A stretch of DNA of 64,000 nucleotides from a virus: IMG/VR virus record IMGVR_UViG_3300044769_000068, positions 36,620 to 100,619 of that record; one strand, 5' to 3'. The notes under the pieces are model-generated. The model made no database searches, was not told where the DNA came from, and was given only the letters and a program-made list of their open reading frames with translations. Numbering within the stretch: position 1 is the first letter of the stretch; the number at the start of each line of letters is the position of its first letter. The position numbers and the translations under genes are program-made. Positions 1 through 64,000 of this stretch are shown here, piece after piece.

Positions 1-268
1 CCGAAACATTGAAATTCTCAATAGCAATCGGCTTTCCGCCTGGCGTAACAGGGTTTAGTTTCACATGGATCTTCTCTTCATTTGTGCAAGCTAGTTCTAA
101 CATAGCAGTACTCTCCTTTGACCACTTAAGCTTTGGCATTCCCACACTGTAGTTCCACGCTACATGATTGCAGAGTTTATGTACTTTGTGAGACGGAACG
201 CTATAGTAGTTGTTAACAATTGTTGCCGGGTGAATCGGACTACACTCAGCGTAGTTTTTATGTTTCAT
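1..268 (-). CDS. Hypothetical protein, runs off the window edge (MKHKNYAECSPIHP...)
   Basis: ATG at 268 preceded by GGAGG (276-280 on the minus strand); open frame to position 1; not in the ORF track. Confidence 0.6.
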   Translation of the reverse strand, partial: MKHKNYAECSPIHPATIVNNYYSVPSHKVHKLCNHVAWNYSVGMPKLKWSKESTAMLELACTNEEKIHVKLNPVTPGGKPIAIENFNVS

Positions 269-333
269 GATGCCACCTCCGCTTAGTGAATAAATTAAGT
301 CGATTCCCCCTCGGAAGTACGTTGTTAGAAAAA

Positions 334-1221
334 TTAGTTTCTTAGGGCAGTCCCGCAAACGCCACAGAATTCAAAGCTTGATTTCCACGTACGTCCGCAC
401 GTAGGACACACAAACTTTTCCCTTACAATCACAGGCTGCTGTACATAGGCTTTGTCTCTTGTCCCTTTCAATATGATAACTAATGAATGGACATTTGATT
501 CTAGTGCACTAGCATGAGCCGTCCCAAATTTCTGGAACGATTTAGAGCCTTCAACGGTGATACCTGCGTCGTTTGACAGAGAGCGTTTCAATAATCCTTC
601 TGGCTCTTCGCAGCGGAAAGTATCTGGGCCGTTCATTACAGCATTCATCGCATTTCCGACTTGCGACGTGAAACATGAAGACTTCGTCCCTCCACCTACA
701 GAATTAGACGCTGTGTAAGTTACGCCACCCAATGGCGCGCTAGTGTTCTGGACGCCGATCCAAAGGTTGTTTGGGCAACACCACGGACACATGCATCCCC
801 ATGGATGATTATTGTAATAATGATCGTGCTTATAGTTGTAGCGGATTTCCCTTACTTCTGGCAGAGGTTTTTCAAACTGCCAAGTGACTCGAATGATTCC
901 GTCGTCAATCTTGTCGCCTCTGAAATCACTTATTTGTTCGGTCTTTTCGATGAACTTGAATCTCCTACCTTCTGTGAGGCTCTCAACAAATCGTTCGATA
1001 TCAGCTGTATGGCCCGCTCGCATATAGAAACCACTTTCGCTGACTTTTCTGCCATCGATTTCGATGTGCACAACGGCGTTTCTTCCACCGAGATTCTTGA
1101 GTAGAAGCGAGTACTCTGAACCGAATGGAATAAAAACGGACGATTGGTTGTTTTGGATTTTCTCTCGGAGGATCTTCTTACCGACTTTTACAGAACACAC
1201 GAGTTTATTACTGTACATCAT
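334..1221 (-). CDS. Hypothetical protein with C-terminal zinc ribbon
   Basis: 295 aa ORF; CMCPWCC internal cluster and C-terminal CPTC...CGVC. Confidence 0.75.
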   Translation of the reverse strand: MMYSNKLVCSVKVGKKILREKIQNNQSSVFIPFGSEYSLLLKNLGGRNAVVHIEIDGRKVSESGFYMRAGHTADIERFVESLTEGRRFKFIEKTEQISDFRGDKIDDGIIRVTWQFEKPLPEVREIRYNYKHDHYYNNHPWGCMCPWCCPNNLWIGVQNTSAPLGGVTYTASNSVGGGTKSSCFTSQVGNAMNAVMNGPDTFRCEEPEGLLKRSLSNDAGITVEGSKSFQKFGTAHASALESNVHSLVIILKGTRDKAYVQQPVIVREKFVCPTCGRTWKSSFEFCGVCGTALRN

Positions 1222-1310
1222 GGCACGACCTTTCCCGGTATCTGACTAGTACCGTAGAGTTTAAAGTCAGATGGATTTTATGCAATTGTTTGTATGTAAA
1301 TTACCAAGAT

Positions 1311-1985
1311 TTAGTCATTTCTTATCCAGACAGCGTCTCCTTGATTGCCGCCTAAATAGAGCGGTATGTAATACATTTCTTTGAAATTGTAAAACTCCAA
1401 AAGATGCTTCACTTCGGCATACACGTGCTGATCTTTCCACACGGGCAACCACTCAACTTCAATGTGTATAGATTTCATAGCTCTTATTGCATCGCCAAAG
1501 CTAATGAGAACTTCCCAAGTAAACCCTTCTACATCTATTTTGACGAGATCTATTTCTGGTTCGTTGATGAGTTGCAAGAGCTGGACACCGTTTATAGCTA
1601 ACACATTGATCCAATTTATTGGATGTGGCGCGCCCCAATACTTAGAAATGAATTCAGTGTCGGCTGATAGAATAGAACTTGTTCCCACTATATGATCTGG
1701 AAATACTGTAGCGGGTATAGCATTGAATTTAATGACACCTGGCTGATTAGAGATAGCTAATTCAAAAGACCTGTATTGCGGAAAGTTTTTCACGATTTGT
1801 TTGAATGATTCGGGATGCGGCTCAACGATAAACATCTTGTTGTCGGGTATGTCGGCTAGTTTTTGCACTATTTCTGCATGGAGCGCATCTCTAGATCCAA
1901 TTTCTAGAAAGTTTTTTGGCGGCTCTTTGAAGCGCTCAAGATACGTCTTGTAATATTGTTCCATTATTTTATGTTCCCTTGCCAT
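1311..1985 (-). CDS. FkbM-family SAM-dependent methyltransferase
   Basis: FLEIGS, FIVEPHP, ELAIS, LVKIDVEG and IHIEV motifs in FkbM order. Confidence 0.85.
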   Translation of the reverse strand: MAREHKIMEQYYKTYLERFKEPPKNFLEIGSRDALHAEIVQKLADIPDNKMFIVEPHPESFKQIVKNFPQYRSFELAISNQPGVIKFNAIPATVFPDHIVGTSSILSADTEFISKYWGAPHPINWINVLAINGVQLLQLINEPEIDLVKIDVEGFTWEVLISFGDAIRAMKSIHIEVEWLPVWKDQHVYAEVKHLLEFYNFKEMYYIPLYLGGNQGDAVWIRND

Positions 1986-2617
1986 GGTTTGGGTGCGGTT
2001 GGGTCGATTGTAATATCGAACAATTCTGAGGTAAATGCTAAGTGATAGTTTTTAATCAGTTTTTTGATATAATCAGCCGGAACATTGCCGTCGTGCCAAT
2101 TTCCAGAATTATAAGCGTCTCCAGCTAATCCGATGAAGTTTACGTCGTTTGCTGTGCCGTCTTTGAATATCCTTCTGTTGAAAAATTTGACAACGGCAGT
2201 GATAGCGTATTCATCATTTCCGGCCTGACTGGGCGTAGGCGAGAAGCCCATTTCATAAAAACAAATGAACATTAGTTGGAAGCTGCTATATGAGCACGCA
2301 GCAGCGGATCCGTATTGTTCAACTAGCTCGAATTGCCTGCCTTTACAATATCGACCGCCTATATCATAAGCAGCTTCGTGTTTTGGCTTGTTGTTCTTTC
2401 CGCCAGATGATTCATTCAGACTGAACGCTCCTAGAAAAACCTGGGGATCGACTGGTTCAAGCGTGTCATCAACAACAAAAACTTGAGGGAACTTTAAGTA
2501 TACGGCGTTTCTTTTAATCAACTTTACTAATTCGGGCATTATAAGCTGAGACATAACTACCTCATTCGCCAAACATTTCGTCCGTCTCTTTCTTGGGCTT
2601 GCCATCTCCGAATCCAA
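1964..2617 (-). CDS. Lytic transglycosylase / lysozyme-fold protein (candidate endolysin)
   Basis: SLT-like motifs: NESSGG (catalytic Glu), SSFQLM (cf. GLMQLM) and AYNSG (cf. AYNAG). Confidence 0.65.
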   Translation of the reverse strand: MDSEMASPRKRRTKCLANEVVMSQLIMPELVKLIKRNAVYLKFPQVFVVDDTLEPVDPQVFLGAFSLNESSGGKNNKPKHEAAYDIGGRYCKGRQFELVEQYGSAAACSYSSFQLMFICFYEMGFSPTPSQAGNDEYAITAVVKFFNRRIFKDGTANDVNFIGLAGDAYNSGNWHDGNVPADYIKKLIKNYHLAFTSELFDITIDPTAPKPWQGNIK

Positions 2618-3962
2618 TTTCTGATAGATCTTCTATACTGAGATCATCTGATTCTTCGATTTTCATCCTTCGATAATCTATCTTGCAACCAATTTCTAGA
2701 CGAGCCTGTCCGCTTCTGTTTTTACCGACATATAATCGGAGTTTATTTCTTGTGAATTCTTCCTTCGTCTGTCTAGCTACAAGCACGAAATCCGCGATCA
2801 TAGCTTTCTCCCATGATTCAGATAAATTAGAGATATCTGACTCGGTCTTATCATATCCCGCGCGGTTAATCTGGGAGGCTGTCCAAACCGGGCACCCAAA
2901 CTCAGCTGCCAGAGCCTTCAATTGACGGTAGATAAGACCAAGGTCGGATCTGCGTTCAGCATTCTTTACAGACGACTTCATTAAGTCAGCATAATCCACT
3001 ATAATCAGGTCTGGCTTCTTACCACTAGACATAATCTTGCGTTTGATATAGAGGGAGAGCATGTCCTTAGTAAGGCATTCAGGCGGAAACTCTTTCAATA
3101 ACAAATGACTTTTGGGATTTGCCTCTATAAATTTTGTTACGTAACTATTGATGACGTCCGTCGGACTGTTGATAATATCAATAATCGGTTTGCCTGATAC
3201 AAGGCAATCGTATCTGGTCATAACTTCACTGGCTGTCATTTCAAGAGTAAAATGAAACACTGTTTTGCCTTGTAGTAGAGCCGCGTGACCGATATTGACT
3301 AAGAACAGCGATTTGCCGAAGCCTGGAGGAGCAGCAATGAAATAGAGTTTGTTCGGATATGCACCGCCAACACAAATATCATTAATCCTGTCTGAGAACG
3401 TCTTTATGATTTTGTGCGCGTTGACTAGTGTGCGATCCCGTTCTCTCTGAGCTACGTCATCTAGTTCCATCTCACCAAAGTCGGCCTCGAATGTTAGATC
3501 GTCAAGAAGTTTATAGATGTCAGACTTTATTACAGCGAGATCTTTCTCGTCCATGATACCGAGACTCATATTAGCATCGGCATTCTTGACAGAGGCTACG
3601 ATATGCTGAGCATTTTTGAGAAGGACAAAGCTTTCTAATTTTTCAATGAAATACTTGATGCAAGACATCTCATTTACTTCATTGGCTTCTCTGCGGACCA
3701 TGCCCTTCTCAATTATCTTTTCTAGCTTCTTGCCCCTAAACTTTTCAATGATATAGAACTTGTCTTTGTTGGTTAAACGATCTTTGATGGCTTCTACAAA
3801 TTCATCTTGCAATTCTGTATCGGCTAAAACTGGCTCGTCAAAGAAACGGAACTTTATGGCTTTTTCAAAAATGAATAGATTATACTCGTTTATAGATTCT
3901 AATAGAACGTTGACCAAATTGATGGTCATATCGTTACTAATAGTGATGTATTTTGTGATCAA
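2562..3962 (-). CDS. DnaB-like replicative helicase
   Basis: Walker A APPGFGKS, FTLEM, IIVDYADL, WTASQINR, GKNRSG; the stop overlaps the start of the next gene. Confidence 0.93.
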   Translation of the reverse strand: MITKYITISNDMTINLVNVLLESINEYNLFIFEKAIKFRFFDEPVLADTELQDEFVEAIKDRLTNKDKFYIIEKFRGKKLEKIIEKGMVRREANEVNEMSCIKYFIEKLESFVLLKNAQHIVASVKNADANMSLGIMDEKDLAVIKSDIYKLLDDLTFEADFGEMELDDVAQRERDRTLVNAHKIIKTFSDRINDICVGGAYPNKLYFIAAPPGFGKSLFLVNIGHAALLQGKTVFHFTLEMTASEVMTRYDCLVSGKPIIDIINSPTDVINSYVTKFIEANPKSHLLLKEFPPECLTKDMLSLYIKRKIMSSGKKPDLIIVDYADLMKSSVKNAERRSDLGLIYRQLKALAAEFGCPVWTASQINRAGYDKTESDISNLSESWEKAMIADFVLVARQTKEEFTRNKLRLYVGKNRSGQARLEIGCKIDYRRMKIEESDDLSIEDLSEIGFGDGKPKKETDEMFGE

Positions 3963-3978
3963 GTCTTCACCTCAAATA

Positions 3979-4049
3979 AATATTGGCAGGCTCGGAACGT
4001 TCTCGTTGATCCGATTTAATCTCCATGATAGGGGAGAACCTGCCATATT
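3979..4049 (-). ncRNA. Candidate structured intergenic RNA element upstream of the helicase
   Basis: Closing stem tggcag (3984-3989)/ctgcca (4040-4045) with two internal hairpins; see findings. Confidence 0.3.
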
Positions 4050-4050
4050 G

Positions 4051-4251
4051 CTAGTCTTTCAAGAAAGCTACTGCCAAACACGCGCCTCTAGACATGTTGA
4101 TGAAAAAAGGAAATCCGTCTTTTGTTCTGCCGTTGATCACTAAATTGGCGCTATTCGGAGTATCCTTTAGGTTGAGGGTTGTGTCGTCCTGTAAGTCTTC
4201 GATTACAACGGTCTTGTCTGGTTCGAATACGTTTGTGATTTTTATTTTCAT
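4051..4251 (-). CDS. Hypothetical protein
   Basis: 66 aa ORF with AAGGAG RBS, co-oriented with its neighbours. Confidence 0.7.
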   Translation of the reverse strand: MKIKITNVFEPDKTVVIEDLQDDTTLNLKDTPNSANLVINGRTKDGFPFFINMSRGACLAVAFLKD

Positions 4252-4291
4252 CGTATTCTCCTTTCGTGTTTACGTCTTTGCGACGTAATTG

Positions 4292-4990
4292 TTAGAACGG
4301 AATATCTTCGTCTAAGGAAACATCATTGAAAGCAGGCTTCCCAGCGCCTGAAGCCATCGCTCCCTGGTCGGGCGCATCTGCCGCGCCAGCAGCCGGAGCT
4401 CTGTGTGTAGAGCGACTGGCAGGATCTTCACCTGTTGCTTTTCCAGCAGCCTTGAGAGCTCTGTTTTCCTCGTAGATACGAGCATTTTCCTGCATGAAAG
4501 CCCAGGTGAAATGTGGCATCGTATTGACGATCCAGTAAGCCTCTTCCTCGGTGAGGGCAAAGGAAACTGAAGCGCTTTTGAGTGAGGAATAGAGCGTGAC
4601 GATAATCGTGTGGGCGAAGTTGTAAGGAGACTTTGCGTCGTCCTTGCCCTTATTCTCAACCCTCTTCAAGAAGAGGCTTGACTTCTTCTTCTCACCATTC
4701 ACTTCAAAATAGTGATCGATGGCATATCCGTCAGCAGGAACTGCTTTGCCTGCGTTGAGGATATTTTCTACGAACCGCTTGATTCGCAGACATTCTGTGT
4801 AGCCGAAAACCATGGAAAGCTTAAGGTCGTAATCGAACCTCTTTTCCACCGGGTTTCCATCAGGTCCCTTGAGCTGAGGTGCACATTCAATCTTGAACTT
4901 CGTTACGTCTTTGTAGGATCCAAGTTCGAATCTGAGACACGAGGTCTTGTGGTAAAATGTTTCTGAAACAATCGTCTTCGGTGTAGCCAT
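4292..4990 (-). CDS. Putative ssDNA-binding protein, Whirly/PC4-like fold, with SSB-type acidic tail
   Basis: CAPQ...RFDYDLKLSMVFGYTEC resembles the Whirly APA..R.YDW..K..F.LS..E pattern; second beta/alpha repeat ends FALTEEEA; C-terminus LDEDIPF. Confidence 0.55.
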   Translation of the reverse strand: MATPKTIVSETFYHKTSCLRFELGSYKDVTKFKIECAPQLKGPDGNPVEKRFDYDLKLSMVFGYTECLRIKRFVENILNAGKAVPADGYAIDHYFEVNGEKKKSSLFLKRVENKGKDDAKSPYNFAHTIIVTLYSSLKSASVSFALTEEEAYWIVNTMPHFTWAFMQENARIYEENRALKAAGKATGEDPASRSTHRAPAAGAADAPDQGAMASGAGKPAFNDVSLDEDIPF

Positions 4991-4992
4991 TG

Positions 4993-5148
4993 TTATTCTC
5001 CTTCTGGGTGTAGGTCTTTGTATTTACGACCACGTATGGTTAATTGTACAACGGATTGCGTATCGTCCAACGACGGTACCTTAATTATGTAGCCGTTCAC
5101 GTAAATGCCGATTGGAATCTCTACTTTCTCCTCTCCCTTTTTAACCAC
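4993..5148 (-). CDS. Small hypothetical protein (51 aa, MVKKGEEKVEIPIGIY...)
   Basis: GTG overlapping the upstream stop; fills the gap exactly; below the ORF-track cutoff. Confidence 0.55.
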   Translation of the reverse strand: MVKKGEEKVEIPIGIYVNGYIIKVPSLDDTQSVVQLTIRGRKYKDLHPEGE

Positions 5149-5977
5149 TTTTCGTAACATTTGTAGACTCCAATACTATATCTATCTTGCTTTTCTTTAT
5201 CTCGAATACTTTGGATCTCATTTTATCCAAATACTTGTTTCCTCTGTCTTTGTGTTTGGCCTTGTAGTATCTCTTGTCTGTTTTTACCTCTCTGTCTACG
5301 TCTTTTAGAAGAGCATGCGCAAACGGAAACACTTCGATCGCTATTCCTTGAAGCTTAAGTCCTGTTTTGTGCACTTCGACTATGTCTATAAGATACAATT
5401 CTTGAGCATGCAGCTTGCTGTTGAATTGAAACACTTTCTGCAGTTTTGTGTCGTCGATCTTTTGAGTTAAAGTCATTGCTGTGATTGAATCGCATAGCAT
5501 TATTTGCGCCGCATAAGCATTGCGGCATTTGATGGCTAAGAAATTCTTCACATGCTTGTTGAAACTATGCAGCGAAGCATTCTTGAATTCTTTTACATAC
5601 TCGAAGTTGACAACTCTTTTATCTCCGGGTTGTAATTCGCTTATTTTTACGAATGATAATTCTTCGTCCTTCTCTACGAGGATTTCTGTGTCGTCAGTAA
5701 ATAGGGCTGTAAGTCCTAATTCGTCTGTGATAGCGTACATGTCTCTGTAGCCAACACTTTGCATAGATTTTACATAGAGAGGAGTATGACGAGAGCTTAA
5801 GAGGGCTTCAGACGCTAATCTAGTATCAACTCTCTTGCCTTGTTTAAAGTGGTCCTCTTGTAAATTATAGAAATACTTATGAATATACTTCGCAACTTCT
5901 GTCGTTCTATATCTCGGCCCACCCCATCGAGCAGCATAGACAGATATAGTGTGCAGAAAGCTGAGAGGATGAACCAT
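5141..5977 (-). CDS. Hypothetical protein with degenerate Hint (intein-like) domain
   Basis: VGYRDMYAITDELG..FTDDTEILV...VKISELQPGD matches intein block B spacing; IDIVEVHKTG...IEV is block-F-like; catalytic Cys, His and Asn are absent. Confidence 0.55.
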   Translation of the reverse strand: MVHPLSFLHTISVYAARWGGPRYRTTEVAKYIHKYFYNLQEDHFKQGKRVDTRLASEALLSSRHTPLYVKSMQSVGYRDMYAITDELGLTALFTDDTEILVEKDEELSFVKISELQPGDKRVVNFEYVKEFKNASLHSFNKHVKNFLAIKCRNAYAAQIMLCDSITAMTLTQKIDDTKLQKVFQFNSKLHAQELYLIDIVEVHKTGLKLQGIAIEVFPFAHALLKDVDREVKTDKRYYKAKHKDRGNKYLDKMRSKVFEIKKSKIDIVLESTNVTKSG

Positions 5978-6294
5978 TAAAGCAGCCCTGTCCGGCCAAC
6001 AACTTTCCCGCCTTGCTTGGCTGTTGCTTTTCCTGTCGACTGGCCACCGACAATTCCCTGAGGGCCGCCCTGCTTATTGCTGTATTTTCTATAGGCTTTA
6101 GCTTTAATGCTGTTGTTCATGTTAATGCCGCCGGCAAAGTTTATGACTTGATCCTTCTTGTAGATTTTCTGGCCGCACAAGCATCTGCCGATGTCGTCTT
6201 CGTCATAAAGCTCTCTGTATTCGCTGAAAGTAAATATCGTCTCTTCTGATTTCTTGCATTTTGGGCATTTGAATTCGTAAATAGGCATTACCAT
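5977..6294 (-). CDS. FmdB-family zinc-ribbon protein
   Basis: MPIYEFKCPKC...CLCG signature. Confidence 0.8.
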   Translation of the reverse strand: MVMPIYEFKCPKCKKSEETIFTFSEYRELYDEDDIGRCLCGQKIYKKDQVINFAGGINMNNSIKAKAYRKYSNKQGGPQGIVGGQSTGKATAKQGGKVVGRTGLL

Positions 6295-8480
6295 CTCTCC
6301 ATTTCATTCATGTTTTGACCCTTATAAAGTTTGTAACTAAAGTTGGGTCGCAGTAACGTTTGTACATCTGTTTTGAAAACTTCATTCTGAATTAGTGTGG
6401 CTCCCTCTGCAATTATGTCTGGAACAGTGGCGAACACGCCAAATTCTACTTTGGCTGCATCAAGATGTTCATTCGGCACATTAAAGACAGCGGCGTCGAC
6501 ATTAAGGATACATTGCTTTATTTTCAGCTGTCTCGTATTTGCCAAGAATCTAAAGCAGTTCAATACCATAAGATCTGCAGTAGTAGATTGGAATGGAAAA
6601 TTGTGAGCGCTTAAGAACGACTTCCATAGGTTGTCTTTAGTAAGATCGTCCTCACTGAATCTCCGCTTTCTGAAGGATGTCGAGAAAACGCAAGCATTCT
6701 TTTCAAGGTAATCCTTCAGGTTGTTCTTATATTCTAACATCTTTCCATACTTATTATAGAATGCTACCTTATAGCTCTTCACATCTTCAACTCGCACACC
6801 TGCTTCGTTTGCAATAGTCGAATCGCCGGCCAGATTTAGCATGCTTAGAACAAACAGCTTAGCAATGTTTCTTTCCTTTTCGCCTATTTCTCCGCTAAAT
6901 AGTTCTTTTGCGAACCGCATGTAGAAGTCGCCATGTTCATTTAGATCGTTTATCATGTTTTCGTCTTGAACAATTAAAGCGGCTGATCTTAAATCGGCAG
7001 AGTCTAGATCAAGGTATACTAATGTATGCTCTGGATCGGCTTTAAAATGCACAGAACATTTTGAGCCAATTTTCATTCCGTTGAGGAAGGGTTTTCCGTA
7101 GTATAGTCGACCTGAAGTAGCCGAAAATACGAACAATTCAGGGTGCAACTTGCCGTCGCTTGAATCTTGGCACTTCTTTAAGGTGGGCTTTACAATGTTG
7201 TCTAGTTCCCATCCAGAACAAGCAGTTGATCCCTTTGCTAGTCCTTCGCAGTCAACAGTTATTCCATTCCATTCGCTTTCAAGCTTGACAGCCATTATTC
7301 TAGGGACTACTCTAGATGTGAATTTGGCAGCAATTGGGTCGAGCATAAGTTCTTCGTGCAACAATTCTGTAAGGGCATGTTCTCCAGCCGCATCGATAGC
7401 AGCATAAACTAAACTATTTGTGGCAGCTTCCATTATCTGTTCTATTGTATACGTTTTGTAGTTTTCAATGTAGTGGATGTACTTCATAACAAAAGAGTAT
7501 TGCGGGTAGTTAAGCAAGTCTCTAGAAGCAGCTTTAAGATTATAGCCCTCTACTTTTCTATTTTCTGATAAGGCATGAAGAAGCTGCATTCCATCCCATA
7601 TTCTATTGCACTTTAGGAATTCTTTGAAGTCTCTTCCATAGAAGTTGCACAACGAAAAGATGTCAAAGCCACAGTTCCAGGCAATAAATGTTTTGGGCTT
7701 TTCAAACAGATACTTTTCCCAGAGATCCTTTATTTCTTTGGCTTGTCCATTGGCAAGTCCGGCTACAAGACCCGGCAAGCTAAGATTGAACGCGTGGCCT
7801 ACGTTACCTTCAGTAGCCATTGAACCAATTCTTACGCTGTGCTTATTCTTGTCCCATATTTGCAAGCCATTTGTTTCTACGTCTATTGATACTCTAGTCC
7901 AATCGGGCAAGTCGAACATATTGTACAAATAAGCTTTAATTTCGTCGTAGTTGAAGTAAATCTTTGTCCGAGGTGAGAAGCCGTTTTCGACAACATCAAT
8001 TGGCCATTTGTGTCTTTCGGAGACGCTTTTCTGGAGATACGCTTCTCTTACTTCCGATTTGAAGTTGTTAGTGGCATCGACTAATGTTGTCATGAATGAT
8101 TCGAACGCTAGAAAAGTTTCTGGCTTAGACATTGTGAAGTCTATCGGTGGCATGAAAGCAATAAAGTAGTGCTTCTTGTCTCTACGAACGAAATACGAGA
8201 ACTTATGGACGTCCCTTTTAGGGTTGCCCGCCATCTTATCAAATTCGTCTATGTCTCTAAGGATGTGTTTGTATAGATTGCTGCCGAATACAATAAGGAT
8301 CTCGTCGTCCTTGATGTTGTAGCCTCTCATGGAGTCTACTCTATTAGCAACCTTAAGATTGATTTCTAGTTCTTTGTTCTTTTCTTTAATGTCCTTAAAG
8401 ATCTTAACTAGTTTTTCTAGATTCTCTTTCTTTTTAGCTGGCTCACATATAATTGTAATCATTCCTGAACCCGTTTGCAT
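6288..8480 (-). CDS. Family A DNA polymerase-like protein: degenerate UDG-like N-terminus, 3'-5' exonuclease, truncated polymerase domain
   Basis: ExoI IDVETNG, ExoII WNCGFD, ExoIII YAAID; TSGRL, DLDSADLR, RNIAK, NFPFQSTTAD and NVDA map to PolA motifs. Confidence 0.8.
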   Translation of the reverse strand: MQTGSGMITIICEPAKKKENLEKLVKIFKDIKEKNKELEINLKVANRVDSMRGYNIKDDEILIVFGSNLYKHILRDIDEFDKMAGNPKRDVHKFSYFVRRDKKHYFIAFMPPIDFTMSKPETFLAFESFMTTLVDATNNFKSEVREAYLQKSVSERHKWPIDVVENGFSPRTKIYFNYDEIKAYLYNMFDLPDWTRVSIDVETNGLQIWDKNKHSVRIGSMATEGNVGHAFNLSLPGLVAGLANGQAKEIKDLWEKYLFEKPKTFIAWNCGFDIFSLCNFYGRDFKEFLKCNRIWDGMQLLHALSENRKVEGYNLKAASRDLLNYPQYSFVMKYIHYIENYKTYTIEQIMEAATNSLVYAAIDAAGEHALTELLHEELMLDPIAAKFTSRVVPRIMAVKLESEWNGITVDCEGLAKGSTACSGWELDNIVKPTLKKCQDSSDGKLHPELFVFSATSGRLYYGKPFLNGMKIGSKCSVHFKADPEHTLVYLDLDSADLRSAALIVQDENMINDLNEHGDFYMRFAKELFSGEIGEKERNIAKLFVLSMLNLAGDSTIANEAGVRVEDVKSYKVAFYNKYGKMLEYKNNLKDYLEKNACVFSTSFRKRRFSEDDLTKDNLWKSFLSAHNFPFQSTTADLMVLNCFRFLANTRQLKIKQCILNVDAAVFNVPNEHLDAAKVEFGVFATVPDIIAEGATLIQNEVFKTDVQTLLRPNFSYKLYKGQNMNEMERW

Positions 8481-9510
8481 CTAAAACATGCACACTTTCA
8501 AAGTTATAGTTGAAATAGAAGTTTTGAATTTGATTAGTAAAGCCCTTCCCAAATAGCTTTATAGCGCTGTTTGGTCTGATCAAATCTATGAACACCCGCT
8601 GACAGTTGTCTATGTCGTAGGGTAGAATGACTATGTCTGATGATCGCATGTTAACGGTACAAAACATATCGATGCCTTTTGTCATATTTGTTCTAAAATT
8701 GACACCCATACTAGAAGTGCAGGAGCCCTGTGGCGGAACGATGTGAAACCTTCTAGACGTTAGTGGGTCTTCTCCATGGAATTTGATTTCGCTTTCTATC
8801 TTATAGAAGAGACTCGCAAACAAATAGCTATAGAAAGACTTGTAATTGTTGACGTCCATTTCGTATCGGGCTCTAGTTCCCTTTTCCAGCTTGGCCTTGC
8901 GAACGTAGTTTTCGGACTCTTCACATAGACTAGTATTCGTCATGTGCGAGATAGCGCTTTTGCAATCGGCTATTCTGACATTACGGAGTTCCTTGCCTGG
9001 GTAGCCAATGGATGACCCGAACGTCAAGACTAAACTCATCAAATTACGAACTTTATCGTGTATGTCGTATTTAACTATTTCATCAATCCACGTGGCAGCA
9101 TCGTCTACAAGAGTATCGATCCCTTTCGAGGTTGTATCCATCGGCTTAATGAATTTGATTGCACCCAGTTCGTTCTCTATTGCGTCTTTGTAGGCTCTAT
9201 TGACAGTCCGTATGTCAGATAGCTTATGCTCATCGTCACCCTCTTTATTGTATCTTTTCACGATTTCTTTGTCATCAGCATACAATATGATCATGGCGTT
9301 GTTGCACAAGAAATTTATGAGATCCTGCAACCATACAGCATCGTTGTATTCTTTTTCTCCACGAAGACAATTGTACATCATCCGAGTCATGATGCTTCTA
9401 TCGGACACAAAGTAGCGCTTGCTGTAGGGATACTTGTGTAGAAGGTTCTTTTGGAGGGTCGATTTACCCGTCTTGTCTCCGCCTTCTATGACTATGTTGG
9501 GAGTATACAT
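8443..9510 (-). CDS. dNMP kinase fused to a thymidylate-synthase-fold domain (dNMP hydroxymethylase/methylase-like)
   Basis: N-terminal IEGGDKTGKST and SDRS; C-terminal ELRNV, SRRF, GSCTSS, MRSSDIVILPYD and SVHV. Confidence 0.78.
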   Translation of the reverse strand: MYTPNIVIEGGDKTGKSTLQKNLLHKYPYSKRYFVSDRSIMTRMMYNCLRGEKEYNDAVWLQDLINFLCNNAMIILYADDKEIVKRYNKEGDDEHKLSDIRTVNRAYKDAIENELGAIKFIKPMDTTSKGIDTLVDDAATWIDEIVKYDIHDKVRNLMSLVLTFGSSIGYPGKELRNVRIADCKSAISHMTNTSLCEESENYVRKAKLEKGTRARYEMDVNNYKSFYSYLFASLFYKIESEIKFHGEDPLTSRRFHIVPPQGSCTSSMGVNFRTNMTKGIDMFCTVNMRSSDIVILPYDIDNCQRVFIDLIRPNSAIKLFGKGFTNQIQNFYFNYNFESVHVLDANGFRNDYNYM

Positions 9511-9511
9511 A

Positions 9512-12500
9512 TTACCTCGAGATCTTATCGATTAGTTTAAGTTGTCTCAGCTGATTGTAAGAATTGGAGCGCTGGAGTTTGCCGATATACAAATTGTTCG
9601 TATCCATTATATCAATTTTCTGATCGCCATCTTGTATTTCTTTATCACCCCAGTAGTAAACACGGGACATAGATGAAATTCCATCCGATAGCCCAACAAC
9701 GTAATACGGCTTGCCCTTCTTAGATTTCTTCTTTTCGACAGTAGAGATTCTGAAGACAGCAGCTAATTCACCCTCATTTTCAAGATCGACAACATCTTCA
9801 AGCATCCGCAACTTAAAGTCAGGATATTTCTCTTTGATACGATCTCGTTGGCCTACGAAATAGGTGACTTCTGTAAAACTGACATTCATGAGCTCTATCT
9901 CGTTGGCGATAATATCAGAGAGACTCCAAGACACTGGATCTTCCTTGTATTTTCTAATCTTGACGAATTCGTTATACATGTCTGCCCTAGATACTCCGCC
10001 CGCAATAGAATCCAAAGCTCCCGACTGGATAAGTGCAACGATAACTCTTTTGTTTTTGAGCTGCTTGTGATCCGAGTTAATAAAGTCATTAATTCCGGTG
10101 AAGGGTCTGCGTCGTATAATTTCTGCAGCAGCATCGGGAGTTATTCCTTTCACAAATGTTAGTCCGAATCTGATATTTCCATCTTTATCAATGGAGAATT
10201 CAAAGTCTGATTCGTTGACATCGACTGGTAGAATTTTAACCTTATCTCGTTTGATGAACTTTCCTTCTGATTCATAATAGATCGCACTAGTCTGGATGCG
10301 AGAGATATACTTTGCGATAGTTGATGTCCCATACTTGTCTTCTTTTGATCGAGCAGTGTTATTAAGCAGCGCAGTATAGAACTCTATTCCATAGTGAGCC
10401 TTAAGCCACAATTCGCGGAATGAAGTATACGTATATGAGTCAGAATGACTTTTGTTGAACGCATATCTTGAAAAGGCTCGGATTTGTTCCCAAAGCTCTT
10501 TTGCGACCTCCGCTGGCATCTTCTTGCTTGCGTTAGTAACGAACTTGTGTTCCCACGAGTCAACTCTTTTGAGTCTGGCAGTTTCGTATTTAGTTGACCT
10601 CTCATATTTTACGAGGTCTTTTCTTGACTTGTTGATTTCAATCGGATCAAATTCACCGAGCTCTTTGAAAAGGCGCATGAAGTCTTCTTGATAAACAACA
10701 ATGCCATAAGTGCCTTTGAGATAATCGGCGTAGCTTTCGTGTGTAAGATCACGCCAGTTTCCTGCGGCTTTTCTCTTTGCAAATTCAACGTTCATTCCCA
10801 TGTCCAGAGGTCCCGGGCGGATAATGGCGTTGATGGCTGAAAGATCGTCAAAGCATTCTGGCTTGACATCAAGAATAGTCTTAAGGGCTAGATTAGATTC
10901 AAACTGAAACACTCCAAAGAGATCTCCCTTTCTGGCTAAGGCGTACGCTTCTTTTGAGTCAATATCGATTTTATCCCAGTCAATGTCCACTTTGTGTCGG
11001 CTGTTAATAAGACGCACGGTGTCATTAACAACGGCCAAATTATTAAGTCCAAGTATATCAAACTTAACAAATCCTTGACCAGTAAGTTCATGATAGTCTC
11101 CACCTTCTGTGTTGGCTGTAACGATAAATTCTTTAGATCTGATAAGTGGGATCCAGTCGTAGATTGTGACTCCAGATACTACTACGCCTGCCGCGTGTCT
11201 ACCAGTTGCCTTGATAGAGTTGCGGAGACGCTTAAACAATGTTTCTACATTAGGATTCTGTTCAAAAAACTTCTTAACCTTTGGGAAGTGCGACAACAGA
11301 TAATCATACGGCATGTTGTCTAGTTGTTCTTTCTTTCCTTCGGTTGTGTAGATAGTAAATGGAAGATCTTTTGTTATCTCATTAACTGTCTGGTAGTCGA
11401 GGTTGTAGATTCGTGAGGCGTCTTTAATGCAACCTTTTACCTTGCCAATGTGATAGTTTCCAATCGTGGCTACCTTATCGGCGCCATATTTGTCCACAAG
11501 ATATTGCTTGACCTCGTCACGCACCGCGGGCGAAAAATCGATATCGACGTCTGGAAGGTCTTTTCTGCCTTCATCAAGAAACCGTTCAAACAACAAGCCA
11601 TGTTTAATCGGATCGACATCTGTGATTTCTAGCAAGTAGTTAATAAGAGAACCTGCCGCCGAACCTCTGCCTGCGCCTACTTCATAGCGACCAAATTTCT
11701 GTTTAGTCCACTTGATCATGTCTTCTAGAATGAGGAAGTAGTCTACGAAGCCTAATTTGATAATAATATCATACTCATGTCTGCAACGCTGGCGATATAC
11801 TTCATTTTTGCTGAAGCCTTTGACGACAAGAGCGTCCGCTACTTTCTGATACAAAACTCTTGCGGCGTCTTCATAAAGCTTAGGGATCTTGAGGCTTGTA
11901 TCTAGTTGGAAGCTGTCTACTTTTGAGAAGACTTCATACGATCCGTTTATGGCCGCAGCTACGGCTTCTTTTTCGTCTGCTGGAGGGTTATCTCCGAACC
12001 ATCGTCCTTCTTTCCAGTCCTTTATGATCTGATCGAACGTCTTAAGATAGAGGTCCTTTACAACAAACTCCCACAGCTTTTCGTTTTCATTGTCCGCCTG
12101 ATCCTCTTCTGACACTTCTTCCTCTGATGGTTCTTTTTCCTTTTCTTCTGTGTACGACTTCTTTGTTTGAAGCAACAGAATAGCTTCATGCACCTTCTGG
12201 TCGTTCGGATAGAGGTAGTGAGCGTCCGTTGTTACTATCGGAGTGACTCCCATCTCCTTTGCAATAGCCCAAAGTTTTGGATTCAATCTCCACTGATGAG
12301 AATAGTCCATCGACATCAGTTCGATGTAGAAATTGTCACCAAATTCGTCTTTGTACTTTTTCACGTATGCTCTGGCTTCGTCCATCTTATCATGTTCTAA
12401 TAGACGGTTGAGCTCTCCTCCCGCGCATGCAGTCGAAACTATAATGCCCTCTTTGTTTTCTGACAACAACTTAAAGTCGATAAGAGGGAACCGATAGAAC

Positions 12501-13495
12501 GATTCGATAAATGACAGCGAAGTGATTTTGAATAGGTTCTTAAGCCCTGTGTAGTTCTTGGCGATGAGAAGAATGTGATGTCTAGGATTGCCGTGAATCT
12601 TGCGTTGTTCAACTGCGCCGTCTTCTTTGCTACCAATGAATGGCATGAGAGCAGCTCTATCAGCAATCATGTATGCTTCAGTCCCAAAAATTGGCTTGAT
12701 GCCAACTTTTCTGGCGGCTTCGTATTGCTTAAAGAAAACGGAGATGTTGCCATGGTTGGTAAGCGATACAGCAGGCGATTTGTGTTTGAGAGCCCATATG
12801 ATATGTTCTTCCGCGGTTCCAATTCCATCTCGGATAGAAAATTCATTGTGGACATGCAAGTTTACGAAATTCTTGACTTTGATCTTTTTGATTAATTCTT
12901 TGAGATGCGAAAAGTTGTCGCTGGCACCTACGCCGCCCTTTCTAGCAAAGAACGAAGGATGATAGGCTCTAGCAATTGTGTAGTTCCCATTCTTGACAGG
13001 GCCTGCGTAATGATCGAAGGCCAATCCAAAGATGTTGGAAACTGTTTCGCCTAAACATATGATAAGTTCGGGATCGACTATTTCAAGTTCTCTTACGAAC
13101 TTTTGAGAGATGCAAGTAGGTAAAACCTTTAGATCGATTTTGTTGTCTTCAGTTGAGCACTTCTGAATATTTGTAATGTAAACTGTTTCGAAAGAAAGAC
13201 CTACTTCTGCTAGCATTTCTTTCATCATATCATAATGGTTGCTGTCTTCTGGCCCGAACACGTGATTGCCTCGGCGATTATGTGAAGGATTCATTCCTAC
13301 TAACATAACACGCGCTCGCGGATAGCCGCTGGGCTTAACGAACTCTTTATTACATTCTAATTTGAGAAGTGGGCAGGCTTGGCATTCAACCGACGAAGTG
13401 TCTTCTATTGCGTCAACTATGTCAGCAAAATTTGAATCAATTTCTATTGGTTGTACTGCGTAACTAACTCCCGATATTGCTATTGCTTTCGTCAT
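9512..13495 (-). CDS. dnaE: DNA polymerase III alpha subunit with N-terminal family-4 uracil-DNA-glycosylase-like domain
   Basis: PHP (HVHNEFS..DG, TDAHY), GRGSAAGSL, PDVDIDF, GRHAAGVV, KFDILGL, FNKSHS; N-terminal CQAC..ITNIQKC..C..YHPS. Confidence 0.95.
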   Translation of the reverse strand: MTKAIAISGVSYAVQPIEIDSNFADIVDAIEDTSSVECQACPLLKLECNKEFVKPSGYPRARVMLVGMNPSHNRRGNHVFGPEDSNHYDMMKEMLAEVGLSFETVYITNIQKCSTEDNKIDLKVLPTCISQKFVRELEIVDPELIICLGETVSNIFGLAFDHYAGPVKNGNYTIARAYHPSFFARKGGVGASDNFSHLKELIKKIKVKNFVNLHVHNEFSIRDGIGTAEEHIIWALKHKSPAVSLTNHGNISVFFKQYEAARKVGIKPIFGTEAYMIADRAALMPFIGSKEDGAVEQRKIHGNPRHHILLIAKNYTGLKNLFKITSLSFIESFYRFPLIDFKLLSENKEGIIVSTACAGGELNRLLEHDKMDEARAYVKKYKDEFGDNFYIELMSMDYSHQWRLNPKLWAIAKEMGVTPIVTTDAHYLYPNDQKVHEAILLLQTKKSYTEEKEKEPSEEEVSEEDQADNENEKLWEFVVKDLYLKTFDQIIKDWKEGRWFGDNPPADEKEAVAAAINGSYEVFSKVDSFQLDTSLKIPKLYEDAARVLYQKVADALVVKGFSKNEVYRQRCRHEYDIIIKLGFVDYFLILEDMIKWTKQKFGRYEVGAGRGSAAGSLINYLLEITDVDPIKHGLLFERFLDEGRKDLPDVDIDFSPAVRDEVKQYLVDKYGADKVATIGNYHIGKVKGCIKDASRIYNLDYQTVNEITKDLPFTIYTTEGKKEQLDNMPYDYLLSHFPKVKKFFEQNPNVETLFKRLRNSIKATGRHAAGVVVSGVTIYDWIPLIRSKEFIVTANTEGGDYHELTGQGFVKFDILGLNNLAVVNDTVRLINSRHKVDIDWDKIDIDSKEAYALARKGDLFGVFQFESNLALKTILDVKPECFDDLSAINAIIRPGPLDMGMNVEFAKRKAAGNWRDLTHESYADYLKGTYGIVVYQEDFMRLFKELGEFDPIEINKSRKDLVKYERSTKYETARLKRVDSWEHKFVTNASKKMPAEVAKELWEQIRAFSRYAFNKSHSDSYTYTSFRELWLKAHYGIEFYTALLNNTARSKEDKYGTSTIAKYISRIQTSAIYYESEGKFIKRDKVKILPVDVNESDFEFSIDKDGNIRFGLTFVKGITPDAAAEIIRRRPFTGINDFINSDHKQLKNKRVIVALIQSGALDSIAGGVSRADMYNEFVKIRKYKEDPVSWSLSDIIANEIELMNVSFTEVTYFVGQRDRIKEKYPDFKLRMLEDVVDLENEGELAAVFRISTVEKKKSKKGKPYYVVGLSDGISSMSRVYYWGDKEIQDGDQKIDIMDTNNLYIGKLQRSNSYNQLRQLKLIDKISR

Positions 13496-14504
13496 CTGTA
13501 ATTTCCTTTATGAATGAGATTGCTTCCTGTAGGTTGTCTACGGGCTTGCATTCCTCAACGCTTTGCCATCCGCCATCGATATCATATTTGTTCGTTTCGT
13601 TTCTTACGTAAATGTTGCATACGTTAGGACGTTCAGCGGTATTAATAAGATTATATACATTATCTTCGATAAAGTACACCTCTTTGTTATTGAATCGATC
13701 GAAAAAGTACTTTTTCTCACCGAGGTCTGTGAAATGAATCATGTCTACCCATTGACTCATTCCTCTGTTGAACAACCACTCAACCGTATACATATACAGA
13801 ATAGGGTAAGTTTTGACGGGTCTATTGGTGAGAAGAGATACTATCCCTTTTTTGTGACAAATACGAAGAAGGTCTCTTGCGTTATCTACAGCGGGCAAAA
13901 TCATTTTAAATCCACAAAGTCGATATTCTTCTTTGAGTTCTTTATAGAGGTCTATGTTAGCACTTCTCCACGTGCAAAAGTCTTGAAACGTCTCAAACTT
14001 TCCGATGCCAATTTTATCTCCAAACCACGTTCTATATGCAAGCCCAATATCAGCTAATACGCCATCTATATCGATAATGAAAGTATACTGAGCGCTCTTG
14101 AATTTGTCGCTGTTCATGAAAAGCCGCTGATTGAATTTCTGGTCTATAGTCTTGTTTTTCATGTTTATTTTGCGGACTAACTCATCATAACTGATGTCAA
14201 ATTCGTGACAGACATTGAACGCGTATTTCATAATGTCCACTACAGCGTCAGCCGCTTCTACTTTTTGTAGAAGAAGAGAGTTAGCTTTGTGCTCTTTTGA
14301 AGGGTCCCAATCGAGAGTGTTCATGACATCAGTAACGTTCTTGTTGATGCCGATGCAATAATCCTTTATTCTATCGACATGCGTCTTGTTAGCGTATTCT
14401 ACTTGATTTATTTTGTCGAAGAAAACTTTTTGAAGATCATACAGATTTTTCATTCTTCTTCCCATTAAACTTTCTTGTATAGTTGTGAGCCCAATGGATA
14501 ACAT
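13464..14504 (-). CDS. Dimeric dUTPase/dCTPase-like (all-alpha NTP pyrophosphatase) domain fused to a HAD 5'-nucleotidase-like domain; probable start 14453
   Basis: N-terminal LDW....H, AVVDIMKY, KN..IDQK; C-terminal IDIDGVLAD, LTNRP, FIEDN. Confidence 0.72.
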   Translation of the reverse strand: MLSIGLTTIQESLMGRRMKNLYDLQKVFFDKINQVEYANKTHVDRIKDYCIGINKNVTDVMNTLDWDPSKEHKANSLLLQKVEAADAVVDIMKYAFNVCHEFDISYDELVRKINMKNKTIDQKFNQRLFMNSDKFKSAQYTFIIDIDGVLADIGLAYRTWFGDKIGIGKFETFQDFCTWRSANIDLYKELKEEYRLCGFKMILPAVDNARDLLRICHKKGIVSLLTNRPVKTYPILYMYTVEWLFNRGMSQWVDMIHFTDLGEKKYFFDRFNNKEVYFIEDNVYNLINTAERPNVCNIYVRNETNKYDIDGGWQSVEECKPVDNLQEAISFIKEITDDESNSNIGS

Positions 14505-15393
14505 CCTCAGTCTTTATGGAGTGATTCATTTGAGCATAGCGTCCCACTAACTTTATAGAACCAAGCTCTCTAAGCTTCAAGCTTCTTGATATTTGAGTAG
14601 CTGTTTTGATGCTATCCAATACCCATTCTCCGTAGATAGCAAGAAACGCTTCTGGAGTTTTTGTTTCATACACCCATTTGTCTAGTTCTGGTACATACGT
14701 TTTGCGGTGCCAAGGATCAGTAACACTGTAAATGTAATCGAACTGTCCTCTGCCCTTTTCGTCAACAAGAAAGAAATTCATGAGGTCTGGAGTTGTTGAG
14801 ATCTTAACTGTCACAGAAGTGTTGGACAACATCCCAGTTAAAGCGGGCAAAGGAATAGTTGATATGATATTGTCTCCGTAGAAAACGTCTTTATCCGTTG
14901 TCACTTTTCTATGTGAGATGTTCTTTATGTTAGCTATTATAATATGGTTGCTATCAGATTTTCCTGCTAAATCCAAACAGCGCTTAAGAAGTGATTTGCC
15001 CAATGCTACTTGAGAAACTTCAAACGCTGTGAAACTAGACTTCCCACCGCCGGTTAAATGTGATGATTCTGTTCCATTAGTTCCGTGTGCTTTGAAGGCA
15101 TATTTGTTCTTAAAGTCGTCGGTGGCAAAATTGCGAACGTCGTCGTTAATCTTATAGCCGATGAAGACTTCTCTTGTTTTAGTAGGAAACCCTAACCTAC
15201 GAAGTAAGGCTTCAGTGTCCTTGTTTTGGTGCAGGAATCTAGGGCCAAGTGGAAACTTTGTGTTAGTCTGGCTTGCGATGTTGTTCGTTATCACAAGGTT
15301 TCTGGTTCTAGTTGATTCTGCAAGGTAATGAAAGACTGTTAGTCCGGCAATACCTGATCCAAGGATCACATTGTCGTAGTTAGGGTTGGCCAT
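14437..15393 (-). CDS. FAD-dependent oxidoreductase, UDP-galactopyranose-mutase-like architecture
   Basis: ILGSGIAG dinucleotide-binding motif, LGPRFLH, IISTIPL, C-terminal VGRYAQMNH. Confidence 0.75.
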   Translation of the reverse strand: MANPNYDNVILGSGIAGLTVFHYLAESTRTRNLVITNNIASQTNTKFPLGPRFLHQNKDTEALLRRLGFPTKTREVFIGYKINDDVRNFATDDFKNKYAFKAHGTNGTESSHLTGGGKSSFTAFEVSQVALGKSLLKRCLDLAGKSDSNHIIIANIKNISHRKVTTDKDVFYGDNIISTIPLPALTGMLSNTSVTVKISTTPDLMNFFLVDEKGRGQFDYIYSVTDPWHRKTYVPELDKWVYETKTPEAFLAIYGEWVLDSIKTATQISRSLKLRELGSIKLVGRYAQMNHSIKTEDVIHWAHNYTRKFNGKKNEKSV

Positions 15394-16466
15394 TATTTCC
15401 TCGCATCGAATGCGTTGTCACCAAAGATAGCAAACAACAGGTCGTCCACACTCTGGTAGGCGTTGTTAAGTATGAATTCCTCGTCGAATAGAGCTTTGTC
15501 TTTATTGCTCAATTTATCGTAATCATTTTCTCCGTATTTAATCCACTCTGTAGGTCCTGGCATCTTAAACCCATGCTCTGCAAGCTCTTCATAGCTAGAG
15601 CAGCTCACATTAAATTCTGAATATTGTTCTTTAGTCGGCCATCTGCCACAGCAAGCAAATAGTGAACTAAAGTATTTTGTCATTCCTTCGGGACCTTCGT
15701 GATAGATACATCTCTTTGCACCATCGCATGCAGGCCGCAAATAGTTTGCTAATAGGGGGAATTTCCGTCCCACAAGCTCTCGAAGAGCAATATGGAGAGC
15801 AACTATCGAGCTTTCCTCGCAAGCCATTAGTCTCCGGCTGCACTGGCCCTTCAAGGCGAGATAGTTCTGTGTAAAGACGTATGAGTGATTTACGCTCATC
15901 GGGAGGAAAGCTCTCCCACTCTGCCATGACCCCTGACCAATCGAGATCGCTGATTCGTATAGGTCTTTCGTTGCTCTTATCCATTTTTCTACCTCGTATG
16001 CGAAAGCCGCATCCGTTTCCATTCTTTTGCAAACGTCCGGGTAAAATAGGAAATCTGCATCAAGTTTGTTGTTATCTCTTGTTCCAATAGAGGCGAAGGC
16101 GGTTCCGATTCGGACTCTTGCATGCTGGTCAAAAGTATGTCGTGGTGTCCCATTAACTTCGAAAGTGAATTGGACAGCTTCAGCAGCTTGAGGTAGGGTG
16201 TTTCCTGTGAGGACTGCAAGTACGATGCGATATCTGTTCTCAGGAGTAAGTCGTTCCCATTTTCCAGTTGATCCGGTTTCATTGTCGCCCCACGTCGCTG
16301 CAGCCATCGAAGCGATTGCACGGTACGGATTCTTTGTGCAATCATTCATCGCAACATACAGCGCATCCAGTGAATTTTTCCAACTATATGTCTTCTTGGG
16401 AGCCTGAGATGGCAAGGTTCCCATTGCTTCTCTCATGTTGTCTACTTGATCTTTATAGTCACTCAT
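15393..16466 (-). CDS. Divergent ThyX-family flavoprotein
   Basis: FTFEVNGTPRHTFDQHARVRIGTAFASIGTRD, GRAFLP and SRRL align with the canonical ThyX at 18527; several catalytic positions differ. Confidence 0.75.
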   Translation of the reverse strand: MSDYKDQVDNMREAMGTLPSQAPKKTYSWKNSLDALYVAMNDCTKNPYRAIASMAAATWGDNETGSTGKWERLTPENRYRIVLAVLTGNTLPQAAEAVQFTFEVNGTPRHTFDQHARVRIGTAFASIGTRDNNKLDADFLFYPDVCKRMETDAAFAYEVEKWIRATKDLYESAISIGQGSWQSGRAFLPMSVNHSYVFTQNYLALKGQCSRRLMACEESSIVALHIALRELVGRKFPLLANYLRPACDGAKRCIYHEGPEGMTKYFSSLFACCGRWPTKEQYSEFNVSCSSYEELAEHGFKMPGPTEWIKYGENDYDKLSNKDKALFDEEFILNNAYQSVDDLLFAIFGDNAFDARK

Positions 16467-16821
16467 GCTTAGCTCCTAATCTTGCTGTAATGTATTCTTT
16501 AATTGGTATCCCTGTATTCGGCACTACTTGAACGCATCGGTCATCCCACAGCTCTATCATATCATAATCTTTTGTGGCTGTCACTTCAAGTTTAGGGAGT
16601 CCGTGTTTCGTAAGCCACGCATGAATTTCGGGAATTTGTGAATCGTCAAAGCCCGCTCGGGCAGTGAAGATCTTTACTTTGTTACCATTAGAAAGCCATT
16701 CTTTTACTCTTCGCATCATTTCAGGAATAGGCTTGCCAATTTTGCCATCACCCCAGCCGTGATATTCGGCTAAAGTACCATCAAGGTCTACGCCAATCCA
16801 GGCGATTCTTTCACTACTCAT
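16459..16821 (-). CDS. Small HAD-family phosphatase
   Basis: GVDLDGTLA, IFTAR and LWDDR motifs. Confidence 0.8.
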   Translation of the reverse strand: MSSERIAWIGVDLDGTLAEYHGWGDGKIGKPIPEMMRRVKEWLSNGNKVKIFTARAGFDDSQIPEIHAWLTKHGLPKLEVTATKDYDMIELWDDRCVQVVPNTGIPIKEYITARLGAKHE

Positions 16822-17054
16822 GTAACTTCCCCACGATCTTTATCTTTAAGATATTGATTTGACATTTCTCTGACTACTTTAATAGAAGAGCCCTTTGGTA
16901 CAATAACAGATTTATTGTTTGGAAATAAGCGCTTAAGCGATACGTGTGCGTTGTCCATTTCTTGCATCGTCAAGTCTCTGTCGATTTCTAGTACAACAAT
17001 GTCATTCGGCTCTAGAGAAATGATTTTAGCTTTTTCTACGTTGATATCTCTCAT
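16818..17054 (-). CDS. Hypothetical protein
   Basis: 78 aa ORF overlapping both neighbours by 4 nt. Confidence 0.7.
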   Translation of the reverse strand: MRDINVEKAKIISLEPNDIVVLEIDRDLTMQEMDNAHVSLKRLFPNNKSVIVPKGSSIKVVREMSNQYLKDKDRGEVT

Positions 17055-17707
17055 GTAAGTTCTCCCTGATCAACAATAACTCTAGCGACTTCTTTCTTTG
17101 AAAGATGCGACGTGTCGATAAAGAGGGTGTTCAATCCAAACAACTGAATAAATTCGATGTACTTATTTTCGATAGCTCTTTGTGCTTTCATTCTTTCTTC
17201 TACTGTCTCTGGTTCGGGAACAAAGCCTTTGCTATCTCTGATTCCGAATCCTTTGGCAACGTCCTTTTTAAGACGCTCTATAATTCTATTGCGTAAAACA
17301 TCGTCGTCTTTTACAATCAAAAGAAAGATCTTGTAGGGAAAGTTTGTTTTGAGAGCGCTAACGAATTCATGATAGATTTGTTTTGCATATAGTTCATTAT
17401 ATACCATTTCTGATAAGAAACAGCGATCTAATATGACTTTCTTATCTTTCACTGACATGAGATATTTCATACATGTCATGTGTGAGATTTGATAAACGAC
17501 GTCCCTAGGGATGTGAATCGATGGAATTGCACCTTCGATCTTTGCCCACGTTCCGTTTGTTGGCGGAGGGATATTATATTGGAAAGTGTAATGCTGCGAA
17601 TCGTTAAATCGTGGATGATAAAACGTGATGTAAGACTTCTTTTTCTTTAAGATTTCTAGCGTTGTTGTTTTGCCTACGTAATTTGCGCCTTCGATTATGT
17701 GCAGCAT
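17051..17707 (-). CDS. Thymidylate-kinase-like dNMP kinase
   Basis: IIEGANYVGKTT P-loop; ILDRCFLSEMVY. Confidence 0.82.
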   Translation of the reverse strand: MLHIIEGANYVGKTTTLEILKKKKSYITFYHPRFNDSQHYTFQYNIPPPTNGTWAKIEGAIPSIHIPRDVVYQISHMTCMKYLMSVKDKKVILDRCFLSEMVYNELYAKQIYHEFVSALKTNFPYKIFLLIVKDDDVLRNRIIERLKKDVAKGFGIRDSKGFVPEPETVEERMKAQRAIENKYIEFIQLFGLNTLFIDTSHLSKKEVARVIVDQGELT

Positions 17708-17720
17708 GCTATTCTCCCAT

Positions 17721-18188
17721 TCAAACTTGTATGTAGACGATTTCTACGCCCGCTTCACTGAAAAGTTCTTCGGCTAGTTTCGTTTGTTCTTTCCATCTTT
17801 CTGCGAAATCGTTGTTGATTTTGGGTGAAACAACCTTAAAAATTCCAGATTGAATAATATGGACGGCGCATCTTTCGCAAGATTGTCCGGGCCAATTGTA
17901 CAGCGTGTATCCGTCGAGCCTCTCTCTAGATGAAAGAATAGCATTCATTTCGCAATGGATAGTTCTCTTATATTTCTCTTCTCTATTGCTTAGAAGCTCT
18001 TCCCGATCTTTTATCGCCCTTGGAAATCCATTATATCCTACTGCGGCGACGGTTGAATCTGGCCGGACAATAACACACCCAGTTTTCGTCGACGGATCTT
18101 TTGACCAATTAGACACGTGTTCGGCTAGATAAAGAAATCGAACATGCTTTTTAGAAATGCTATTAATTGGGAAGATTTCTATGGTCAT
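17721..18188 (-). CDS. dCMP deaminase
   Basis: SKDPSTKTGCVI, GYNGFP, HCEMNAI and SCERC zinc motifs. Confidence 0.92.
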   Translation of the reverse strand: MTIEIFPINSISKKHVRFLYLAEHVSNWSKDPSTKTGCVIVRPDSTVAAVGYNGFPRAIKDREELLSNREEKYKRTIHCEMNAILSSRERLDGYTLYNWPGQSCERCAVHIIQSGIFKVVSPKINNDFAERWKEQTKLAEELFSEAGVEIVYIQV

Positions 18189-18190
18189 CG

Positions 18191-18523
18191 CTATTCCTTT
18201 AACATCATCTGTTCGACGGGCTCTTCAAATACTAGCTTTCGCATGTCTTCAAGATGATATTTAGTCGATCGAAGTTCTCCCTCAAGTTTGCCTTCTGGTA
18301 ATTTCTCTCCTTCTAGCATTTCCTTTAGCGCTGCTAGAAAGTCCTTTGAATCAATGTAATTGAAAGCGAACGTAGGTTCTCTGAACATTGAGCCTTCGGG
18401 AACTTCTTCGAATTCAAGAGCTGCTCTCTTTGCGACGAAGGTTTTCAGTCCCACTTGTTTGACGATTACAAAGTTCGACGTTCCTGTATAGTCTTGAAAT
18501 AGATACACTCTAAATGGGTTCAT
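18191..18523 (-). CDS. Hypothetical protein
   Basis: 110 aa ORF with RBS, within the operon. Confidence 0.75.
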   Translation of the reverse strand: MNPFRVYLFQDYTGTSNFVIVKQVGLKTFVAKRAALEFEEVPEGSMFREPTFAFNYIDSKDFLAALKEMLEGEKLPEGKLEGELRSTKYHLEDMRKLVFEEPVEQMMLKE

Positions 18524-18526
18524 GCT

Positions 18527-19153
18527 TTACTCCTCGAATTTAATGTCTGCAAATATGTTGGCGGCACCAATTCTCATCACTTGCTCCCACATCTCTTTTG
18601 CCATGTTTCTGATTTCCCATTGAGCGTGTTTAGAAGTCCTGAGTTTGAAGAAATGGCGGAGCTCTCTAAAATTCATTGTAATAATGATTTCGGAGCAACA
18701 CGCGTTGGGTAGAACAAATCTAGCATCTTCTCCCTTGACGCCCATCTTCAATAGTTCGTTATATGTATTCCAAGCGAATAACATGGCATTCTCAAACTTG
18801 GCTCTGGCCATTTGATTCTGGCTACTAACTCCGATGTTCTCTTTATTGTCTAAGATGCTTGGAGGCGTTACATAGTTGGGCTCTGATTCTTTGACATACC
18901 GCTGGCTTCTTTGCGAGTAACTAGCAATCCGATGCCTAACCAGCTGATGAGTAAGAGCTCTGGAAACCCCACCCACTCTATAAGTGACACTAGCATGCTC
19001 AAGAACAGATTCATGGCCGCTCCTTATTAGATGGTCTATGATGCGGACATGACTACCAGGGCTCTTCTTTTCAAACGAGTCGTAGCAGATTCTGGCAGCC
19101 TCTTCGATTAATAGTTCGGGCGCTGGTGTGAATGCAATGATTTCTACTTTCAT
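18527..19153 (-). CDS. thyX: Flavin-dependent thymidylate synthase
   Basis: GHESVLEH, SRALTHQLVRHRIASYSQRSQRY, ARFVLPN, AQWEIR. Confidence 0.96.
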   Translation of the reverse strand: MKVEIIAFTPAPELLIEEAARICYDSFEKKSPGSHVRIIDHLIRSGHESVLEHASVTYRVGGVSRALTHQLVRHRIASYSQRSQRYVKESEPNYVTPPSILDNKENIGVSSQNQMARAKFENAMLFAWNTYNELLKMGVKGEDARFVLPNACCSEIIITMNFRELRHFFKLRTSKHAQWEIRNMAKEMWEQVMRIGAANIFADIKFEE

Positions 19154-21441
19154 ATTGAACAGGCCGCTCCAGGAGGGCTAGATCCACAAACATTGCAGAT
19201 AAAGCACTTCCCGTCCTTTACCATAGAATTTTTAGCGTTACAATTGGGACATTCTTCGTCGGCTTCTTCTATTTCTTCCTCTTCTTCCTCTTCATTCTTG
19301 ATGAGTCCGATTTCAATGAGACAATCCCAGATGCATTCTTTCATGGCTGATAAGAAATGAGCGTATGTCTTGCCGCGATACATAAATTTCTCGTCCATCT
19401 CTACATAGTCCATGTCCTCGAGCTCCTGAAGGATTTCGAGCAGTTTCTCGAGGTTCTTTTCCTTATTGAACATAATAGAAAGAAGTCTGCAATACGGCAG
19501 CATGTTTTTGTAGAAATCAACATCTCTAGAGACAACAAACACTTGAGACACCTGGTTGTTGTTATAGGTTACATGGACGTGTGCGCTTGGAAGTCCCGAG
19601 CTTCTTTTGATTTGATAAGTAAAGCTTCTGCGTCTGTAGCCGTCTTCCCTTGTTTCAGGTCTAGCATCATCGTCAGTTAATATTGATTGAATGGTTCCTT
19701 CTCTAAACGTAGTGAGTCCTTTGATAGACATGTCTGACGTGACGACATCGAACATGAACTTTTTGAAGGAATCGAAATCCGTTCCTTCTGGGAAGTTAAT
19801 AGTTTTTGAGATGCTGTTATCGACATACTTCTGGATGGTATTCTGCATTCGCAAGTGGCCTTGAAGCGATACGTCTTTGGTGGTTTGAAAATAGTCAGGT
19901 CGTTCGCCGTAAATTTTATCAAATCCCGCTGACTTGAAATATTTGTAGGAATAGTCAAGTAAATCAAATTGTCGTGTAAGATTTCCTTGATCATCGCGCA
20001 TTCTCCTCTTCTGCTTCAATGAAAATATCGGTTCGATTCCTGACGATACATTATTCAATAGTAAGGAGATTGTTCCAGCAGGTTGACATGTTAGGATGGA
20101 ACAGTTTCTAATGCCGTGTTGTTCCATTTCCGCTTTAATCCCGTCTGGCAGACTTTTGATGAATTTTCCCGCCATAAACTTATCCCTATCGTATTTAGGG
20201 AAAGGGCTCTTTAATTTCGCCAATTCAATAGACGCTTCATACGCGGCGTTTCTGATCGTTTGCATTAAAACATCAACGAACGAAATAGCTTGATCAGAAT
20301 CGTACTTGATCTTTAGCATCGTTAACATGTCTGCTAATCCCGTGATGCCCAAACCAATTCGTCGATCGGCTATAGCTACCTTTTCGTTCTGCTTCAACGG
20401 ATAGTTGGTTACATCAAGAATTGTGTCTAGCATGTAGACTAGACTCTTAACTGTCTGCTTTAGCCCTTCGATATCGACTTCTTGACTTATGAATGGATTT
20501 TTGACGAATGTGGGAAGAACGACCATTCCGAGGTCACAACATCCCCACGCAGGTAAGGGTATCTCACCACAAGGATTGGTAGATTCGATTTTTTGGTAGT
20601 AATATGTATTGGACACTTCATTGACTCGGTCCTTGAAGAAAATTCCTGGTTCGTTATAGTCGTAAGCGTTGGCCACAAATTTTTCGAATACAATTCTTGC
20701 CTTAAGCTTTCCATAGACTTTTCCGTTATGCTTGAGTTCATAGTCTTTGTCCGCCTTTAGAGCGTCTATAAAGTCATTGGTGATGCCAATAGACACATTA
20801 AAATTAGTTAAGCCTGAGTTTTTCTTCGCGGTGATGAACTCTAATATGTCAGGGTGATTGACGTCAAGAATAGCAATGCCGGCGCCTCTACGGTTTCCTG
20901 CTGATTTCATGGTCGCGATCATACTATCCCACGTATCCATAAAAGAGAGGGGACCGGAGGCGGTTGAGTTTACGCCCTTGACGTGTGCGCCTTTAGGACG
21001 AATACTAGAAAAGTTAGTTCCAAATCCACCACCTGCCTGCTGAATCTTAGAGGCGGCTTCAAAGCTATCTCCGAGGATAGAGTCAATGGAGTCTTCAATT
21101 GGCACTACAAAGCAGTTGAGGGCTGTCAATTTGACGCATGGATTGCCCAACGCAAGCAGAGCTCTGCCGGCGACTATTCCCCTCCGCTCTGCCATTATTT
21201 TGTAGAATTCTTCTTCTATGGGATCTTGCAAGACTCTGTCGTTTATTCCTTTGACAAACCCTGCAGCTAATGCTTTAGCAACTCGCCTGAAAGCTTCAGA
21301 AGGTTCTGATTCTAGAGCCCTTGTGGAAGCCATAGGATCGTTCGATTGTGGCGCTTCTCTAACAGCGTACTTCTCAAGAAATATTTCTTTATTAAAATCG
21401 GGCAGAATTTCAGGCCCTTTCTTCATTTCAAGCTCTGTCAT
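19150..21441 (-). CDS. nrdJ: Class II (adenosylcobalamin-dependent) ribonucleotide reductase
   Basis: NCFV, GGGFG, RRGA, TNPCGE, QPAGTIS, DNSISKT and a C-terminal zinc ribbon; no beta subunit in the window. Confidence 0.88.
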   Translation of the reverse strand: MTELEMKKGPEILPDFNKEIFLEKYAVREAPQSNDPMASTRALESEPSEAFRRVAKALAAGFVKGINDRVLQDPIEEEFYKIMAERRGIVAGRALLALGNPCVKLTALNCFVVPIEDSIDSILGDSFEAASKIQQAGGGFGTNFSSIRPKGAHVKGVNSTASGPLSFMDTWDSMIATMKSAGNRRGAGIAILDVNHPDILEFITAKKNSGLTNFNVSIGITNDFIDALKADKDYELKHNGKVYGKLKARIVFEKFVANAYDYNEPGIFFKDRVNEVSNTYYYQKIESTNPCGEIPLPAWGCCDLGMVVLPTFVKNPFISQEVDIEGLKQTVKSLVYMLDTILDVTNYPLKQNEKVAIADRRIGLGITGLADMLTMLKIKYDSDQAISFVDVLMQTIRNAAYEASIELAKLKSPFPKYDRDKFMAGKFIKSLPDGIKAEMEQHGIRNCSILTCQPAGTISLLLNNVSSGIEPIFSLKQKRRMRDDQGNLTRQFDLLDYSYKYFKSAGFDKIYGERPDYFQTTKDVSLQGHLRMQNTIQKYVDNSISKTINFPEGTDFDSFKKFMFDVVTSDMSIKGLTTFREGTIQSILTDDDARPETREDGYRRRSFTYQIKRSSGLPSAHVHVTYNNNQVSQVFVVSRDVDFYKNMLPYCRLLSIMFNKEKNLEKLLEILQELEDMDYVEMDEKFMYRGKTYAHFLSAMKECIWDCLIEIGLIKNEEEEEEEIEEADEECPNCNAKNSMVKDGKCFICNVCGSSPPGAACSI

Positions 21442-21917
21442 TTAGTCACTCCGTCTGTTTTCTTCTTCTTCCAATCACGTTTCATAACTTCCTCAGCTGT
21501 GGAGAATAGAGCTTTCCCGAAATCAATGCCTGCGTGAGAACATAGTTGCATTAAATAAACTACTGTATCTGCTACTCCATCGGCTAAATCATCTAGGGCT
21601 TTTTCATCCATGCCAGCTTGATGGCGCCTTATTTTTTGCCGGGCTTTCAATACGACGTGAGCTACTTCTCCCACTTCTTCAGCGGCTCCCAACGCCATCC
21701 ATTCAATGCCGGTGTCGCGCTTCTTGAAGTTTTTCTGTTGCCAATCAAATAGCTGTTTCTGCAGTCTAGTAAGAGCTTTCACCGCGCACGTTGTATTCCT
21801 CTCTTCATCGTTGATCGGAAAGGCGTGCTTGGGCTTGGGAAAATTATTGCAGGACATTTGGCGTATTCTCACTTCCGGGCCCACCAGTTTCGACAGCTTT
21901 CTTTGCGTCTTCTTCAA
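21438..21917 (-). CDS. MazG-like nucleotide pyrophosphohydrolase (true start possibly 21857)
   Basis: EEVGEV...DGVADTVVYL pattern. Confidence 0.85.
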   Translation of the reverse strand: MKKTQRKLSKLVGPEVRIRQMSCNNFPKPKHAFPINDEERNTTCAVKALTRLQKQLFDWQQKNFKKRDTGIEWMALGAAEEVGEVAHVVLKARQKIRRHQAGMDEKALDDLADGVADTVVYLMQLCSHAGIDFGKALFSTAEEVMKRDWKKKKTDGVTK

Positions 21918-22236
21918 ATTTTTCCTTCATTCTAATCATTTCAGCTACTTCTTTTTGCATCTGTGTTTGCGCATTCTCAGCGAATGTCTTGAATCTTGCT
22001 TCTACGTCCTTTGCTTCTTCTTCTGTCTTGCCATTCTTAGCTTCATCAAGCAAGAAATTGACACGTACGGTTAGTCTTGTGATATCTTGAAGAAGAGCTG
22101 TATGCGACTGCCGCATATTCCCGTCTATGACCTGAAGTATCCTGTCAAGCTGTTTCATATTGTTCTGTAGAGTGACGATTGCTCTTTGCGTTTCTTGTTG
22201 AATCTGGAAATTCAACTTGTCAGCGCTCATTCCCAT
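21844..22236 (-). CDS. Hypothetical coiled-coil protein
   Basis: 130 aa, Q/E-rich heptads, GGAG RBS. Confidence 0.7.
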   Translation of the reverse strand: MGMSADKLNFQIQQETQRAIVTLQNNMKQLDRILQVIDGNMRQSHTALLQDITRLTVRVNFLLDEAKNGKTEEEAKDVEARFKTFAENAQTQMQKEVAEMIRMKEKFEEDAKKAVETGGPGSENTPNVLQ

Positions 22237-22237
22237 T

Positions 22238-23179
22238 TCATTCTCCTATTGCCATAGCATCTATGAATAGATTATGCGTAGGCTGCTTTTTATTGACTAT
22301 CTTAATTAGAGTCGGCTTGTCAGGTACAGCCGCTATATCTTCGCACGGCATATCTAACGGGTTGATGTATGATAGATTGATGTGTCCATAGGATTTTTGC
22401 ACCTTATTTACGAACGTTTCGATATGTTTTAACGTGACGTCTTTATCAAAGCAGAGGCAAACGTCTTTATGCGCAGTTTTGCCTCTAAGATACTCTGACA
22501 ATCCCGCATGTTTGCCCTTTCCGAATATGCAAACTGAGTCGTATCCGAATTGGGCAGCTTTCATTAAATTAAACATGGATTCGACAACTAATAGCGTGCT
22601 AGAGTTATTTTTCTCGTATGCATAGAACAACTTCATTTCTGGATCTGACTTTCTAATTACGTGCTTCTGTCTGTCAGGGGTCAAATCTAAAAACTTTCTA
22701 GCGTAATAAGCGTAATCATTAACCAGAACAACTATATAGCCGTAGTAATAATTCCACGGAGTTGTAATTGGCCACAGTTTAAAGTTTGACTTTAGAAACT
22801 TAATGTCGAAGCCTCTCGATACTAGATACAGTCTGGCTTCTTGTGCGACGTTTTCTTGCCGCTCACACTCTCTATCTTGCGGTGGCGTAAGTTTTGGGGC
22901 GTGCGTAGATACTTGATCTACAACAGCAATGCGGCCCTTTACCTCAAATCTTATTCTGTTGCGTCGTAAGAAATCACTTAGTCTGCCACGGTTGTCGCAC
23001 CTATAGCAATTATACGAGTCTTTGGCAAAGCTCAAGCCAAGATGATACTTTTTATCATTACACTTATTGCATCTGACGTTTATTTCTAAACGCGATTTCC
23101 AGTCTTTAGACGGATCGACCTGAAACTTCTGGCCAATTTCCCGTACTATATCTTTAATGTTTGTGTATTCCGCTTTCAT
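22238..23179 (-). CDS. DNA primase (zinc finger plus TOPRIM)
   Basis: CNKC...CYRC zinc motif; VVES and FDKD TOPRIM motifs. Confidence 0.8.
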   Translation of the reverse strand: MKAEYTNIKDIVREIGQKFQVDPSKDWKSRLEINVRCNKCNDKKYHLGLSFAKDSYNCYRCDNRGRLSDFLRRNRIRFEVKGRIAVVDQVSTHAPKLTPPQDRECERQENVAQEARLYLVSRGFDIKFLKSNFKLWPITTPWNYYYGYIVVLVNDYAYYARKFLDLTPDRQKHVIRKSDPEMKLFYAYEKNNSSTLLVVESMFNLMKAAQFGYDSVCIFGKGKHAGLSEYLRGKTAHKDVCLCFDKDVTLKHIETFVNKVQKSYGHINLSYINPLDMPCEDIAAVPDKPTLIKIVNKKQPTHNLFIDAMAIGE

Positions 23180-24921
23180 TCGATTCTTGAGAAGCCGTTT
23201 AGTCCTTTAGTTGCGGTAATTGTATGGTCGAACAAATACATCATATCATCAACTGACGAATGGTGACTAATGAAAATGCACATTGCATTGATGCTCACGG
23301 CGTATTGTTTGATAAACTCAATGACATATCTGCCACTTACATTGTCGAGATGGTCAAGAGCCTCGTCAACAATCAAGAACTTTAGGCGATTATTCTTGAA
23401 ATAAGTCATGGCGATATCAAGAAGCGATAGCACGATTACAATATCTACCTTCTGTTTTTCGCCACTAGATAGCTGGTCATATTTGAATTGTTCGCCATTT
23501 ATCGTGATTGCTTCGGTGATGTCAGAGTCGGTTATCACAAATTTGAACTGGAAGTCTTTATTGTAGAAGTTGTTTATGTACTTCTGCATGTTAGTATTGA
23601 GTACCTTCAAAAGGTCTCCTGCTAATGACATTCTAGTTTTAGACTTGGGCTCAAGCATTTCACGCCAAAACTCAGTCATATCAAACTTTGTTTTGGAATC
23701 TAGCCACTCCGTTTCCGCTAGCTCACACTTAGCTTTCACTTCTTCTACCTGACCGGCTGAAGACGTAATGTTACTGAATTTCTCAATGGTCTTTGTGTTG
23801 TTCTTGATCTGATACTTCTTTTCGTTTATGATACGCGTGCACTCGTTTGACTTCTCCACTGCAGTGTTGTACTGTTCGAATAAGGCTGAAGCCTTTAGGA
23901 TTCCAATTTCGTTTATTATGCTATTGAGTAGAGACGTAAACTCTTTGATCTTAGCGAGTTCGGCTGTAAGGATCTCGTCACGATTAGGCAGTCTTTGTCT
24001 GCATGTATGACATACTTCGTTCGTCTCATAATACTTGGCTCTCTTCTTGCTCTCGGCTAGCTGGTGCTCAAGCTTTGCCTTGGAGTCATTAGCGCCGCTA
24101 ATTTGCGTGTTCTTGCTTTCTATCTCTGGAAACAATGTTGAGACTACGCCACTAAAGCCTTCTCTCATCTTCTCGTCTAATACTATTTCTTGCTCCAGTC
24201 TTTTGTTGGCTGCTGTTAACAATTCGATGTTTTCATTAACATTCTTGGTAACACTCTCTTCTTGTTGCATCAGATTATCTAGAGCAGTTTTAAGTGCGTA
24301 ATATTCTCTATTGTTGTCGTCAAATACGGCTCTATCTTCTTTTGCCATGCCCTGAAGTGATGCGTAAATTTTAGACACAACGTTGAGATTGAGAACTCTT
24401 TCAAGAATGTCGATTTTGGCAGCGCTGCTACCCTTAACGAACTTGAAGAGCTCGGGATTCAATACGTTGTTGTTCACGAACACTTGATAGTTCATGCCAA
24501 TAATCTGTTCTATCTTAGACTGTATCTCTGTATTAGTCAAGTCGTTGGAGATACAGATGCCATTTTCGTACAGTGTTGTCTTAGAGAATGAGGGCGACTT
24601 GGAGCGCTGACGCTCTATTAAGTACTCGGCTTTTACAACGCCGTCGGTTGAATCGACGAATGTAAGCCCTACAAAAAGAGCTTTAGTAGATTTAGTTACG
24701 AGGTCGTCAAGATTAAGCTCTTTCTTAAGTGATCTGTAAAACAACGCTAAGACTATGCAGTCGACTAAAGTTGACTTGCCAGAGCCATTAGACGATCTAT
24801 CTTTCTCATCTATACCCTTAATTAATACAAGGTTGCCCTGGCGTTGAGTAAAATCTATTTCATGTCTTCCCTTGTATGAGTTGACATTTTCTATTACAAG
24901 CTTCTTTAGCTTAATTGACAT
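23176..24921 (-). CDS. SbcC/Rad50/T4 gp46-like recombination ATPase
   Basis: NGSGKST, central CHTC zinc hook, LSSGEKQ, IVDE. Confidence 0.93.
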   Translation of the reverse strand: MSIKLKKLVIENVNSYKGRHEIDFTQRQGNLVLIKGIDEKDRSSNGSGKSTLVDCIVLALFYRSLKKELNLDDLVTKSTKALFVGLTFVDSTDGVVKAEYLIERQRSKSPSFSKTTLYENGICISNDLTNTEIQSKIEQIIGMNYQVFVNNNVLNPELFKFVKGSSAAKIDILERVLNLNVVSKIYASLQGMAKEDRAVFDDNNREYYALKTALDNLMQQEESVTKNVNENIELLTAANKRLEQEIVLDEKMREGFSGVVSTLFPEIESKNTQISGANDSKAKLEHQLAESKKRAKYYETNEVCHTCRQRLPNRDEILTAELAKIKEFTSLLNSIINEIGILKASALFEQYNTAVEKSNECTRIINEKKYQIKNNTKTIEKFSNITSSAGQVEEVKAKCELAETEWLDSKTKFDMTEFWREMLEPKSKTRMSLAGDLLKVLNTNMQKYINNFYNKDFQFKFVITDSDITEAITINGEQFKYDQLSSGEKQKVDIVIVLSLLDIAMTYFKNNRLKFLIVDEALDHLDNVSGRYVIEFIKQYAVSINAMCIFISHHSSVDDMMYLFDHTITATKGLNGFSRIE

Positions 24922-26060
24922 ACGTTTTTCAACCTGCCTACAAATTTTTCTATTTCTTCAGGCGACTTATTCTTTGATTTCAAAAGCTCAGTCCCTTTTT
25001 CAATAATCAGATCGAATATGTTGATCTTATCTATTGACGACGTCATTATTTCCATCGCATTAAGTTCTTCTTCAGAATCAAGGCCTCTTGTTTCAAAGTC
25101 CGTAAACAGATCTTTATATTTATCTAGAAATTCACCGAGCTTCTTTTTGCCAGAGTCGCTGTTAAGCGAATAGATTGTAGCGTAGATATTAGTGAATGGA
25201 AACTTAGCTTTCTCGGTTTCTATGCGAGCTATCTTTCTTTCCAGACTTTCTGTTTTTTCAAGATTGAGCTTAAAGAACAGCGGGCAATAAGGATTTTCTA
25301 CGTACTTAATGTTGCAACCACTGGGTGATAGATCTAATACAGTCAAGCCTTTTCTTTCGGCTGAGTCTGAGAAGTTGTGATTAAGCACAGCTCCTACATA
25401 ATAGAAGTTGGATCCAATTTGACGTTTGAAGTGGATGTGGCCTGAAAATACTCCAGTATAGATGTCTAGATGTAAGTCATCATACGAATTGAATTGGCCT
25501 AATTGGTATGTGGATGAAATTAAGCCCTCATAAGCTTCTTTGATGTCTAAGTGACAGAATACATACGTATGAGTTTTAGAGCCCCGGAACTTTTCTGCAA
25601 GTGTAGCAAACGCATCTTTTAGTTTGTTCGGATCTCTAATATATGGCACAAATATAAAATGGGAGTTTATTTCTGACACAAACTTTACTTTGATGCTGCT
25701 CTTTATGAGCGTAACGCCACTTATGTTTTCTACCGTATCGACCGCTGAAGTTTCTTCGTTCCTATCATGATTGCCTTCTAGAACAACCATTGTCTTCGAC
25801 AATGTGTTTTGCGTTATATCGCTGAGAGCCTTTATAACTGCGTTGTATCTTTCTACATAGAAACGTAAGGCCTGATGGAACGTATCGCCCAGGTCGATAG
25901 CCATCATAGTGCCGGTAGTATTAGAGACGTCAGATATCCAAGAAAGGGTAGAATATAGTTCATCTATCCTTGAATATTCAACTGTCTTGAATTTTGACTG
26001 CCTTACATTGAAGTTATAGATATTGGCACAATGTAAATCGGCGAATAATAATATCTTCAC
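24906..26060 (-). CDS. SbcD/Mre11/T4 gp47-like nuclease
   Basis: ADLH, LGD, GNHD, FCH and GHIH metallophosphoesterase motifs. Confidence 0.92.
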   Translation of the reverse strand: MKILLFADLHCANIYNFNVRQSKFKTVEYSRIDELYSTLSWISDVSNTTGTMMAIDLGDTFHQALRFYVERYNAVIKALSDITQNTLSKTMVVLEGNHDRNEETSAVDTVENISGVTLIKSSIKVKFVSEINSHFIFVPYIRDPNKLKDAFATLAEKFRGSKTHTYVFCHLDIKEAYEGLISSTYQLGQFNSYDDLHLDIYTGVFSGHIHFKRQIGSNFYYVGAVLNHNFSDSAERKGLTVLDLSPSGCNIKYVENPYCPLFFKLNLEKTESLERKIARIETEKAKFPFTNIYATIYSLNSDSGKKKLGEFLDKYKDLFTDFETRGLDSEEELNAMEIMTSSIDKINIFDLIIEKGTELLKSKNKSPEEIEKFVGRLKNVCQLS

Positions 26061-27055
26061 TGAGTAGGCGGTGGTAGGAGCTTATTGAATGGTGTCATGA
26101 AATGGTCCATTTTGGCTAGAATTGTGTTGATGTTTTCTTTCACAAGTATTGACATAAAGTCCATTTTTGAGAACGAAGGTTTCATTTCTATAGCTGAATA
26201 GATAAGCTTTAGACTTTGAGGGCTGAAATCCATATCAATGAGATCAATCAGCTTGTAGTTAAGTTCTAGTAGTTCCTTCTGTCCTTCAAAATATTTACCG
26301 AATTTAGCCTTGGCTTCAGTAACGGTTTCGAGTGCTGCGTAAAACTCTTCTATATTAGTAGGACTTGTTACTCCAGCAGCTTTGAACATGTCGAACAGTT
26401 GCTGAAACTTCTTGTCGCCAAACAGCCTAACTCCTTTAATGTTGTCTGAAGAATCTCCTCTTATTGCTTTGTAAACACGATAGCTTGAAACTGCCAATCC
26501 CTTAATAGGAAACACTTCTTCCATGTTGCATTTAGCGACGTATTGCTTCTTGTGAGGATTAAAAATCTTGTAATTTTCGTTGTCAAGAAGCTGATAGAAG
26601 TCCTTATCATTAGACACAATAGTCGCTGTCTTACCTCTATTAACAAAGTGATGAGCCACAAATGAGATAAGACAATCGCCTTCTATTTGCTTGACGATAA
26701 CAAGTTTGATGGGAAGAGTCTTGAGAGCGTCTAATATGACATCTCTCTGTCTCTTTCTAGACTCAATCTCATTCATCTTGATTGTTAAGTCATAACCCGC
26801 AAGAGCACTGAGATCGATATCTCTGTTGGCCTTGTAGTCTTTAAAGAGAGCTTTCTTTCTTACGTCTCGCCCGAAGTCAAATACAATGTAGACTTCTTCT
26901 GGCTTTTCGTCGTCTACAAGCTTACGGAGGTGTTGAAGGAACACGTAAATAGCTGTAGTATCTTGACTTTTGGCATTTTGAAGAACTGTATCGGTCATAG
27001 AGAAGAAGGCTCTAACGAACAGGTTGGAGCCGTCGCATATTAATACGTCACTCAT
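26057..27055 (-). CDS. 5'-3' flap exonuclease (T4 RNase H-like)
   Basis: ICDGSNL, VFDFG, YKANR, EGDC, SNDKDFYQL, GDSSDNIKGV; start reassigned to ATG 27055 (TAATG overlap). Confidence 0.92.
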   Translation of the reverse strand: MSDVLICDGSNLFVRAFFSMTDTVLQNAKSQDTTAIYVFLQHLRKLVDDEKPEEVYIVFDFGRDVRKKALFKDYKANRDIDLSALAGYDLTIKMNEIESRKRQRDVILDALKTLPIKLVIVKQIEGDCLISFVAHHFVNRGKTATIVSNDKDFYQLLDNENYKIFNPHKKQYVAKCNMEEVFPIKGLAVSSYRVYKAIRGDSSDNIKGVRLFGDKKFQQLFDMFKAAGVTSPTNIEEFYAALETVTEAKAKFGKYFEGQKELLELNYKLIDLIDMDFSPQSLKLIYSAIEMKPSFSKMDFMSILVKENINTILAKMDHFMTPFNKLLPPPTQ

Positions 27056-27228
27056 TATGAATCGTCCCTTGCGCCGTATTTTTCCAAGAATCTTTCTATG
27101 TCCCACAGAGTTTCTATTGGAATACCCCACGAAGTATCAACAATGGCGTTCTCTTGTTTCCAACCTTTGTCACGAGTCTCCATAAGTAGTTCTACGGCTC
27201 TATGCAAAAAGTCTTTGTTGGTCTTCAT
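27055..27228 (-). CDS. Small hypothetical protein (57 aa, MKTNKDFLHRAVELL...)
   Basis: ATGA overlap with the sigma gene stop and TAATG overlap with the nuclease start; not in the ORF track. Confidence 0.65.
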   Translation of the reverse strand: MKTNKDFLHRAVELLMETRDKGWKQENAIVDTSWGIPIETLWDIERFLEKYGARDDS

Positions 27229-27851
27229 AGCTCCCCCGTGAATGCGGCGTAGATTCTATCGAGTACAAATCTAACTTTCTTTTTAGGAAATCCGATTTCT
27301 TTTTGCGTTTCTTTAATAAGATTCTCGTATAGAATTGCATCGCCATGAGCAATCTTTGCCTTGATGCTGTCCAGAATACTATTATAACATTCATCTTCTG
27401 GTAGATCAAGCGAGTCAGCAGTAAGTTTGCTCACAAAATCTCTTATCGACGACATGGCTTCAAAGCCATTGTCCGCGTCAGTTGACAATTCTAGATTTAC
27501 ATTCTCATCGTCTAAAGCTATTCTAGACGGGTCGTTTGAGTTCAACGACGTGTCCTTATAGTTGTTCTTCAGATACCAAAGCATCTTGTTCTTGGCTACG
27601 GCAGTAAAGCAGGAGAAAGCGTCCCCACGTTCTTTGTTCCATTTGGGTAGAACCTCTAATATCCCTACCCAAGCTTCTTGTGGCAAGTCATCGTTAATGA
27701 CATTGCTTCTGATGAGTTTGTATCTACTAATAATTCCGTTAATGAGCTTCTTGAATATGGGCTCTAACTCATCAACAATTGTTCTGTCACCGGTCTTCTG
27801 AAACTCAGTGATCTTTAGTTCAACAAAGTCGTTGTCGAAATATTGTTTCAC
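27225..27851 (-). CDS. Phage sigma-70-family factor (region 2 recognisable)
   Basis: DDLPQEAWVGILEVLPKWNKERGDAFSCF..VAKN matches the region 2.2-2.4 pattern. Confidence 0.78.
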   Translation of the reverse strand: MKQYFDNDFVELKITEFQKTGDRTIVDELEPIFKKLINGIISRYKLIRSNVINDDLPQEAWVGILEVLPKWNKERGDAFSCFTAVAKNKMLWYLKNNYKDTSLNSNDPSRIALDDENVNLELSTDADNGFEAMSSIRDFVSKLTADSLDLPEDECYNSILDSIKAKIAHGDAILYENLIKETQKEIGFPKKKVRFVLDRIYAAFTGEL

Positions 27852-28876
27852 GTTAATACATTAAAGATCCGATCTTTGTGCTCTTCAAACACCTGACCCC
27901 ATTCCTTCCGGTTAAATTTAATTATACCGGACTCATCGGCGCTTGTTATGTCTTTGTTTAAGTTGAGTTCGTTTGTTCTTCCCGTAGTGAGTCGCTTTTG
28001 TTCTTTGAGCATTTCGTACGTGGTGAGCGCTTCATCAAACGTTCCGGTTGAGTGATTGAAAATGAGACTGATTTCAAGAAGCGGAGTATACGCCTTGTTC
28101 TTGACGGTTTTGGCTTCAATCTTTTTACCGGTGATCCCGGCAGCCTCATCGATCTTTACAGTATTAGTCGCTTGTAATCTAATCCTCTGGATAGCAGCGT
28201 ACTTAGGTGCGTGGCCACCAGGAGAAGTATATTTTTCGCCAAATGACTGTCCCACATTCTCTCTAAGTTGGTTGACAATTAAGAGAGTAACCTGAGTATT
28301 CTGTAGAGGAATGGTAAGTTTGCGTAGACCCATTGAGTTAACACGTGCTCGGATAGCCATTTCTTTAGTGTATTCATCGCCCTCTTCCATTTCGCATTCT
28401 TTTTTGGCCGGTGTTTGTGCCAAGGAATCCCATATGATAAGTGCCGGCCCTTCCCAGGACTTGTCTTTTAGTTTAGACATGAGTACTTGGGCAATTGTGT
28501 CGTAAACATCTTCAAGACAACCCGGCTGATGATAAATCATTTCTTCCACATCGACGCCCAACATAGTAAGCCGAGCCATAGAAGTGGCAGCTTCAGTGTC
28601 TAAATAGACAACTGGCATGCCTCGCTTTTGAGCTTCGGCTGCTACCATCGCGGCTAATGTCGACTTACCGGACGCTTCTAGCCCAATGATTTCAACTACT
28701 CCGCCTACAATGATTCCACCACCAAGTATCTTGTCTAGAGGCATGAGTCCGGTCGAGATAAAATCAAACGCATCAATAGAAACTTGCTCTGCAGATCCAA
28801 AGATGGCTTCCCGCAATTTTATTAGACCGGGACTCTTCTTGCCGCCTGTCTCTTCTTTTCCAGCTTTAAGCTTCAT
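27848..28876 (-). CDS. recA: RecA/UvsX-like recombinase
   Basis: STG..PLDKILGGG, GLEASGKST, YLDTE, IWDSL, NQLR, PGG. Confidence 0.93.
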   Translation of the reverse strand: MKLKAGKEETGGKKSPGLIKLREAIFGSAEQVSIDAFDFISTGLMPLDKILGGGIIVGGVVEIIGLEASGKSTLAAMVAAEAQKRGMPVVYLDTEAATSMARLTMLGVDVEEMIYHQPGCLEDVYDTIAQVLMSKLKDKSWEGPALIIWDSLAQTPAKKECEMEEGDEYTKEMAIRARVNSMGLRKLTIPLQNTQVTLLIVNQLRENVGQSFGEKYTSPGGHAPKYAAIQRIRLQATNTVKIDEAAGITGKKIEAKTVKNKAYTPLLEISLIFNHSTGTFDEALTTYEMLKEQKRLTTGRTNELNLNKDITSADESGIIKFNRKEWGQVFEEHKDRIFNVLT

Positions 28877-28885
28877 ACGTTCTCC

Positions 28886-29734
28886 TTAAAATGGTACATC
28901 TTCATCTGGACCAGGGCCAACTTGCTCTTCAATAGGCTTGTTGCCACCAGTCCCCACATTCTTGAATCCATCGATATTAGCGGCCAGTTCTTCAGAGCGG
29001 CGATCCATATCTTCTTTGCGAGCTCTGTCTTTTTCGTGTGCAACGACTTCCGCGTTGTATCTTTTCAGCGCCGCGACAACCTTCTCAAGTGTTTCGTCGT
29101 CTGTGATAATTTGCTGTTCAATAAACATTGCCAGAGGCTTTTCGTGTACTGAAACAAGCACCTTCTTGAACCCTTCACTATCAGTCGGAATAGCTACTGA
29201 CTCATCAATCTCAATGTCGAACTTGCCTTCACTGTTAGTGAAGAGTTTGACTCGATGTCTGAAGGCGTCGATAAGATTCAAGTCCTTATCAGTCATAAGC
29301 TTCGACAGCTTGGCAGTGTAGATTTCATAGAGATAATCTTGAAACCAAGCGATCTTGATCTTCTTTTCATTGATGACGTAAGTCAGGAAGAATTTAGTTC
29401 CCACGGCTGTCTTGAAAACCGACTTGGGAACTCTATTTTCTTGCATCCATTTCTGGATAAGATTGCCATTTAATGTATTGATGCGTTCGGCTTTCATGCC
29501 ACCGTATTCTGACATGAACTTATATAGCCCAAAATGTGTGTTGAGTTCTTCGAAGGGATAGTCTATTTCGCATTCATCTTCTGCAAGGTTGATCGATATA
29601 ACCTTAGGCACAATGAAAAATTGGTACACGCCATTCTTCTTGAAACTGAGGTAGTCAACAGTTCCGTTGGCTGACGACCGTTCCATATTTTCTTTATGCG
29701 TTTGTTCAAAAGTCTCTTTAGTCTTGATTTTCAT
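28886..29734 (-). CDS. Putative gp32-like ssDNA-binding protein
   Basis: Adjacent to recA; NGVYQFFIVP N-terminal strand; acidic tail ending DEDVPF. Confidence 0.55.
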   Translation of the reverse strand: MKIKTKETFEQTHKENMERSSANGTVDYLSFKKNGVYQFFIVPKVISINLAEDECEIDYPFEELNTHFGLYKFMSEYGGMKAERINTLNGNLIQKWMQENRVPKSVFKTAVGTKFFLTYVINEKKIKIAWFQDYLYEIYTAKLSKLMTDKDLNLIDAFRHRVKLFTNSEGKFDIEIDESVAIPTDSEGFKKVLVSVHEKPLAMFIEQQIITDDETLEKVVAALKRYNAEVVAHEKDRARKEDMDRRSEELAANIDGFKNVGTGGNKPIEEQVGPGPDEDVPF

Positions 29735-29792
29735 TGCAATCCTCCATGCGAGATAATTTATTATACTACAACTTACATGCCTGAGACGTTAG

Positions 29793-30452
29793 CTACACAG
29801 TGATTTGGGAAATTATTTTCTTTTTAAGAGATTTGGCAAAAGTGTCATTCTCGAAACTGTCTATTTCTACAGTTGCGATATAGTTCATTCTACAAATCTT
29901 CTCCGTAGTAAAGGCTCTTTCAAGAATGTTGATGTCTCTCTTGGCATTGTTAGCGCTCAATACAAAGTAGGTCTTACCGCCAGAGGGCTCATCCTTTGTC
30001 GGCTTATCATTCTGGATAATAGGAACGATGCTGTTGAGAAGCTTCGTAGAATTGATTGTATAGAAAATGTAGGAGGGCTTGGCAGCACCGTCAACTCTTT
30101 TTCTATGTATTCTAATCGTATTGACGTTCTTTAGAAAGTCGGCTTCGAAGAGATTAGAAACGTCTATCTGCTTAGTCTTATCAACGCTAAAGATAGCCAC
30201 TATAGTCTCATTATCAACGACGTCAAAAGTGTCATCGAACTTCTCATTTTTGAGATCGAAAGTATAGAAGCGTTCTTTATCAATCTTATAGACAATAGCT
30301 TTTTCAGTTATGTTGTCTAGCTTAGACAAGAAATCCGCGATTTGTAAGCTGATGAAATTGCCGCTAAACTTGTTTTTCAAAGGCTTCAATGGGAAAAATA
30401 CAGCTATAAGTTTAGTGGTAGAGGTTTTTTCGGTTGATTGCTCTGCGACCAT
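29793..30452 (-). CDS. Hypothetical protein
   Basis: 219 aa ORF with GGAG RBS. Confidence 0.75.
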   Translation of the reverse strand: MVAEQSTEKTSTTKLIAVFFPLKPLKNKFSGNFISLQIADFLSKLDNITEKAIVYKIDKERFYTFDLKNEKFDDTFDVVDNETIVAIFSVDKTKQIDVSNLFEADFLKNVNTIRIHRKRVDGAAKPSYIFYTINSTKLLNSIVPIIQNDKPTKDEPSGGKTYFVLSANNAKRDINILERAFTTEKICRMNYIATVEIDSFENDTFAKSLKKKIISQITV

Positions 30453-31250
30453 TTACTTCTCCTTATTGCGGATATATTTATTCCATGCTGAAAGGTTTTC
30501 TCTTATAGTTCTAGGGTACAGCCAATCGATATCGATTATTTGAAATTTGGGCTGATCTGTTCGTCCTACGATATTGTCTAGCTTTTCGAATCTCGCTTCA
30601 ATGCCGGCTCTAACTTCAGGCGTATCGTATTCTGTGTGACAGAAATTGTTGAACTTCTCTTTGACTTTTTCGACACCGCCAAGCCAACCGAAATGATTTC
30701 CGCAATTAGAAAGATGATACGCATTAGCGTGGAAAGTTCCATCATTTCTATTAGGCCCAGTTCGCAAATAGCTCAAGCTGGGATTTTCACTATATATTCG
30801 TCCTGTTACTGCATACGGATGAGGGCATATGTAGCCCGGCTGCTGGACATTTATATAATAAAAGAACAGCCGCATATCTAGTCTTACTAATCCATGGCGC
30901 CGTGTTTCGGCTACTATTCTAGGGATATTCTCCCCGTTGATTATTTCGTCTATATCTGTTACTATAAGGACGTCATCATTTTCTATGTAGAATGGCCTTG
31001 CAGCAATATCACGTTGCCGTACTTCTTTATCCCATCGCCCCGGGCAATCAGCAAAGTCTTCTTCGTGCGCCACAATATACTTTACTTTGTTCCCGTATTT
31101 CCAAGCAGGGAAAGAGAGCGCTTTCGCTTTACCCGAATGAGTCACTTTAGACTCAACTACAACTATTCTGTCGACATACGGAGATTCTTCTTTTATCTTC
31201 AAATCGAGAAGATCTATTTCGTCGTAAAACATTGTCATGCTATAAATCAT
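30453..31250 (-). CDS. Glycosyltransferase family 17 (beta-1,4-GlcNAc transferase-like)
   Basis: FYDEIDLL, VDRIVVVES..THSGK.K, E..QR, VTDIDEI, HFGW. Confidence 0.85.
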   Translation of the reverse strand: MIYSMTMFYDEIDLLDLKIKEESPYVDRIVVVESKVTHSGKAKALSFPAWKYGNKVKYIVAHEEDFADCPGRWDKEVRQRDIAARPFYIENDDVLIVTDIDEIINGENIPRIVAETRRHGLVRLDMRLFFYYINVQQPGYICPHPYAVTGRIYSENPSLSYLRTGPNRNDGTFHANAYHLSNCGNHFGWLGGVEKVKEKFNNFCHTEYDTPEVRAGIEARFEKLDNIVGRTDQPKFQIIDIDWLYPRTIRENLSAWNKYIRNKEK

Positions 31251-31272
31251 ATCATACCTCTTTTTGTTTTAC

Positions 31273-32961
31273 TTATGGAAGGACACTTCCTGTCGGAAGC
31301 ATGGCACCAGCAGACGTAGTTCCGAAAGTGCTATAGTTTCCGCCGTAGTCGTCCAAATCAGATGATTCATCTCCCGCTTCTGAATCTCCGCCTTCCGCTT
31401 CTTCGTCGTCGTTTATGCCATTATCGTTTTCATCTTCTTCTTCACTGGGCTCTTCATCTCCGCCTCCGCCTTGCTCGGCTTGTGCTGCATCAGCTGCCAT
31501 CTTGGCTTGAGCATAGACAGGGTTGAGGATAATATCGCCCTGAGGAAGTTCTTTATAGCCGTACTGGGCTCTAAGTTCATTAACTGTCTTGAGGTATTCG
31601 ACTTCCTGTCTTTCAAGAGCAATCTTCTGAGATTCAATAAGGTCAGTGTAGCCGTAGAACGAAAATTCAAATTGATCATCTGTAAGCGGACCAACGACGT
31701 ATTTATTTATAGTGGCTTCAATGAATCTAAGCAACGGCACTAGGCCCTTGTCTTTCGAGAACTTAATTCTTTCAAGTGCTGAGCTATCATTAAGAGATCT
31801 TGACTGGCCAGAGACGCCACCCTTATTAGGGAAGTTGATTTCAACAGGGTCGATCTGATAAACACCGCAAATGACGTTTACAAGATATTCTAACCATCTA
31901 CCGAATTCCATGTCCCTATTTGACTGGCCCAAGTTGATCCAATCAATTCCGCCTTCGGAAGCAATAATAGGAGTCTTCCAAGCATTGGCAACTCCGGTTA
32001 TCTGGGCATGCCAAGCTCTACGGAAAGCGTCGAGCTCTTCTCTTGGTACATTGGCTCCCTTAACGTTAAGAATGCCTTTTGGAGTAGATCCTTGAGTGAA
32101 CCACCGCTTGTTATGCTCTTCACCATAGATCTGCGCAGAGATGTAGTTCAGAGCCATCTCTATTTCGGATATGCCATAACCATTGGCTTTTATGTCTGTT
32201 GTAGCATTACGAATAGCAAACGCCATTTCATCATAAGCGTAGGCCGTATAGAGATTGCCGTCAATGAATTGGACATAATAGATGCCCTTTTCAATCTTAG
32301 TCTTGGGATCGGCTAATCTTATGGTTCCCGCATCAACCGCGTAAATGGCCGAGGGCCTGCCGGTGTAAGGATCTTTTACAATTTCAAAACAAAGCTGGTC
32401 AAACGTCAGCGTGTCTCTTACTATCTTTCTGAGAAACGTTTGGAAGTTGTCTCTTTGAGGATCTCTTAATCTTGTAGTGGGCGTGCCGCAGTCGCCAATG
32501 AAATTAGTTAAGTCCATGACTTTCTTGATTTCATCTGGCGTGAGAGAAGGCACTTTCAGATTGGGATTAGCCTGCTTTTGTAGATATTGAAACTTCTTGT
32601 TCTTAGGATAGACAGTATAGCCTATTCTATCGTTTGGCATTATGTATGGCGTAGCAAACATAGCGCACTGATTAATTCGAGTGTTGATGATGGAGGCTAT
32701 GACGCCGTTTCTGTATGAGACTTTTCTTAGTAACTGATAGCTTAGAGCCCATGAAGCGTTCTTGGTTTTGAACTGTAGATAATCAAGAACAAATAGAGGG
32801 TCGTAAAACTTAGTTACTGGTGCCGGGTCTCTTGCATCTTGCTTGTCTAGAATCTTCCCACCTGAGAGCGCTACTTTTGTGGCTTTCTCTAGGGCTTCAT
32901 CGATCCCGCCGTTTACCATAGCGAGTTCTAGACTAACATCTGTTTTCTTTCTTCGTCCCAT
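31273..32961 (-). CDS. Portal protein
   Basis: IVRDTLTFDQ..FE, DAGTIR, GISEIE, FTQGSTPKGIL, RDMEF, DKGLVPLL; long acidic tail; follows terL. Confidence 0.92.
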   Translation of the reverse strand: MGRRKKTDVSLELAMVNGGIDEALEKATKVALSGGKILDKQDARDPAPVTKFYDPLFVLDYLQFKTKNASWALSYQLLRKVSYRNGVIASIINTRINQCAMFATPYIMPNDRIGYTVYPKNKKFQYLQKQANPNLKVPSLTPDEIKKVMDLTNFIGDCGTPTTRLRDPQRDNFQTFLRKIVRDTLTFDQLCFEIVKDPYTGRPSAIYAVDAGTIRLADPKTKIEKGIYYVQFIDGNLYTAYAYDEMAFAIRNATTDIKANGYGISEIEMALNYISAQIYGEEHNKRWFTQGSTPKGILNVKGANVPREELDAFRRAWHAQITGVANAWKTPIIASEGGIDWINLGQSNRDMEFGRWLEYLVNVICGVYQIDPVEINFPNKGGVSGQSRSLNDSSALERIKFSKDKGLVPLLRFIEATINKYVVGPLTDDQFEFSFYGYTDLIESQKIALERQEVEYLKTVNELRAQYGYKELPQGDIILNPVYAQAKMAADAAQAEQGGGGDEEPSEEEDENDNGINDDEEAEGGDSEAGDESSDLDDYGGNYSTFGTTSAGAMLPTGSVLP

Positions 32962-32965
32962 TTAA

Positions 32966-34750
32966 TTACTTCTCCGTTGTTATGTATTTCATCCAATCAA
33001 TAGTCTCGGGATCACCCACCGTGATATTGTGATCTAGTGGGTGCAAATAGTTGTCATCGTATAACAATTTTTGTCTATCGTAAACTGAGGGCTTTTGCTG
33101 CGTATCCGAAACACCAATCCCAAAGGCATCTTTATTAACAAATGAAAAGGACGAACTGTTTCTCTCATTCATTAAGACGAAACCGCCTACAGCAGCTGCA
33201 ATTATACTGTCATCGTGTTTTCCTTCGGAAGCCTGTGGTTTCCCGTTGGGACCGTAAACAAATGACAGCGCTTGATCGAGCCATGTCTTACTGTAAATTA
33301 CTAGCATATTGTTGCGAAGTGCTTCTGCGGCGGTGTCTAAGATAAGAGGCCGAGTAACACTGCTTGATACAAAACCTGGCTTACCATCTTTAGCAAAGTA
33401 AACACTCGGATATTTGTCAAGAATCTTAATTTGATCTTGTAAATAACCGTTTGTGGCCCAATAATTAAGCAGGTGCCCGTGGTTGTTTCTTTCTATAACT
33501 AGTTTTGGGAAGTTGTATTGAGCGCACATATGATACAACAACTTGTAGAATTTTGGCATAGTTAGCTTGTCGGCTATTTCAGCACAAAACTCCACAAATA
33601 TTGGATCTTTATTTAGTCGTAAGATGTATGCAGTTGAGTTGTCTGATTGCGGGTTGCCTTCTGCAGGGTCGGCACATGCTACGTACGTCTCTCCTTGTTT
33701 GAATTCTTTGTAGATAGTAATCTTGTCGTCCATTTGTTTCTTAGACCAACCTGGCTCTATGATGACGCCTTGGTTGTTCTTCTTATCCCAAGTCTTGCCT
33801 TGTTCGTTCCATAAAATTATCGACTTGATGATTTTGGCATCAAAGAACGGTCTACCAGATGAGATAAAGCAAGTAGCATCATCTTCTGGATATTCTTGGA
33901 CAAACTTGTCTTTCAGCGAGGCTTGCTTAGATCTTCTCCAAGCTATTTGCTCGTGAGAAAGATGATGAACGTTGATCATTAATTTTTCATCATCGGTAAG
34001 AGTCTCAATGATATATTGTTCTTCCGATTTTTCGAGCGGGTAAAAATACTCTGGATGATCGAACCATCTATAGAAGTGAGGATACGGAATCTGATTTAGT
34101 TTTCTATCTAGAGCGCTAGTATTCTTAGCGTTAGTATAGTCTGTATGGAAGTGGTTGTAGCCATTAGCCGTCGTTTCATAGATGATGATACCACTCTTAG
34201 GCACTGTTTCAAGCAACGAAGGCATTAATTCTTCAGGACGCTCCCAGAAAGCATATTCAGAAGCGTGCAACAAGTTAATAGTTGTGCCTCGGCCAAAGCC
34301 AACTGATCCAGCTGTACCAATGAAAATTTTGCTGCCGATGTCTTCAAACACAATTTCTCTCTTTGAAGAATATCTCTTAGCGGGTCTAATTTCATCGGGA
34401 AGCTTTTCATACATCAGCTTGGTGATTTCAAAGATTCTAGCAGTAGATTCGGCATCGTGAGCAATAATTGCAGCTGTAGTGTTCGGAACTAAAATACATT
34501 CCGTCAAGAACAAGGCGCATATTAATGTGGTGAAACCTAACTGGCGGGGCTTGAGGATGATATGCCTGTCTACACCTTCGTTGTTTAACTCGACGTACTT
34601 AGAATAGAACATCTTCTGAATAGGGTTGAATACGAAAGGGACGATATAGCGGTCTTTGTCCTTAATACTTATAAATGTTTCTATAAAGTATTGATGGTCG
34701 GAGAGCGCTTTCTGAACTATCTCGTCGGGATTCAATGCGGCTTCGTTCAT
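32966..34750 (-). CDS. terL: Terminase large subunit
   Basis: ILKPRQLGFTT, LHASE, ETTANG, DPAEG, ERNNHG and HDD. Confidence 0.93.
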   Translation of the reverse strand: MNEAALNPDEIVQKALSDHQYFIETFISIKDKDRYIVPFVFNPIQKMFYSKYVELNNEGVDRHIILKPRQLGFTTLICALFLTECILVPNTTAAIIAHDAESTARIFEITKLMYEKLPDEIRPAKRYSSKREIVFEDIGSKIFIGTAGSVGFGRGTTINLLHASEYAFWERPEELMPSLLETVPKSGIIIYETTANGYNHFHTDYTNAKNTSALDRKLNQIPYPHFYRWFDHPEYFYPLEKSEEQYIIETLTDDEKLMINVHHLSHEQIAWRRSKQASLKDKFVQEYPEDDATCFISSGRPFFDAKIIKSIILWNEQGKTWDKKNNQGVIIEPGWSKKQMDDKITIYKEFKQGETYVACADPAEGNPQSDNSTAYILRLNKDPIFVEFCAEIADKLTMPKFYKLLYHMCAQYNFPKLVIERNNHGHLLNYWATNGYLQDQIKILDKYPSVYFAKDGKPGFVSSSVTRPLILDTAAEALRNNMLVIYSKTWLDQALSFVYGPNGKPQASEGKHDDSIIAAAVGGFVLMNERNSSSFSFVNKDAFGIGVSDTQQKPSVYDRQKLLYDDNYLHPLDHNITVGDPETIDWMKYITTEK

Positions 34751-35124
34751 ATCAACATCAGCTTTCTACTTAATTTTACGGGATCATTAATCTCATGCTC
34801 CCAAATTATGATGACTCTCCATCCACACCGCTCAAAACGACTAATTCGTTGCATCGTTTTGTACAGCGGCTCGTTTTTGTGCCAATAATCACCGTACACT
34901 TCAACAACAAGTTTCCGAGTTTTATTAATGAAATCCGGTCTAAGGTTATCGATCTTGAAGGATCCGTCTCCGGTAAAAACAAAGGCTGAACCAAGAACTT
35001 GTTGTAGTTTCCGTTCCAAGCCGTTGGGCCCTGCTCTTCTAGGCCGTCTTTTGATTTGGCTGAGTTGACGTCTGGCTCGAAGAATCTTTTCAATGTCATA
35101 CTCGTACCTATAATCTTTAACCAC
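34747..35124 (-). CDS. Vsr/DUF559-like endonuclease
   Basis: RPDF, VVEVYGDYWH, GWRVIIIWEHE. Confidence 0.82.
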   Translation of the reverse strand: MVKDYRYEYDIEKILRARRQLSQIKRRPRRAGPNGLERKLQQVLGSAFVFTGDGSFKIDNLRPDFINKTRKLVVEVYGDYWHKNEPLYKTMQRISRFERCGWRVIIIWEHEINDPVKLSRKLMLI

Positions 35125-35728
35125 TTAAGCCTCTTGAGGCCCTCTGGTTGATGATCATTTGCGACAAAGTTACGGTGCCTCCGCCTGCTACGACTCCCGC
35201 TGCAGCCTCACCCAACGCTTTACCGAAACTTGGAGATGAAACTTTCTGATCTTCAAGAAGTCTAGCTGCGTGCTCTAATACAAGCGCGGCTGCGTTTAGC
35301 CGAGTTTTGTCTTCATCAGCATGGACAGTCAGTTCTGCTAGAGCGTCCATTGCTGAATCCACTTGTTTGAGAACTTTTGAGAGGATGAGGGTTTTCTGAT
35401 CTTCTGCTATGCGACGCTTGACATCAACGAACTCGTCTGATGTAACTATTTCTTTATATCTATTCTGAGAAATGTTCACAACTTTACATATAGTATCTTT
35501 TGTTTCACTGGAGAACTGGAGAGCGGCTACTTGCTCACAATGCGCGGCGAACTGATCATCTTCAAGTACTGCCACATCGCTTTGAGCGTCAAATTTGTCA
35601 ACTAAAGCTAGCTCGGGTGTCTTTTCTACAACTTCTGTCTTCTGTTGCACTAACTGATTAAGAGTATCTAGTGTGCCTCTTATCTTGCGAATGCTATCAT
35701 TCTGTTGCTTCCTAATATCATTGCCCAT
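35117..35728 (-). CDS. Putative terminase small subunit
   Basis: HTH-like segment followed by helices ending RLNAAALVL; sits upstream of terL. Confidence 0.45.
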   Translation of the reverse strand: MGNDIRKQQNDSIRKIRGTLDTLNQLVQQKTEVVEKTPELALVDKFDAQSDVAVLEDDQFAAHCEQVAALQFSSETKDTICKVVNISQNRYKEIVTSDEFVDVKRRIAEDQKTLILSKVLKQVDSAMDALAELTVHADEDKTRLNAAALVLEHAARLLEDQKVSSPSFGKALGEAAAGVVAGGGTVTLSQMIINQRASRGLSG

Positions 35729-35888
35729 TTTAAACCTCTTTAGTCGTAACCATTCAATTGATTCAGCTATTGGTTTTGGTTACCATCATCTCTATGAAGT
35801 CTTGAAACCATTATACACATTCGTACGTCTTCGAGTTAGTAGCTCGGAAAAATAGTTTTAGAGCTCTGTACGATTGATCGACAAATGA

Positions 35889-35895
35889 TAAATTA
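35889..35895 (-). promoter_or_regulatory. TAATTTA motif, candidate phage late-promoter element for the packaging operon
   Basis: The same heptamer occurs in sense orientation in several intergenic gaps (291, 1297, 36960, 47263, 49240). Confidence 0.4.
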
Positions 35896-35987
35896 GCTTG
35901 CAATCACGGATAAATCGAGGAATTTCTCTTAATATAGTACCTGTCTACGTGTTTTATTTGTTACATTTTACCGAAAGAAGGTGGACG

Positions 35988-36941
35988 ATGTCGGAAGAAC
36001 TCAATGACCTATTTTCTTTTTATATCGAAAACATCGAATTTAAAGAAGAACAGCTCGACAAAGCTTTCATTGATCAATACAAGCGCATCGACTTAGATAA
36101 GTCGACTGGTCGAATTGTTGCAGGTTACGCATCAACACCCGATTTAGATTCTGACGGAGAGACTATTGTTCAGAAGGGCTTAGACATATCATATTATCAG
36201 AAGTCTGGCTGGCTGAATTATATGCATAACAACAATCCGTCCCATGTAATCGGTATTCCTATTGAGTCTTATATTGATAGCAAGGGTTTCTACACAAAAG
36301 CGATGCTGCTTAATAACGATATGGCGAATGATGTTTGGAAACTCGAACAACAGCTCAAGTCTTTAGGCTATCCCCGTCACTTAGGTTTCTCGATAGAAGG
36401 CAAAGTAGTTGGCCGATCTGCCGTAAATAAATCAAAAATCATCAAGGCTAAAGTCACGAATGTTGCTATTACGCACATTCCCGTGAATACATTTGCGACG
36501 TTTGAAACAGTCTCGAAGTCTTTTGTTCCTCCGACTTACGACGAAGTGGTCGGCTATATAATGAAAGACCTCCCGTTAAAGAAAGACTTGGCGGCATTGA
36601 GTGCCTCACCCGGTCTCAATGCTGGTAGTAGTTTTGGAAGCGACAACTATACTGGTGGCGAAGTTTTGAGAACAGAGTCACTAGAAGGCGCAAATGCAAA
36701 CGCTTACAAAGGGAAAGCAGTCACAGGGAACGATAGAACGTCCGAACAAGAACTTGATGAACGTCTCAACTCAGCCTACCGTAGTGCTCACAAATCCCAT
36801 TCAGAATTAATAACTTTACTAAAGGCTGTCCACCCTGCAGCCTCTGAAAACTTGTTAGAAGAGATCACTAATCTCGTCTATAAGGCAAAGGGTATCGACA
36901 ATTTTATCAAAATAATTAGCGAATCAGAGGTATTAAAGTAA
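35988..36941 (+). CDS. Prohead maturation protease (HK97-type)
   Basis: AGYASTPDLDSDGE, NYMH, LGFSIEG, VAITHIPVN; start set at ATG 35988 behind GAAGGTGG. Confidence 0.88.
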   Translation: MSEELNDLFSFYIENIEFKEEQLDKAFIDQYKRIDLDKSTGRIVAGYASTPDLDSDGETIVQKGLDISYYQKSGWLNYMHNNNPSHVIGIPIESYIDSKGFYTKAMLLNNDMANDVWKLEQQLKSLGYPRHLGFSIEGKVVGRSAVNKSKIIKAKVTNVAITHIPVNTFATFETVSKSFVPPTYDEVVGYIMKDLPLKKDLAALSASPGLNAGSSFGSDNYTGGEVLRTESLEGANANAYKGKAVTGNDRTSEQELDERLNSAYRSAHKSHSELITLLKAVHPAASENLLEEITNLVYKAKGIDNFIKIISESEVLK

Positions 36942-36959
36942 AAACTCGTTGTTTTTTAC

Positions 36960-36966
36960 TAATTTA
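36960..36966 (+). promoter_or_regulatory. TAATTTA motif upstream of the scaffold/MCP genes
   Basis: Intergenic, about 27 nt before the ATG. Confidence 0.4.
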
Positions 36967-36992
36967 ATACTCGTTACACGGAGGAAAAGTGA

Positions 36993-37955
36993 ATGTCTCT
37001 TATTAAAGTGATGGAAGATCTTATCGCAAAAGCCCAGGGTTATGATACCAAGCACACGGGCTCTGGCGGTCCTGCTGAGGCGGTAGCACACTCAGTGCAG
37101 GGCGCTCCTTCGGGCGATGAAAGCAAGAAGGAAAAGAATGCGGCCAATTCTGGAACGCATATCAAGAGTGGCGGCACGCCTGGTTCAAGCAATCGACCTG
37201 AAGGCGGGGAAGATTTCAAGGACGGCGGAGCTGCTGAAGACGAAATTCAGACGCCTAAGGGTTCTGGTGGAAGGGCTCCTCAAGCTCGTCCCGGCACAAT
37301 TAAGCACGAAGGTGGTCAGGGTGGTGCAACACTCTCTGCCAAGTCTGAAGGCGAAGCCGATCTCGAAAAGGGATTCCCTCCTGCTGAAAAGAAGGATGAC
37401 GACAAGGGCTCCGACGAAAAGGGCGAATCAAAGGAAGATGAAAAGAAGGAACACGAAGGCGGAGATGACAAGGACGACAAGGATGAAAAGTCCGAGAAGT
37501 CAGTCGAGTCCGGTGAAGTTCTTCTTGATATCGATGAGTTCGCAACAGAAATTACAAAGTCAGTAACCGAAAAGGTTCTTGCTTTTATGGAAGAAAAGTT
37601 CGGCGAAACAGTTCAGAAATCAAAGGATTCAGAATACATCGAAGCAGGGTTGGCTAAGTCAATTGCCGCCACGCTTGATAGAGTTGAAGAACTCGAAAAG
37701 GCAGTTGTTAATGTAGCTAACGCTATGAATATTAGAAAGTCACTTCTCAAGTCATCTGACAACATCAAGGGAATTGACAACCCATCTCTTAACAAGACTT
37801 CTTTGACTAAGAGTGAGGTTTCTAGTAAGCTGCTCGACATGCAAATGTCCGGCCAGTTCGGTGTAGACACAAATATGGTTCTCAAATTTGACGGCACGGG
37901 CGATTACTCAGTACTGCCCCCAGTAGTCAAAAGCAAACTTGGCATAGAAGAATAA
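36993..37955 (+). CDS. Putative capsid scaffold protein
   Basis: Lies between protease and MCP; acidic and low-complexity with a coiled coil and many K[S/A] sites. Confidence 0.72.
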   Translation: MSLIKVMEDLIAKAQGYDTKHTGSGGPAEAVAHSVQGAPSGDESKKEKNAANSGTHIKSGGTPGSSNRPEGGEDFKDGGAAEDEIQTPKGSGGRAPQARPGTIKHEGGQGGATLSAKSEGEADLEKGFPPAEKKDDDKGSDEKGESKEDEKKEHEGGDDKDDKDEKSEKSVESGEVLLDIDEFATEITKSVTEKVLAFMEEKFGETVQKSKDSEYIEAGLAKSIAATLDRVEELEKAVVNVANAMNIRKSLLKSSDNIKGIDNPSLNKTSLTKSEVSSKLLDMQMSGQFGVDTNMVLKFDGTGDYSVLPPVVKSKLGIEE

Positions 37956-37982
37956 TAGTTCACTCAGGAGGAACGCTAAACA

Positions 37983-39446
37983 ATGGATGAAGTACAGGGT
38001 TTTGGATTAGGATCCATGCAGGATGTCCAGGCCATTAACAAGGCCGTTGACTCGTTGTATAACGCGGGCACGGGAACCGGTTTGGCAGCTGGAGCTTCTT
38101 TTGGTTCCGACAATTATGGTAGCACTGGTGCGCAGTCCCTCAGAGTTGAATCTCTGGACTCGTCACTCAAGGTTATCACGTTCACTGATAAGCACATCAA
38201 CTTCTGGAAAGACATTCCGAAGTCACCTGCTTATTCAACGGTTGAAGAATACAACCAGTTAACCTCTTACGGCTCGCAGACGGGCGGATTTGTTTCTGAA
38301 GGCGAATTGCCATATCAGACAAACTCCGACTACGCCAGACGAGCAGCTCTGGTCAAGTTCGTTGGAACGACCAGATCAGTAAGCCACCCATTAACCTTGG
38401 TCCGTACGATGGTTCCTGATGTTATTGCGCAGGAAAACTCAAATGGTATCATGTGGATGCTCCGCCAGATTGAAAATTCTCTCTTCTGGGGCAACGATGT
38501 GGGTCTTACGGGTGAATACGTGGAATGGGCGGGCCTTGATAAGCTTCTTGGCGTAGGTCCAAACACGACTTCCGGTACAGGCGCTGGTAACACCTTCGAC
38601 CTCCGCGGAACAACTTTCTCCTCAACTCCTTTCACGACAATCGTCAATGACTTGGCACAGACAGTAGTTGATAACTTCGGTTTCCCAACTGACATTTATC
38701 TTCCATTCCCTGTCCTTGCAAAGATCAACGAAGAGTTCGCTGGAACCGCTGCACAGAGAGTAATTCTCCCAACAGCCTCTGGTAATACTCAGGTCAACAT
38801 TAACATTGACGGCCTTATGACTCAGGCTGGTCGAGTTAATCTCAAGCCAACCTTCTTCTTGCAGAAGACAAGAGTAGTTCCTGGTGCCGGTGACGGCGCT
38901 GCTAAGGTTCTTAAGTCTGGCGCTCTTGCGGTCGGAGGTACTTCTGTCACTATGTCAGCTGCAGGTACTCCTACAACTGGCTACTCAGTGGCTGCTGGTG
39001 ACTATGAAGGATCAGTCACTTTCAGAAACAAGTATGGTGAATCCGGCTCCGTCGCTCAGGGCGGTGGTACAATCACCACAAGCGGAACTAACACTCTTAG
39101 ATTCGCTATCACAGCTCCTCCAACCGATGCAGAATTCGTAGACCTCTTCATCACTCAGGTCGACGACGCTGCTGGCGTGAAGTATTGGGTTCAGACAATG
39201 GCCCTTACTACAATAGCTGCAGGCCCAACTAACTACGATTACAATGGTATTCGTATGCCTAACACCTATACCTGCTTCATCGGCCAGATGACTCCTGACG
39301 TTCTTACCTTCCGTCAGTTGGCTCCGCTGGTAAAGATGGATCTAGCAACGATCGCTCCGGCTTACAAGTGGATGATCCTGCTCTACGGTGTTCCTGTTCT
39401 CTTCGCTCCTTTGAAGTGGACCAGAGTTATTAACGTAAAGTATTAA
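37983..39446 (+). CDS. Major capsid protein
   Basis: LRVESLDSSLK, STVEEYNQ, FVSEGELP, IENSLFWG, LAPLVKMDLA; Herelleviridae-like pattern; strong GGAGG RBS. Confidence 0.93.
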   Translation: MDEVQGFGLGSMQDVQAINKAVDSLYNAGTGTGLAAGASFGSDNYGSTGAQSLRVESLDSSLKVITFTDKHINFWKDIPKSPAYSTVEEYNQLTSYGSQTGGFVSEGELPYQTNSDYARRAALVKFVGTTRSVSHPLTLVRTMVPDVIAQENSNGIMWMLRQIENSLFWGNDVGLTGEYVEWAGLDKLLGVGPNTTSGTGAGNTFDLRGTTFSSTPFTTIVNDLAQTVVDNFGFPTDIYLPFPVLAKINEEFAGTAAQRVILPTASGNTQVNINIDGLMTQAGRVNLKPTFFLQKTRVVPGAGDGAAKVLKSGALAVGGTSVTMSAAGTPTTGYSVAAGDYEGSVTFRNKYGESGSVAQGGGTITTSGTNTLRFAITAPPTDAEFVDLFITQVDDAAGVKYWVQTMALTTIAAGPTNYDYNGIRMPNTYTCFIGQMTPDVLTFRQLAPLVKMDLATIAPAYKWMILLYGVPVLFAPLKWTRVINVKY

Positions 39447-39504
39447 TCCTACTTTACATAACAAGAACTGACAGCATAGTTACAAACAGCAACTGAATCA
39501 TTCG

Positions 39505-39544
39505 AGGGGTCTTAATGGCACTGCTGTTAAGACCCCTTTTTTCT
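39505..39544 (+). terminator. Rho-independent terminator after the MCP
   Basis: aggggtcttaa (39505-39515) / ttaagacccct (39527-39537) followed by a T-tract. Confidence 0.8.
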
Positions 39545-39569
39545 AGACTCGTAAAAAGGAGTTTCATAA

Positions 39570-39803
39570 ATGACTCTATATCCACAACCAGGGGACACAG
39601 TCGGCGTAGGCTATGTTATGTCGTCCTTTGTTAGAGGACCCGTCGGCCTGCAAGGATATTCAGGAGACAATTCTGGCTATTCTGGCATGCAGACTTCGGG
39701 CACATCAGGTTATGGCACCTCAGGTTACTCCGGATTTTCAGGTGCAACTGGTGCTTCTGGTTACTCTGGTGTTGACGGCTCTTCTGGCTACTCTGGCTTC
39801 TAA
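39570..39803 (+). CDS. Small collagen-like protein with G-x-S-G-Y-S repeats
   Basis: AAGGAG RBS; Gly at every third residue over most of the C-terminal half. Confidence 0.8.
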   Translation: MTLYPQPGDTVGVGYVMSSFVRGPVGLQGYSGDNSGYSGMQTSGTSGYGTSGYSGFSGATGASGYSGVDGSSGYSGF

Positions 39804-39831
39804 ACGTACGACTCAAATTTGGAGGATTTAA

Positions 39832-40068
39832 ATGGGACAATATCCAGCAGCGGGTGATTCGGTAGGGTACTCCTACACGTCCCCTCTTATAGGACCACGA
39901 GGCACTTCGGGCTATAGTGGTACTCTTGGTACAAGCGGTTACTCTGGAGGCATAGGCACGTCCGGCTATTCTGGTTCTGGTAGATCTGGATATTCTGGCG
40001 TAACTGGTGCAACCGGTACTTCCGGCTACTCCGGTACCGATGGTACTTCAGGTTACTCAGGCGTCTAA
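39832..40068 (+). CDS. Small collagen-like protein with G-T-S-G-Y-S repeats (paralog of 39570)
   Basis: GGAGG RBS; shared N-terminal YP.xGD(S/T)VG motif, then Gly-X-Y repeats. Confidence 0.82.
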   Translation: MGQYPAAGDSVGYSYTSPLIGPRGTSGYSGTLGTSGYSGGIGTSGYSGSGRSGYSGVTGATGTSGYSGTDGTSGYSGV

Positions 40069-40076
40069 TAATGTGA

Positions 40077-40100
40077 AGGGGCCCTCTTACGAGGGCCCCT
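40077..40100 (+). terminator. GC-rich hairpin (terminator or stabilising stem)
   Basis: aggggccctc-ttac-gagggcccct, a perfect 10 bp stem; weak U-tract. Confidence 0.55.
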
Positions 40101-40155
40101 CGCTTTAACCTGCGGCATTCTACTTGTCGCAATTTATTGCAAGGAGACAAGCAAT

Positions 40156-40515
40156 ATGGGAAACTATTTTAGAGTCGGGAATACAGTTGTAACACTAGAA
40201 GAAAAGATGCGTCTCACACCGGCGGACGTTAAGCGATACGAAGCGGATGCTGTAATTGCGGAAGCAAAGCGCCTCGAGAATATTCGCAGATCGCAAGGAA
40301 TTGCTGCTCCGAAAAGCGTTACTCTTGATGTGACTCCGGCTGCTGTCGCTGCTCGTAAGACAGCAATTGCAGCTGAAGAAGCTAAGCTTGTAGCTGAAAC
40401 AAAAGAAGTCGAAGTTGAGCTAGGGGAACCGGGTGCTAGTTTCTTGGCGGAAGGCGAAGAGACTTCAGACGTGCAGTCAAGAAGGGGCAGAAAACCTAAA
40501 CAAGCAACTGTATAA
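40156..40515 (+). CDS. Hypothetical protein
   Basis: AAGGAG RBS; basic C-terminus RRGRKPK. Confidence 0.8.
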   Translation: MGNYFRVGNTVVTLEEKMRLTPADVKRYEADAVIAEAKRLENIRRSQGIAAPKSVTLDVTPAAVAARKTAIAAEEAKLVAETKEVEVELGEPGASFLAEGEETSDVQSRRGRKPKQATV

Positions 40516-40552
40516 TTCAATTAAATAAACATAATGACATAGTTAGGAGCTA

Positions 40553-40942
40553 GTGATGGCTGATGTGACTGGGGCTCATACTACGTTTCATCCCGTAGTG
40601 TCTCAAAATACTGAATCGGTTCTAAGACATAGGGCTAGATTTCAAACTAGTTCAGGCAGCAAGATCAATTTGCCTCTCATTACTGGAACTAGATACATTA
40701 TATATTCAGCGTATACTGCTGGAAAGCAGCTTACAATTGGTATCTCTACTGACGGCACTAATTATGTCAGCGGCAAGACTTACTTCGATTTCTCTCAGGC
40801 AGCAGGCCCTGTTGACTTGACAAAATTCTTTTCTTCAACTCCCTTTACTCAATACACACCGCCAACAGCTACTGACGTTTATTTGCTCATCAAAACTGAT
40901 GCTGGCGAATTCACTGTTTCTATCGTTGAGTACAAAGTGTAA
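40553..40942 (+). CDS. Hypothetical (possibly virion) protein
   Basis: 129 aa, beta-rich composition, AGGAG RBS. Confidence 0.75.
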   Translation: MMADVTGAHTTFHPVVSQNTESVLRHRARFQTSSGSKINLPLITGTRYIIYSAYTAGKQLTIGISTDGTNYVSGKTYFDFSQAAGPVDLTKFFSSTPFTQYTPPTATDVYLLIKTDAGEFTVSIVEYKV

Positions 40943-41529
40943 TGGCTACCAAGGAAGAACTAAAAGAGGCGGTTTCTGAATCCCTCTTAGAGGCTCTTAA
41001 AGTTGCAGAAGAAAAACAAAAAGAAAGCGACGTTGTAACAAATTCAGGCCTTAATTGGGTTCTTAATCTATTAAATAAATTGATGCCTATGGCTCTCTTA
41101 GCGCTTATGGGATGGATAGCACTCACGATAGTTGACAATCAGAAAGATTTATTGGCAATGCGTCTTCAAGTTAATGCGATGGATAATACAATGAAAACCT
41201 TCATGGATAAAGACATGAGGAAGTCGGCTACAAGTGCGCTTCTTCATCACTCAACAACAGTCAATCCTTGCAGCGGCTGTCACACGCGAAATGGAGTAGT
41301 TGTTCACACACTAGCGTCTTTGCCAAACAAGTCTCTGATGCCCGGGGATCTGTTTGAAATTAAGTGCGGGTCCTGTCACACTCTTGATAGAGTTTTGGCG
41401 ACAAAGGGAACGCATGAGAAGTGGAAATCTGTTGTTAATGAAATGAGACAGAAGAACGCTAAATGGATTTCGCCTAGAGAGGCAATAATAATAGTTGATT
41501 ATATTGATCAATTAGAGAAGCATAAATAA
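40942..41529 (+). CDS. Membrane-anchored c-type cytochrome-like protein with two CxxCH motifs
   Basis: Hydrophobic segment LMPMALLALMGWIALTIV; CSGCH and CGSCH; LF..KC..CH.LDR...W..VV..M...I..Y cytochrome c pattern. Confidence 0.8.
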   Translation: MATKEELKEAVSESLLEALKVAEEKQKESDVVTNSGLNWVLNLLNKLMPMALLALMGWIALTIVDNQKDLLAMRLQVNAMDNTMKTFMDKDMRKSATSALLHHSTTVNPCSGCHTRNGVVVHTLASLPNKSLMPGDLFEIKCGSCHTLDRVLATKGTHEKWKSVVNEMRQKNAKWISPREAIIIVDYIDQLEKHK

Positions 41530-42278
41530 TGAAGATACAGAACCTGACTCCAGATTGGCTATTAGAAACATATCTTTATAGAATTCCCATTGAGTTCGAT
41601 AATGATAGACTTTCTAATTCAGCTATTCAGTTTTATATCGACTCTGCAATTAGCAGAGCTGAAATGTTACTCGATATCTCGATTAGAAAAAAGAGCATCG
41701 AAGCTGAAACGTATGACTATCGTTTGGAAGAATGGATGGCTGGTTTTGGATTTGTTGCGCTTAATACGCGTCCTGCTATTCGTGTGACTAAAATGTCATT
41801 GAATGTTATCACTAGTGAAATAGAGATTCCAGCGGAATGGATTCAACTTAAGAAGAAATCAGCACAAGTCAATTTGATTCCTTATTACGGTATGCTGGCT
41901 TCGCAGAATATTGCAAATCAAATATTGATATTTATGCCGATGTTGTCTGCTACTAGTTATGTGCCACAGATTTTGCGAATTTCATATGAAGCTGGCTATA
42001 ACGATACTGATGACGTTCCGGATCTATTAGCTCAGCTCATTGGTATGAACGCATCAATCGGAGTAATGAATGTTCTTGGTGAAATTGCTCTTGGAGGCCA
42101 AGCTGCTTTGGCTGGTTACTCTATTGGAATTGATGGATTATCTCAATCTGTCTCTACGACGCTGTCAGCAGAAAATCATGCTTACTCGGCTAGAGTTAGA
42201 GGTTATGAAAGAGAACAAGTTGAAATAGTTAAGGCTTTACGCCAGTACTACTACGGTCTACACCTAACGAGCTGCTAA
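41529..42278 (+). CDS. Head-tail adaptor / head completion protein
   Basis: AISRAEMLLDISI, ETYDY, IGIDGLSQS pattern; position after the MCP as in SPO1/Twort-like phages. Confidence 0.7.
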   Translation: MKIQNLTPDWLLETYLYRIPIEFDNDRLSNSAIQFYIDSAISRAEMLLDISIRKKSIEAETYDYRLEEWMAGFGFVALNTRPAIRVTKMSLNVITSEIEIPAEWIQLKKKSAQVNLIPYYGMLASQNIANQILIFMPMLSATSYVPQILRISYEAGYNDTDDVPDLLAQLIGMNASIGVMNVLGEIALGGQAALAGYSIGIDGLSQSVSTTLSAENHAYSARVRGYEREQVEIVKALRQYYYGLHLTSC

Positions 42279-43084
42279 TGACGACACCAACATATCCATC
42301 TGCAGCACGAGGCGGAGCTAGAGTTCCCTTTACGCCGCTAAAAATTGACTATAATACAAAAGGCGCAATAGATCTTATCAAGAAGTACGGCAGTAGATTT
42401 GATTGGTATAGTGCTCTTGTATGCCCCTGCACGCTAAAAAGTCAGCAGGTAGAGCTAAAATTCAGACAGCTTTCTTGCGGTCTATGCAATGGAACTGGTT
42501 GGACGTTTGTATTGAATAGCGAAATAAGAATCGTCCCTTCTTCGGCTAGAAGAGAAGAACAGACTCTTACATATAGAGTTGCTGGGCAAGGCTTGATGTC
42601 TAACATTTTTGTTAATTTAACATGTGAACCACAGTACAAGGTCAATATTAGAGACAGGGTAGTCTTTAAGGAGTCTGTAACTCATAGAAGTGAAGTCGTA
42701 TTCATGGATGTTGAGAAGACTTCGTATAAGCTCATTTCGCCTGCTATAGATCTTTTGCATGTAATAGATGAAACTGGGAAACACTACAATTCAACTAGCT
42801 ATTATACGGACGATCAAGGCGTCGTAATAGAAAGTCGAGACATAAGCGTTAATGCCGATGGAGAGATTTATTGGGTTGAAGGCAAGAGAAAGCCGCCTAA
42901 TGGGATGGCCTTCACTGTACTGTATAGCTTTTTCCCGGCTTACGACGTTATAACAGCCGCGCATGAAATTAGAGGGTTTGTGGCTGGCAAGCTTGCTGAA
43001 GAAGGCGGAGTGCAGGCTTGGGAAGACTTACCAAGATTTTTTACGGGAAAATTAGTAATTCCCGATGCGTATCTGTTTGGATAA
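42278..43084 (+). CDS. Neck / head closure protein
   Basis: CPC...CGLCNGTGW motif typical of this gene position in large myophages. Confidence 0.65.
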   Translation: MTTPTYPSAARGGARVPFTPLKIDYNTKGAIDLIKKYGSRFDWYSALVCPCTLKSQQVELKFRQLSCGLCNGTGWTFVLNSEIRIVPSSARREEQTLTYRVAGQGLMSNIFVNLTCEPQYKVNIRDRVVFKESVTHRSEVVFMDVEKTSYKLISPAIDLLHVIDETGKHYNSTSYYTDDQGVVIESRDISVNADGEIYWVEGKRKPPNGMAFTVLYSFFPAYDVITAAHEIRGFVAGKLAEEGGVQAWEDLPRFFTGKLVIPDAYLFG

Positions 43085-43108
43085 CGCTAATAGAAATAGG
43101 AGCTGAAC

Positions 43109-44848
43109 ATGGAGAATAGACGAGTAATGCCGGGACTATATAAGGGCTATCCTGAAAGTCTTAAGAAAAAGGACAGCGAGGAAAGGGATCACACAGATCC
43201 TATGCACAAGCCTGAAGCGGCAGAAAAGGCTAGAGAAAAGGCCGAGGCTGCTTCTGACGAAAAGAAGGAAAAGTCCTATTCTCAAGATGATGTTACCGTT
43301 GCTTATCTCCTTAAGGGCAGATCAAACGCTCAGGAGCTGTTCGACTTAGCAAAGGCGCCCGTTATCGGTGGGTCAATTTATGCTGGCAGAACGATGCCAA
43401 AGGATCTTTCGCCTTCTGAGGGCAAAGTTATCGCAGCTCAGACAGCAAAAAAGCCGGGCGGTCTTACTGGTGGGGCTTCAGAGGAATTGAAGTCTCGTGC
43501 AGCTAAAGAAAAGCAGACGATGATGGACACAGCACAGGCTAGACTTAGAGCTCAAACAGCTGCAGTCAAGTCAGAAGAACCATATTCATTGGATTTCTCA
43601 AAGTCTATTCTTGATAAGATGGGCTTAACAAAAGCTAAGAAAGAAACTAACGAATCAGGCGAGGAATTTCAAGATGGATCAGAAGACACTATTGGCGCAG
43701 AAGGACATGCGGCCACTGCTAGACCTATTGCGCATGAGGGCGGCGGTCAAGGGCCAGACCACCCTGGTACAAAAACTAAAAGAGCATCTCAAGAAGATGG
43801 AGATCTCCAAAAATCCGACAACCTAACTGACAATCTTCCAGAAGAATTTGAGGAAGGCATTGAAGACGCTGACACGATTCCTAATGAGGATGAAAAAGCG
43901 GCAGTTGAAGGTAAGAAGTCTTTTACTTACGACGAAATGAATGCTGCTATTCTTCTCAAGTCTTCTCCATTTGCTCAAGAGATCGTTGACTTGATTAAGG
44001 CTGCTAGAGATGAAGAAGCAGCTAGGGATTACAAATATAACGCTTGGCGGAAGAGATCGGATGTTCGTGCAGCCAAATGGAAGTCAGGAATAGACGCCAC
44101 CAAGAGAGCTGTCCAGCACTTCAAGAACAAGGCTGATCTGGCTGAGGAAGACGAAGCTGGAAAGTCTGAAGGCGAAGGCGATCTTGAAAAGTCTCACACA
44201 AGTAGAGTTGGAAACGCTTCTCCAACAAAGGGCGCGGCCGGAAGACATTTCGCCCGTGAGGCACGTGAAGACCAGAAGAAGGAGGATGCAAAGTATCGCA
44301 TTCCTCGACATGCCTCTGTTTTAGGTTCTGGGGGAGAAGTGACTAACGTTAGTGACAAGGTGATTCGTGTTCGTCCAGCTCAAGGTGGCACAGTAGGATC
44401 AGAAGCTAAGATTAAATCGGTCTGTGAATTGAACAACATTCTTGAGAAGGCGGTAGAAAAAAAGCCCAAATCAAGAGGCCCAGGTATAGATTACATATCT
44501 GAAAGCAAAATGAACAAGCCTAACGTTAAAGTAACAGGCGAAAAGATGCATGGTCGAGAGATTCCTGCTAATGCTGCTCATGAAAAAGAGCTTAAGGAAG
44601 CGTCTTTACATACTGAACTAGATTCACTTCTTGAGAAGGCTAGACGCCCATCGTGGGACCCTAAGCCCAAGCATGTCGATGAAGACAAAGAAGCGTTCCA
44701 TGCCGACTCCTTATCGGGAGATGCGGGATCAAGAGAGCATGAATACAAGCGTAAGCAAGAGTTAGCGGACAAATGGCAGGCTAAAAAGAATTCTCCAGAA
44801 TTCAGAACAGCCTCTAAGATAAAGGATGCCGACGAAGGCGACGATTAA
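43109..44848 (+). CDS. Low-complexity charged protein with repeated K[S/A] modules; putative internal head polyprotein
   Basis: 30-aa repeat KSYSQDDVTVAYLLKGRSNAQELFDLAKA / KSFTYDEMNAAILLKSSPFAQEIVDLIKA; motifs shared with the scaffold. Confidence 0.6.
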   Translation: MENRRVMPGLYKGYPESLKKKDSEERDHTDPMHKPEAAEKAREKAEAASDEKKEKSYSQDDVTVAYLLKGRSNAQELFDLAKAPVIGGSIYAGRTMPKDLSPSEGKVIAAQTAKKPGGLTGGASEELKSRAAKEKQTMMDTAQARLRAQTAAVKSEEPYSLDFSKSILDKMGLTKAKKETNESGEEFQDGSEDTIGAEGHAATARPIAHEGGGQGPDHPGTKTKRASQEDGDLQKSDNLTDNLPEEFEEGIEDADTIPNEDEKAAVEGKKSFTYDEMNAAILLKSSPFAQEIVDLIKAARDEEAARDYKYNAWRKRSDVRAAKWKSGIDATKRAVQHFKNKADLAEEDEAGKSEGEGDLEKSHTSRVGNASPTKGAAGRHFAREAREDQKKEDAKYRIPRHASVLGSGGEVTNVSDKVIRVRPAQGGTVGSEAKIKSVCELNNILEKAVEKKPKSRGPGIDYISESKMNKPNVKVTGEKMHGREIPANAAHEKELKEASLHTELDSLLEKARRPSWDPKPKHVDEDKEAFHADSLSGDAGSREHEYKRKQELADKWQAKKNSPEFRTASKIKDADEGDD

Positions 44849-44849
44849 T

Positions 44850-46544
44850 ATGGATCGACAGGAAATTGACGAACTAGTGGCCAAATCTACTCCCGAGTGG
44901 GCTGCTAAGAAAGTTGGCAGTGCTATTGGTAAGTTTGCTAAAGAAAACGTTCATAGAGTCCCTAAGGAGCGGAAAAACTTAGAACAGCCGCCACATAAGC
45001 CAAAGGATCCCGTTATACGACGCATGGCTGAGAGAGCACAGAAGGTCGGAGAGCACATGAGGAGCCATTATAAAATGAAGCCCGGTGAATTTGAAAAATA
45101 TCAGGGAATTGCTGACGCTGAAGCGCGTCGAACTTCTAAGTCCATTGACGAACAAACTTCAGAATATTTTGCTAAGTGTCATTCGCATGTTCTTGACGGG
45201 ATGACTGAAGACGAACTAAAGAATAAGAAGAAAGAAGCGCCCAAGGCTGACGGCCACGTCTTTGGTAGCGATCCGAATGACAAGCGTGGCTCTGATATGG
45301 AAATGGTGAAAAAGAAAGAGCCTGATGCTTACAAGTCTCTTGATGAAAGAACAGCTGATCTTCACAAGGCTGTTACGGGCAATAAGAAAGTCAAAACTGG
45401 CGATGTTGATCAGCACGACGATCATGTTCGTTCTACGGAGTCGTCAAAGATTGAGGGTGGCAAAAGAGTAGGCCCAGGCACCGATAGATTTACTCATACG
45501 TCTCACGATCCAGAAAAGGGCGAAGTAAAGATTACAACGTCTAATTGGAATAAGAAAACTCAAAAGTATGAACATGGAGAAACTACTCATCCGACACACG
45601 TACGCATGGGCAGCGGAACCGAAGCTAATCAAGATTTGCCTAAGAAGTCCTTGATTGCTACAGTGGATGAATTGCTCGAAAAGTCAGGCGTACGTCAGGT
45701 TCATAGAGTTAAGGATCAAGGCGCAGCCAGTAAAGTAAAGAAGATTGATCCTAAGACTCTTTCACACGACCGCCAGCAACAGCTTCTTAGCGGTTCAGCT
45801 GCTAAAGTAAAGGCTTATCGTGAAGAGGGCTACGTTCCAGATAAGGACGACACGCCTGAGGTTAGAGAGCAGGACAGAGATCCTTCGAACAAGTCTCTAA
45901 CATCTACGCTTGATGATTTGCTCAAGTCGATGTACGATATAGTGCATCACAAGCGATTCAGCAAGATGGATCCTGATGCTGGGATAAACAAAAAGAAGGA
46001 AGAAGCTATGGAAAGAGGCCCTTCAGACAAGGGCGACTACAAGCCCGGCTCTAAGACTTTCAACAACCCGCAGGATTCTCAGGATCCTAAGATTCGTTAT
46101 AAGTCTCTTGATGATAGAACATGCGATTTAGTGAAGTCGATCGACACGCAGCGGGCTAAAGAAATCAGGGACGCTGCTTTGACCGTTAGACTTTCACGAG
46201 AAGGAATATCGAGTGCTGCTTCTAAGATGGATGTTAAGCCAGAGGATGTTCATCGTGTCGAAACAAAACTTACAGGACTTCACGCTGCTAGAGAATCTTC
46301 CCTCAAGTCAGTTTGCGATATGTGGATTGGCGAAACGTCGATGATAAAAGGCCATACGATTCTTCCGGGCAATGCTGTGGGAGATTTAGCAAAAGACGAA
46401 CGCAAGCCGGGTGGTAGAACTCCAACTCTTCAGCAAACGGACGAGAAACAGAGAGAAGTAGAAACAGGCAGTATTTATCGCAGACAAAAAGCCGAAAAGA
46501 GAGTTAATGCTCTGAAAGAGGAACAGGCTTTCGGTAGCAAATAG
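44850..46544 (+). CDS. Low-complexity charged protein with six KS...K[S/A/G/C] linker repeats; putative internal head polyprotein
   Basis: KSIDEQTSEYFAKC, KSLDERTADLHKA, KSLIATVDELLEKS, KSLTSTLDDLLKS, KSLDDRTCDLVKS, KSVCDMWIGETSMIKG; start 44850 or 44826. Confidence 0.6.
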   Translation: MDRQEIDELVAKSTPEWAAKKVGSAIGKFAKENVHRVPKERKNLEQPPHKPKDPVIRRMAERAQKVGEHMRSHYKMKPGEFEKYQGIADAEARRTSKSIDEQTSEYFAKCHSHVLDGMTEDELKNKKKEAPKADGHVFGSDPNDKRGSDMEMVKKKEPDAYKSLDERTADLHKAVTGNKKVKTGDVDQHDDHVRSTESSKIEGGKRVGPGTDRFTHTSHDPEKGEVKITTSNWNKKTQKYEHGETTHPTHVRMGSGTEANQDLPKKSLIATVDELLEKSGVRQVHRVKDQGAASKVKKIDPKTLSHDRQQQLLSGSAAKVKAYREEGYVPDKDDTPEVREQDRDPSNKSLTSTLDDLLKSMYDIVHHKRFSKMDPDAGINKKKEEAMERGPSDKGDYKPGSKTFNNPQDSQDPKIRYKSLDDRTCDLVKSIDTQRAKEIRDAALTVRLSREGISSAASKMDVKPEDVHRVETKLTGLHAARESSLKSVCDMWIGETSMIKGHTILPGNAVGDLAKDERKPGGRTPTLQQTDEKQREVETGSIYRRQKAEKRVNALKEEQAFGSK

Positions 46545-46596
46545 CGTATCAGCTTCGCCACAGCATCGTTCAGTACGATCTAAATGAGGGCAATGA

Positions 46597-47244
46597 ATGT
46601 TCCCGTTTAACGAATATAAGTTACTTAAGATCATAAGATCTGCCTTTGATGCTCTAAAAGAATCAGGCAGCTCTTTCGATAAGACTTTCCAGTATCTTTT
46701 CGATGAGATGGATTTGAGTCTTGAGGAACGACAAGCCTTTAAAGACACGATAATCAACAATAAAATTGCATATCATACGACGTATGCTAATTTGCCGGTG
46801 AATACGCCAATTATTACATGCGTTATGGATCAAGAAGTCAACATTGAAAGTGAAAAGCCTATTGGTTACGAAATGGGTGAAAACTCTGTAACTGATGCGG
46901 CGGGCAATGTGATCGCAACCGATGAATTGGGCTATATAGAGATGGGAGCCTATTCAGTAAACGTCATTGCTAAGCAGATATTACTTGTAAGGCTTTTGGG
47001 AGCTTTCGTAAAGTTTATTTTTGAGAAATACGCATCAGCCAACGACGATATAATTGACTTGGACGTCAACGTGGACAGGTTTTCTCCCGATGCTGACTAT
47101 TTCCCAACTGATTCGTTCCACATACACATAACTCTTCGTTTTAGGTATGTTGAGACTTGGGATGAACTTACGTCTCCAATTGCCCAGATCTTCATGATGT
47201 CCTGTGGCACAGATTTCTGGCAAAATATCATGGGCGAAAATTGA
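46597..47244 (+). CDS. Putative tail completion/terminator protein
   Basis: Directly upstream of the sheath gene; alternating helix/strand pattern. Confidence 0.55.
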   Translation: MFPFNEYKLLKIIRSAFDALKESGSSFDKTFQYLFDEMDLSLEERQAFKDTIINNKIAYHTTYANLPVNTPIITCVMDQEVNIESEKPIGYEMGENSVTDAAGNVIATDELGYIEMGAYSVNVIAKQILLVRLLGAFVKFIFEKYASANDDIIDLDVNVDRFSPDADYFPTDSFHIHITLRFRYVETWDELTSPIAQIFMMSCGTDFWQNIMGEN

Positions 47245-47260
47245 AAAACGCCATAGATTT

Positions 47261-47273
47261 GTTAATTTATAAA
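47261..47273 (+). promoter_or_regulatory. GTTAATTTATAAA, candidate late promoter for the sheath gene
   Basis: An identical 13-mer occurs at 49238-49250. Confidence 0.5.
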
Positions 47274-47311
47274 AATGACATAGGTTTTTCTCTACTCTAT
47301 GTGATAGGAGA

Positions 47312-49198
47312 ATGTTAATGGGCGTATATTTCAATGGTAGATACTACATCAAGCCTCAGGTGGCAACTTACGTAGATGATAGTGCGTTGACACCGATTGG
47401 ACTTGTAGGCTCTAATGTAATAGGAATGATGGGTCCGGCTAAAGACGGTATCCCAAATCAGGCTTATCTCTTAACGTCCCTTAATGACGCCACTGACATT
47501 TTCGGTGAAGGACCTCTTGTCGACGGTGTTGCTATGGCGTTCAATGGCGGTGCTCAGTATATTTGGGCAACTCGTGTTGGTGGAACATACGATGGTGCTA
47601 CTCGTCTATTCACGGGCGCTCCTTCGCAAGCATTCTTTGAAACAGCCGATGGTACAGGTATCCCATTCAAGCTCCTTTCGAACGCTTACGGCACACAGGC
47701 TAATGGAATTTCAGTTACAACACACGCAACGGGATCTTCTGCTTCTGTTCGTGGTGTCACAGTCTCGGTTTCTGCCCAGGGAAACACAATTATGGGTGAA
47801 GGAATCTTCTACGACACTCTTAAGATTGCTGCCGGTGCTGGTTCTCCTGCATCTACCTCTTTTACGGTTGCTTCAGGCATCTTGACTATTACTGATGGCA
47901 CAAATACTGGGCCAACCATTGCTTTAGCTGGTGTCGCTTCTACAACTGATTTGGTCGAAAGAATCAAGGCTGACATGCAGTTGGCTACTCCTGGTGCGAT
48001 CGACGATACAAAGTTCACATTTACTGTTCTCAAGGAAGTTCCAGGGACGCAACTTGATGACGGCGCTGTAAGCGTTGCTACAGGAAACACAGATACGCTA
48101 CGTGCAGACGTCAAGGCTGTGTTCGATTGGATTAACGCCGGAGTTCAGCCATATGTGTACGCCGAAGATTCTGATGACATCTTTACAAGTACAGCTGTAA
48201 AAGATCTAGACCTTTTACGAACAGCGAATACTCCAGGTACGATATTCACATTCAACATGGCAGATGGAACTCTAGCTACTATAGGATCGATTGACTCAAC
48301 AACCTATACTGGTGTCCTTGCTGAAATCTACGAAGATCTTGATATCGATCTAGTAGTGCCAATTGTTGATGATTATCTTGGAGTCACAAACTCTGATGAT
48401 GCCGCTGCAATCTTTTCTGCTACTCTAAGTCATTGCAAGGCAATGAGCACAATCAAGTCCGAAGAAAGAATCGGCCTTGTGGGTTATCAGTTTGAAGCAG
48501 GAGTTTTGCCAGCCGGCACGACTTCTATCTCTGACGGCGATGCTGACCTTCTTGTTACTGACTTGAAGGCCAATGCCGCTACATTCAATTCTCCATACAT
48601 GGTTGTTTGCACTCCAAGACTAAAGGCTTTCGATACAAAGGGAATTCTTAAGCTCTTCAACGGTACGTATACTGCGGCTTATGTTGCAGGTCTTATTGCT
48701 TCATTCCCAGTGGGTGAGCCAATTACTAACAAGGACATCACGGGCATTCAGGGGCTTTCAACTTACTTCAAGAACAGACAAATTCTCCAATTGATTGACA
48801 ACGGAGTTTGCACAATAGAACGTGTAGGCGCAGCGCTTAAGGTTGTACAAGGCGTGACGTCTTGGATCTCGGACGACAACTTCAACAAGAAAGAAATCTC
48901 TGTCCGATTGGTGACCAACTACATCGCCAAGAATTGCAGAGAAAATTTGAAGCAATTTATCGGTAGAAAGAACTCTCTACAGATGCTTCAGATCATTAAG
49001 GGATCATTGGTGCAGGTTCTTAGAGAACTTGAAAACAATGAGATCATCGTTGGTACGCCAACTTATCCCGCTTATAGAAATCTTTCTTTGTCCGCTGATG
49101 GCGACGTTGTTCGTGTGTCTTTTGAATGCTCGCCAGTGCTTCCAATCAACTACATCTTGATCACTATTCACGCTACCGTGTTTCGTGCACAAATTTAA
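47312..49198 (+). CDS. Tail sheath protein
   Basis: GVYFNGRY..P, G.AKDG.P, PITNK, KVVQGVTS, EISVRLVTNY, PVLPINYILIT. Confidence 0.94.
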   Translation: MLMGVYFNGRYYIKPQVATYVDDSALTPIGLVGSNVIGMMGPAKDGIPNQAYLLTSLNDATDIFGEGPLVDGVAMAFNGGAQYIWATRVGGTYDGATRLFTGAPSQAFFETADGTGIPFKLLSNAYGTQANGISVTTHATGSSASVRGVTVSVSAQGNTIMGEGIFYDTLKIAAGAGSPASTSFTVASGILTITDGTNTGPTIALAGVASTTDLVERIKADMQLATPGAIDDTKFTFTVLKEVPGTQLDDGAVSVATGNTDTLRADVKAVFDWINAGVQPYVYAEDSDDIFTSTAVKDLDLLRTANTPGTIFTFNMADGTLATIGSIDSTTYTGVLAEIYEDLDIDLVVPIVDDYLGVTNSDDAAAIFSATLSHCKAMSTIKSEERIGLVGYQFEAGVLPAGTTSISDGDADLLVTDLKANAATFNSPYMVVCTPRLKAFDTKGILKLFNGTYTAAYVAGLIASFPVGEPITNKDITGIQGLSTYFKNRQILQLIDNGVCTIERVGAALKVVQGVTSWISDDNFNKKEISVRLVTNYIAKNCRENLKQFIGRKNSLQMLQIIKGSLVQVLRELENNEIIVGTPTYPAYRNLSLSADGDVVRVSFECSPVLPINYILITIHATVFRAQI

Positions 49199-49225
49199 TG
49201 TTGCATGAATTTTAATTGATAAAAA

Positions 49226-49263
49226 CCTTGCTCTTTGGTTAATTTATAAACTAGAGGGCAAGG
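49226..49263 (+). promoter_or_regulatory. RBS-sequestering hairpin with a promoter-like motif in the loop
   Basis: ccttgctcttt (49226-49236) pairs with agagggcaagg (49253-49263): 11 bp including 2 G-U; ATG at 49266. Confidence 0.65.
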
Positions 49264-49265
49264 TT

Positions 49266-50006
49266 ATGAATAATTGTAAATGCGGTAAGTGGCTTCATCC
49301 AAATAATAAAAGCGGCTTTTGTTTTGATTGTATGACAAACTCTACGTGCATTGTTTGTGGTGTGGTTATTGGTAAGACGGCGTGGCATCATACTAAAAAA
49401 TGTCGTAAATGTGCTCTTCGAGCAGCTGCTAAATTAAAGATACTTCCAGATGAATTTTGTTTAACGTGTGGCGAAAAAATAAAAACGAGAAATAGAGCTA
49501 AAACGAGGCTTTGTGTTTCGTGTTCAAATAAAGCGCAAGGATTTAAAAAACGTGGAAAAAATTTTGTATCTGCAGATCGCAGATGTAAATGCGGCGAGAA
49601 AATAGCTAGTTCATTATTGCAAAATAAATCGGGGAAATGCATGACTTGTTCTTCTGGTCTCCGTCAAAAGAAATATCATAATGGTTATTTTTGGTCGCTT
49701 AAGAACAATAAAGAAATTTATTTTGGATCTTCTTACGAATTAGCTGCGCTTAAAAAATTCGAAAAAGACGATCATATAATAAAATTTGATAGATGTCCAT
49801 ATAAAATTCCTTATGTTTTTGAAAATAAAAAGAAAAGATATTTTCCCGACTTTTTATTAAATAATTTGGAAATCGTTGAAGTAAAAGCAGCATGGGAACT
49901 AACAACGGAACAGATCTTGGCTAAGTTAAGAGCTGCTGAGCAATTCGTAAAGGAAAATAATATGAAATTTACTATTTTGACCGAAAGTCAATTGGAGGGC
50001 CTATAA
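49266..50006 (+). mobile_element. Free-standing putative homing endonuclease: Cys-rich zinc-binding repeats plus TnsA-like PD-(D/E)xK domain
   Basis: Eight CxC/CxxC pairs; GSSYE, IPY, YFPDF, IVEVK; visibly more AT-rich than its neighbours; inserted between sheath and tube. Confidence 0.75.
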
Positions 50007-50007
50007 C

Positions 50008-50445
50008 ATGGCAAAAGTCTACAGCGGCAACACGATAATGGTTGTTATTAAGAACAAACCCGTCGGGCTTCTTCAAGACATGACTGCTGATGAAGATTTT
50101 GCTCCGGAAGCTGCCTCTGGAATCGGTGATCCTAGAGTAGTTGAATGGGTGCCTACAATGTATAGAGTTTCTCTGACTGTGGCATCGATGTCACTAAAGA
50201 AAGATTCTCTATTCAATGTCGGTGTCTTCCCAGAAGGCATAGACAAGTATTTGGCAACCGAACCTTTCACGGTCGTTGTCATCGACAAGGTCTCTAAGCA
50301 AACAATTCGTCAATATAACAACTGTATCTTTTCACGAGGAACAGTCTCAGTTAGAAAGCATACGATCGTATCTCACAACTGCACACTGCTCGCAACTGAA
50401 GCTGTGGCTGGAGATGCAGCTGGATTCACTGAAACTGTAGCATAA
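50008..50445 (+). CDS. Tail tube protein
   Basis: VYSGNTIMV.IKNKPVG, GIGD...E.VP; position after the sheath. Confidence 0.85.
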   Translation: MAKVYSGNTIMVVIKNKPVGLLQDMTADEDFAPEAASGIGDPRVVEWVPTMYRVSLTVASMSLKKDSLFNVGVFPEGIDKYLATEPFTVVVIDKVSKQTIRQYNNCIFSRGTVSVRKHTIVSHNCTLLATEAVAGDAAGFTETVA

Positions 50446-50463
50446 TAAATAAAGAGGTGTAAA

Positions 50464-50793
50464 ATGGCTCAGAAAATTTCGCAGTATTTTACGTACAAAA
50501 TTGGTGAAAAAGAATACAAGATAAGATATAAAACGCCCAAAGTGGGAGAGCAGATAGCGATAGGTCAGGCATATGCAGCATTGAAGGCTGGATTCCCGAC
50601 ACTGGATGAAGTTGCTGATGTTTTGGCCTACGCTACTGCTACTCTTAGTGTTGTTATTATAGATCGCCCCGCCGACCTCATTTTCGAAGACATAGATGCG
50701 TCTGACTGGAAAACTCTCCGTCAAATGCTGACTGATTATCAATCATTTGCCTTTTTTCGTGACAAGGCTCCAGCAGAATCTACTCCGTCGTGA
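50464..50793 (+). CDS. Tail assembly chaperone (G-like)
   Basis: Lies between tube and tape measure; GAGG RBS. Confidence 0.72.
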   Translation: MAQKISQYFTYKIGEKEYKIRYKTPKVGEQIAIGQAYAALKAGFPTLDEVADVLAYATATLSVVIIDRPADLIFEDIDASDWKTLRQMLTDYQSFAFFRDKAPAESTPS

Positions 50794-51178
50794 GCTGACG
50801 GCAGAATCACGCAAAGATCCTGATGTTGGTGATGACGTAGAAGATTTTGCAATTAAGAAACTTCGAAAACAAGCAAAAAGAGAAATACGCGAAACGCTGT
50901 CTCGATTAATATATCGAGCGAAGTATAACCTCCCTCCTAATGACCCTCGTTTTCTCGATCTTACGGACGAAGATATCGTCTACGATTTGGTTCTTCAGTC
51001 CGAGTTCCGTAAATGGTCCGACGATACGCAGGAAGAAGAAACTGAAGACAATAAGACTATCTACAGAAACACTGAGGAATTTGAAAGCATCGCTAAGAGG
51101 CTTGAAAGAGGTGAGGATATAGACTTAGAATCAATGATGACTCCTGACGAAAACTGGGAAAAGGTAGATGGCTCCTAA
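50747..51178 (+). CDS. Tail assembly chaperone second ORF (T-like), probably expressed by +1 frameshift
   Basis: Overlaps the upstream ORF in the +1 frame; no in-frame ATG until near the end; no RBS for the TTG. Confidence 0.62.
   Translation: MPFFVTRLQQNLLRRELTAESRKDPDVGDDVEDFAIKKLRKQAKREIRETLSRLIYRAKYNLPPNDPRFLDLTDEDIVYDLVLQSEFRKWSDDTQEEETEDNKTIYRNTEEFESIAKRLERGEDIDLESMMTPDENWEKVDGS
50752..50760 (+). promoter_or_regulatory. Candidate +1 ribosomal frameshift site TTT TTT CGT
   Basis: Zero-frame GCC TTT TTT CGT; a +1 slip gives TTC GTG in the downstream ORF. Confidence 0.55.
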
Positions 51179-52895
51179 CGCTGACATTCAAGGATTAAGT
51201 AATCTTTTTAGGCAGTTCATGACGTCGCAAAGATCCGCGGGAACTACTGGAGGGATACATCCGTTTGGCCCTCCAGCTGGTGGCGACACTAAAGGCGATC
51301 TTCCATCTGATTGGATGGATGAATTAAGAGACATTACAAAGGGTCACACTGACGGTTTCAAAAAAGTAACTGAAGATCACACCAAAGGCTTTAAGAGCGT
51401 CGCTGATGAATTTTGGTCTAGAGGCATTAAAGCTGAATCACTCACGGCTCTTCCACAAGCGCTCATCCGCGAAACTCTAAAATACTCATTCTTCCAAGGT
51501 TATCAGATTCAAGGTGGAACTGCTGGCGATTCTGCTAGAGGAAGCCTCGAAAGACTGAATTCTGCGGGCAACATAATGGCGATTGCTGCAGGCACGCTAT
51601 TGACTGTTGCTACTGTGGCGTCTGGCGGTACATTGGGTGGCGCTGCTGCTTTGGGTGGCGCACTAACAGGCGGCATGATGGGAACTGGTATCGCTACTAG
51701 AATTGCTGCTGCTAGTAGGACAGCAAAAGATGTCACTGTGGAAGCTGAAGTAATAAAACAATTTCAGCAGTCTAGAGAAAGCAAGGTCTTACAATACGAA
51801 CAGTCGTTGATGATGCATTTGATGGGTGCTAGAACAGGTTCATACGCGGCTAATCTTGGCGTCGGCGGTCCTGTTATGGACAAAGACATGATTAAGCGCA
51901 CTCTATTGAGCGAACAAGAATTTACCGCAGCTTGGGCAGACGCAGCTCGTGCTGGTGGTGCCAAGGGCATGGACATGCTGTCGAAAGATATGAAAGGCAA
52001 AGGCACTATTGCAAGAATGTGGGAGCAGGGCTTGACGGGTCCCGATTTTGCTCAGACGATGGTGATGGCTGCTACTTCTGCTAGATATGGAATGGGTGCT
52101 GATCGCTTTGAGGGAATGACAAGAAGGACGGGATTGCAACCTTCAGAGTGGCTTGGCGCTGCCATGGGAGCTCAAACAAGGTATCATATGTTCGGTGCGA
52201 ATGTAGGAGCCAATTTGGCGTATGGCGTTGGCGGCACTGAATTGGGTAGAATGAACATGGGTGCCGGTATGGGATTCTTAGCTCAAATGGGTCAGGGTTC
52301 TGCAGGCCAGCAAGACGAAGCTGTTTCTATGTTGCAATACCGAAACTTTTTAGAGGCTAATCCTGGGTCTTCTTACCTTGATTTCGTCGAGGCTAAGAGA
52401 AATGGAGAGGCTGATCCTAGATGGCGCAGAGCAATGGGTGCTATGGCAGGCTCTGGTGCGGGTGGCGGTTGGGCAGGTTTAGCGGCCGCTACTCAGATGG
52501 GCATTGCACCTGGACAAGTGGGTAGGGCAGGGCAATTCTTGGCTCAAATGGAAAGAGGCGGAAACGCTGCTAGTGGTCAAACAGGCGTTCCACAGAATCT
52601 GGCAGGAATGAGAGACACTGTAGGCGAATCATTATCGCAAGTGTACAACTTAAACGAAAAACAAATGCTACTTCTTTCTGATAATGTTAAAGTTCTTGAT
52701 AGCGTAAACGAAAAAACCAATGAAGCAATCGATAAAATGAAGACGTATAATGACACTGTAATTTTGGGCACTGACAATATAAACAATCTAAACAAAAGCT
52801 TCTTCCAAATGATAGATAGCTGGGCTGAAAGAATGTACAAAGAATCGGGTAAAGGACCTGGCGGAGACACATTTACATCCGACATTAGTGGATAA
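51168..52895 (+). CDS. Tape measure protein
   Basis: G/A/M-rich helical protein directly after the chaperones. Confidence 0.75.
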   Translation: MAPNADIQGLSNLFRQFMTSQRSAGTTGGIHPFGPPAGGDTKGDLPSDWMDELRDITKGHTDGFKKVTEDHTKGFKSVADEFWSRGIKAESLTALPQALIRETLKYSFFQGYQIQGGTAGDSARGSLERLNSAGNIMAIAAGTLLTVATVASGGTLGGAAALGGALTGGMMGTGIATRIAAASRTAKDVTVEAEVIKQFQQSRESKVLQYEQSLMMHLMGARTGSYAANLGVGGPVMDKDMIKRTLLSEQEFTAAWADAARAGGAKGMDMLSKDMKGKGTIARMWEQGLTGPDFAQTMVMAATSARYGMGADRFEGMTRRTGLQPSEWLGAAMGAQTRYHMFGANVGANLAYGVGGTELGRMNMGAGMGFLAQMGQGSAGQQDEAVSMLQYRNFLEANPGSSYLDFVEAKRNGEADPRWRRAMGAMAGSGAGGGWAGLAAATQMGIAPGQVGRAGQFLAQMERGGNAASGQTGVPQNLAGMRDTVGESLSQVYNLNEKQMLLLSDNVKVLDSVNEKTNEAIDKMKTYNDTVILGTDNINNLNKSFFQMIDSWAERMYKESGKGPGGDTFTSDISG

Positions 52896-55156
52896 TGCAA
52901 CAGATACTTAAATTCAAAATAGAGCTATTCGACGTAAGAATGAAAACATCCATCACGGTAGTCGATGACACTAATCTTGTAAGCAACATCCAGATAAATA
53001 AGGGCATCACACTAGACAACACTGCTACGATAACATTTGCTAAAAGCAAAACATACAACCTACTTGATATGGAGAAGAGCTTAAAGCTCTATAACTATGT
53101 TAAAATAGAGCTTGATTTGCAAACGTATGATCCGCAAGGTGGCAATAAGTTTTGGTTCTCTGGTTTCATACAAAGCATAAACAAGTCTGCCAATTTTGGC
53201 ATGAGTCCGAACGCTACAGTTTCTATCACTGTAACCGACTATGCTAATTTGATGAAGACGACTTTTTATACTAAAAACCTTACGTTCCTTGAAATATTGA
53301 ATCAGGCTGTTCCGGAGTTTAGATTAGTAAATCTGTCAAAAGAATTAGGCGCTGATAGTGAAAAGTTGCTGACCGATTTCTACTCGCCCACTCAGCTCGG
53401 GTTCATTTTCTTTCTGTTTTTGTATTTCAAGTTTATGTACAGAATTTTGTATGAAACTGACGGAAGCACTAAAAAGACTGCCGCGCCTGATAGTAGAGAA
53501 ATCTTTAAGAAATTCAAAGTGTACATGCCCTTTGGATTCGAAATAGCGGGAAACAAGTCTATGCTAAATGGACAGGAGCAGACGCTAACGTTATACAAAC
53601 AACTTCAAGGCGTCGCTCTTGATTTGTTCAAGTATATTTATCCCGAGCCTATTTTTGAGTTCAATACTTTTGAGACGTATGACACTGTGATTTTAATGAT
53701 TAGGTTGACGCCGTTTATGAAGTTTGACAGGCCCTACAATTCGCCAACTGAAATTAGTGTCGGAGAACAAGATGTAGGAATGTTAGATACGTGGGCTACT
53801 ACCAGCGCTTCATCCCGAGGGGCATCTTTTTACGCAGATTCATATAACGTCATAGAGCGCTATGATTTTGGCTTCAATAGAATAAAGTCGTGCCGTGAGG
53901 CTCAGGGCGTTTCTCCCGCTACTCTATTAAGAGAGCATTTAGAAGAAACAAAAGCTAAAAAGCCAAAGAGAATTATCACGACGATTCAAAAAGCTATTGG
54001 AAAATCTAAAAACATAAACGTTGACGACTTGATTGCTAACAATGATGAAGCGGACGAAATCACAGATCTGTTTTACAATGAGCAACCAATTGACGCTAGA
54101 TTTTTAGAATCTATGGCTATGACTAGATCGGCAAGTTCAGTTGTTAATGTGATCTGGACTGTCCCGACGACAGATACAGCTATACTTAAAATGTCTGGTA
54201 GAGAAATGGTCTACGCATTTCTAGAAGAAAAGCTCACTAAGCTAGGCGGAGAAGATAAATTCGGCAGCTATTTGCTACAGCAATTCAACGAAGGATTTAA
54301 TCCCAACCCTGTCTTTTTGATGGACTACAAAAGCAAGCTTAGCGCTGGCGAGAACTTTGTATCAGGCGACATGAACTACTTTGGGTTTAGAGAATTTGAA
54401 ATAAAATGGAATTATCTATCGCTTCTTTATAATTCTATGAGCTATATTCTCAACAATATAGATAAAAAGGTTTTAGCAGAGGCAAGAAAACTAAGCGCAA
54501 ACACAACGCAGCAGAGAATTTTAGATAATGCTATGAGGAGATTGGCGGATCCTACTACTAGGTCGACTGAGGTTAAGGCCAATGGTAAAGTTGTTGATCT
54601 TAGAAGAAAATGGGCAGAGAATACGGAGATAACAACAACAGGATCTGTAAGAACATATCAACAAACATCTAGAACGTCTAAAAAGCCCTCTAATGATAAA
54701 CAAAAGCAGATAAACGACGCTGTAAACCAGCAACTCTTTAAAGATGCGCTTGAAAGATACAGCGAAGAAGCGGGCTTGGGCAAGCTAAATAAAACAAATA
54801 TTCAAAACGCTAAGACAGTCGTTGCATTGCTTGATTACGCTAGAAAAGCAGACGATCAATTAATGACAGGATTTGTGAGCAAACTAAATGGTGTCGTTGC
54901 TGAAGCATATAGAGAAAACGAACACCTATACGATTGCACAATCTCGAAGCCGATTGATTTGTCCGTTCTTCCGGGAATGATTGTCAAGTCTTCAAGCGAA
55001 AGTTTTAAAGCATCTTCTCCATTCTTTAAAGGATATGTTACTGCTATATCCCATGCAATTAATTTTGGGACTGCTACTATGAAGACGTCTATTAACATAT
55101 CTAGAACAGCGTCCGATGATTCGGGCATTGTGGGCGCCCCTGTAGGTCCGGATTAA
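52895..55156 (+). CDS. Putative baseplate hub protein
   Basis: Follows the tape measure; C-terminal PGMIV....GYVTAISH pattern typical of hub proteins. Confidence 0.6.
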   Translation: MQQILKFKIELFDVRMKTSITVVDDTNLVSNIQINKGITLDNTATITFAKSKTYNLLDMEKSLKLYNYVKIELDLQTYDPQGGNKFWFSGFIQSINKSANFGMSPNATVSITVTDYANLMKTTFYTKNLTFLEILNQAVPEFRLVNLSKELGADSEKLLTDFYSPTQLGFIFFLFLYFKFMYRILYETDGSTKKTAAPDSREIFKKFKVYMPFGFEIAGNKSMLNGQEQTLTLYKQLQGVALDLFKYIYPEPIFEFNTFETYDTVILMIRLTPFMKFDRPYNSPTEISVGEQDVGMLDTWATTSASSRGASFYADSYNVIERYDFGFNRIKSCREAQGVSPATLLREHLEETKAKKPKRIITTIQKAIGKSKNINVDDLIANNDEADEITDLFYNEQPIDARFLESMAMTRSASSVVNVIWTVPTTDTAILKMSGREMVYAFLEEKLTKLGGEDKFGSYLLQQFNEGFNPNPVFLMDYKSKLSAGENFVSGDMNYFGFREFEIKWNYLSLLYNSMSYILNNIDKKVLAEARKLSANTTQQRILDNAMRRLADPTTRSTEVKANGKVVDLRRKWAENTEITTTGSVRTYQQTSRTSKKPSNDKQKQINDAVNQQLFKDALERYSEEAGLGKLNKTNIQNAKTVVALLDYARKADDQLMTGFVSKLNGVVAEAYRENEHLYDCTISKPIDLSVLPGMIVKSSSESFKASSPFFKGYVTAISHAINFGTATMKTSINISRTASDDSGIVGAPVGPD

Positions 55157-56223
55157 TGAATAACTATCTATTAAACAAGAAGTCGACAGGTCCTAACCGC
55201 GGCGCTGTATATTTCGCCAAAGTGCTGAGATTTTATCCTACGACTAATACGGCTGATGCTGTAGAAGCTGTAGATGGCGGCCGGACATTTCCTAACTGTC
55301 CTATATTGTGTTCTGTCCCTGCAGGTTTTGCTTACGGAACGAGATATTATCCAACGCATGACGATCAAAATACAGAAGCTGAATACGTAAATTCTCCGGG
55401 AGACATTTATTGCGTTGCGATGTACGTTGAGAATGATTATAATAGTTGCGTTATTATCGGCTTCATGTTCCCAACGCAAACAACATTGTCAATAGCGGAA
55501 TACGGTTTGCATATATTTAGACACGAATCTGATGTTATATGGATGGTTCGTGGAGATGGAACAGTGCAGATCTACCATCCAAGCGGAAGCTTCATAAAGA
55601 TTGGCGATGACGATACTAATGAGGTAGATGCCTCAAGAGCTGATGGTGGGCTTTATCCTTCCAGCACAGACGATTTATACCTCAGGCCACCAGATGACTA
55701 TAATAAGGCTAAAACTTCTAATTTATTCATTAATTGGTATAAGGGCCAGAAAGTCAAGCTTGATTCTGATGGCAATATCGTAGCCAGCACAGAGGACGCT
55801 CAGGGAGCTGTAGTTTCTAGTCTGACAATGACCCCAGATGGCAAAGTCACCGTTTTCTCAACAGATCAGGTTAATGTGAATACGAAAGATATTAACGTTA
55901 CAGCGTCAGGCAATGTTGTGGCCAATGTCATAGGCAATGCTGATATTACAGTCGAAGGTGACGTAACTGCTAATGTGACTGGCGACGCGACTGCTAATGT
56001 GACGGGTGACGCTACGGTAACTGCCAATAAGTCCAATGTCAATGCTCTTACTTCAGTCAATGTTGTCGCTACAACTATTGCTAATATCACCGGAGGTACA
56101 GGAGTCAATATTACTGCCGTCACAGGGCCTATTGTGATTTCCGCTCCAACGAACAAAGTGCTCGTGCAAGGAACGCATCCGTCAGGCTACACTGCAACCA
56201 ATTTTGGCGTGTACTACAACTAG
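55156..56223 (+). CDS. Baseplate central spike (gp5/gpV-like)
   Basis: N-terminal OB-like segment, RHESD...HPSGS motif, C-terminal V/T/N/G beta-repeat. Confidence 0.8.
   Translation: MNNYLLNKKSTGPNRGAVYFAKVLRFYPTTNTADAVEAVDGGRTFPNCPILCSVPAGFAYGTRYYPTHDDQNTEAEYVNSPGDIYCVAMYVENDYNSCVIIGFMFPTQTTLSIAEYGLHIFRHESDVIWMVRGDGTVQIYHPSGSFIKIGDDDTNEVDASRADGGLYPSSTDDLYLRPPDDYNKAKTSNLFINWYKGQKVKLDSDGNIVASTEDAQGAVVSSLTMTPDGKVTVFSTDQVNVNTKDINVTASGNVVANVIGNADITVEGDVTANVTGDATANVTGDATVTANKSNVNALTSVNVVATTIANITGGTGVNITAVTGPIVISAPTNKVLVQGTHPSGYTATNFGVYYN
55957..56028 (+). repeat. 24-nt imperfect tandem repeat encoding (GD(V/A)TANVT)n beta-helix
   Basis: ggtgacgtaactgctaatgtgact / ggcgacgcgactgctaatgtgacg / ggtgacgctac... 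Confidence 0.75.
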
Positions 56224-56234
56224 AAAGAATTTAA

Positions 56235-58985
56235 ATGGCTATATTCAATCCAAATACTAGAAATCTCATAGTGCTTTCTGTGAAGCTGCGATCTGCTGCA
56301 GAGGAAATAGACTATTTGTTTCCTTTGAATCCCAACTCTCTTACTACGAATCAAGCAAGTAGGGTGAGCGCCACATTTACGTACGGGGCTAAAGTATTCC
56401 AGAATCTTGGAGCTGGGTTGAAGACTATTTCGATTGAAGGTCATACTGGATATCGAATGGATTACGCTAAATATGGAACTCGAGGATTCACAAGTGATCT
56501 AGCTTCTGGGGCAGAAGACTTAAGTGATAAGGCCAGCCCTCAGGCTGGTAAGAAGCACTGGCTAGATTTGTACGCATTGATTCAGTTGATAAAAGGCGAA
56601 AACAAGTTTATCCGAAAATTCGCGTCTATTTCTGACACTTTCTCCGTTGATAACATCGATAATATTGAGTCAGTAAAGCTAACAGTTCCCGATCAAGGCA
56701 TTACGTATGATGTCTTACTTCAAAATGACAGTTTCTTAAGAAATAGGGAGCAACCACACCTCTACAAGTACAAGCTTGATTTCATCGTAGTGCAGGAATT
56801 TATTGGCGCTCCACGTAAGCGTGAGGAAGTATCTATTGCTCGCCCTGATTTAGGCACGACTGTTAATTTCTGCAAGAAAATGGTAAACGATCTTAAGAGC
56901 ATAAAGGATGGGATCAAAAAAGCTGTCTATGCTATTCCCTTTGCCAAAGAGGCTTTTGATCTAGTAGAAGATGGCTTCGTTTTAGCTGAGCAGTCGACAA
57001 CGTATGCAAACTTTTTCATTACACAAGCGAACTCTGCTATTTCAGATCTTCGTCGTCTCGAAAGAATGACTGACGCGGTCAATAAGGTTTCGGCTAATGT
57101 TGGGCTAATTAAGGGCGTGGTTCTGCAGCTCAAGACTTTCTCTAGTCTCCAGGCGGCATTTTACGAACCATATGTTTCTTTAAAGCATCTTAAGTCACAA
57201 TTGAATTTGCTAAAAACAGCTATGCGTGGCGAGCAAGAGCAGCTAGCTTTTAACGTTAATCTTACAAGACTTGCTTCTATATCTGCGCCGGTTACTGTTG
57301 CTGCGAATAAAGCAACGGTGGCTCAGTTTCAGAAAGATATACGTCAATTAAGCAGAATCACATTCCCTCTTCCAGTAGATCGTGTTGAGGAAATAACAAC
57401 TGACGGTGTGACTAAAATAAACGTTTTCTTTAAGACAGCTCCGTCTTCTCTGGGCGTATCTGGCATGAAGATTTTTGTTGCTAATGATTTCGGAAGCGAA
57501 AACGATCTTGTCGAATCATTTAGCGATAGCAATTTAGTAATGTCGACGAACTATAATACTTCTGGCTTCTTGTACAATTTTGTAATCGAATACAACTATA
57601 CAACTTTTGAATCAATTGTTCAGCCAAGATACAAGAGCATTAAGAGAATATTGATTCAGAAGGGCGAAACGATTGAGACTATAGTAAAGAAATACGCCGC
57701 ATCAGAAGCCAATTATTCTCAATCATATCTTTCAGAGGTGGCTTATCTTAATAGAATAGAATATCCATATGTAGTGACTTCAGACAACCCTAATTTTGAG
57801 GCCTATTTTGGTTCATATGGATACAAGATATTCACTACAAGAGGAGAGTTCCTTAGATACATAAACAACATTGACACTACGATATACAACAGCGTAGATC
57901 TTCCTGTCTACGATGTGACGGACTCTCTTGCGTCAAACTATATTGATCTTGATGATCCAGCAAAATTCTTATTGCAACAGCAAGAGTTGATCGACCAGAT
58001 AAGAATAGAGCCAAACACGAAATTTTTTGTACTGCTGTTTAAAGAAACATATTCTAATAGATGCTACGCGCTATTTGGAATCTTTAACTCGACAAATGCG
58101 CTCCCGTATAAATTGTTCAACGCTGATTCCTATGTGATTTGCGCTCTAGAAAAGGGCAGATCTTACGATGTTGATAACAATGCTTTATTTGAGATATTGA
58201 GCCCGTATACTGCGACGGGTGACTTAGTTGAATATTATGGGCAAACTGCGTATTTTGAAACACTTACCGATACGCTGTTCAATAATTTAGTTTCTGTAAT
58301 AGATCAAATCTATATCGCGAATGTAGGTTCTTTCGTGCAAGTGGGTTCGTTCCCATTCACTCAAGACGACAAGACGTTCCTATCTGGTGATTTAGACAAT
58401 GCTAATTACGTTATTTTAACAAACTTTACAGCAGCTGGGGCGTTAGCTTACAGTGAATATTCAATCGCCGCTTTTAGCGTTTACAAGATATTGACAGATG
58501 GACAAGAAATTCTTCTTCCTTCTTTGGAGAATACATTCTTGCCGTTTACAGAAGCTTTTTCTAGAGAAGACACATACAAGGTTGATCTTGATGTAAGATT
58601 CCATTATCTTGATGATGTACATGTGTCTATTCTGCCTCGCCCTGATCTTGGCCCGGGCCCTAATGGATACGAGCAAGGCTATCTAGATTTCAGATTGATT
58701 AGCGGATTAGACAACATAAAGCAAGCTATTATGAATAGATTAGAATGCCCTCAGGGTGGACTAATTTTACATCGTGATTACGGTTTGCCTGTTTTACTTG
58801 GCAAGAAAAACACTCTTGAGCACCTCATACTGTTGAGGTACAATTTGTTCAATCAGCTCATGTCAGACTTGCGCGTAAGATCTGTAGACGATATGCAACT
58901 AAAGAGCGTAGCGGATTATATAAACGCTCAGGCATCTATTACGCTTGTTAATAACGATGAAACAATTGTTAAGACTACTCTATAA
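56235..58985 (+). CDS. Multidomain baseplate protein (tube-initiator-like N-terminus, LysM-like middle, gp25-like C-terminus)
   Basis: FPLNPNSL..ISIEGHTG; IQKGETIETIV..LNRIEYPY; SGLDNIKQAIMNRLECPQG...HRDYG. Confidence 0.68.
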   Translation: MAIFNPNTRNLIVLSVKLRSAAEEIDYLFPLNPNSLTTNQASRVSATFTYGAKVFQNLGAGLKTISIEGHTGYRMDYAKYGTRGFTSDLASGAEDLSDKASPQAGKKHWLDLYALIQLIKGENKFIRKFASISDTFSVDNIDNIESVKLTVPDQGITYDVLLQNDSFLRNREQPHLYKYKLDFIVVQEFIGAPRKREEVSIARPDLGTTVNFCKKMVNDLKSIKDGIKKAVYAIPFAKEAFDLVEDGFVLAEQSTTYANFFITQANSAISDLRRLERMTDAVNKVSANVGLIKGVVLQLKTFSSLQAAFYEPYVSLKHLKSQLNLLKTAMRGEQEQLAFNVNLTRLASISAPVTVAANKATVAQFQKDIRQLSRITFPLPVDRVEEITTDGVTKINVFFKTAPSSLGVSGMKIFVANDFGSENDLVESFSDSNLVMSTNYNTSGFLYNFVIEYNYTTFESIVQPRYKSIKRILIQKGETIETIVKKYAASEANYSQSYLSEVAYLNRIEYPYVVTSDNPNFEAYFGSYGYKIFTTRGEFLRYINNIDTTIYNSVDLPVYDVTDSLASNYIDLDDPAKFLLQQQELIDQIRIEPNTKFFVLLFKETYSNRCYALFGIFNSTNALPYKLFNADSYVICALEKGRSYDVDNNALFEILSPYTATGDLVEYYGQTAYFETLTDTLFNNLVSVIDQIYIANVGSFVQVGSFPFTQDDKTFLSGDLDNANYVILTNFTAAGALAYSEYSIAAFSVYKILTDGQEILLPSLENTFLPFTEAFSREDTYKVDLDVRFHYLDDVHVSILPRPDLGPGPNGYEQGYLDFRLISGLDNIKQAIMNRLECPQGGLILHRDYGLPVLLGKKNTLEHLILLRYNLFNQLMSDLRVRSVDDMQLKSVADYINAQASITLVNNDETIVKTTL

Positions 58986-58994
58986 GAGGATGAA

Positions 58995-60866
58995 ATGACT
59001 GTACAAATCAAGAACGCTGATACGATAAAGACTGACTTCATTAATTTTCTGCGGTCAGCTATAGAAGAGAATGGCGGTCCTAACGTCACTGACTATAACA
59101 TAGGCAGCGTTTTGAACGTCTTAGTGGAGGCGTTTTCAGATGTCCTCGAGAACTATTACTATGATCTCTTTCAAGTTACAAGAGATTCGTTGGAGAATAT
59201 TTACAACGGTTTCAACTTCTTTAAGCAGCCGGGCAAGAAAGCCTTAGTTGAGCTGGCGGTTTATATCGATGCGGATCCGGGCAATTTGGACGTTAATGTG
59301 TTTTCAATTCCTAGAGGCACTAAAATATCGACGGACGACGGTACGGTTGTCTTTGAAATTATTGACGACTATATTCAACCCACTCAAGTGTCCGGTTCGG
59401 GAGAATTCACAGGCAAGACAGAGTACTTTGCGCATGCGACATGCACTGAGACTGGTACAAGTGGCAACGTAGCTGCCAATGCATTGACAAAATTTGATTC
59501 TACTATCGTCAACATAAACGGGGTAGCTTATTGGATTAGACACTCCTCAGCTTCTGGTGGCGCCGATTCGGAATCAGAAGAAAATATGAAGCTGAGATTT
59601 CAGAAATATCTTATATCTCTTAGGAGAGGCACAAAAGAGTCTCTTGAATATGCTTTGGCAACAAACGCGGCTTTCTCAGGACTTATGTATTCTATAAGCG
59701 GTTTTAGATTCCTGTATTTAGTAAAGCAGCCGTATCAGTCTGTTGGTACAAATAATTATCCTGACGATTTGACTCTTTCTAATAAATTCTATCCGTCGTA
59801 CACCTTATTTACAAACGACGACTCGTTTAGTAGAGAGCCTTTTTATCTATATGTAGGCGCTGACGAAAAATTCTTTAATCTTCTGTTCTCGACGCAGACA
59901 GTGCCAGACGACCCTAATCCAGATGCTAACCCTGTTCAAGCGGCAGCCGATGGTCCTGCTGGCTATAAGATAATTGGAATCAATGCTCCTGATTACGCTG
60001 TGGGCAATCCGGGCGGCTATACTCCTGTGAACGGAGGCATAGAATATTACGACGTCATAACACAGACTTGGGAGCAATTGGACGTGTTAAACGTCACTTT
60101 GTCCGGCGTTGATTGGTACGAATTGATTCCTGAGCAATATTTGTCTTGGACGCTAGATACAACCAGATGGGGCAAGTATCAAATTAGAGATTATAACGCA
60201 TATTTCATAAGAATAAATATGCGAAAAGCCCATGCGGGTCAATTAAATCTAGACGTCTACAAGATTATGACGTATCCATTTCCTGGCTATATTGATGTCT
60301 ATTGCTTAAAGAACTATAGGGATTCAGTTACTACAGCGGATAAGACGCTGATTACAGAATCTATTGACAACTATAAAGCTGCGGGCGTAATAACTACCGT
60401 TTCGCCAGCCACAGTTGTTCAGATGCATCCAATGATTATTATACACACTAGTGATCTCACTAATTCGCTAATACCATCTGATATAGTAGACAACATTAGG
60501 GCAGATGTTATAGCGTTTTCTAACACAAAAAATATTAGTGCAGATTTTGTTAGAAATGAACTTTACGCATATTTGTATCAAAGGTATAATCAATACGGCA
60601 ATCTCTACATATATTACAGATATGATCCCTCTATATACGAGGACATAACCAACGAAGTGTTTAAAGAGGGGTTTAAAGATCAAGTTTTAGACGCGTCTAT
60701 AAATGAAAAGATTGACTTATTGCTGTCTGACATTTACGTCGTTCGCAATTTGAATGCTTTAGTCAACACATTTACTGACTACCAATACTATGATAGCGCT
60801 CCAAATTATAGTAATTACTATAAAGATCCTGGTGCATCTGCACTGGATACATTCACTGCTTACTAA
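58995..60866 (+). CDS. Baseplate J-like wedge protein
   Basis: DYNIGSV..LVEA, IPRGT, TGTSGNV, GGADSESEE...RF, KAAGV. Confidence 0.88.
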   Translation: MTVQIKNADTIKTDFINFLRSAIEENGGPNVTDYNIGSVLNVLVEAFSDVLENYYYDLFQVTRDSLENIYNGFNFFKQPGKKALVELAVYIDADPGNLDVNVFSIPRGTKISTDDGTVVFEIIDDYIQPTQVSGSGEFTGKTEYFAHATCTETGTSGNVAANALTKFDSTIVNINGVAYWIRHSSASGGADSESEENMKLRFQKYLISLRRGTKESLEYALATNAAFSGLMYSISGFRFLYLVKQPYQSVGTNNYPDDLTLSNKFYPSYTLFTNDDSFSREPFYLYVGADEKFFNLLFSTQTVPDDPNPDANPVQAAADGPAGYKIIGINAPDYAVGNPGGYTPVNGGIEYYDVITQTWEQLDVLNVTLSGVDWYELIPEQYLSWTLDTTRWGKYQIRDYNAYFIRINMRKAHAGQLNLDVYKIMTYPFPGYIDVYCLKNYRDSVTTADKTLITESIDNYKAAGVITTVSPATVVQMHPMIIIHTSDLTNSLIPSDIVDNIRADVIAFSNTKNISADFVRNELYAYLYQRYNQYGNLYIYYRYDPSIYEDITNEVFKEGFKDQVLDASINEKIDLLLSDIYVVRNLNALVNTFTDYQYYDSAPNYSNYYKDPGASALDTFTAY

Positions 60867-60878
60867 GAGAGGAATAAG

Positions 60879-62348
60879 ATGTCAACAACGGGCACTAAAG
60901 TATTTAGAGAAATAGCAGCGGCTAAACGGCCTTATTTATTTTTTGCCGATCAAGTGCGGGCAGTTGCTGGCGGTCAAGGATACATAAACAATTCTCTAGA
61001 AGGCACAGAGTGCGATGCTGATGATACGGGCACGGGACAGCTTGTTAAGAGTTTCGGCACTTTTTTCCCTAATTGGCATTTTTATGATTTTTCAGGCGGC
61101 GCCTCGACGGGAATCTCTGCGGTATCTATAGCAAATGGTGTTTGTACAGTAATTGCGACGGGAACAATAGCGGCGTACTCAGGCACTTTATCTGCGGGCG
61201 ATATCATTTCTATAAATGGTGTCACATGGGATACGACGCATCCATTCATAAACGGCGCGTGGGTTATAAAGTCTCTGACGACAACGAGTGTTTTGAACGA
61301 TACGATTACGTTTGAAATAGATTTCTTTGACACTATTGCTAATTATACTGGCTTGTTAGGCGGTTCTTTCATAATCGCGGGACCCACGTTTGAAATTAGG
61401 GATAACAGAGCTACTAGTGATGCTAAAGGAATGAGTTGCACGTCACTATTATTCACGCCTATGGAATGCTATAGAGTAAGTACACTTAGCCCGACGTATA
61501 AGAGAGTGCTCCCTTCAGACTTATACACAAGATTTAAGTTTCAAACAGGTTCGGCTGCAGTGCCGCAAGGCGGGATAAACTCTAATTTGTTCAGTTCAGA
61601 GCTCGCGGACACTTCTGGCAATCCTGTTAAGCCAATTTTGTGGGCATACTTTTTTGGATATAACAGCGAAGTTGTCCCTGGCAACATATTCGAGATTGTG
61701 TTTAATTCGTATGCGGTAGTATTGCGGCCTTCTGGTAGTGGTTCTAACTTAGAATTCGCAATTGTAAAGTTTAGCTGGGGCACAGATCCCGGTACTGCTA
61801 CAAATCTTACGTCTTTGACGCCTCAATTTGCTAAATACACTGTCCCGAATACCGCTCAAGGGACAGATCTGGGCTACTTGATCTCAACCAATCCTTCAAT
61901 TGGTACAGACAAAGTAACAGAGCTCGCGGTGTCAGACTCGTTTACTTATGACTCAGAGTTTCCCGCTAAGTTTAACTTGAAAATAACGATCAGAAAGCAC
62001 CTGTTGTCAGATTCAGTACTTGATGGCACTTATCTGGTTAATTTAATGATTAGTGATAATTATGAAGCTTTTGGTCCCGGCAAGCATTACGATACAGTAT
62101 TACATGCGTATATTACGAAACCAACGCCGTTGTACAGCGTGGTTACTGGCTCTTATCCACACGATGCTATGTTAATGCCAATGGTATATTTCAAGTTCGT
62201 CAATATAGATGCTAACTATGTTAACGCCGAATCGCCTTTCGCTAATCCGCCATATCCCGGATCAAGCAAGATTATTCAGGACAACTTGTTTTACAGACAA
62301 ATCAACTCTGCCGCGCTAAATACTGCAGGAAAATCATATCTTTATTAA
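60879..62348 (+). CDS. Hypothetical virion (baseplate/fibre) protein
   Basis: 489 aa, T/S/G/F-rich, within the baseplate cluster. Confidence 0.6.
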   Translation: MSTTGTKVFREIAAAKRPYLFFADQVRAVAGGQGYINNSLEGTECDADDTGTGQLVKSFGTFFPNWHFYDFSGGASTGISAVSIANGVCTVIATGTIAAYSGTLSAGDIISINGVTWDTTHPFINGAWVIKSLTTTSVLNDTITFEIDFFDTIANYTGLLGGSFIIAGPTFEIRDNRATSDAKGMSCTSLLFTPMECYRVSTLSPTYKRVLPSDLYTRFKFQTGSAAVPQGGINSNLFSSELADTSGNPVKPILWAYFFGYNSEVVPGNIFEIVFNSYAVVLRPSGSGSNLEFAIVKFSWGTDPGTATNLTSLTPQFAKYTVPNTAQGTDLGYLISTNPSIGTDKVTELAVSDSFTYDSEFPAKFNLKITIRKHLLSDSVLDGTYLVNLMISDNYEAFGPGKHYDTVLHAYITKPTPLYSVVTGSYPHDAMLMPMVYFKFVNIDANYVNAESPFANPPYPGSSKIIQDNLFYRQINSAALNTAGKSYLY

Positions 62349-62359
62349 GAGGTTATAAT

Positions 62360-63076
62360 ATGTCACAGCTATTTAAAAACAACGCAAAATCCAGACTGGC
62401 TAGTTCTATTGCGGCTGATGGGTTGTCATTTACAGTGACTACAGGCGAGGGAGATTTGTTCCCTGTAATGACTGCAGATGATCACCTTCTTGTGACGTTT
62501 GAGAACTCTTCCGGCGGCAAAGAAATAGTTAGGGTCAGTGCCAGATCAGGTGACGATTTTACTATTGCAGGTGACCCAATAGCTGCTGAGCTGCCAATAG
62601 CAGGCAGAGGCCGGGAAGGCACTGTTGCAAGAGGCTTTTCTGCCGAAGATTTAGTTGAGCTCAGATTAACTGCGGGCTTTATAGACGCTCTTAAAGAGGG
62701 CTCTATAGTGTTTGTTGTTGACGGTGGAGGGTCTGCTATCACGACTGGCTTGAAAGGTTGGATTGAGGCACCTTTTAGCGGGACCATAAAGAGTGCTAAA
62801 TTATTTGCCGATGAGATATCGGGTTCAGTAAGCGTCGACATTTATAAGTCTACTTACGACAACTATCCGTTTTCCGCTCCGGCCGACGTAGCCGAACTCA
62901 TATCAACGGGCTTAGATATATCTTCCGGCTATAAAGCTAGATTTAACGACTTAACAGCTACCGGCGCTAATTGGGTGCAACGCAATTTTCTTAAAGGCGA
63001 CATATTTATCTTTGATATCGCAGCTTGTTCTGGCTTTACAAAACTCACAGTGTCGTTGACGGTGGATAGATACTAA
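62360..63076 (+). CDS. Tail-fibre-associated structural protein
   Basis: FKNNA.S.L, EIVRV.AR.GD, RG.EGT pattern common at fibre N-termini. Confidence 0.6.
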   Translation: MSQLFKNNAKSRLASSIAADGLSFTVTTGEGDLFPVMTADDHLLVTFENSSGGKEIVRVSARSGDDFTIAGDPIAAELPIAGRGREGTVARGFSAEDLVELRLTAGFIDALKEGSIVFVVDGGGSAITTGLKGWIEAPFSGTIKSAKLFADEISGSVSVDIYKSTYDNYPFSAPADVAELISTGLDISSGYKARFNDLTATGANWVQRNFLKGDIFIFDIAACSGFTKLTVSLTVDRY

Positions 63077-63079
63077 GTC

Positions 63080-63403
63080 ATGTTTAATTTTCACGCAGTA
63101 AATACAGCCGAGGTAAATGCTACTTCTCAAGCGCCTGCGCCTCCTGTGTTGACTATAAATACTGCGGAAGACTCAAACTTGCTTTCATGGACGTCGCCAT
63201 ATTTTACTGATTTCTTTGCTATTTACTGGTCTAAGAAACCCTTTGCTAGTTCAGACGAGCGAGGAGTCAGGACTATTATAGAAAGCATTCCTTCTCCCGC
63301 TGACAACGCAGTTGAAGAAGTCTCATATACTCATGTAATACCTGCTTCATATAGTCTTTCAGTTCTTTATTACAGAGTAGACGCTTACAATAGGAACAGT
63401 TAA
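63080..63403 (+). CDS. Hypothetical protein (FnIII/Ig-like strand pattern)
   Basis: LSWT...AIYWS...YTH...YYRVDAYN. Confidence 0.6.
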   Translation: MFNFHAVNTAEVNATSQAPAPPVLTINTAEDSNLLSWTSPYFTDFFAIYWSKKPFASSDERGVRTIIESIPSPADNAVEEVSYTHVIPASYSLSVLYYRVDAYNRNS

Positions 63404-64000
63404 TGACTCTTTCAAATCAAGTCACAAACTATAACTTCAAGCTAGCTATCTATGAAGAGATTTATCAGAAGACTTTGGATGATCTTCTTCTTAGATTCAC
63501 GCCTGAAATTAGACGTCAGTATGAAGAGTCAGAGCTCTGGAAATCATTCGTAGAATCTCTAGCATCTGAATTAGCTCAAGGCAGATTCGAAATAAAAGAG
63601 GCTCTAAAGCAACTAAATGTTCAAAAAGCTATAGATGTCTTTTTGAACTTGTGGGACAGCATTACAGGTATTTCTAGGGCTAATGTGTTTAATCCAGTTA
63701 CGGGTGCGATGGAACTAGAAACAGATGAACAATATCGGCAGAGAATAGTAGACAATGTTTTCTGGGATAAAATTTCAAATCTAGCTTTGAAGAAGACAAT
63801 GCTTCTCAAGCTTGGCATCGACGCGGACGTATTGGACGCTGGAATGGACGCCACAAATTTCAAGACTATTCCTGAAAGATCTGTGTCTAAGCACTCTGCT
63901 AATCACGCACCAGTATTTTTGCCGGGCAAAACAGTAAACTTTTATAAGCTAGGCCCTAACGGTCAAGCGACAGTTGTTTCGGACGATGGTACTACGTTAA
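63403..64000 (+). CDS. Baseplate wedge protein (P2 gpI-like), truncated by the window end
   Basis: ATG overlapping TAA at 63403; open to the end; LNLWDSITGISR...ETDEQYRQRI motif; not in the ORF track. Confidence 0.78.
   Translation, partial: MTLSNQVTNYNFKLAIYEEIYQKTLDDLLLRFTPEIRRQYEESELWKSFVESLASELAQGRFEIKEALKQLNVQKAIDVFLNLWDSITGISRANVFNPVTGAMELETDEQYRQRIVDNVFWDKISNLALKKTMLLKLGIDADVLDAGMDATNFKTIPERSVSKHSANHAPVFLPGKTVNFYKLGPNGQATVVSDDGTTL

What the first reader, a model, noticed from the sequence alone, without database searches (positions are those of the whole stretch)
15393..16466. Second ThyX with rewired active site
Seen by direct comparison with the canonical ThyX at 18527: GHESVLEH becomes GNTLPQAAE, RHR becomes RVR, and SQRY becomes GTRD, with a Cys-rich C-terminal extension. 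Established: in T. maritima ThyX, His53 binds folate and Ser88 lies in the SxRY motif. Inference: FAD and nucleotide binding are probably retained, but methylene transfer from folate may be lost, implying a new flavin-dependent reaction on a pyrimidine nucleotide.
Basis: partly seen in the sequence, partly recalled or inferred. Interest (0 to 1): 0.75.

Follow-up and report, generated by a model that had tools for sequence, protein, structure and literature searches.

The report
Rewired ThyX-like enzyme of phages
Beside an ordinary thymidylate synthase (ThyX), this uncultured phage has a second ThyX-derived enzyme that keeps the nucleotide-binding site but has lost the methyl-transfer residues. 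It belongs to an unstudied phage family that always travels with a sugar-mutase-like flavoprotein and probably makes a modified uracil nucleotide for phage DNA.

Summary
ORF 15393-16466(-) is a real Thy1/ThyX-fold protein of 357 aa under strong purifying selection. The folate-stacking His, the RHR His and the Ser and Tyr of SxRY are replaced (L/N, V, G, D). The nucleotide- and flavin-phosphate-binding Arg/Gln set is invariant.

It belongs to a monophyletic, uncultured-phage family of about 150 clusters, distinct from canonical ThyX.

Three new facts bear on function.
1. The family co-occurs with a UGM-like flavoprotein and a dUTPase-like/HAD fusion in essentially every locus with enough flank.
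2. In 40 of 69 loci the gene is duplicated into two adjacent half-degenerate copies. Each keeps exactly the residues that one ThyX subunit gives to the shared active site, so the composite site is under selection.
3. A canonical ThyX or ThyA co-occurs in at least six lineages, which argues against redundancy. However, six of nine near-complete genomes have only the ThyX-like gene.

The Cys-rich tail is largely inherited from a canonical ThyX subfamily and is not part of the rewiring.

Best reading (about 0.5): a flavoenzyme that makes a C5-modified dUMP, not dTMP. Main rival (about 0.27): a divergent true thymidylate synthase.

The scan has met more distant ThyX-like/UGM-like pairs before, in Pbunavirus and Wifcevirus.

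The parts
15393..16466 (-). ThyX-like gene (P0001, 357 aa), the finding itself
   Evidence: ORF and translation; Pfam Thy1 45.9 bits; ThyX fold at Z about 16; dN/dS 0.03-0.07
16179..16208 (-). Helix TGNTLPQAAE (residues 87-96), replacing GHxSxxEH. The folate-stacking His is absent and E96 (TmE58 equivalent) is kept.
   Evidence: Alignments. T90, L91 and E96 are 99-100% conserved.
16059..16118 (-). R117-V-R119 ... S126-I-G128-T-R130-D131-N132-N-K134-L-D136. This is the ThyX motif and active-site loop, with Ser changed to Gly and the Tyr lid changed to Asp.
   Evidence: Inteins of relatives are inserted at four points inside this stretch.
15900..15926 (-). WQSGRAFLP. R185 is the TmR147 equivalent (dUMP phosphate) and Q182 replaces E144.
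   Evidence: alignment; 100% conserved
15813..15836 (-). R211-R212-LMA-C216-E217-E. R212 is the TmR174 equivalent (activates uracil N3/O4).
   Evidence: Relatives have an intein inserted at A215^C216.
15597..15734 (-). Cys cluster region (C247, D248, C253, Y255, C273, R275, N286, C289), probably a metal site
   Evidence: Invariant in the family. C247, C253 and C273 are shared with a canonical-motif ThyX subfamily. The metal itself was not tested.
15477..15524 (-). Conserved acidic C-terminal tail DYDKLxxxDKxLF(D/E)E
   Evidence: D323, F327. Also kept on the A copy of split relatives. Role unknown.
14437..15393 (-). UGM/amine-oxidase-fold flavoprotein (P0003), translationally coupled to the ThyX-like gene and its constant partner
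   Evidence: The family profile hits UDP-galactopyranose mutases in PDB at E about 1e-6. Fold search. Found in 50 of 69 ThyX-like loci, and every flavoprotein locus with at least about 8 kb of downstream flank has the ThyX-like gene.
13464..14504 (-). dUTPase_2-like / HAD (NT5C-like) fusion, the third constant member of the module
   Evidence: PHROG hit and DxDG HAD motif. Relatives carry PF08761 + PF06941. Found in 51 of 69 loci, always next to the flavoprotein.
18527..19153 (-). Canonical ThyX (P0002) with intact GHESVLEH, RHR and SQRY
   Evidence: Pfam 233.8 bits; PDB ThyX at E 1e-36
17721..18188 (-). dCMP deaminase (source of dUMP)
   Evidence: Pfam PF00383, 50 bits
17051..17707 (-). Thymidylate-kinase-like dNMP kinase
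   Evidence: Pfam PF02223, 34 bits
16459..16821 (-). Small HAD phosphatase overlapping the ThyX-like start by 8 nt; found in the window's clade only
8443..9510 (-). dNMP-kinase fused to a small TS-like domain. In 84%-identical relatives a free kinase plus an SDR epimerase sit at this position.
9512..13495 (-). DnaE with an N-terminal family-4-UDG-like domain. DnaE or a free UDG accompanies the module in most relatives.

Best explanation
P0001 is a catalytically active, ThyX-derived enzyme, probably still a flavoprotein. It binds a uracil-type deoxynucleoside monophosphate (most likely dUMP, possibly dTMP) in a ThyX-like active site shared between subunits. It has given up folate-dependent reductive methylation.

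It works at the nucleotide-pool stage of a conserved phage module. The constant members are the ThyX-like enzyme, a UGM-like flavoprotein and a dUTPase-like/HAD fusion. A dNMP kinase, a UDG-like domain, an SDR epimerase-type enzyme and a small TS-like protein usually accompany them. Together they supply a C5-modified uracil nucleotide for phage DNA.

Shown here: the fold, the pattern of retained and replaced residues, purifying selection, the composite active site (from the natural split), the gene partnership, and co-occurrence with canonical thymidylate synthases.

Inferred: that the ligand is a uracil nucleotide, that a flavin is bound, and that the product differs from dTMP.

The chemistry is open. 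The invariant Asp131 replaces the Tyr lid over C5 and N5, as in ThyA-type hydroxymethylases, where a hydrophobic residue is replaced by an acid. I rank the options as follows:
(a) trapping of a 5-methylene intermediate by water, giving 5-hydroxymethyl-dUMP, either from dUMP plus a C1 donor or by VAO-like oxidation of dTMP;
(b) O2-dependent 5-hydroxylation;
(c) reductive alkylation with an aldehyde or aldose larger than formaldehyde.
For: Fold and family: Pfam Thy1, and the model superposes on ThyX at Z 16.

Selection: dN/dS 0.03-0.07. The family forms a clade with 100/99 support, separate from canonical ThyX.

Residues (read against PMC6514825, PMC8316439 and PMC11940539):
- Kept at 99-100%: R109 (Mtb R87), Q114 (Tm Q75), R117 and R119 (R78, R80), R130 (R90), R185 (R147), R212 (R174) and E96 (E58).
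- Replaced and fixed: H53 to L/N, H79 to V/A, S88 to G128, Y91 to D131.
- New invariants: N132, K134, D136 and H194.

Natural split: in 40 of 69 loci an adjacent A-then-B pair replaces the single gene. A keeps R109, the SIGxRDNNK loop, R185 and the E96 helix. B keeps Q114, R117, R119, R211, R212, C216, E217 and the Cys cluster. This is the division of labour between ThyX subunits C (plus B) and A described in PMC6514825.

Inteins in relatives sit at five points, all inside these motifs.

Partnership: the flavoprotein is in 50 of 69 loci and the dUTPase-like/HAD fusion in 51 of 69. The reverse search from the flavoprotein finds the ThyX-like gene wherever the flank is long enough.

Non-redundancy: a canonical ThyX co-occurs in the window's clade, L025/L028, L067, L030 and L110, and a full ThyA in L058.

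dCMP deaminase lies next to or near the gene in many loci, which fits a dUMP-derived substrate.

Precedent: ThyA homologs that turned into flavin/O2-dependent 5-hydroxy-dCMP synthases, within clusters that hold a kinase and a phage UGM (PMC13326640).
Against: - No biochemical datum exists for any member, and no cultured phage carries the family.
- Six of nine near-complete relatives have no other thymidylate synthase. Two of those six also encode a dCMP deaminase. The simplest reading of that pair is dTMP synthesis.
- The window's phage has a complete dTMP route (dCMP deaminase, ThyX, TMK-like kinase). If thymine is kept in its DNA, the role of a second uracil derivative is unclear.
- Flavin binding is uncertain, because the equivalents of H79, Mtb S71 and Mtb R190 are changed.
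- The UGM-like and SDR partners could serve only a sugar-donor branch, unrelated to the ThyX-like step.
- An earlier check of the scan on the distant RTR-type clade judged that 'the plain dTMP-making reading fits' (note e1-213445).
Confidence: 0.5

Rival explanations
1. It is a genuine but highly divergent thymidylate synthase (dUMP to dTMP). Asp131 and other residues take over the roles of Ser88 and Tyr91, and the UGM/renalase-like flavoprotein may act as its reductase. On this reading the canonical ThyX of the window's clade is a later, partly redundant acquisition.
For: - It is the only Thy1/TS homolog in six of nine near-complete genomes.
- dCMP deaminase is adjacent in L015/L016 and present in G001 and G006, which lack a canonical TS.
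- All dUMP-binding and uracil-activating residues are kept.
- The gene lies in the replication and nucleotide-metabolism module.
- Earlier follow-ups on the RTR-type clade reached this reading (e1-207212; check under e1-213445).
Against: - H53, S88 and Y91 are all lost. In T. maritima ThyX, S88A, R90A and Y91A cut the carbinolamine step by about two orders of magnitude or more, and Y91 mutation slows flavin oxidation about 1000-fold (PMC8316439, PMC11940539).
- A canonical ThyX or ThyA co-occurs in at least six separate lineages. ThyA and ThyX are otherwise largely exclusive (PMC5954106, PMC7824862).
- dTMP synthesis gives no reason for the near-obligate coupling to a UGM-like flavoprotein and a dNTPase-like/nucleotidase fusion.
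Confidence: 0.27
2. It serves the sugar branch rather than the base branch. It would bind a uridine nucleotide-sugar or its precursor and cooperate with the UGM-like mutase and the SDR to make an unusual NDP-sugar. That sugar would then be put on a hydroxylated or hydroxymethylated base made by the small TS-like enzyme.
For: - Its constant partners are of sugar-nucleotide type: the UGM-like flavoprotein and an extended SDR of the Epimerase/RmlD type in 38 of 69 loci.
- Glycosyltransferases occur in several genomes.
- A phage UGM is used for UDP-galactofuranose in the RL38JI 5-hydroxycytosine cluster (PMC13326640).
Against: - The retained residues are those that bind a nucleoside 5'-monophosphate and polarise the uracil ring for chemistry at C5. 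Nothing in them points to a sugar moiety.
- The small TS-like gene is not constant. It was not detected in G011. The SDR is absent from the window's genome.
- GT1 and GT2 family genes are missing from several complete genomes.
Confidence: 0.08
3. It is a non-catalytic nucleotide-binding subunit: a sensor, a scaffold of a dNTP-synthesis complex, or an inhibitor of host enzymes, built on a ThyX shell.
For: The catalytic Ser, Tyr and His are lost. A conserved N-terminal extension and an acidic C-terminal tail could be docking elements.
Against: - New residues (D131, N132, K134, D136, H194, E217) are invariant at the former reaction centre.
- The duplicated copies retain complementary half-sites, which keeps a complete active site in the A+B pair rather than just a binding surface.
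- Inteins are clustered in these motifs, as is typical of catalytic cores.
Confidence: 0.05

Closest known systems
Canonical flavin-dependent thymidylate synthase ThyX/FDTS (T. maritima TM0449, M. tuberculosis ThyX; Pfam PF02511)
   Same: Same fold over the whole ThyX core (Z about 16). The same arginine/glutamine set binds dUMP and the FAD phosphates, and the same R174-type uracil activator is present. The A/B split shows the same active site built from several subunits (PMC6514825).
   Different: - The folate-stacking His53, His79, Ser88 and the Tyr91 lid are replaced by L/N, V, G and D.
- The active-site loop carries a new invariant D-N-x-K-x-D.
- It has about 35 extra N-terminal residues and about 110 extra C-terminal residues.
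- It has an obligate UGM-like partner gene.
- It co-occurs with canonical ThyX or ThyA.
PolB, the ThyX paralog of polyoxin biosynthesis (UMP/dUMP C5-methylase, PDB 4P5A/4P5B)
   Same: It is a neofunctionalised ThyX paralog that coexists with a housekeeping ThyX (PMC5954106), and it is among the structural matches (Z about 15).
   Different: PolB keeps the methylation chemistry and changes only the sugar specificity. Here the residues of the methylene-transfer step itself are replaced.
Phage 5-hydroxy-dCMP synthases (RB69 gp48, DLP3 gp80; ThyA-fold, flavin- and O2-dependent; PMC13326640)
   Same: A thymidylate-synthase-type enzyme has been turned from folate-dependent C1 transfer to another C5 chemistry at the mononucleotide stage. 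It sits in clusters with a dNMP kinase, sugar-nucleotide enzymes (a phage UGM in RL38JI) and glycosyltransferases.
   Different: The fold is unrelated (ThyA, not ThyX), and the substrate is cytosine (N177D signature). Here the R174 equivalent points to a uracil-type base. No activity is known for the ThyX-like family.
RTR-type ThyX-like proteins of Pbunavirus (14-1 gp60) and Wifcevirus (WFH_00064), with their UGM-like neighbour
   Same: - The ThyX histidines and the Tyr are lost and the Cys motif is kept.
- A UGM-like flavoprotein lies one or two genes upstream and matches the profile of the window's flavoprotein family (E 1e-8 to 1e-11).
- A HAD/kinase gene, an SDR and the DNA polymerase lie nearby.
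- Pbunavirus DNA carries sugar-alcohol or pentose thymidine derivatives whose genes are unknown (PMC12191111).
   Different: - It is a different clade. Members score only about 43 bits on the family HMM, the loop reads T-S-R-A rather than G-x-R-D-N-x-K, and the long C-terminal tail is absent.
- tblastn with P0001 or P0003 finds nothing in cultured phages.
- The link between these genes and the Pbunavirus modification is itself unproven (note e1-213445; part of that claim fell).
Bacillus phage SP-15 gp130, a second, very divergent Thy1 protein proposed as hydroxymethyluridylate synthase (PMC5977210)
   Same: It is a second Thy1-family gene beside a canonical one, in a phage whose DNA holds a C5-alkylated uracil made at the nucleotide level. 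It has SDR, NDT-type and HD-nucleotidase neighbours, like the sister 'GGRD' clade.
   Different: gp130 does not match the family HMM or BLAST. Its role is a hypothesis of the authors and has not been tested.

Membership tests
ThyX / Thy1 superfamily (PF02511) | Profile match above the curated cut-off, and the ThyX fold | tested here: met
   45.9 bits against a cut-off of 24.8. VIA-align Z 16, rmsd 2.6 A, about 204 residues.
Functional thymidylate synthase ThyX (EC 2.1.1.148) | ThyX motif RHRxxSxxxxSxRY, with Ser88 and Tyr91 (T. maritima numbering) | tested here: not met
   The motif reads R-V-R ... G128-T-R130-D131. G128 and D131 are 100% conserved in 141 relatives.
Functional thymidylate synthase ThyX (EC 2.1.1.148) | Folate-stacking His53 in GHxSxxEH | tested here: not met
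   The sequence is TGNTLPQAAE, with no His in any alignment register. E96 (the E58 equivalent) is kept.
Functional thymidylate synthase ThyX (EC 2.1.1.148) | dUMP-binding and uracil-activating residues (Q75, R78, R80, R90, R147, R174, Mtb R87) | tested here: met
   Q114, R117, R119, R130, R185, R212 and R109 are 99-100% conserved.
Functional thymidylate synthase ThyX (EC 2.1.1.148) | Active site assembled from several subunits of an oligomer | tested here: met
   This is indirect. The A and B copies in 40 loci retain complementary residue sets that match the roles of ThyX subunits C/B and A (PMC6514825).
Functional thymidylate synthase ThyX (EC 2.1.1.148) | Bound FAD, NADPH oxidation and CH2-THF-dependent dTMP formation | not testable with these tools
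   Only the RxR arginines of the FAD-phosphate site can be seen. The equivalents of H79, Mtb S71 and Mtb R190 are changed.
Functional thymidylate synthase ThyX (EC 2.1.1.148) | Sole thymidylate synthase of its genome (ThyA and ThyX largely exclusive) | tested here: inconclusive
   It co-occurs with canonical ThyX or ThyA in at least six lineages, but is the only TS homolog in six of nine near-complete genomes.
UDP-galactopyranose mutase (for the partner P0003) | GxGxxG FAD fold plus the UGM-type Y..R and GR..W motifs; UDP-Galp to UDP-Galf activity | tested here: inconclusive
   The family profile hits eukaryote-type UGMs at E about 1e-6 over the middle domain, and the GRYAQWNH motif aligns with GRFGSWRY. 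Foldseek ranks amine oxidases, renalase and UGM about equally. At 318 aa it is shorter than UGM. Activity is not testable here.

The most novel reading that the evidence does not exclude
The ThyX scaffold has been repurposed for a flavin reaction at uracil C5 that no ThyX-fold enzyme is known to perform. Two versions fit the residue changes.

(1) A folate-independent, vanillyl-alcohol-oxidase-like oxidation of the dTMP methyl group. This would run the last ThyX step backwards to the 5-methylene intermediate, with Asp131 activating water, to give 5-hydroxymethyl-dUMP. It would explain why canonical ThyX or ThyA can coexist with the enzyme as substrate suppliers.

(2) Reductive alkylation of dUMP with an aldose instead of formaldehyde. 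The flavin-N5 iminium would form as in UGM, and the D-N-x-K-x-D loop would bind the polyol. The product would be a 5-(polyhydroxyalkyl)uracil nucleotide of the kind seen chemically in Pbunavirus (nucleoside mass 362 = dU + C5H10O4) and SP-15 DNA, whose genes are unknown.
Probability: 0.2. Interest if true: 0.9.

Novelty: new variant of a known kind. Interest (0 to 1): 0.7.

Why it matters
Phage DNA hypermodifications decide which restriction, CRISPR and modification-dependent defences a phage escapes. Nearly all known pyrimidine pathways start from a ThyA-fold enzyme. In 2026 ThyA homologs were shown to have switched from folate to flavin/O2 chemistry. A ThyX-fold counterpart would be a second, independent route, and its flavin is already built in.

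The family is widespread in uncultured, mostly aquatic phages, including 390-420 kb jumbo genomes. It has a fixed flavoprotein partner. It also offers a rare natural experiment: a homo-oligomeric enzyme split into two half-dead, complementary subunits, which maps the functional active site without a structure.

The family also gives a concrete, testable candidate class for the 'orphan' sugar-like thymidine modifications of Pbunavirus phages, which are used therapeutically, and of SP-15. For flavoenzymology, an Asp in place of the Tyr lid over N5 and C5 is a defined change to probe.

Tried and rejected
1. Sequence search of P0001 against PDB found nothing by phmmer. Only the family profile reached ThyX weakly. 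The fold search settled the relationship.
2. tblastn of P0001, P0003 and an A copy against 50,697 cultured phage records gave no match. Methylophilales phage Melnitz, a weak hit of the RTR query, has only an ordinary ThyX in a T4-like context.
3. I first read the 1.44-kb matches of the marine clade as intein-bearing genes. The alignment showed two adjacent paralogs instead. True inteins occur in other relatives.
4. I considered the Cys tail a novelty or an Fe-S electron relay specific to the paralog. I rejected this as a distinguishing feature, because canonical-motif ThyX relatives share three of the cysteines. The metal type is unresolved.
6. The first search from the flavoprotein side, with the broad alignment, failed for lack of a conserved stretch. 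It was repeated with a narrower alignment.
7. SP-15 gp130 was tested as a possible member and matches neither the family HMM nor BLAST.
8. Glycosyltransferase families PF00534 and PF00535 were tested as a universal component. They are present in only 3-4 of 10 genomes, so O-glycosylation as the module's common end-point is neither supported nor excluded.
9. The SDR epimerase was searched for in the window's genome and not found. The record is only 71% complete.
10. Literature searches for a described ThyX-like family, or for Pbunavirus modification genes, found none.
Full report
**Observation.** The ORF at 15393-16466 on the minus strand encodes 357 aa (P0001). It has an AGGAG 8 nt before the ATG. 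Its TAA stop overlaps the ATG of the next gene by one base (TAATG). The ORF lies in one long minus-strand operon of replication and nucleotide genes:
- class II RNR,
- canonical ThyX (P0002, 18527-19153),
- dCMP deaminase,
- a TMK-like kinase,
- a small HAD phosphatase,
- P0001,
- a Rossmann flavoprotein (P0003),
- a dUTPase-like/HAD fusion,
- DnaE fused to a UDG-like domain,
- a kinase fused to a TS-like domain,
- a PolA-like gene.

The window belongs to a 116-kb viral record that is about 71% complete. It also carries portal, terminase and prohead protease genes.

P0001 scores 45.9 bits on Pfam Thy1, against 233.8 bits for P0002. BLASTP between the two is not significant. The AlphaFold2 model built on 70 relatives is confident (pLDDT 89.7). 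It superposes on T. maritima and M. tuberculosis ThyX at Z about 16, rmsd 2.6-3.0 A, over about 204-213 residues. dN/dS against close relatives is 0.03-0.07.

**The family.** A word-indexed search found 158 proteins. An exhaustive HMMER search found 153 representative clusters. All come from metagenomes or viral contigs, and some are mis-binned as archaea. None is in the collection of cultured phages. Sixty-five viral loci were fetched.

A maximum-likelihood tree of 78 sequences places the family in a clade with 100/99 support. Its sister is a 'GGRD' clade (motif RTRIGAGFxQxGGRD). Both are separated, with 97/80 support, from canonical ThyX and a few intermediates.

In 141 full-length members the following positions are 96-100% conserved: T90, L91, E96, R109, D113, Q114, R117, R119, S126, G128, R130, D131, N132, K134, D136, K167, Y170, Q182, R185, H194, R212, C216, E217, C247, D248, C253, Y255, C273, R275, N286, C289.

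**Mapping onto ThyX.** I combined a profile-to-PDB alignment with a joint alignment that includes canonical ThyX sequences.

Retained residues (T. maritima numbering unless marked Mtb):

| ThyX residue | P0001 residue |
|---|---|
| E58 | E96 |
| Mtb R87 | R109 |
| Q75 | Q114 |
| R78 | R117 |
| R80 | R119 |
| R90 | R130 |
| R147 | R185 |
| R174 | R212 |

Replaced residues:

| ThyX residue | P0001 residue |
|---|---|
| T55 / Mtb S71 | Q93 |
| H59 | A97 |
| H79 | V118 |
| S88 | G128 |
| Y91 | D131 |
| R165 / Mtb R190 | L203 |
| H178 | C216 |

The literature assigns these roles:
- H53 stacks on the folate pterin and on the reduced flavin (PMC11940539).
- S88 and Y91 are strictly conserved acids for water loss from the flavin carbinolamine. 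Mutating them costs two to three orders of magnitude in rate (PMC8316439, PMC11940539).
- Y91 is the 'lid' over uracil C5 and flavin N5 (PMC6514825).
- R174 activates uracil through N3 (PMC8316439).
- The RHR motif binds the FAD phosphates and ribityl chain as well as dUMP (PMC6514825).

So nucleotide binding and ring activation are kept. The residues specific to folate use and methylene transfer are all gone. An invariant Asp now sits at the reaction centre.

**The Cys-rich tail.** C247, C253 and C273 align with cysteines of a subfamily of ThyX proteins that still have GH(L/E)SxxEH, RHR and SQRY (P0240, P0248, P0252, P0214, P0265). Those proteins carry a fourth Cys two residues after the R174 equivalent. 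The presumed metal site is therefore older than the rewiring. What is new in this family is the further 60-residue extension with C289, and the conserved tail DYDKLxxxDKxLFEE.

**A natural dissection of the active site.** In 40 of 69 loci the single gene is replaced by two adjacent paralogs in the order A then B (adjacent in 39 of the 40). A and B are each monophyletic (100/100), have long stems, and nest inside the full-length clade.
- The A copies (n=36) keep the N-terminal extension, T90, L91, E96, R109, the S126-D136 loop, K167, Y170, Q182, R185 and H194. They have lost Q114, R117 and R119, lack R211 and R212, and have no Cys tail.
- The B copies (n=35) keep D113, Q114, R117, R119, G207, R211, R212, C216, E217 and all the tail cysteines. 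They lack the N-terminus, the E96 helix, R109, the RDNNK loop and R185.

The review of Mtb and H. pylori ThyX structures (PMC6514825, section 3.1) describes each active site as built from three subunits. RHR and R199 (Tm R174) come from subunit A. R87, S105, R107 and Y108 come from subunit C. S71 and R190 come from subunit B. The A/B partition reproduces that division exactly. This is strong evidence that the family still uses a ThyX-type composite site, and that both the old arginines and the new D-N-x-K-x-D loop are functional.

Inteins give independent support. In other relatives they sit at five points, all inside these motifs: near residues 113-118, at A125^S126, at G128^S129, at N132^C133 and at A215^C216.

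**Gene partnership.** I combined tblastn with the window's proteins and de novo clustering of 1,353 ORFs from 69 loci. The neighbours rank as follows:

| Neighbour | Loci (of 69) |
|---|---|
| DnaE / UDG / kinase (one chained cluster) | 58 |
| dUTPase_2 + NT5C/HAD fusion | 51 |
| P0003-type flavoprotein | 50 |
| Extended SDR of the Epimerase/RmlD type | 38 |
| Small 124-aa protein | 27 |
| Small TS-like protein | 26 |

The order is often flavoprotein, fusion, x, UDG, SDR, kinase/mini-TS, ThyX-like. Loci that lack the partners have short flanks. Searching from the flavoprotein side gave 40 loci. Every one with roughly 8 kb or more of downstream DNA contains the ThyX-like gene (26 of 40; the other 14 are truncated).

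P0003 folds confidently (pLDDT 90.9) into the amine-oxidase/renalase/UGM fold. Its family profile hits eukaryote-type UDP-galactopyranose mutases at E about 1e-6, including the C-terminal GR..W motif.

The SDR is absent from the window's record. In 84-85%-identical relatives (L006, L008) it stands exactly where the window has the TS-like C-domain of its kinase fusion. So neither the SDR nor the mini-TS is constant. The ThyX-like gene, the flavoprotein and the fusion are.

**Is it redundant with thymidylate synthase?** Whole-record searches with PF02511 and PF00303 show a canonical ThyX together with the ThyX-like gene in:
- the window's clade (G000, G011, G016, G018, G021),
- L025/L028 (G014, complete, with the two genes adjacent; G031),
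- L067 (G013),
- L030 (G033),
- L110 (G055, 207 kb).

A full ThyA occurs in the complete 391-kb genome G008. That makes at least six separate lineages.

On the other hand, six of nine near-complete genomes (G001, G004, G005, G006, G007, G009) have no other TS homolog. Two of these six encode a dCMP deaminase. This is the main support for the rival reading, that the protein is a divergent but real thymidylate synthase.

**Context in the literature.**
- No paper describing this family was found.
- PMC13326640 (2026) shows that ThyA-fold homologs of RB69, DLP3 and RL38JI are flavin- and O2-dependent 5-hydroxy-dCMP synthases. Their clusters hold a dNMP kinase and sugar-nucleotide enzymes (a UGM in RL38JI) and glycosyltransferases. 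ThyX homologs are not mentioned there.
- Notes of this scan led me to two further papers. PMC12191111 reports that Pbunavirus F8 and 14-1 carry thymidine derivatives of 362 and 390 Da, described as a sugar-alcohol derivative and a circularised aldopentose derivative, with unknown genes. PMC5977210 reports that SP-15 has a second, very divergent Thy1 gene proposed as a hydroxymethyluridylate synthase.
- I checked that 14-1 gp60 and WFH_00064 are ThyX-like proteins of an 'RTR...TSRA' type. Each has a flavoprotein one or two genes upstream that matches my flavoprotein profile at E 1e-8 to 1e-11. The ThyX-like/UGM-like partnership is therefore old and reaches cultured phages, although those belong to a different clade.
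- The GGRD sister clade sits next to DnaE with an NDT-type glycosidase, a YfbR-type HD nucleotidase and a short-chain SDR. SP-15 has the same gene set around gp130, but gp130 itself does not match my HMM.
- An earlier check of the scan judged that part of the Pbunavirus cassette claim fell, because the mark is TG-specific and a plain dTMP reading fits. I keep that as a caution.

**Mechanism.**
Shown: a ThyX-type composite site under selection, with every uracil-nucleotide ligand kept and the C1-transfer apparatus replaced.
Inferred: the substrate is dUMP or dTMP, since an invariant Arg at the R174 position fits a 4-oxo pyrimidine, and a dCMP deaminase is often adjacent. A flavin still stacks on the base. 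The product is a C5-modified dUMP, which the module's kinase phosphorylates.

The Tyr-to-Asp change at the lid parallels the change from a hydrophobic residue to Asp or Glu that distinguishes ThyA-type hydroxymethylases from methylases (as summarised in PMC13326640). It also recalls the Asp next to flavin N5 in vanillyl-alcohol oxidase; that comparison rests on my own knowledge and was not tested here.

Candidate reactions, in my order of preference:
1. Water capture of a 5-methylene intermediate, giving 5-hydroxymethyl-dUMP. This could start from dUMP plus a C1 unit, or proceed by oxidising dTMP. The dTMP route would make canonical ThyX or ThyA a supplier rather than a competitor.
2. O2-dependent 5-hydroxylation, as in the ThyA-fold enzymes.
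3. Reductive alkylation with a larger aldehyde or aldose.

The UGM-like flavoprotein, the SDR and the HAD fusion would then do one of two things: build a sugar donor for later glycosylation, or process the side chain or the nucleotide pool. None of this chemistry can be decided with the tools at hand.

**Verdict.** The Cys tail is inherited, the gene is not always a 'second' ThyX, and a true-TS reading survives at roughly one chance in four. The family, its fixed flavoprotein partner and its natural split into complementary subunits are new as far as the searchable literature shows, and they are directly testable.

Noticed in passing
L041:9974-11501 and 39 other loci (e.g. L058:9965-11525, L038:9956-11496): In a large marine clade the ThyX-like gene is a tandem pair of half-degenerate paralogs (A about 272 aa, B about 240 aa) with complementary motif retention. 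The likely result is an A2B2 enzyme with only some sites complete.
   Followed up: yes
Proteins P0124, P0135, P0142, P0147, P0158, P0162: Family members carry inteins (Hint/Intein_splicing, some with LAGLIDADG or DUF559 endonuclease) at five different sites, all inside the conserved active-site motifs.
   Followed up: partly
window 8443-9510 compared with L006:12406-13886 and L008:17106-18559: In otherwise syntenic, 84-85%-identical relatives, the TS-like C-domain of the window's kinase fusion is replaced by a separate extended-SDR (Epimerase/RmlD-type) gene. The window's record has no such SDR.
   Followed up: partly
window 30453-31250 (-): A 265-aa protein with a Glyco_transf_17 match (46 bits) lies between the recombination genes and the portal gene. 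It could be a DNA or a surface glycosyltransferase.
   Followed up: no
L071 (P0230 context) and the P0212 contig; SP-15 L115:33730-36911: The sister 'GGRD' ThyX-like clade sits directly after DnaE, with a nucleoside-deoxyribosyltransferase-like gene, a YfbR-type HD nucleotidase, a short-chain SDR and WhiB. Bacillus phage SP-15, whose DNA contains dihydroxypentyluracil, has the same gene set around its divergent Thy1 gene gp130.
   Followed up: partly
Proteins P0240, P0248, P0252, P0214, P0265: A subfamily of ThyX proteins with fully canonical catalytic motifs carries a four-Cys pattern (RLC ... PxC ... C ... CG) at the C-terminus, probably a metal site. I know of no description of it.
   Followed up: no
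window 15477-15524 (-); also the A copies in L041, L058 and L038: The extreme C-terminus DYDKLxxxDKxLF(E/D)E is conserved even in the truncated A copies. It looks like a short docking peptide, possibly for a clamp or a replisome partner, but this was not tested.
   Followed up: no
L041:2199-3143 and L041:11501-13449: In the complete 145-kb genome, a PLP-dependent (PALP family) enzyme sits immediately upstream of the flavoprotein, and GroES/GroEL genes follow the ThyX-like B copy. GroEL also recurs in the P0049 contig.
   Followed up: no
window 34747-35124 (-) and 1311-1985 (-): A Vsr/DUF559-like small endonuclease lies next to the large terminase gene, and an FkbM-family methyltransferase lies near the DnaB-like helicase.
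   Followed up: no
G008 (L058, 391 kb), G006 (L020, 424 kb), G055 (L110, 207 kb): The module also occurs in jumbo-phage genomes. G008 combines it with a full-length ThyA, and G055 with a canonical ThyX.
   Followed up: partly

Follow-up and report, generated by a model that had tools for sequence, protein, structure and literature searches.

What is a gene for a protein with a membrane anchor and two c-type heme motifs doing among the head and neck genes of a phage? The question was raised by a stretch of viral DNA of 64,000 nucleotides (the window; positions 36,620 to 100,619 of IMG/VR record IMGVR_UViG_3300044769_000068), in which a sequence-only reading had picked out such a gene and taken its product for an auxiliary electron-transfer protein, or for a redox sensor or effector tied to assembly or lysis timing. 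The ORF at 40942-41529 contains every element claimed for it: an acidic N-terminus, one transmembrane (TM) segment, a coil, HH, CSGCH, a compact C-terminal domain and a Met. The gene and its product, P0001, are laid out as follows, in coordinates of the window.

40942..41529, + strand: whole gene P0001, 195 aa, stop codon included; same protein in at least 22 contigs
40942..41079, + strand: residues 1-46, acidic amphipathic N-terminal helix (TKEELKEAVSESLLEAL...), predicted cytoplasmic; conserved in the Herelle-like subclade
41080..41136, + strand: residues 47-65, single transmembrane segment, signal anchor, probably N-in/C-out
41137..41223, + strand: residues 66-94, QKD-led heptad coil (stalk); Q67 and K68 invariant
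41245..41283, + strand: putative heme site 1, H102-H103-x6-C110-S-G-C113-H114, minimal motif, probable bis-His ligation
41329..41526, + strand: residues 130-195, class-I monoheme cytochrome c domain of the SorB / QH-AmDH-alpha / cytochrome c_z C-domain type
41365..41379, + strand: putative heme site 2, C142-G-S-C145-H146; invariant in 27 domain sequences
41443..41445, + strand: M168, candidate distal (sixth) ligand of heme 2; invariant in 27 sequences

The hydrophobic segment at residues 47-65 has a Kyte-Doolittle value of 1.9. Residues 63-94 are patterned as a heptad helix: the best register places hydrophobic residues at 7 of 10 a/d positions, and the other registers do so at 2-5. The C-terminal domain of 66 aa carries CGSCH and Met168, and IIIVDYI is also present. 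Two CxxCH motifs in a protein of 195 aa are far above chance, 0.0017 being expected from the composition of the genome's ORFs, and P0001 is the sole ORF with two of them in the 116-kb record. In seven homologs of 53-86% identity both CxxCH motifs, HH and M168 are all invariant. The AF2 model of the full-length protein was not usable (pLDDT 52); the model of the C-terminal domain alone was used.

At least 22 contigs from ENA, Logan and JGI samples of several studies share the identical P0001 protein and its gene order, and diverged homologs occupy the same slot. GC and GC3 of the gene resemble those of the neighbouring genes. The surroundings of the gene are given below.

37983..39446, + strand: major head protein, upstream of the P0001 gene (phrog_752 5.8e-78)
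39504..39538, + strand: strong intrinsic-terminator-like hairpin after the capsid gene, 16 pairs and a T run
40553..40942, + strand: upstream 129-aa gene, a conserved gene of the clade (E 1e-29 to the L031 ORF)
40940..40944, + strand: TAATG stop/start overlap with the upstream 129-aa gene, 1 nt shared
41527..41531, + strand: TAATG stop/start overlap with the downstream adaptor gene, 1 nt shared
41529..42278, + strand: downstream 249-aa SPO1 gp6.3-type head-tail protein, the adaptor (phrog_772 4.8e-40)

The TAATG joins to both neighbours are therefore as first described, and the P0001 gene has no Shine-Dalgarno sequence of its own. Terminator-like sites were absent from the + strand between 40132 and the 3' end of the gene at 41529; the 119-aa, 129-aa and cytochrome genes and the start of the adaptor gene thus lie on one uninterrupted stretch, the same that bears the late head/neck genes. 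The major head protein shows about 41% identity to Herelleviridae capsid proteins, its closest cultured relatives belonging to phages of Firmicutes, and the adaptor matches Exiguobacterium phage EalM132_00069 at E 4e-42. The 137-aa gene before gp6.3 in the Exiguobacterium phage was considered as a counterpart; it gave no alignment to the 129-aa ORF at E <= 100 and a best E of 33 with P0001, and is unrelated to both. Lysis genes were not found in a PHROG scan of the record's right end. The description of P0001 as a membrane-anchored protein with two putative c-type heme sites, probably made from a late head/neck operon, is supported by these sequence features.

The slot between the 129-aa gene and the adaptor gene was surveyed in 22 related loci, anchored on the adaptor (gp6.3-type) gene. 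It is empty in 10 of them, the 129-aa gene there abutting the adaptor gene directly; the nearer relatives have filled slots and the empty ones belong to more distant phages. No CxxCH ORF was seen within about 5 kb of the empty slots. In two further loci, L025 and L030, the slot is filled by heme-less proteins. The L025 protein carries the same 45-aa helix (73% identity, E 7e-20) fused to a different, heme-less C-terminal part, which shows a module swap. The L030 protein was tried as a family homolog (probability 35%), and homology was not established. Conservation across the phages that share the head/neck module, as expected of a virion structural protein, was not observed. With the slot empty in so many loci and non-heme alternatives in two, the P0001 gene does not belong to the fixed content of the structural module, which corrects the earlier reading. 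Its product is accessory and not that of a core virion gene. The P0001 gene is thus shown to be a real, conserved accessory gene of an uncultured SPO1/Herelleviridae-like myophage.

Both profile and fold identify residues 130-195 as a genuine class-I cytochrome c module of the SorB / QH-AmDH / cytochrome c_z type. The domain profile matched 1jju_A (8e-13), 1jmx_A (1e-11), 3a9f_A (1e-8), 7uea_C (6.5e-8) and 2blf_B (1.4e-5) in the PDB. The AF2 model of the domain has a pLDDT of 93, and its top four Foldseek matches were 2blf_B, 3a9f_A, 3a9f_B and 1jju_A (TMq 0.63-0.70), with E-values that are weak (0.09-1) because the domain is small. Two Cys, the His, a Trp and the Met are invariant in the 27 domain sequences, and M168 aligns with the Met of the ...RM... 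motif in 1jju, 1jmx and 3a9f. P0001 itself lies below the curated cut-offs of PF09098 (14.1 against 25.2 bits), PF13442 (13.5 against 27) and SorB (21.6 bits, cut-off 93); all its cytochrome matches in Pfam and NCBIfam were sub-threshold, and PHROG gave none. By contrast, the cellular relatives that phmmer turned up for the domain score above curated cut-offs; they are multi-repeat cytochromes. The cluster name of one relative of the domain points to a Candidatus Poribacteria MAG.

Matches from an exhaustive search with P0001 fall into a C-terminal class and an N-terminal class, and the N-terminal part of the protein defines an orphan, metagenome-only family. HH-x6-8-CxxCH and one hydrophobic segment (Kyte-Doolittle 1.6-2.7) are present in 22 of 22 members. 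The family invariants are Q67, K68, H102, H103, C110, C113 and H114, with HH and CxxCH in all 18 aligned members; different residues follow CH (T, V, G, D, I, Q, K), and exact 7-residue duplications of the QKDIVAT type occur in three members. Most members bear a single heme motif of roughly 13 residues on a coiled-coil stalk. The second, C-terminal domain was gained only in the subclade of P0001, and members outside the clade are without the N-terminal helix and keep the TM segment, coil and heme motif. Members with a short N-terminus have a net positive one, and their periplasmic part is about 55 aa long. The profile of the N-terminal module met only coiled-coil noise in the PDB and Pfam, and no cytochrome family; the PF18509 profile found one of 15 family members at E 0.15, which is not significant. 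From its motif, site 1 is probably a magnetochrome-like minimal heme site with bis-His ligation and low potential. P0001 is thus shown to be a one-TM protein of two modules, one an orphan phage module and the other a cellular-type class-I cytochrome c domain; it is a composite in which a phage family with one minimal heme motif has captured the cellular domain. Since domains of the latter type mature only outside the cytoplasm, the likely topology of P0001 is fixed as N-in/C-out, which the TM segment and the positive N-termini of the short members also suggest.

Short family members were found in the lysis cassettes of unrelated phages. P0124 and the L066 relative lie downstream of a GH108 endolysin (PF05838 37.8 bits; phrog_315 1e-21) and also follow a 3-TM holin (PF11351 65.7 bits; phrog_3427 1.6e-26), and P0138 comes after a gene for an Rz-like i-spanin (phrog_739 4e-7) and a lipobox ORF that overlaps it. 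In L048 and L066, which have the PF11351 holin already, the family member comes after endolysin and holin, and no further spanin was detected. The family member of L047 lies behind a distinct Rz-like / lipobox pair. As the cassettes of L047 and L066 already have a holin or spanins, the family protein would be at most a regulator in them. The lysis-cassette members are the most distant of the family (phmmer E 5e-7 and 1e-6), and TM and coil composition accounts for part of their score. Unrelated accessory genes, lambda bor among them, classically insert at the ends of lysis cassettes and of late operons, and adjacency to lysis genes is thus weak evidence of function.

The phage of P0001 has a second protein of this kind, P0174, a TM-H-x10-CNDCH protein with 33 homologs in which the motif is invariant. 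Genes of the P0174 type overlap the stop codon of an exported SLT transglycosylase gene in 7 of 7 contexts; the P0001 gene, in the head/neck operon, lies away from the SLT gene. Homology of P0174 to the P0001 family was rejected, CxxCH alone being aligned (probability 26%). Amidase_2 and Phage_lysozyme were not found in G000, a 71% complete record, nor was Amidase_3 found there or in three related records; a Ccm or Ccs gene (PF01578, Cytochrom_C_asm) was not seen in G000 and three related, incomplete phage records.

A tblastn search of 50,697 deposited phage genomes with P0001, P0124, P0138 and P0174 gave no match, in keeping with the earlier remark that no counterpart was known. In 185,579 species genomes nothing was found either by a capsid scan or by a scan with a pattern of the N-terminal helix, which is narrow and would miss members with a short N-terminus. 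Foldseek against viral predicted structures gave nothing above noise, and the ESM Atlas only coiled-coil look-alikes and unnamed viral clusters. A degenerate DNA pattern scan of viral contigs returned the already-known family members and L066 only, the other matches being out of frame or without an ORF.

The distant relatives of the core in lysis cassettes point to an envelope role late in infection and not to the virus particle. The reading that we tentatively prefer, with somewhat less than even confidence, is that P0001 is a periplasm-facing heme protein tied to envelope or lysis control. P0001 would be inserted N-in/C-out, and the host cytochrome c maturation system would attach two hemes to it on the outer side of the membrane. 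Heme 1, in a minimal site like that of magnetochromes, would have two His ligands and a low potential, and heme 2 would be ligated by His and Met. P0001 would oligomerise through its coil. At the cell envelope, in the last phase of infection, it could then act as an accessory to lysis control that responds to redox state, in the manner of an antiholin or lysis regulator, so that when or how efficiently the cell lyses would depend on the state of the electron-transfer chain in the host periplasm. Through the added C-terminal domain the minimal heme would be connected to host cytochromes, and the protein would not be a virion component.

I-spanins, class III holins and antiholins are built as a type-II TM segment with a periplasmic coil. 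The likeness of P0001 to holins and antiholins that had been remarked on holds for this topology; homology to known holin, antiholin or spanin families was not detected with Pfam, PHROG and N-module profiles. The lysis-timing or redox-effector idea first proposed draws independent support from genomic context, namely from the lysis-cassette members and from the coupling of P0174 to the SLT gene. The heme-less proteins in the slots of L025 and L030 were counted against lysis control. A wider form of this proposal is rather unlikely: small type-II membrane proteins with covalent heme on a periplasmic stalk would have arisen at least twice independently in phages, as the HH-x6-8-CxxCH family and the SLT-coupled H-x10-CNDCH family, and would gate lysis by the host's respiratory or redox state as redox-sensing antiholins or lysis timers. 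In the Herelle-like clade the sensor would have moved to the head/neck operon, and one subclade would have gained the class-I domain linking it to host cytochromes.

Auxiliary electron transfer, the other option offered by the sequence-only reading, is possible and nearly as likely as envelope or lysis control. P0001 would then be a membrane-tethered periplasmic cytochrome c (extracytoplasmic in a monoderm host) of the host respiratory chain, linking a quinol oxidoreductase or bc complex to a terminal reductase or oxidase, and could keep up or redirect the energy supply in late infection. The captured domain comes from electron-carrier families (SorB / QH-AmDH / PscC), with multi-repeat cytochromes as its cellular relatives, and so favours this explanation over lysis control. 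The gene is accessory and variable, as auxiliary genes are, and there are documented cases of c-type cytochrome genes in phages. In Firmicutes, the group infected by the cultured phages nearest in capsid sequence, c-type cytochromes are as a rule anchored in the membrane. On the other hand, the family core has no detectable cellular counterpart in Pfam, the PDB and the genome scan with its narrow pattern, and the short heme motif on a coiled-coil stalk, which is all that most members have, is unlike any host carrier. The translational coupling of the P0001 gene in a structural operon, the recurrence of members in lysis cassettes and the second TM-CxxCH protein beside the SLT enzyme also speak against it.

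It is improbable that P0001 is a spanin-like helper that spans the envelope or aids membrane fusion, its TM segment and coil crossing the periplasm and its heme being structural and not redox-active, so that a covalent heme gives a tiny C-terminal tip its fold or an oligomer contact. The build of an N-terminal TM segment and periplasmic coil would suit such a role, as would the placement of the family member behind endolysin and holin in L048 and L066, two cassettes in which no further spanin was detected, and the equivalent position of P0174 after the SLT gene. Of the marks of an Rz-type i-spanin, however, P0001 has the N-terminal TM segment and coil only: no lipobox ORF was found in or after its gene for a cognate lipoprotein, and Rz PHROGs were not matched. 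Moreover, L047 already has its own Rz-like / lipobox pair, and the periplasmic part of the short members is short for a spanin.

We likewise give little credence to a site 1 that holds no heme, in which HH...CxxCH would bind Zn, Cu or Fe or form a redox-active CxxC, leaving the C-terminal domain as the sole heme carrier. The N-module profile matches no cytochrome family and the full-length model is of low confidence, as this would have it, but the His that directly follows CxxC is kept by every one of the 18 aligned members and occurs in 22 of 22, the spacing fits the described minimal heme unit, and the module has been joined to a genuine cytochrome c domain lying on its own side of the membrane.

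Less probable still is a membrane-anchored assembly factor whose cytoplasmic N-terminal helix tethers a head/neck component to the inner membrane, the outer part being dispensable. The fixed slot beside the adaptor gene, the translational coupling and the retention of the helix in L025, where the rest is swapped, would agree with it. Against this, 10 related phages have the same structural genes and an empty slot, members outside the clade are without the helix and yet have TM segment, coil and heme motif, and the invariant residues lie in the outer part and none in the helix. An assembly chimera, which the sequence-only reading had itself warned of, is excluded, and flanking host DNA can be dismissed with it, by the identical gene order in at least 22 contigs from independent samples of several studies, the diverged homologs in the same slot and the GC and GC3 match with the neighbours.

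The cytochromes hitherto described from phages copy subunits of host pathways. The heme motif considered here is carried by a minimal, membrane-anchored protein family specific to phages, which turns up repeatedly in lysis cassettes and in a late structural operon; the exported muralytic enzyme of this phage is coupled to a second family, similarly built but unrelated. Should these proteins bind heme, they would rank with the smallest c-type cytochromes found in nature outside magnetotactic bacteria, and phages would exploit the host cytochrome maturation machinery for envelope-directed functions of their own. There would also be a concrete route tying lysis timing to host respiration, which would matter for phage ecology in soils and sediments with fluctuating electron acceptors. 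If they are plain electron carriers, the catalogue of auxiliary respiratory genes would be extended by a new architecture.

Among known systems, the class-I domains of SorB, QH-AmDH alpha (PF09098) and PscC c_z share with residues 130-195 the CxxCH motif, the invariant Trp and Met, the four-helix layout and the fold. In contrast to them the phage domain scores below Pfam and NCBIfam cut-offs (about 14-22 bits), is a single copy behind an unrelated TM-coil-heme module in a structural operon, and has no partner dehydrogenase or reaction centre. Bacillus subtilis CccA, a membrane-anchored cytochrome c of a monoderm bacterium, also has an N-terminal TM anchor followed by an extracytoplasmic heme c domain; P0001 differs from it in the 46-aa cytoplasmic helix, the coiled-coil stalk, the extra minimal heme motif and the subfamily of its heme domain. 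Rz-type i-spanins and the T4-type class III holin T and antiholin RI share the predicted N-in orientation, single TM segment and periplasmic coil part, whereas P0001 has no sequence or profile similarity to them and no o-spanin partner, and we know of no lysis protein that bears a heme motif.

The minimal heme unit of magnetochromes is [P/T/H]H-X5-9-CX2CH, with the upstream His as sixth ligand, in proteins with one TM helix (PMC3971196). The HH-x6-8-CxxCH motif of the single-TM phage proteins fits this pattern in 22 of 22 members, but homology to the magnetochromes of MamP, MamE, MamT and MamX (PF18509) is not detectable (one of 15 members, E 0.15). The phage motif is single and not tandem, it lacks a PDZ or protease partner and a conserved hydrophobic residue behind CH, and the context is a phage and not a magnetosome. 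The resemblance lies in a possible mode of action and not in family membership. Finally, soxD, a c-type cytochrome gene, occurs on viral contigs (PMC8190135), and the Nitrosospira phage roc1 has bc1 subunits with CcmEFH (bioRxiv 10.64898/2026.05.02.722434). Like P0001, their products are phage-borne CxxCH proteins dependent on host maturation; they are recognisable copies of host pathway subunits, accompanied by pathway partners, whereas the core of P0001 is phage-specific, tiny and TM-anchored, and is found in a structural or lysis operon.

The cytochrome gene and the features around it in the window are as follows.

40942-41529, + strand: cytochrome gene, ORF of 195 aa (P0001)
40940-40944, + strand: TAATG stop/start overlap on the 5′ side of the gene
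41527-41531, + strand: TAATG stop/start overlap on the 3′ side of the gene
39504-39538: strong hairpin resembling a terminator, with a 16-bp stem and a T run, 3′ of the major capsid gene
39570-39803 and 39832-40068: two small ORFs (77 and 78 aa) with collagen-like GYSG/SGYSG repeats, right after the capsid terminator
40111-40131: weaker terminator-like site

P0001 has an acidic N-terminus, one hydrophobic segment (residues 47-65) and a helix whose best heptad register is hydrophobic at 7 of 10 a/d positions, compared to 2-5 in the remaining registers. The motif residues are H102-H103, C110-S-G-C113-H114, C142-G-S-C145-H146, M168 and IIIVDYI. Each element named in the sequence-only reading (charged N-terminus, transmembrane (TM) segment, coil, HH with CSGCH, Met, IIIVDYI) was found in this ORF, and the TAATG overlaps which it described with both neighbours are real. 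No Shine-Dalgarno sequence proper to the gene was detected. For a protein of 195 residues, the overall ORF composition of the 116-kb record predicts 0.0017 CxxCH motifs; P0001 is the sole ORF of the record with two.

The source record is an IMG/VR virus of 115,967 b with an estimated completeness of 71%. The upstream major head protein matches phrog_752 (5.8e-78) and is ~41% identical to capsids of Bacillus, Exiguobacterium and Lysinibacillus Herelleviridae. Directly 3′ of the cytochrome gene lies the SPO1 gp6.3-type adaptor gene (E 4e-42 to its Exiguobacterium phage homolog). ENA, Logan and JGI samples yielded at least 22 contigs, of up to ~163 kb, that carry P0001 with identical sequence and gene order, and both halves of the gene resemble the neighbouring genes in GC and GC3. 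An assembly chimera or host flank, the former named earlier as a refuting outcome, is thus excluded. The strong hairpin occupies the position of an annotated terminator in Exiguobacterium phage vB_EalM-132. As no terminator-like site was found on the + strand from 40132 to the 3′ end of the cytochrome gene at 41529, the 119-aa, 129-aa and cytochrome genes and the adaptor start lie on one uninterrupted stretch. The GYSG-repeat ORFs are kept in relatives, are longer in L027 (108-109 aa), gave one weak PF01391 match in L016 and could serve as head fibres or as decoration proteins. After the neck genes, two extremely charged, low-complexity proteins of 579 and 572 aa are encoded (43109-46544); relatives carry a comparable large ORF at this place.

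An exhaustive protein search of 1.8 billion representatives gave 332 matches in two classes, N-terminal-only and C-terminal-only. Matches of the C-terminal class are confined to residues ~135-190, often occur 2-8 times per protein and belong to cellular multi-repeat cytochromes above the curated cut-offs of PF09098 and PF13442, and of the SorB model in two cases; the phage copy scores under the cut-offs. Cys, Cys, His, Trp and Met are invariant among 27 aligned domains. A search of PDB with the profile of these domains retrieved quinohemoprotein amine dehydrogenase heme domains (8e-13 and 1e-11), the cytochrome c_z/PscC C-terminal domain (1e-8 and 6.5e-8) and SorB (1.4e-5). Residues 130-195 were modelled at pLDDT 93, and Foldseek placed the same four PDB entries on top (TMq 0.63-0.70). 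From profile and predicted fold together, these residues are a class-I cytochrome c domain. M168, aligned with the conserved Met of solved relatives, is the candidate sixth ligand.

Matches of the N-terminal class are confined to residues 2-116. These proteins of 95-190 aa share the N-terminal helix, TM segment, QKD-led coil and HH...CxxCH, and end shortly thereafter. Only Q67, K68, H102, H103, C110, C113 and H114 are invariant in 18 aligned members, which answers the earlier question of whether homologs retain CxxCH. One TM segment and HH-x6-8-CxxCH are present in all 22 members found, and other cysteines are absent except for a TM cysteine in some. In three members a 7-residue unit of the QKDIVAT type is duplicated exactly, in keeping with a heptad coil. 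The module matched no Pfam family, PDB chain, deposited phage genome or viral predicted structure. The second domain is limited to the window's subclade (seven proteins at 53-86% identity and the one at locus L003); the remaining members have tails of 3-65 residues. As judged from these comparisons, P0001 is a phage core module that took up a cellular cytochrome domain, giving a predicted di-heme protein.

The slot between the 129-aa gene and the adaptor was surveyed in 22 related viral loci anchored on the adaptor gene. Where the adaptor is 70-78% identical, a family member usually fills the slot (L020, L021, L022, L023, L003, L029, L027/L028), and the short members P0017, P0046 and P0024 occupy the same place. 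L025 and L030 also fall in this identity band. The slot of L025 (4575-5000) encodes a protein of 141 aa that is 73% identical to member P0004 over residues 1-45 (E 7e-20) and different and heme-less in its remainder, with a C-terminal TM and a CRC motif, a module swap; an additional 234-aa gene lies upstream. In L030 the slot encodes a helix-TM-coil protein that is likewise heme-less and whose relation to the family is doubtful. In L027/L028 a remnant is wedged between the family member and the adaptor, evidence that mobile elements have moved through this slot.

L027 4843-5010 and L028 2584-2751: 55-aa GIY-YIG-like remnant, GIYKIVNQVDGKFYIGSA...

In the 10 loci with adaptors 60-69% identical, the adaptor lies directly 3′ of the 129-aa-gene homolog (E 1e-29) and no CxxCH ORF was found in the locus. 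The cytochrome gene is thus confined to a subclade, where it fills a variable spot; judging from these gene orders, an essential role in the virion is excluded for it.

In two members the clade-specific N-terminal helix is missing, and the N-terminus is short and positively charged. Both sit in lysis cassettes of unrelated phages. The first is P0124, which has a relative at L066: on a 31.6-kb viral contig, tail fibre genes are followed by an endolysin of the GH108 type (PF05838 above cut-off; phrog_315, 1e-21), a 3-TM holin (PF11351, 65.7 bits; phrog_3427, 1.6e-26), the family member and a divergent repressor-type gene, which points to a temperate phage. L066 1-7456 shows this order around a 95-aa heme-motif protein; its divergent regulator is of the ImmA/HTH type (phrog_2439, 2e-77), and it has no recognisable spanin. 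The second member, P0138, is preceded by a TM-rich ORF and a spanin-like pair; the i-spanin matches phrog_739 (4e-7), and the lipobox ORF is probably the o-spanin.

L047 1405-2089: Rz-like i-spanin (150 aa) and overlapping ORF with lipobox-like LLASTMAFTC, directly 5′ of P0138

A second TM-CxxCH protein, P0174 (112 aa), is encoded in the same phage outside the window.

Genome 23834-25934 (L018 3834-5934): putative lysis region with a 78-aa multi-TM holin-like ORF, an inserted methyltransferase, SLT and P0174
Genome 25036-25934: exported SLT transglycosylase (PF01464, 56.6 bits) and P0174

The P0174 start codon overlaps the SLT stop codon. P0174 has a helix at its N-terminus and a single TM; behind its H-x10-CNDCH motif, the tail (LGASFVNLFN...KIKRW) is very conserved. 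The motif is invariant in 33 homologs, and the pairing with SLT is kept in 7/7 contexts, in most of which a small multi-TM ORF lies immediately 5′; no copy was found in deposited phage genomes. Homology to the target family was rejected on comparison. Together with the lysis-cassette members, P0174 gives two unrelated phage families with the predicted build of a type-II anchor plus periplasmic CxxCH, both found beside muralytic or holin genes. Directly after P0174 lies a 54-aa Cys-rich ORF, CEFCRCRTNANLRRCC (L018 5928-6092, genome 25928-26092), a position that would suit an o-spanin; it lacks a lipobox and matched no family. Further along, a cytidylyltransferase/NUDIX fusion (genome 28373-31691, L018 8373-11691; phrog_395, 2e-77) is followed in relatives (L044) by NAMPT/NAPRTase genes, a hint of an NAD salvage module among these phages.

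The gene, its conservation, modular make-up, accessory status and neighbourhoods are directly observed. P0001 would insert N-in/C-out, since a class-I cytochrome domain matures only outside the cytoplasm and the N-termini of short members are positive. Heme would be attached by the host system; no PF01578 gene was found in four incomplete related phage records. Site 1 would be bis-His and site 2 His/Met ligated, and the coil may mediate oligomerisation. Our tentative reading is that P0001 is an envelope-acting, redox-responsive accessory of lysis control. Against this, the window copy lies outside the lysis cassette, the members found in such cassettes are the family's most distant ones, and P0001 has no similarity to known lysis proteins. 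Cassette ends also tend to attract accessory genes of unrelated kinds. The chief rival, an auxiliary electron carrier, is favoured by the nature of the captured C-domain and by phage-borne cytochrome genes already documented, and ranks only slightly lower in likelihood. A spanin-like helper, an assembly tether and a non-heme metal site are minor alternatives to the lysis-control accessory.

The nearest cultured capsid relatives infect Firmicutes, in which c-type cytochromes are membrane-anchored. Diderm hosts are suggested instead by the exported SLT and by those relatives of the target family that have spanins. A Shine-Dalgarno-like motif precedes ~58% of genes.

In the libraries and literature searched, no phage-specific minimal TM-anchored heme-motif family in structural or lysis operons, no fusion of it to a class-I domain and no second analogous family in the same phage were found, in agreement with the earlier remark that no such gene is known from a characterised phage structural operon. 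All evidence on the family is drawn from sequence. Phage-encoded cytochromes as such are already known. The minimal magnetochrome unit is [P/T/H]H-X5-9-CX2CH, with the upstream His as sixth ligand (PMC3971196). The target-family motif HH-x6-8-CxxCH fits this pattern, but the magnetochrome profile is unmatched (E 0.15, in one of 15 members). The likeness concerns a possible mode of action of the site and does not extend to family membership.
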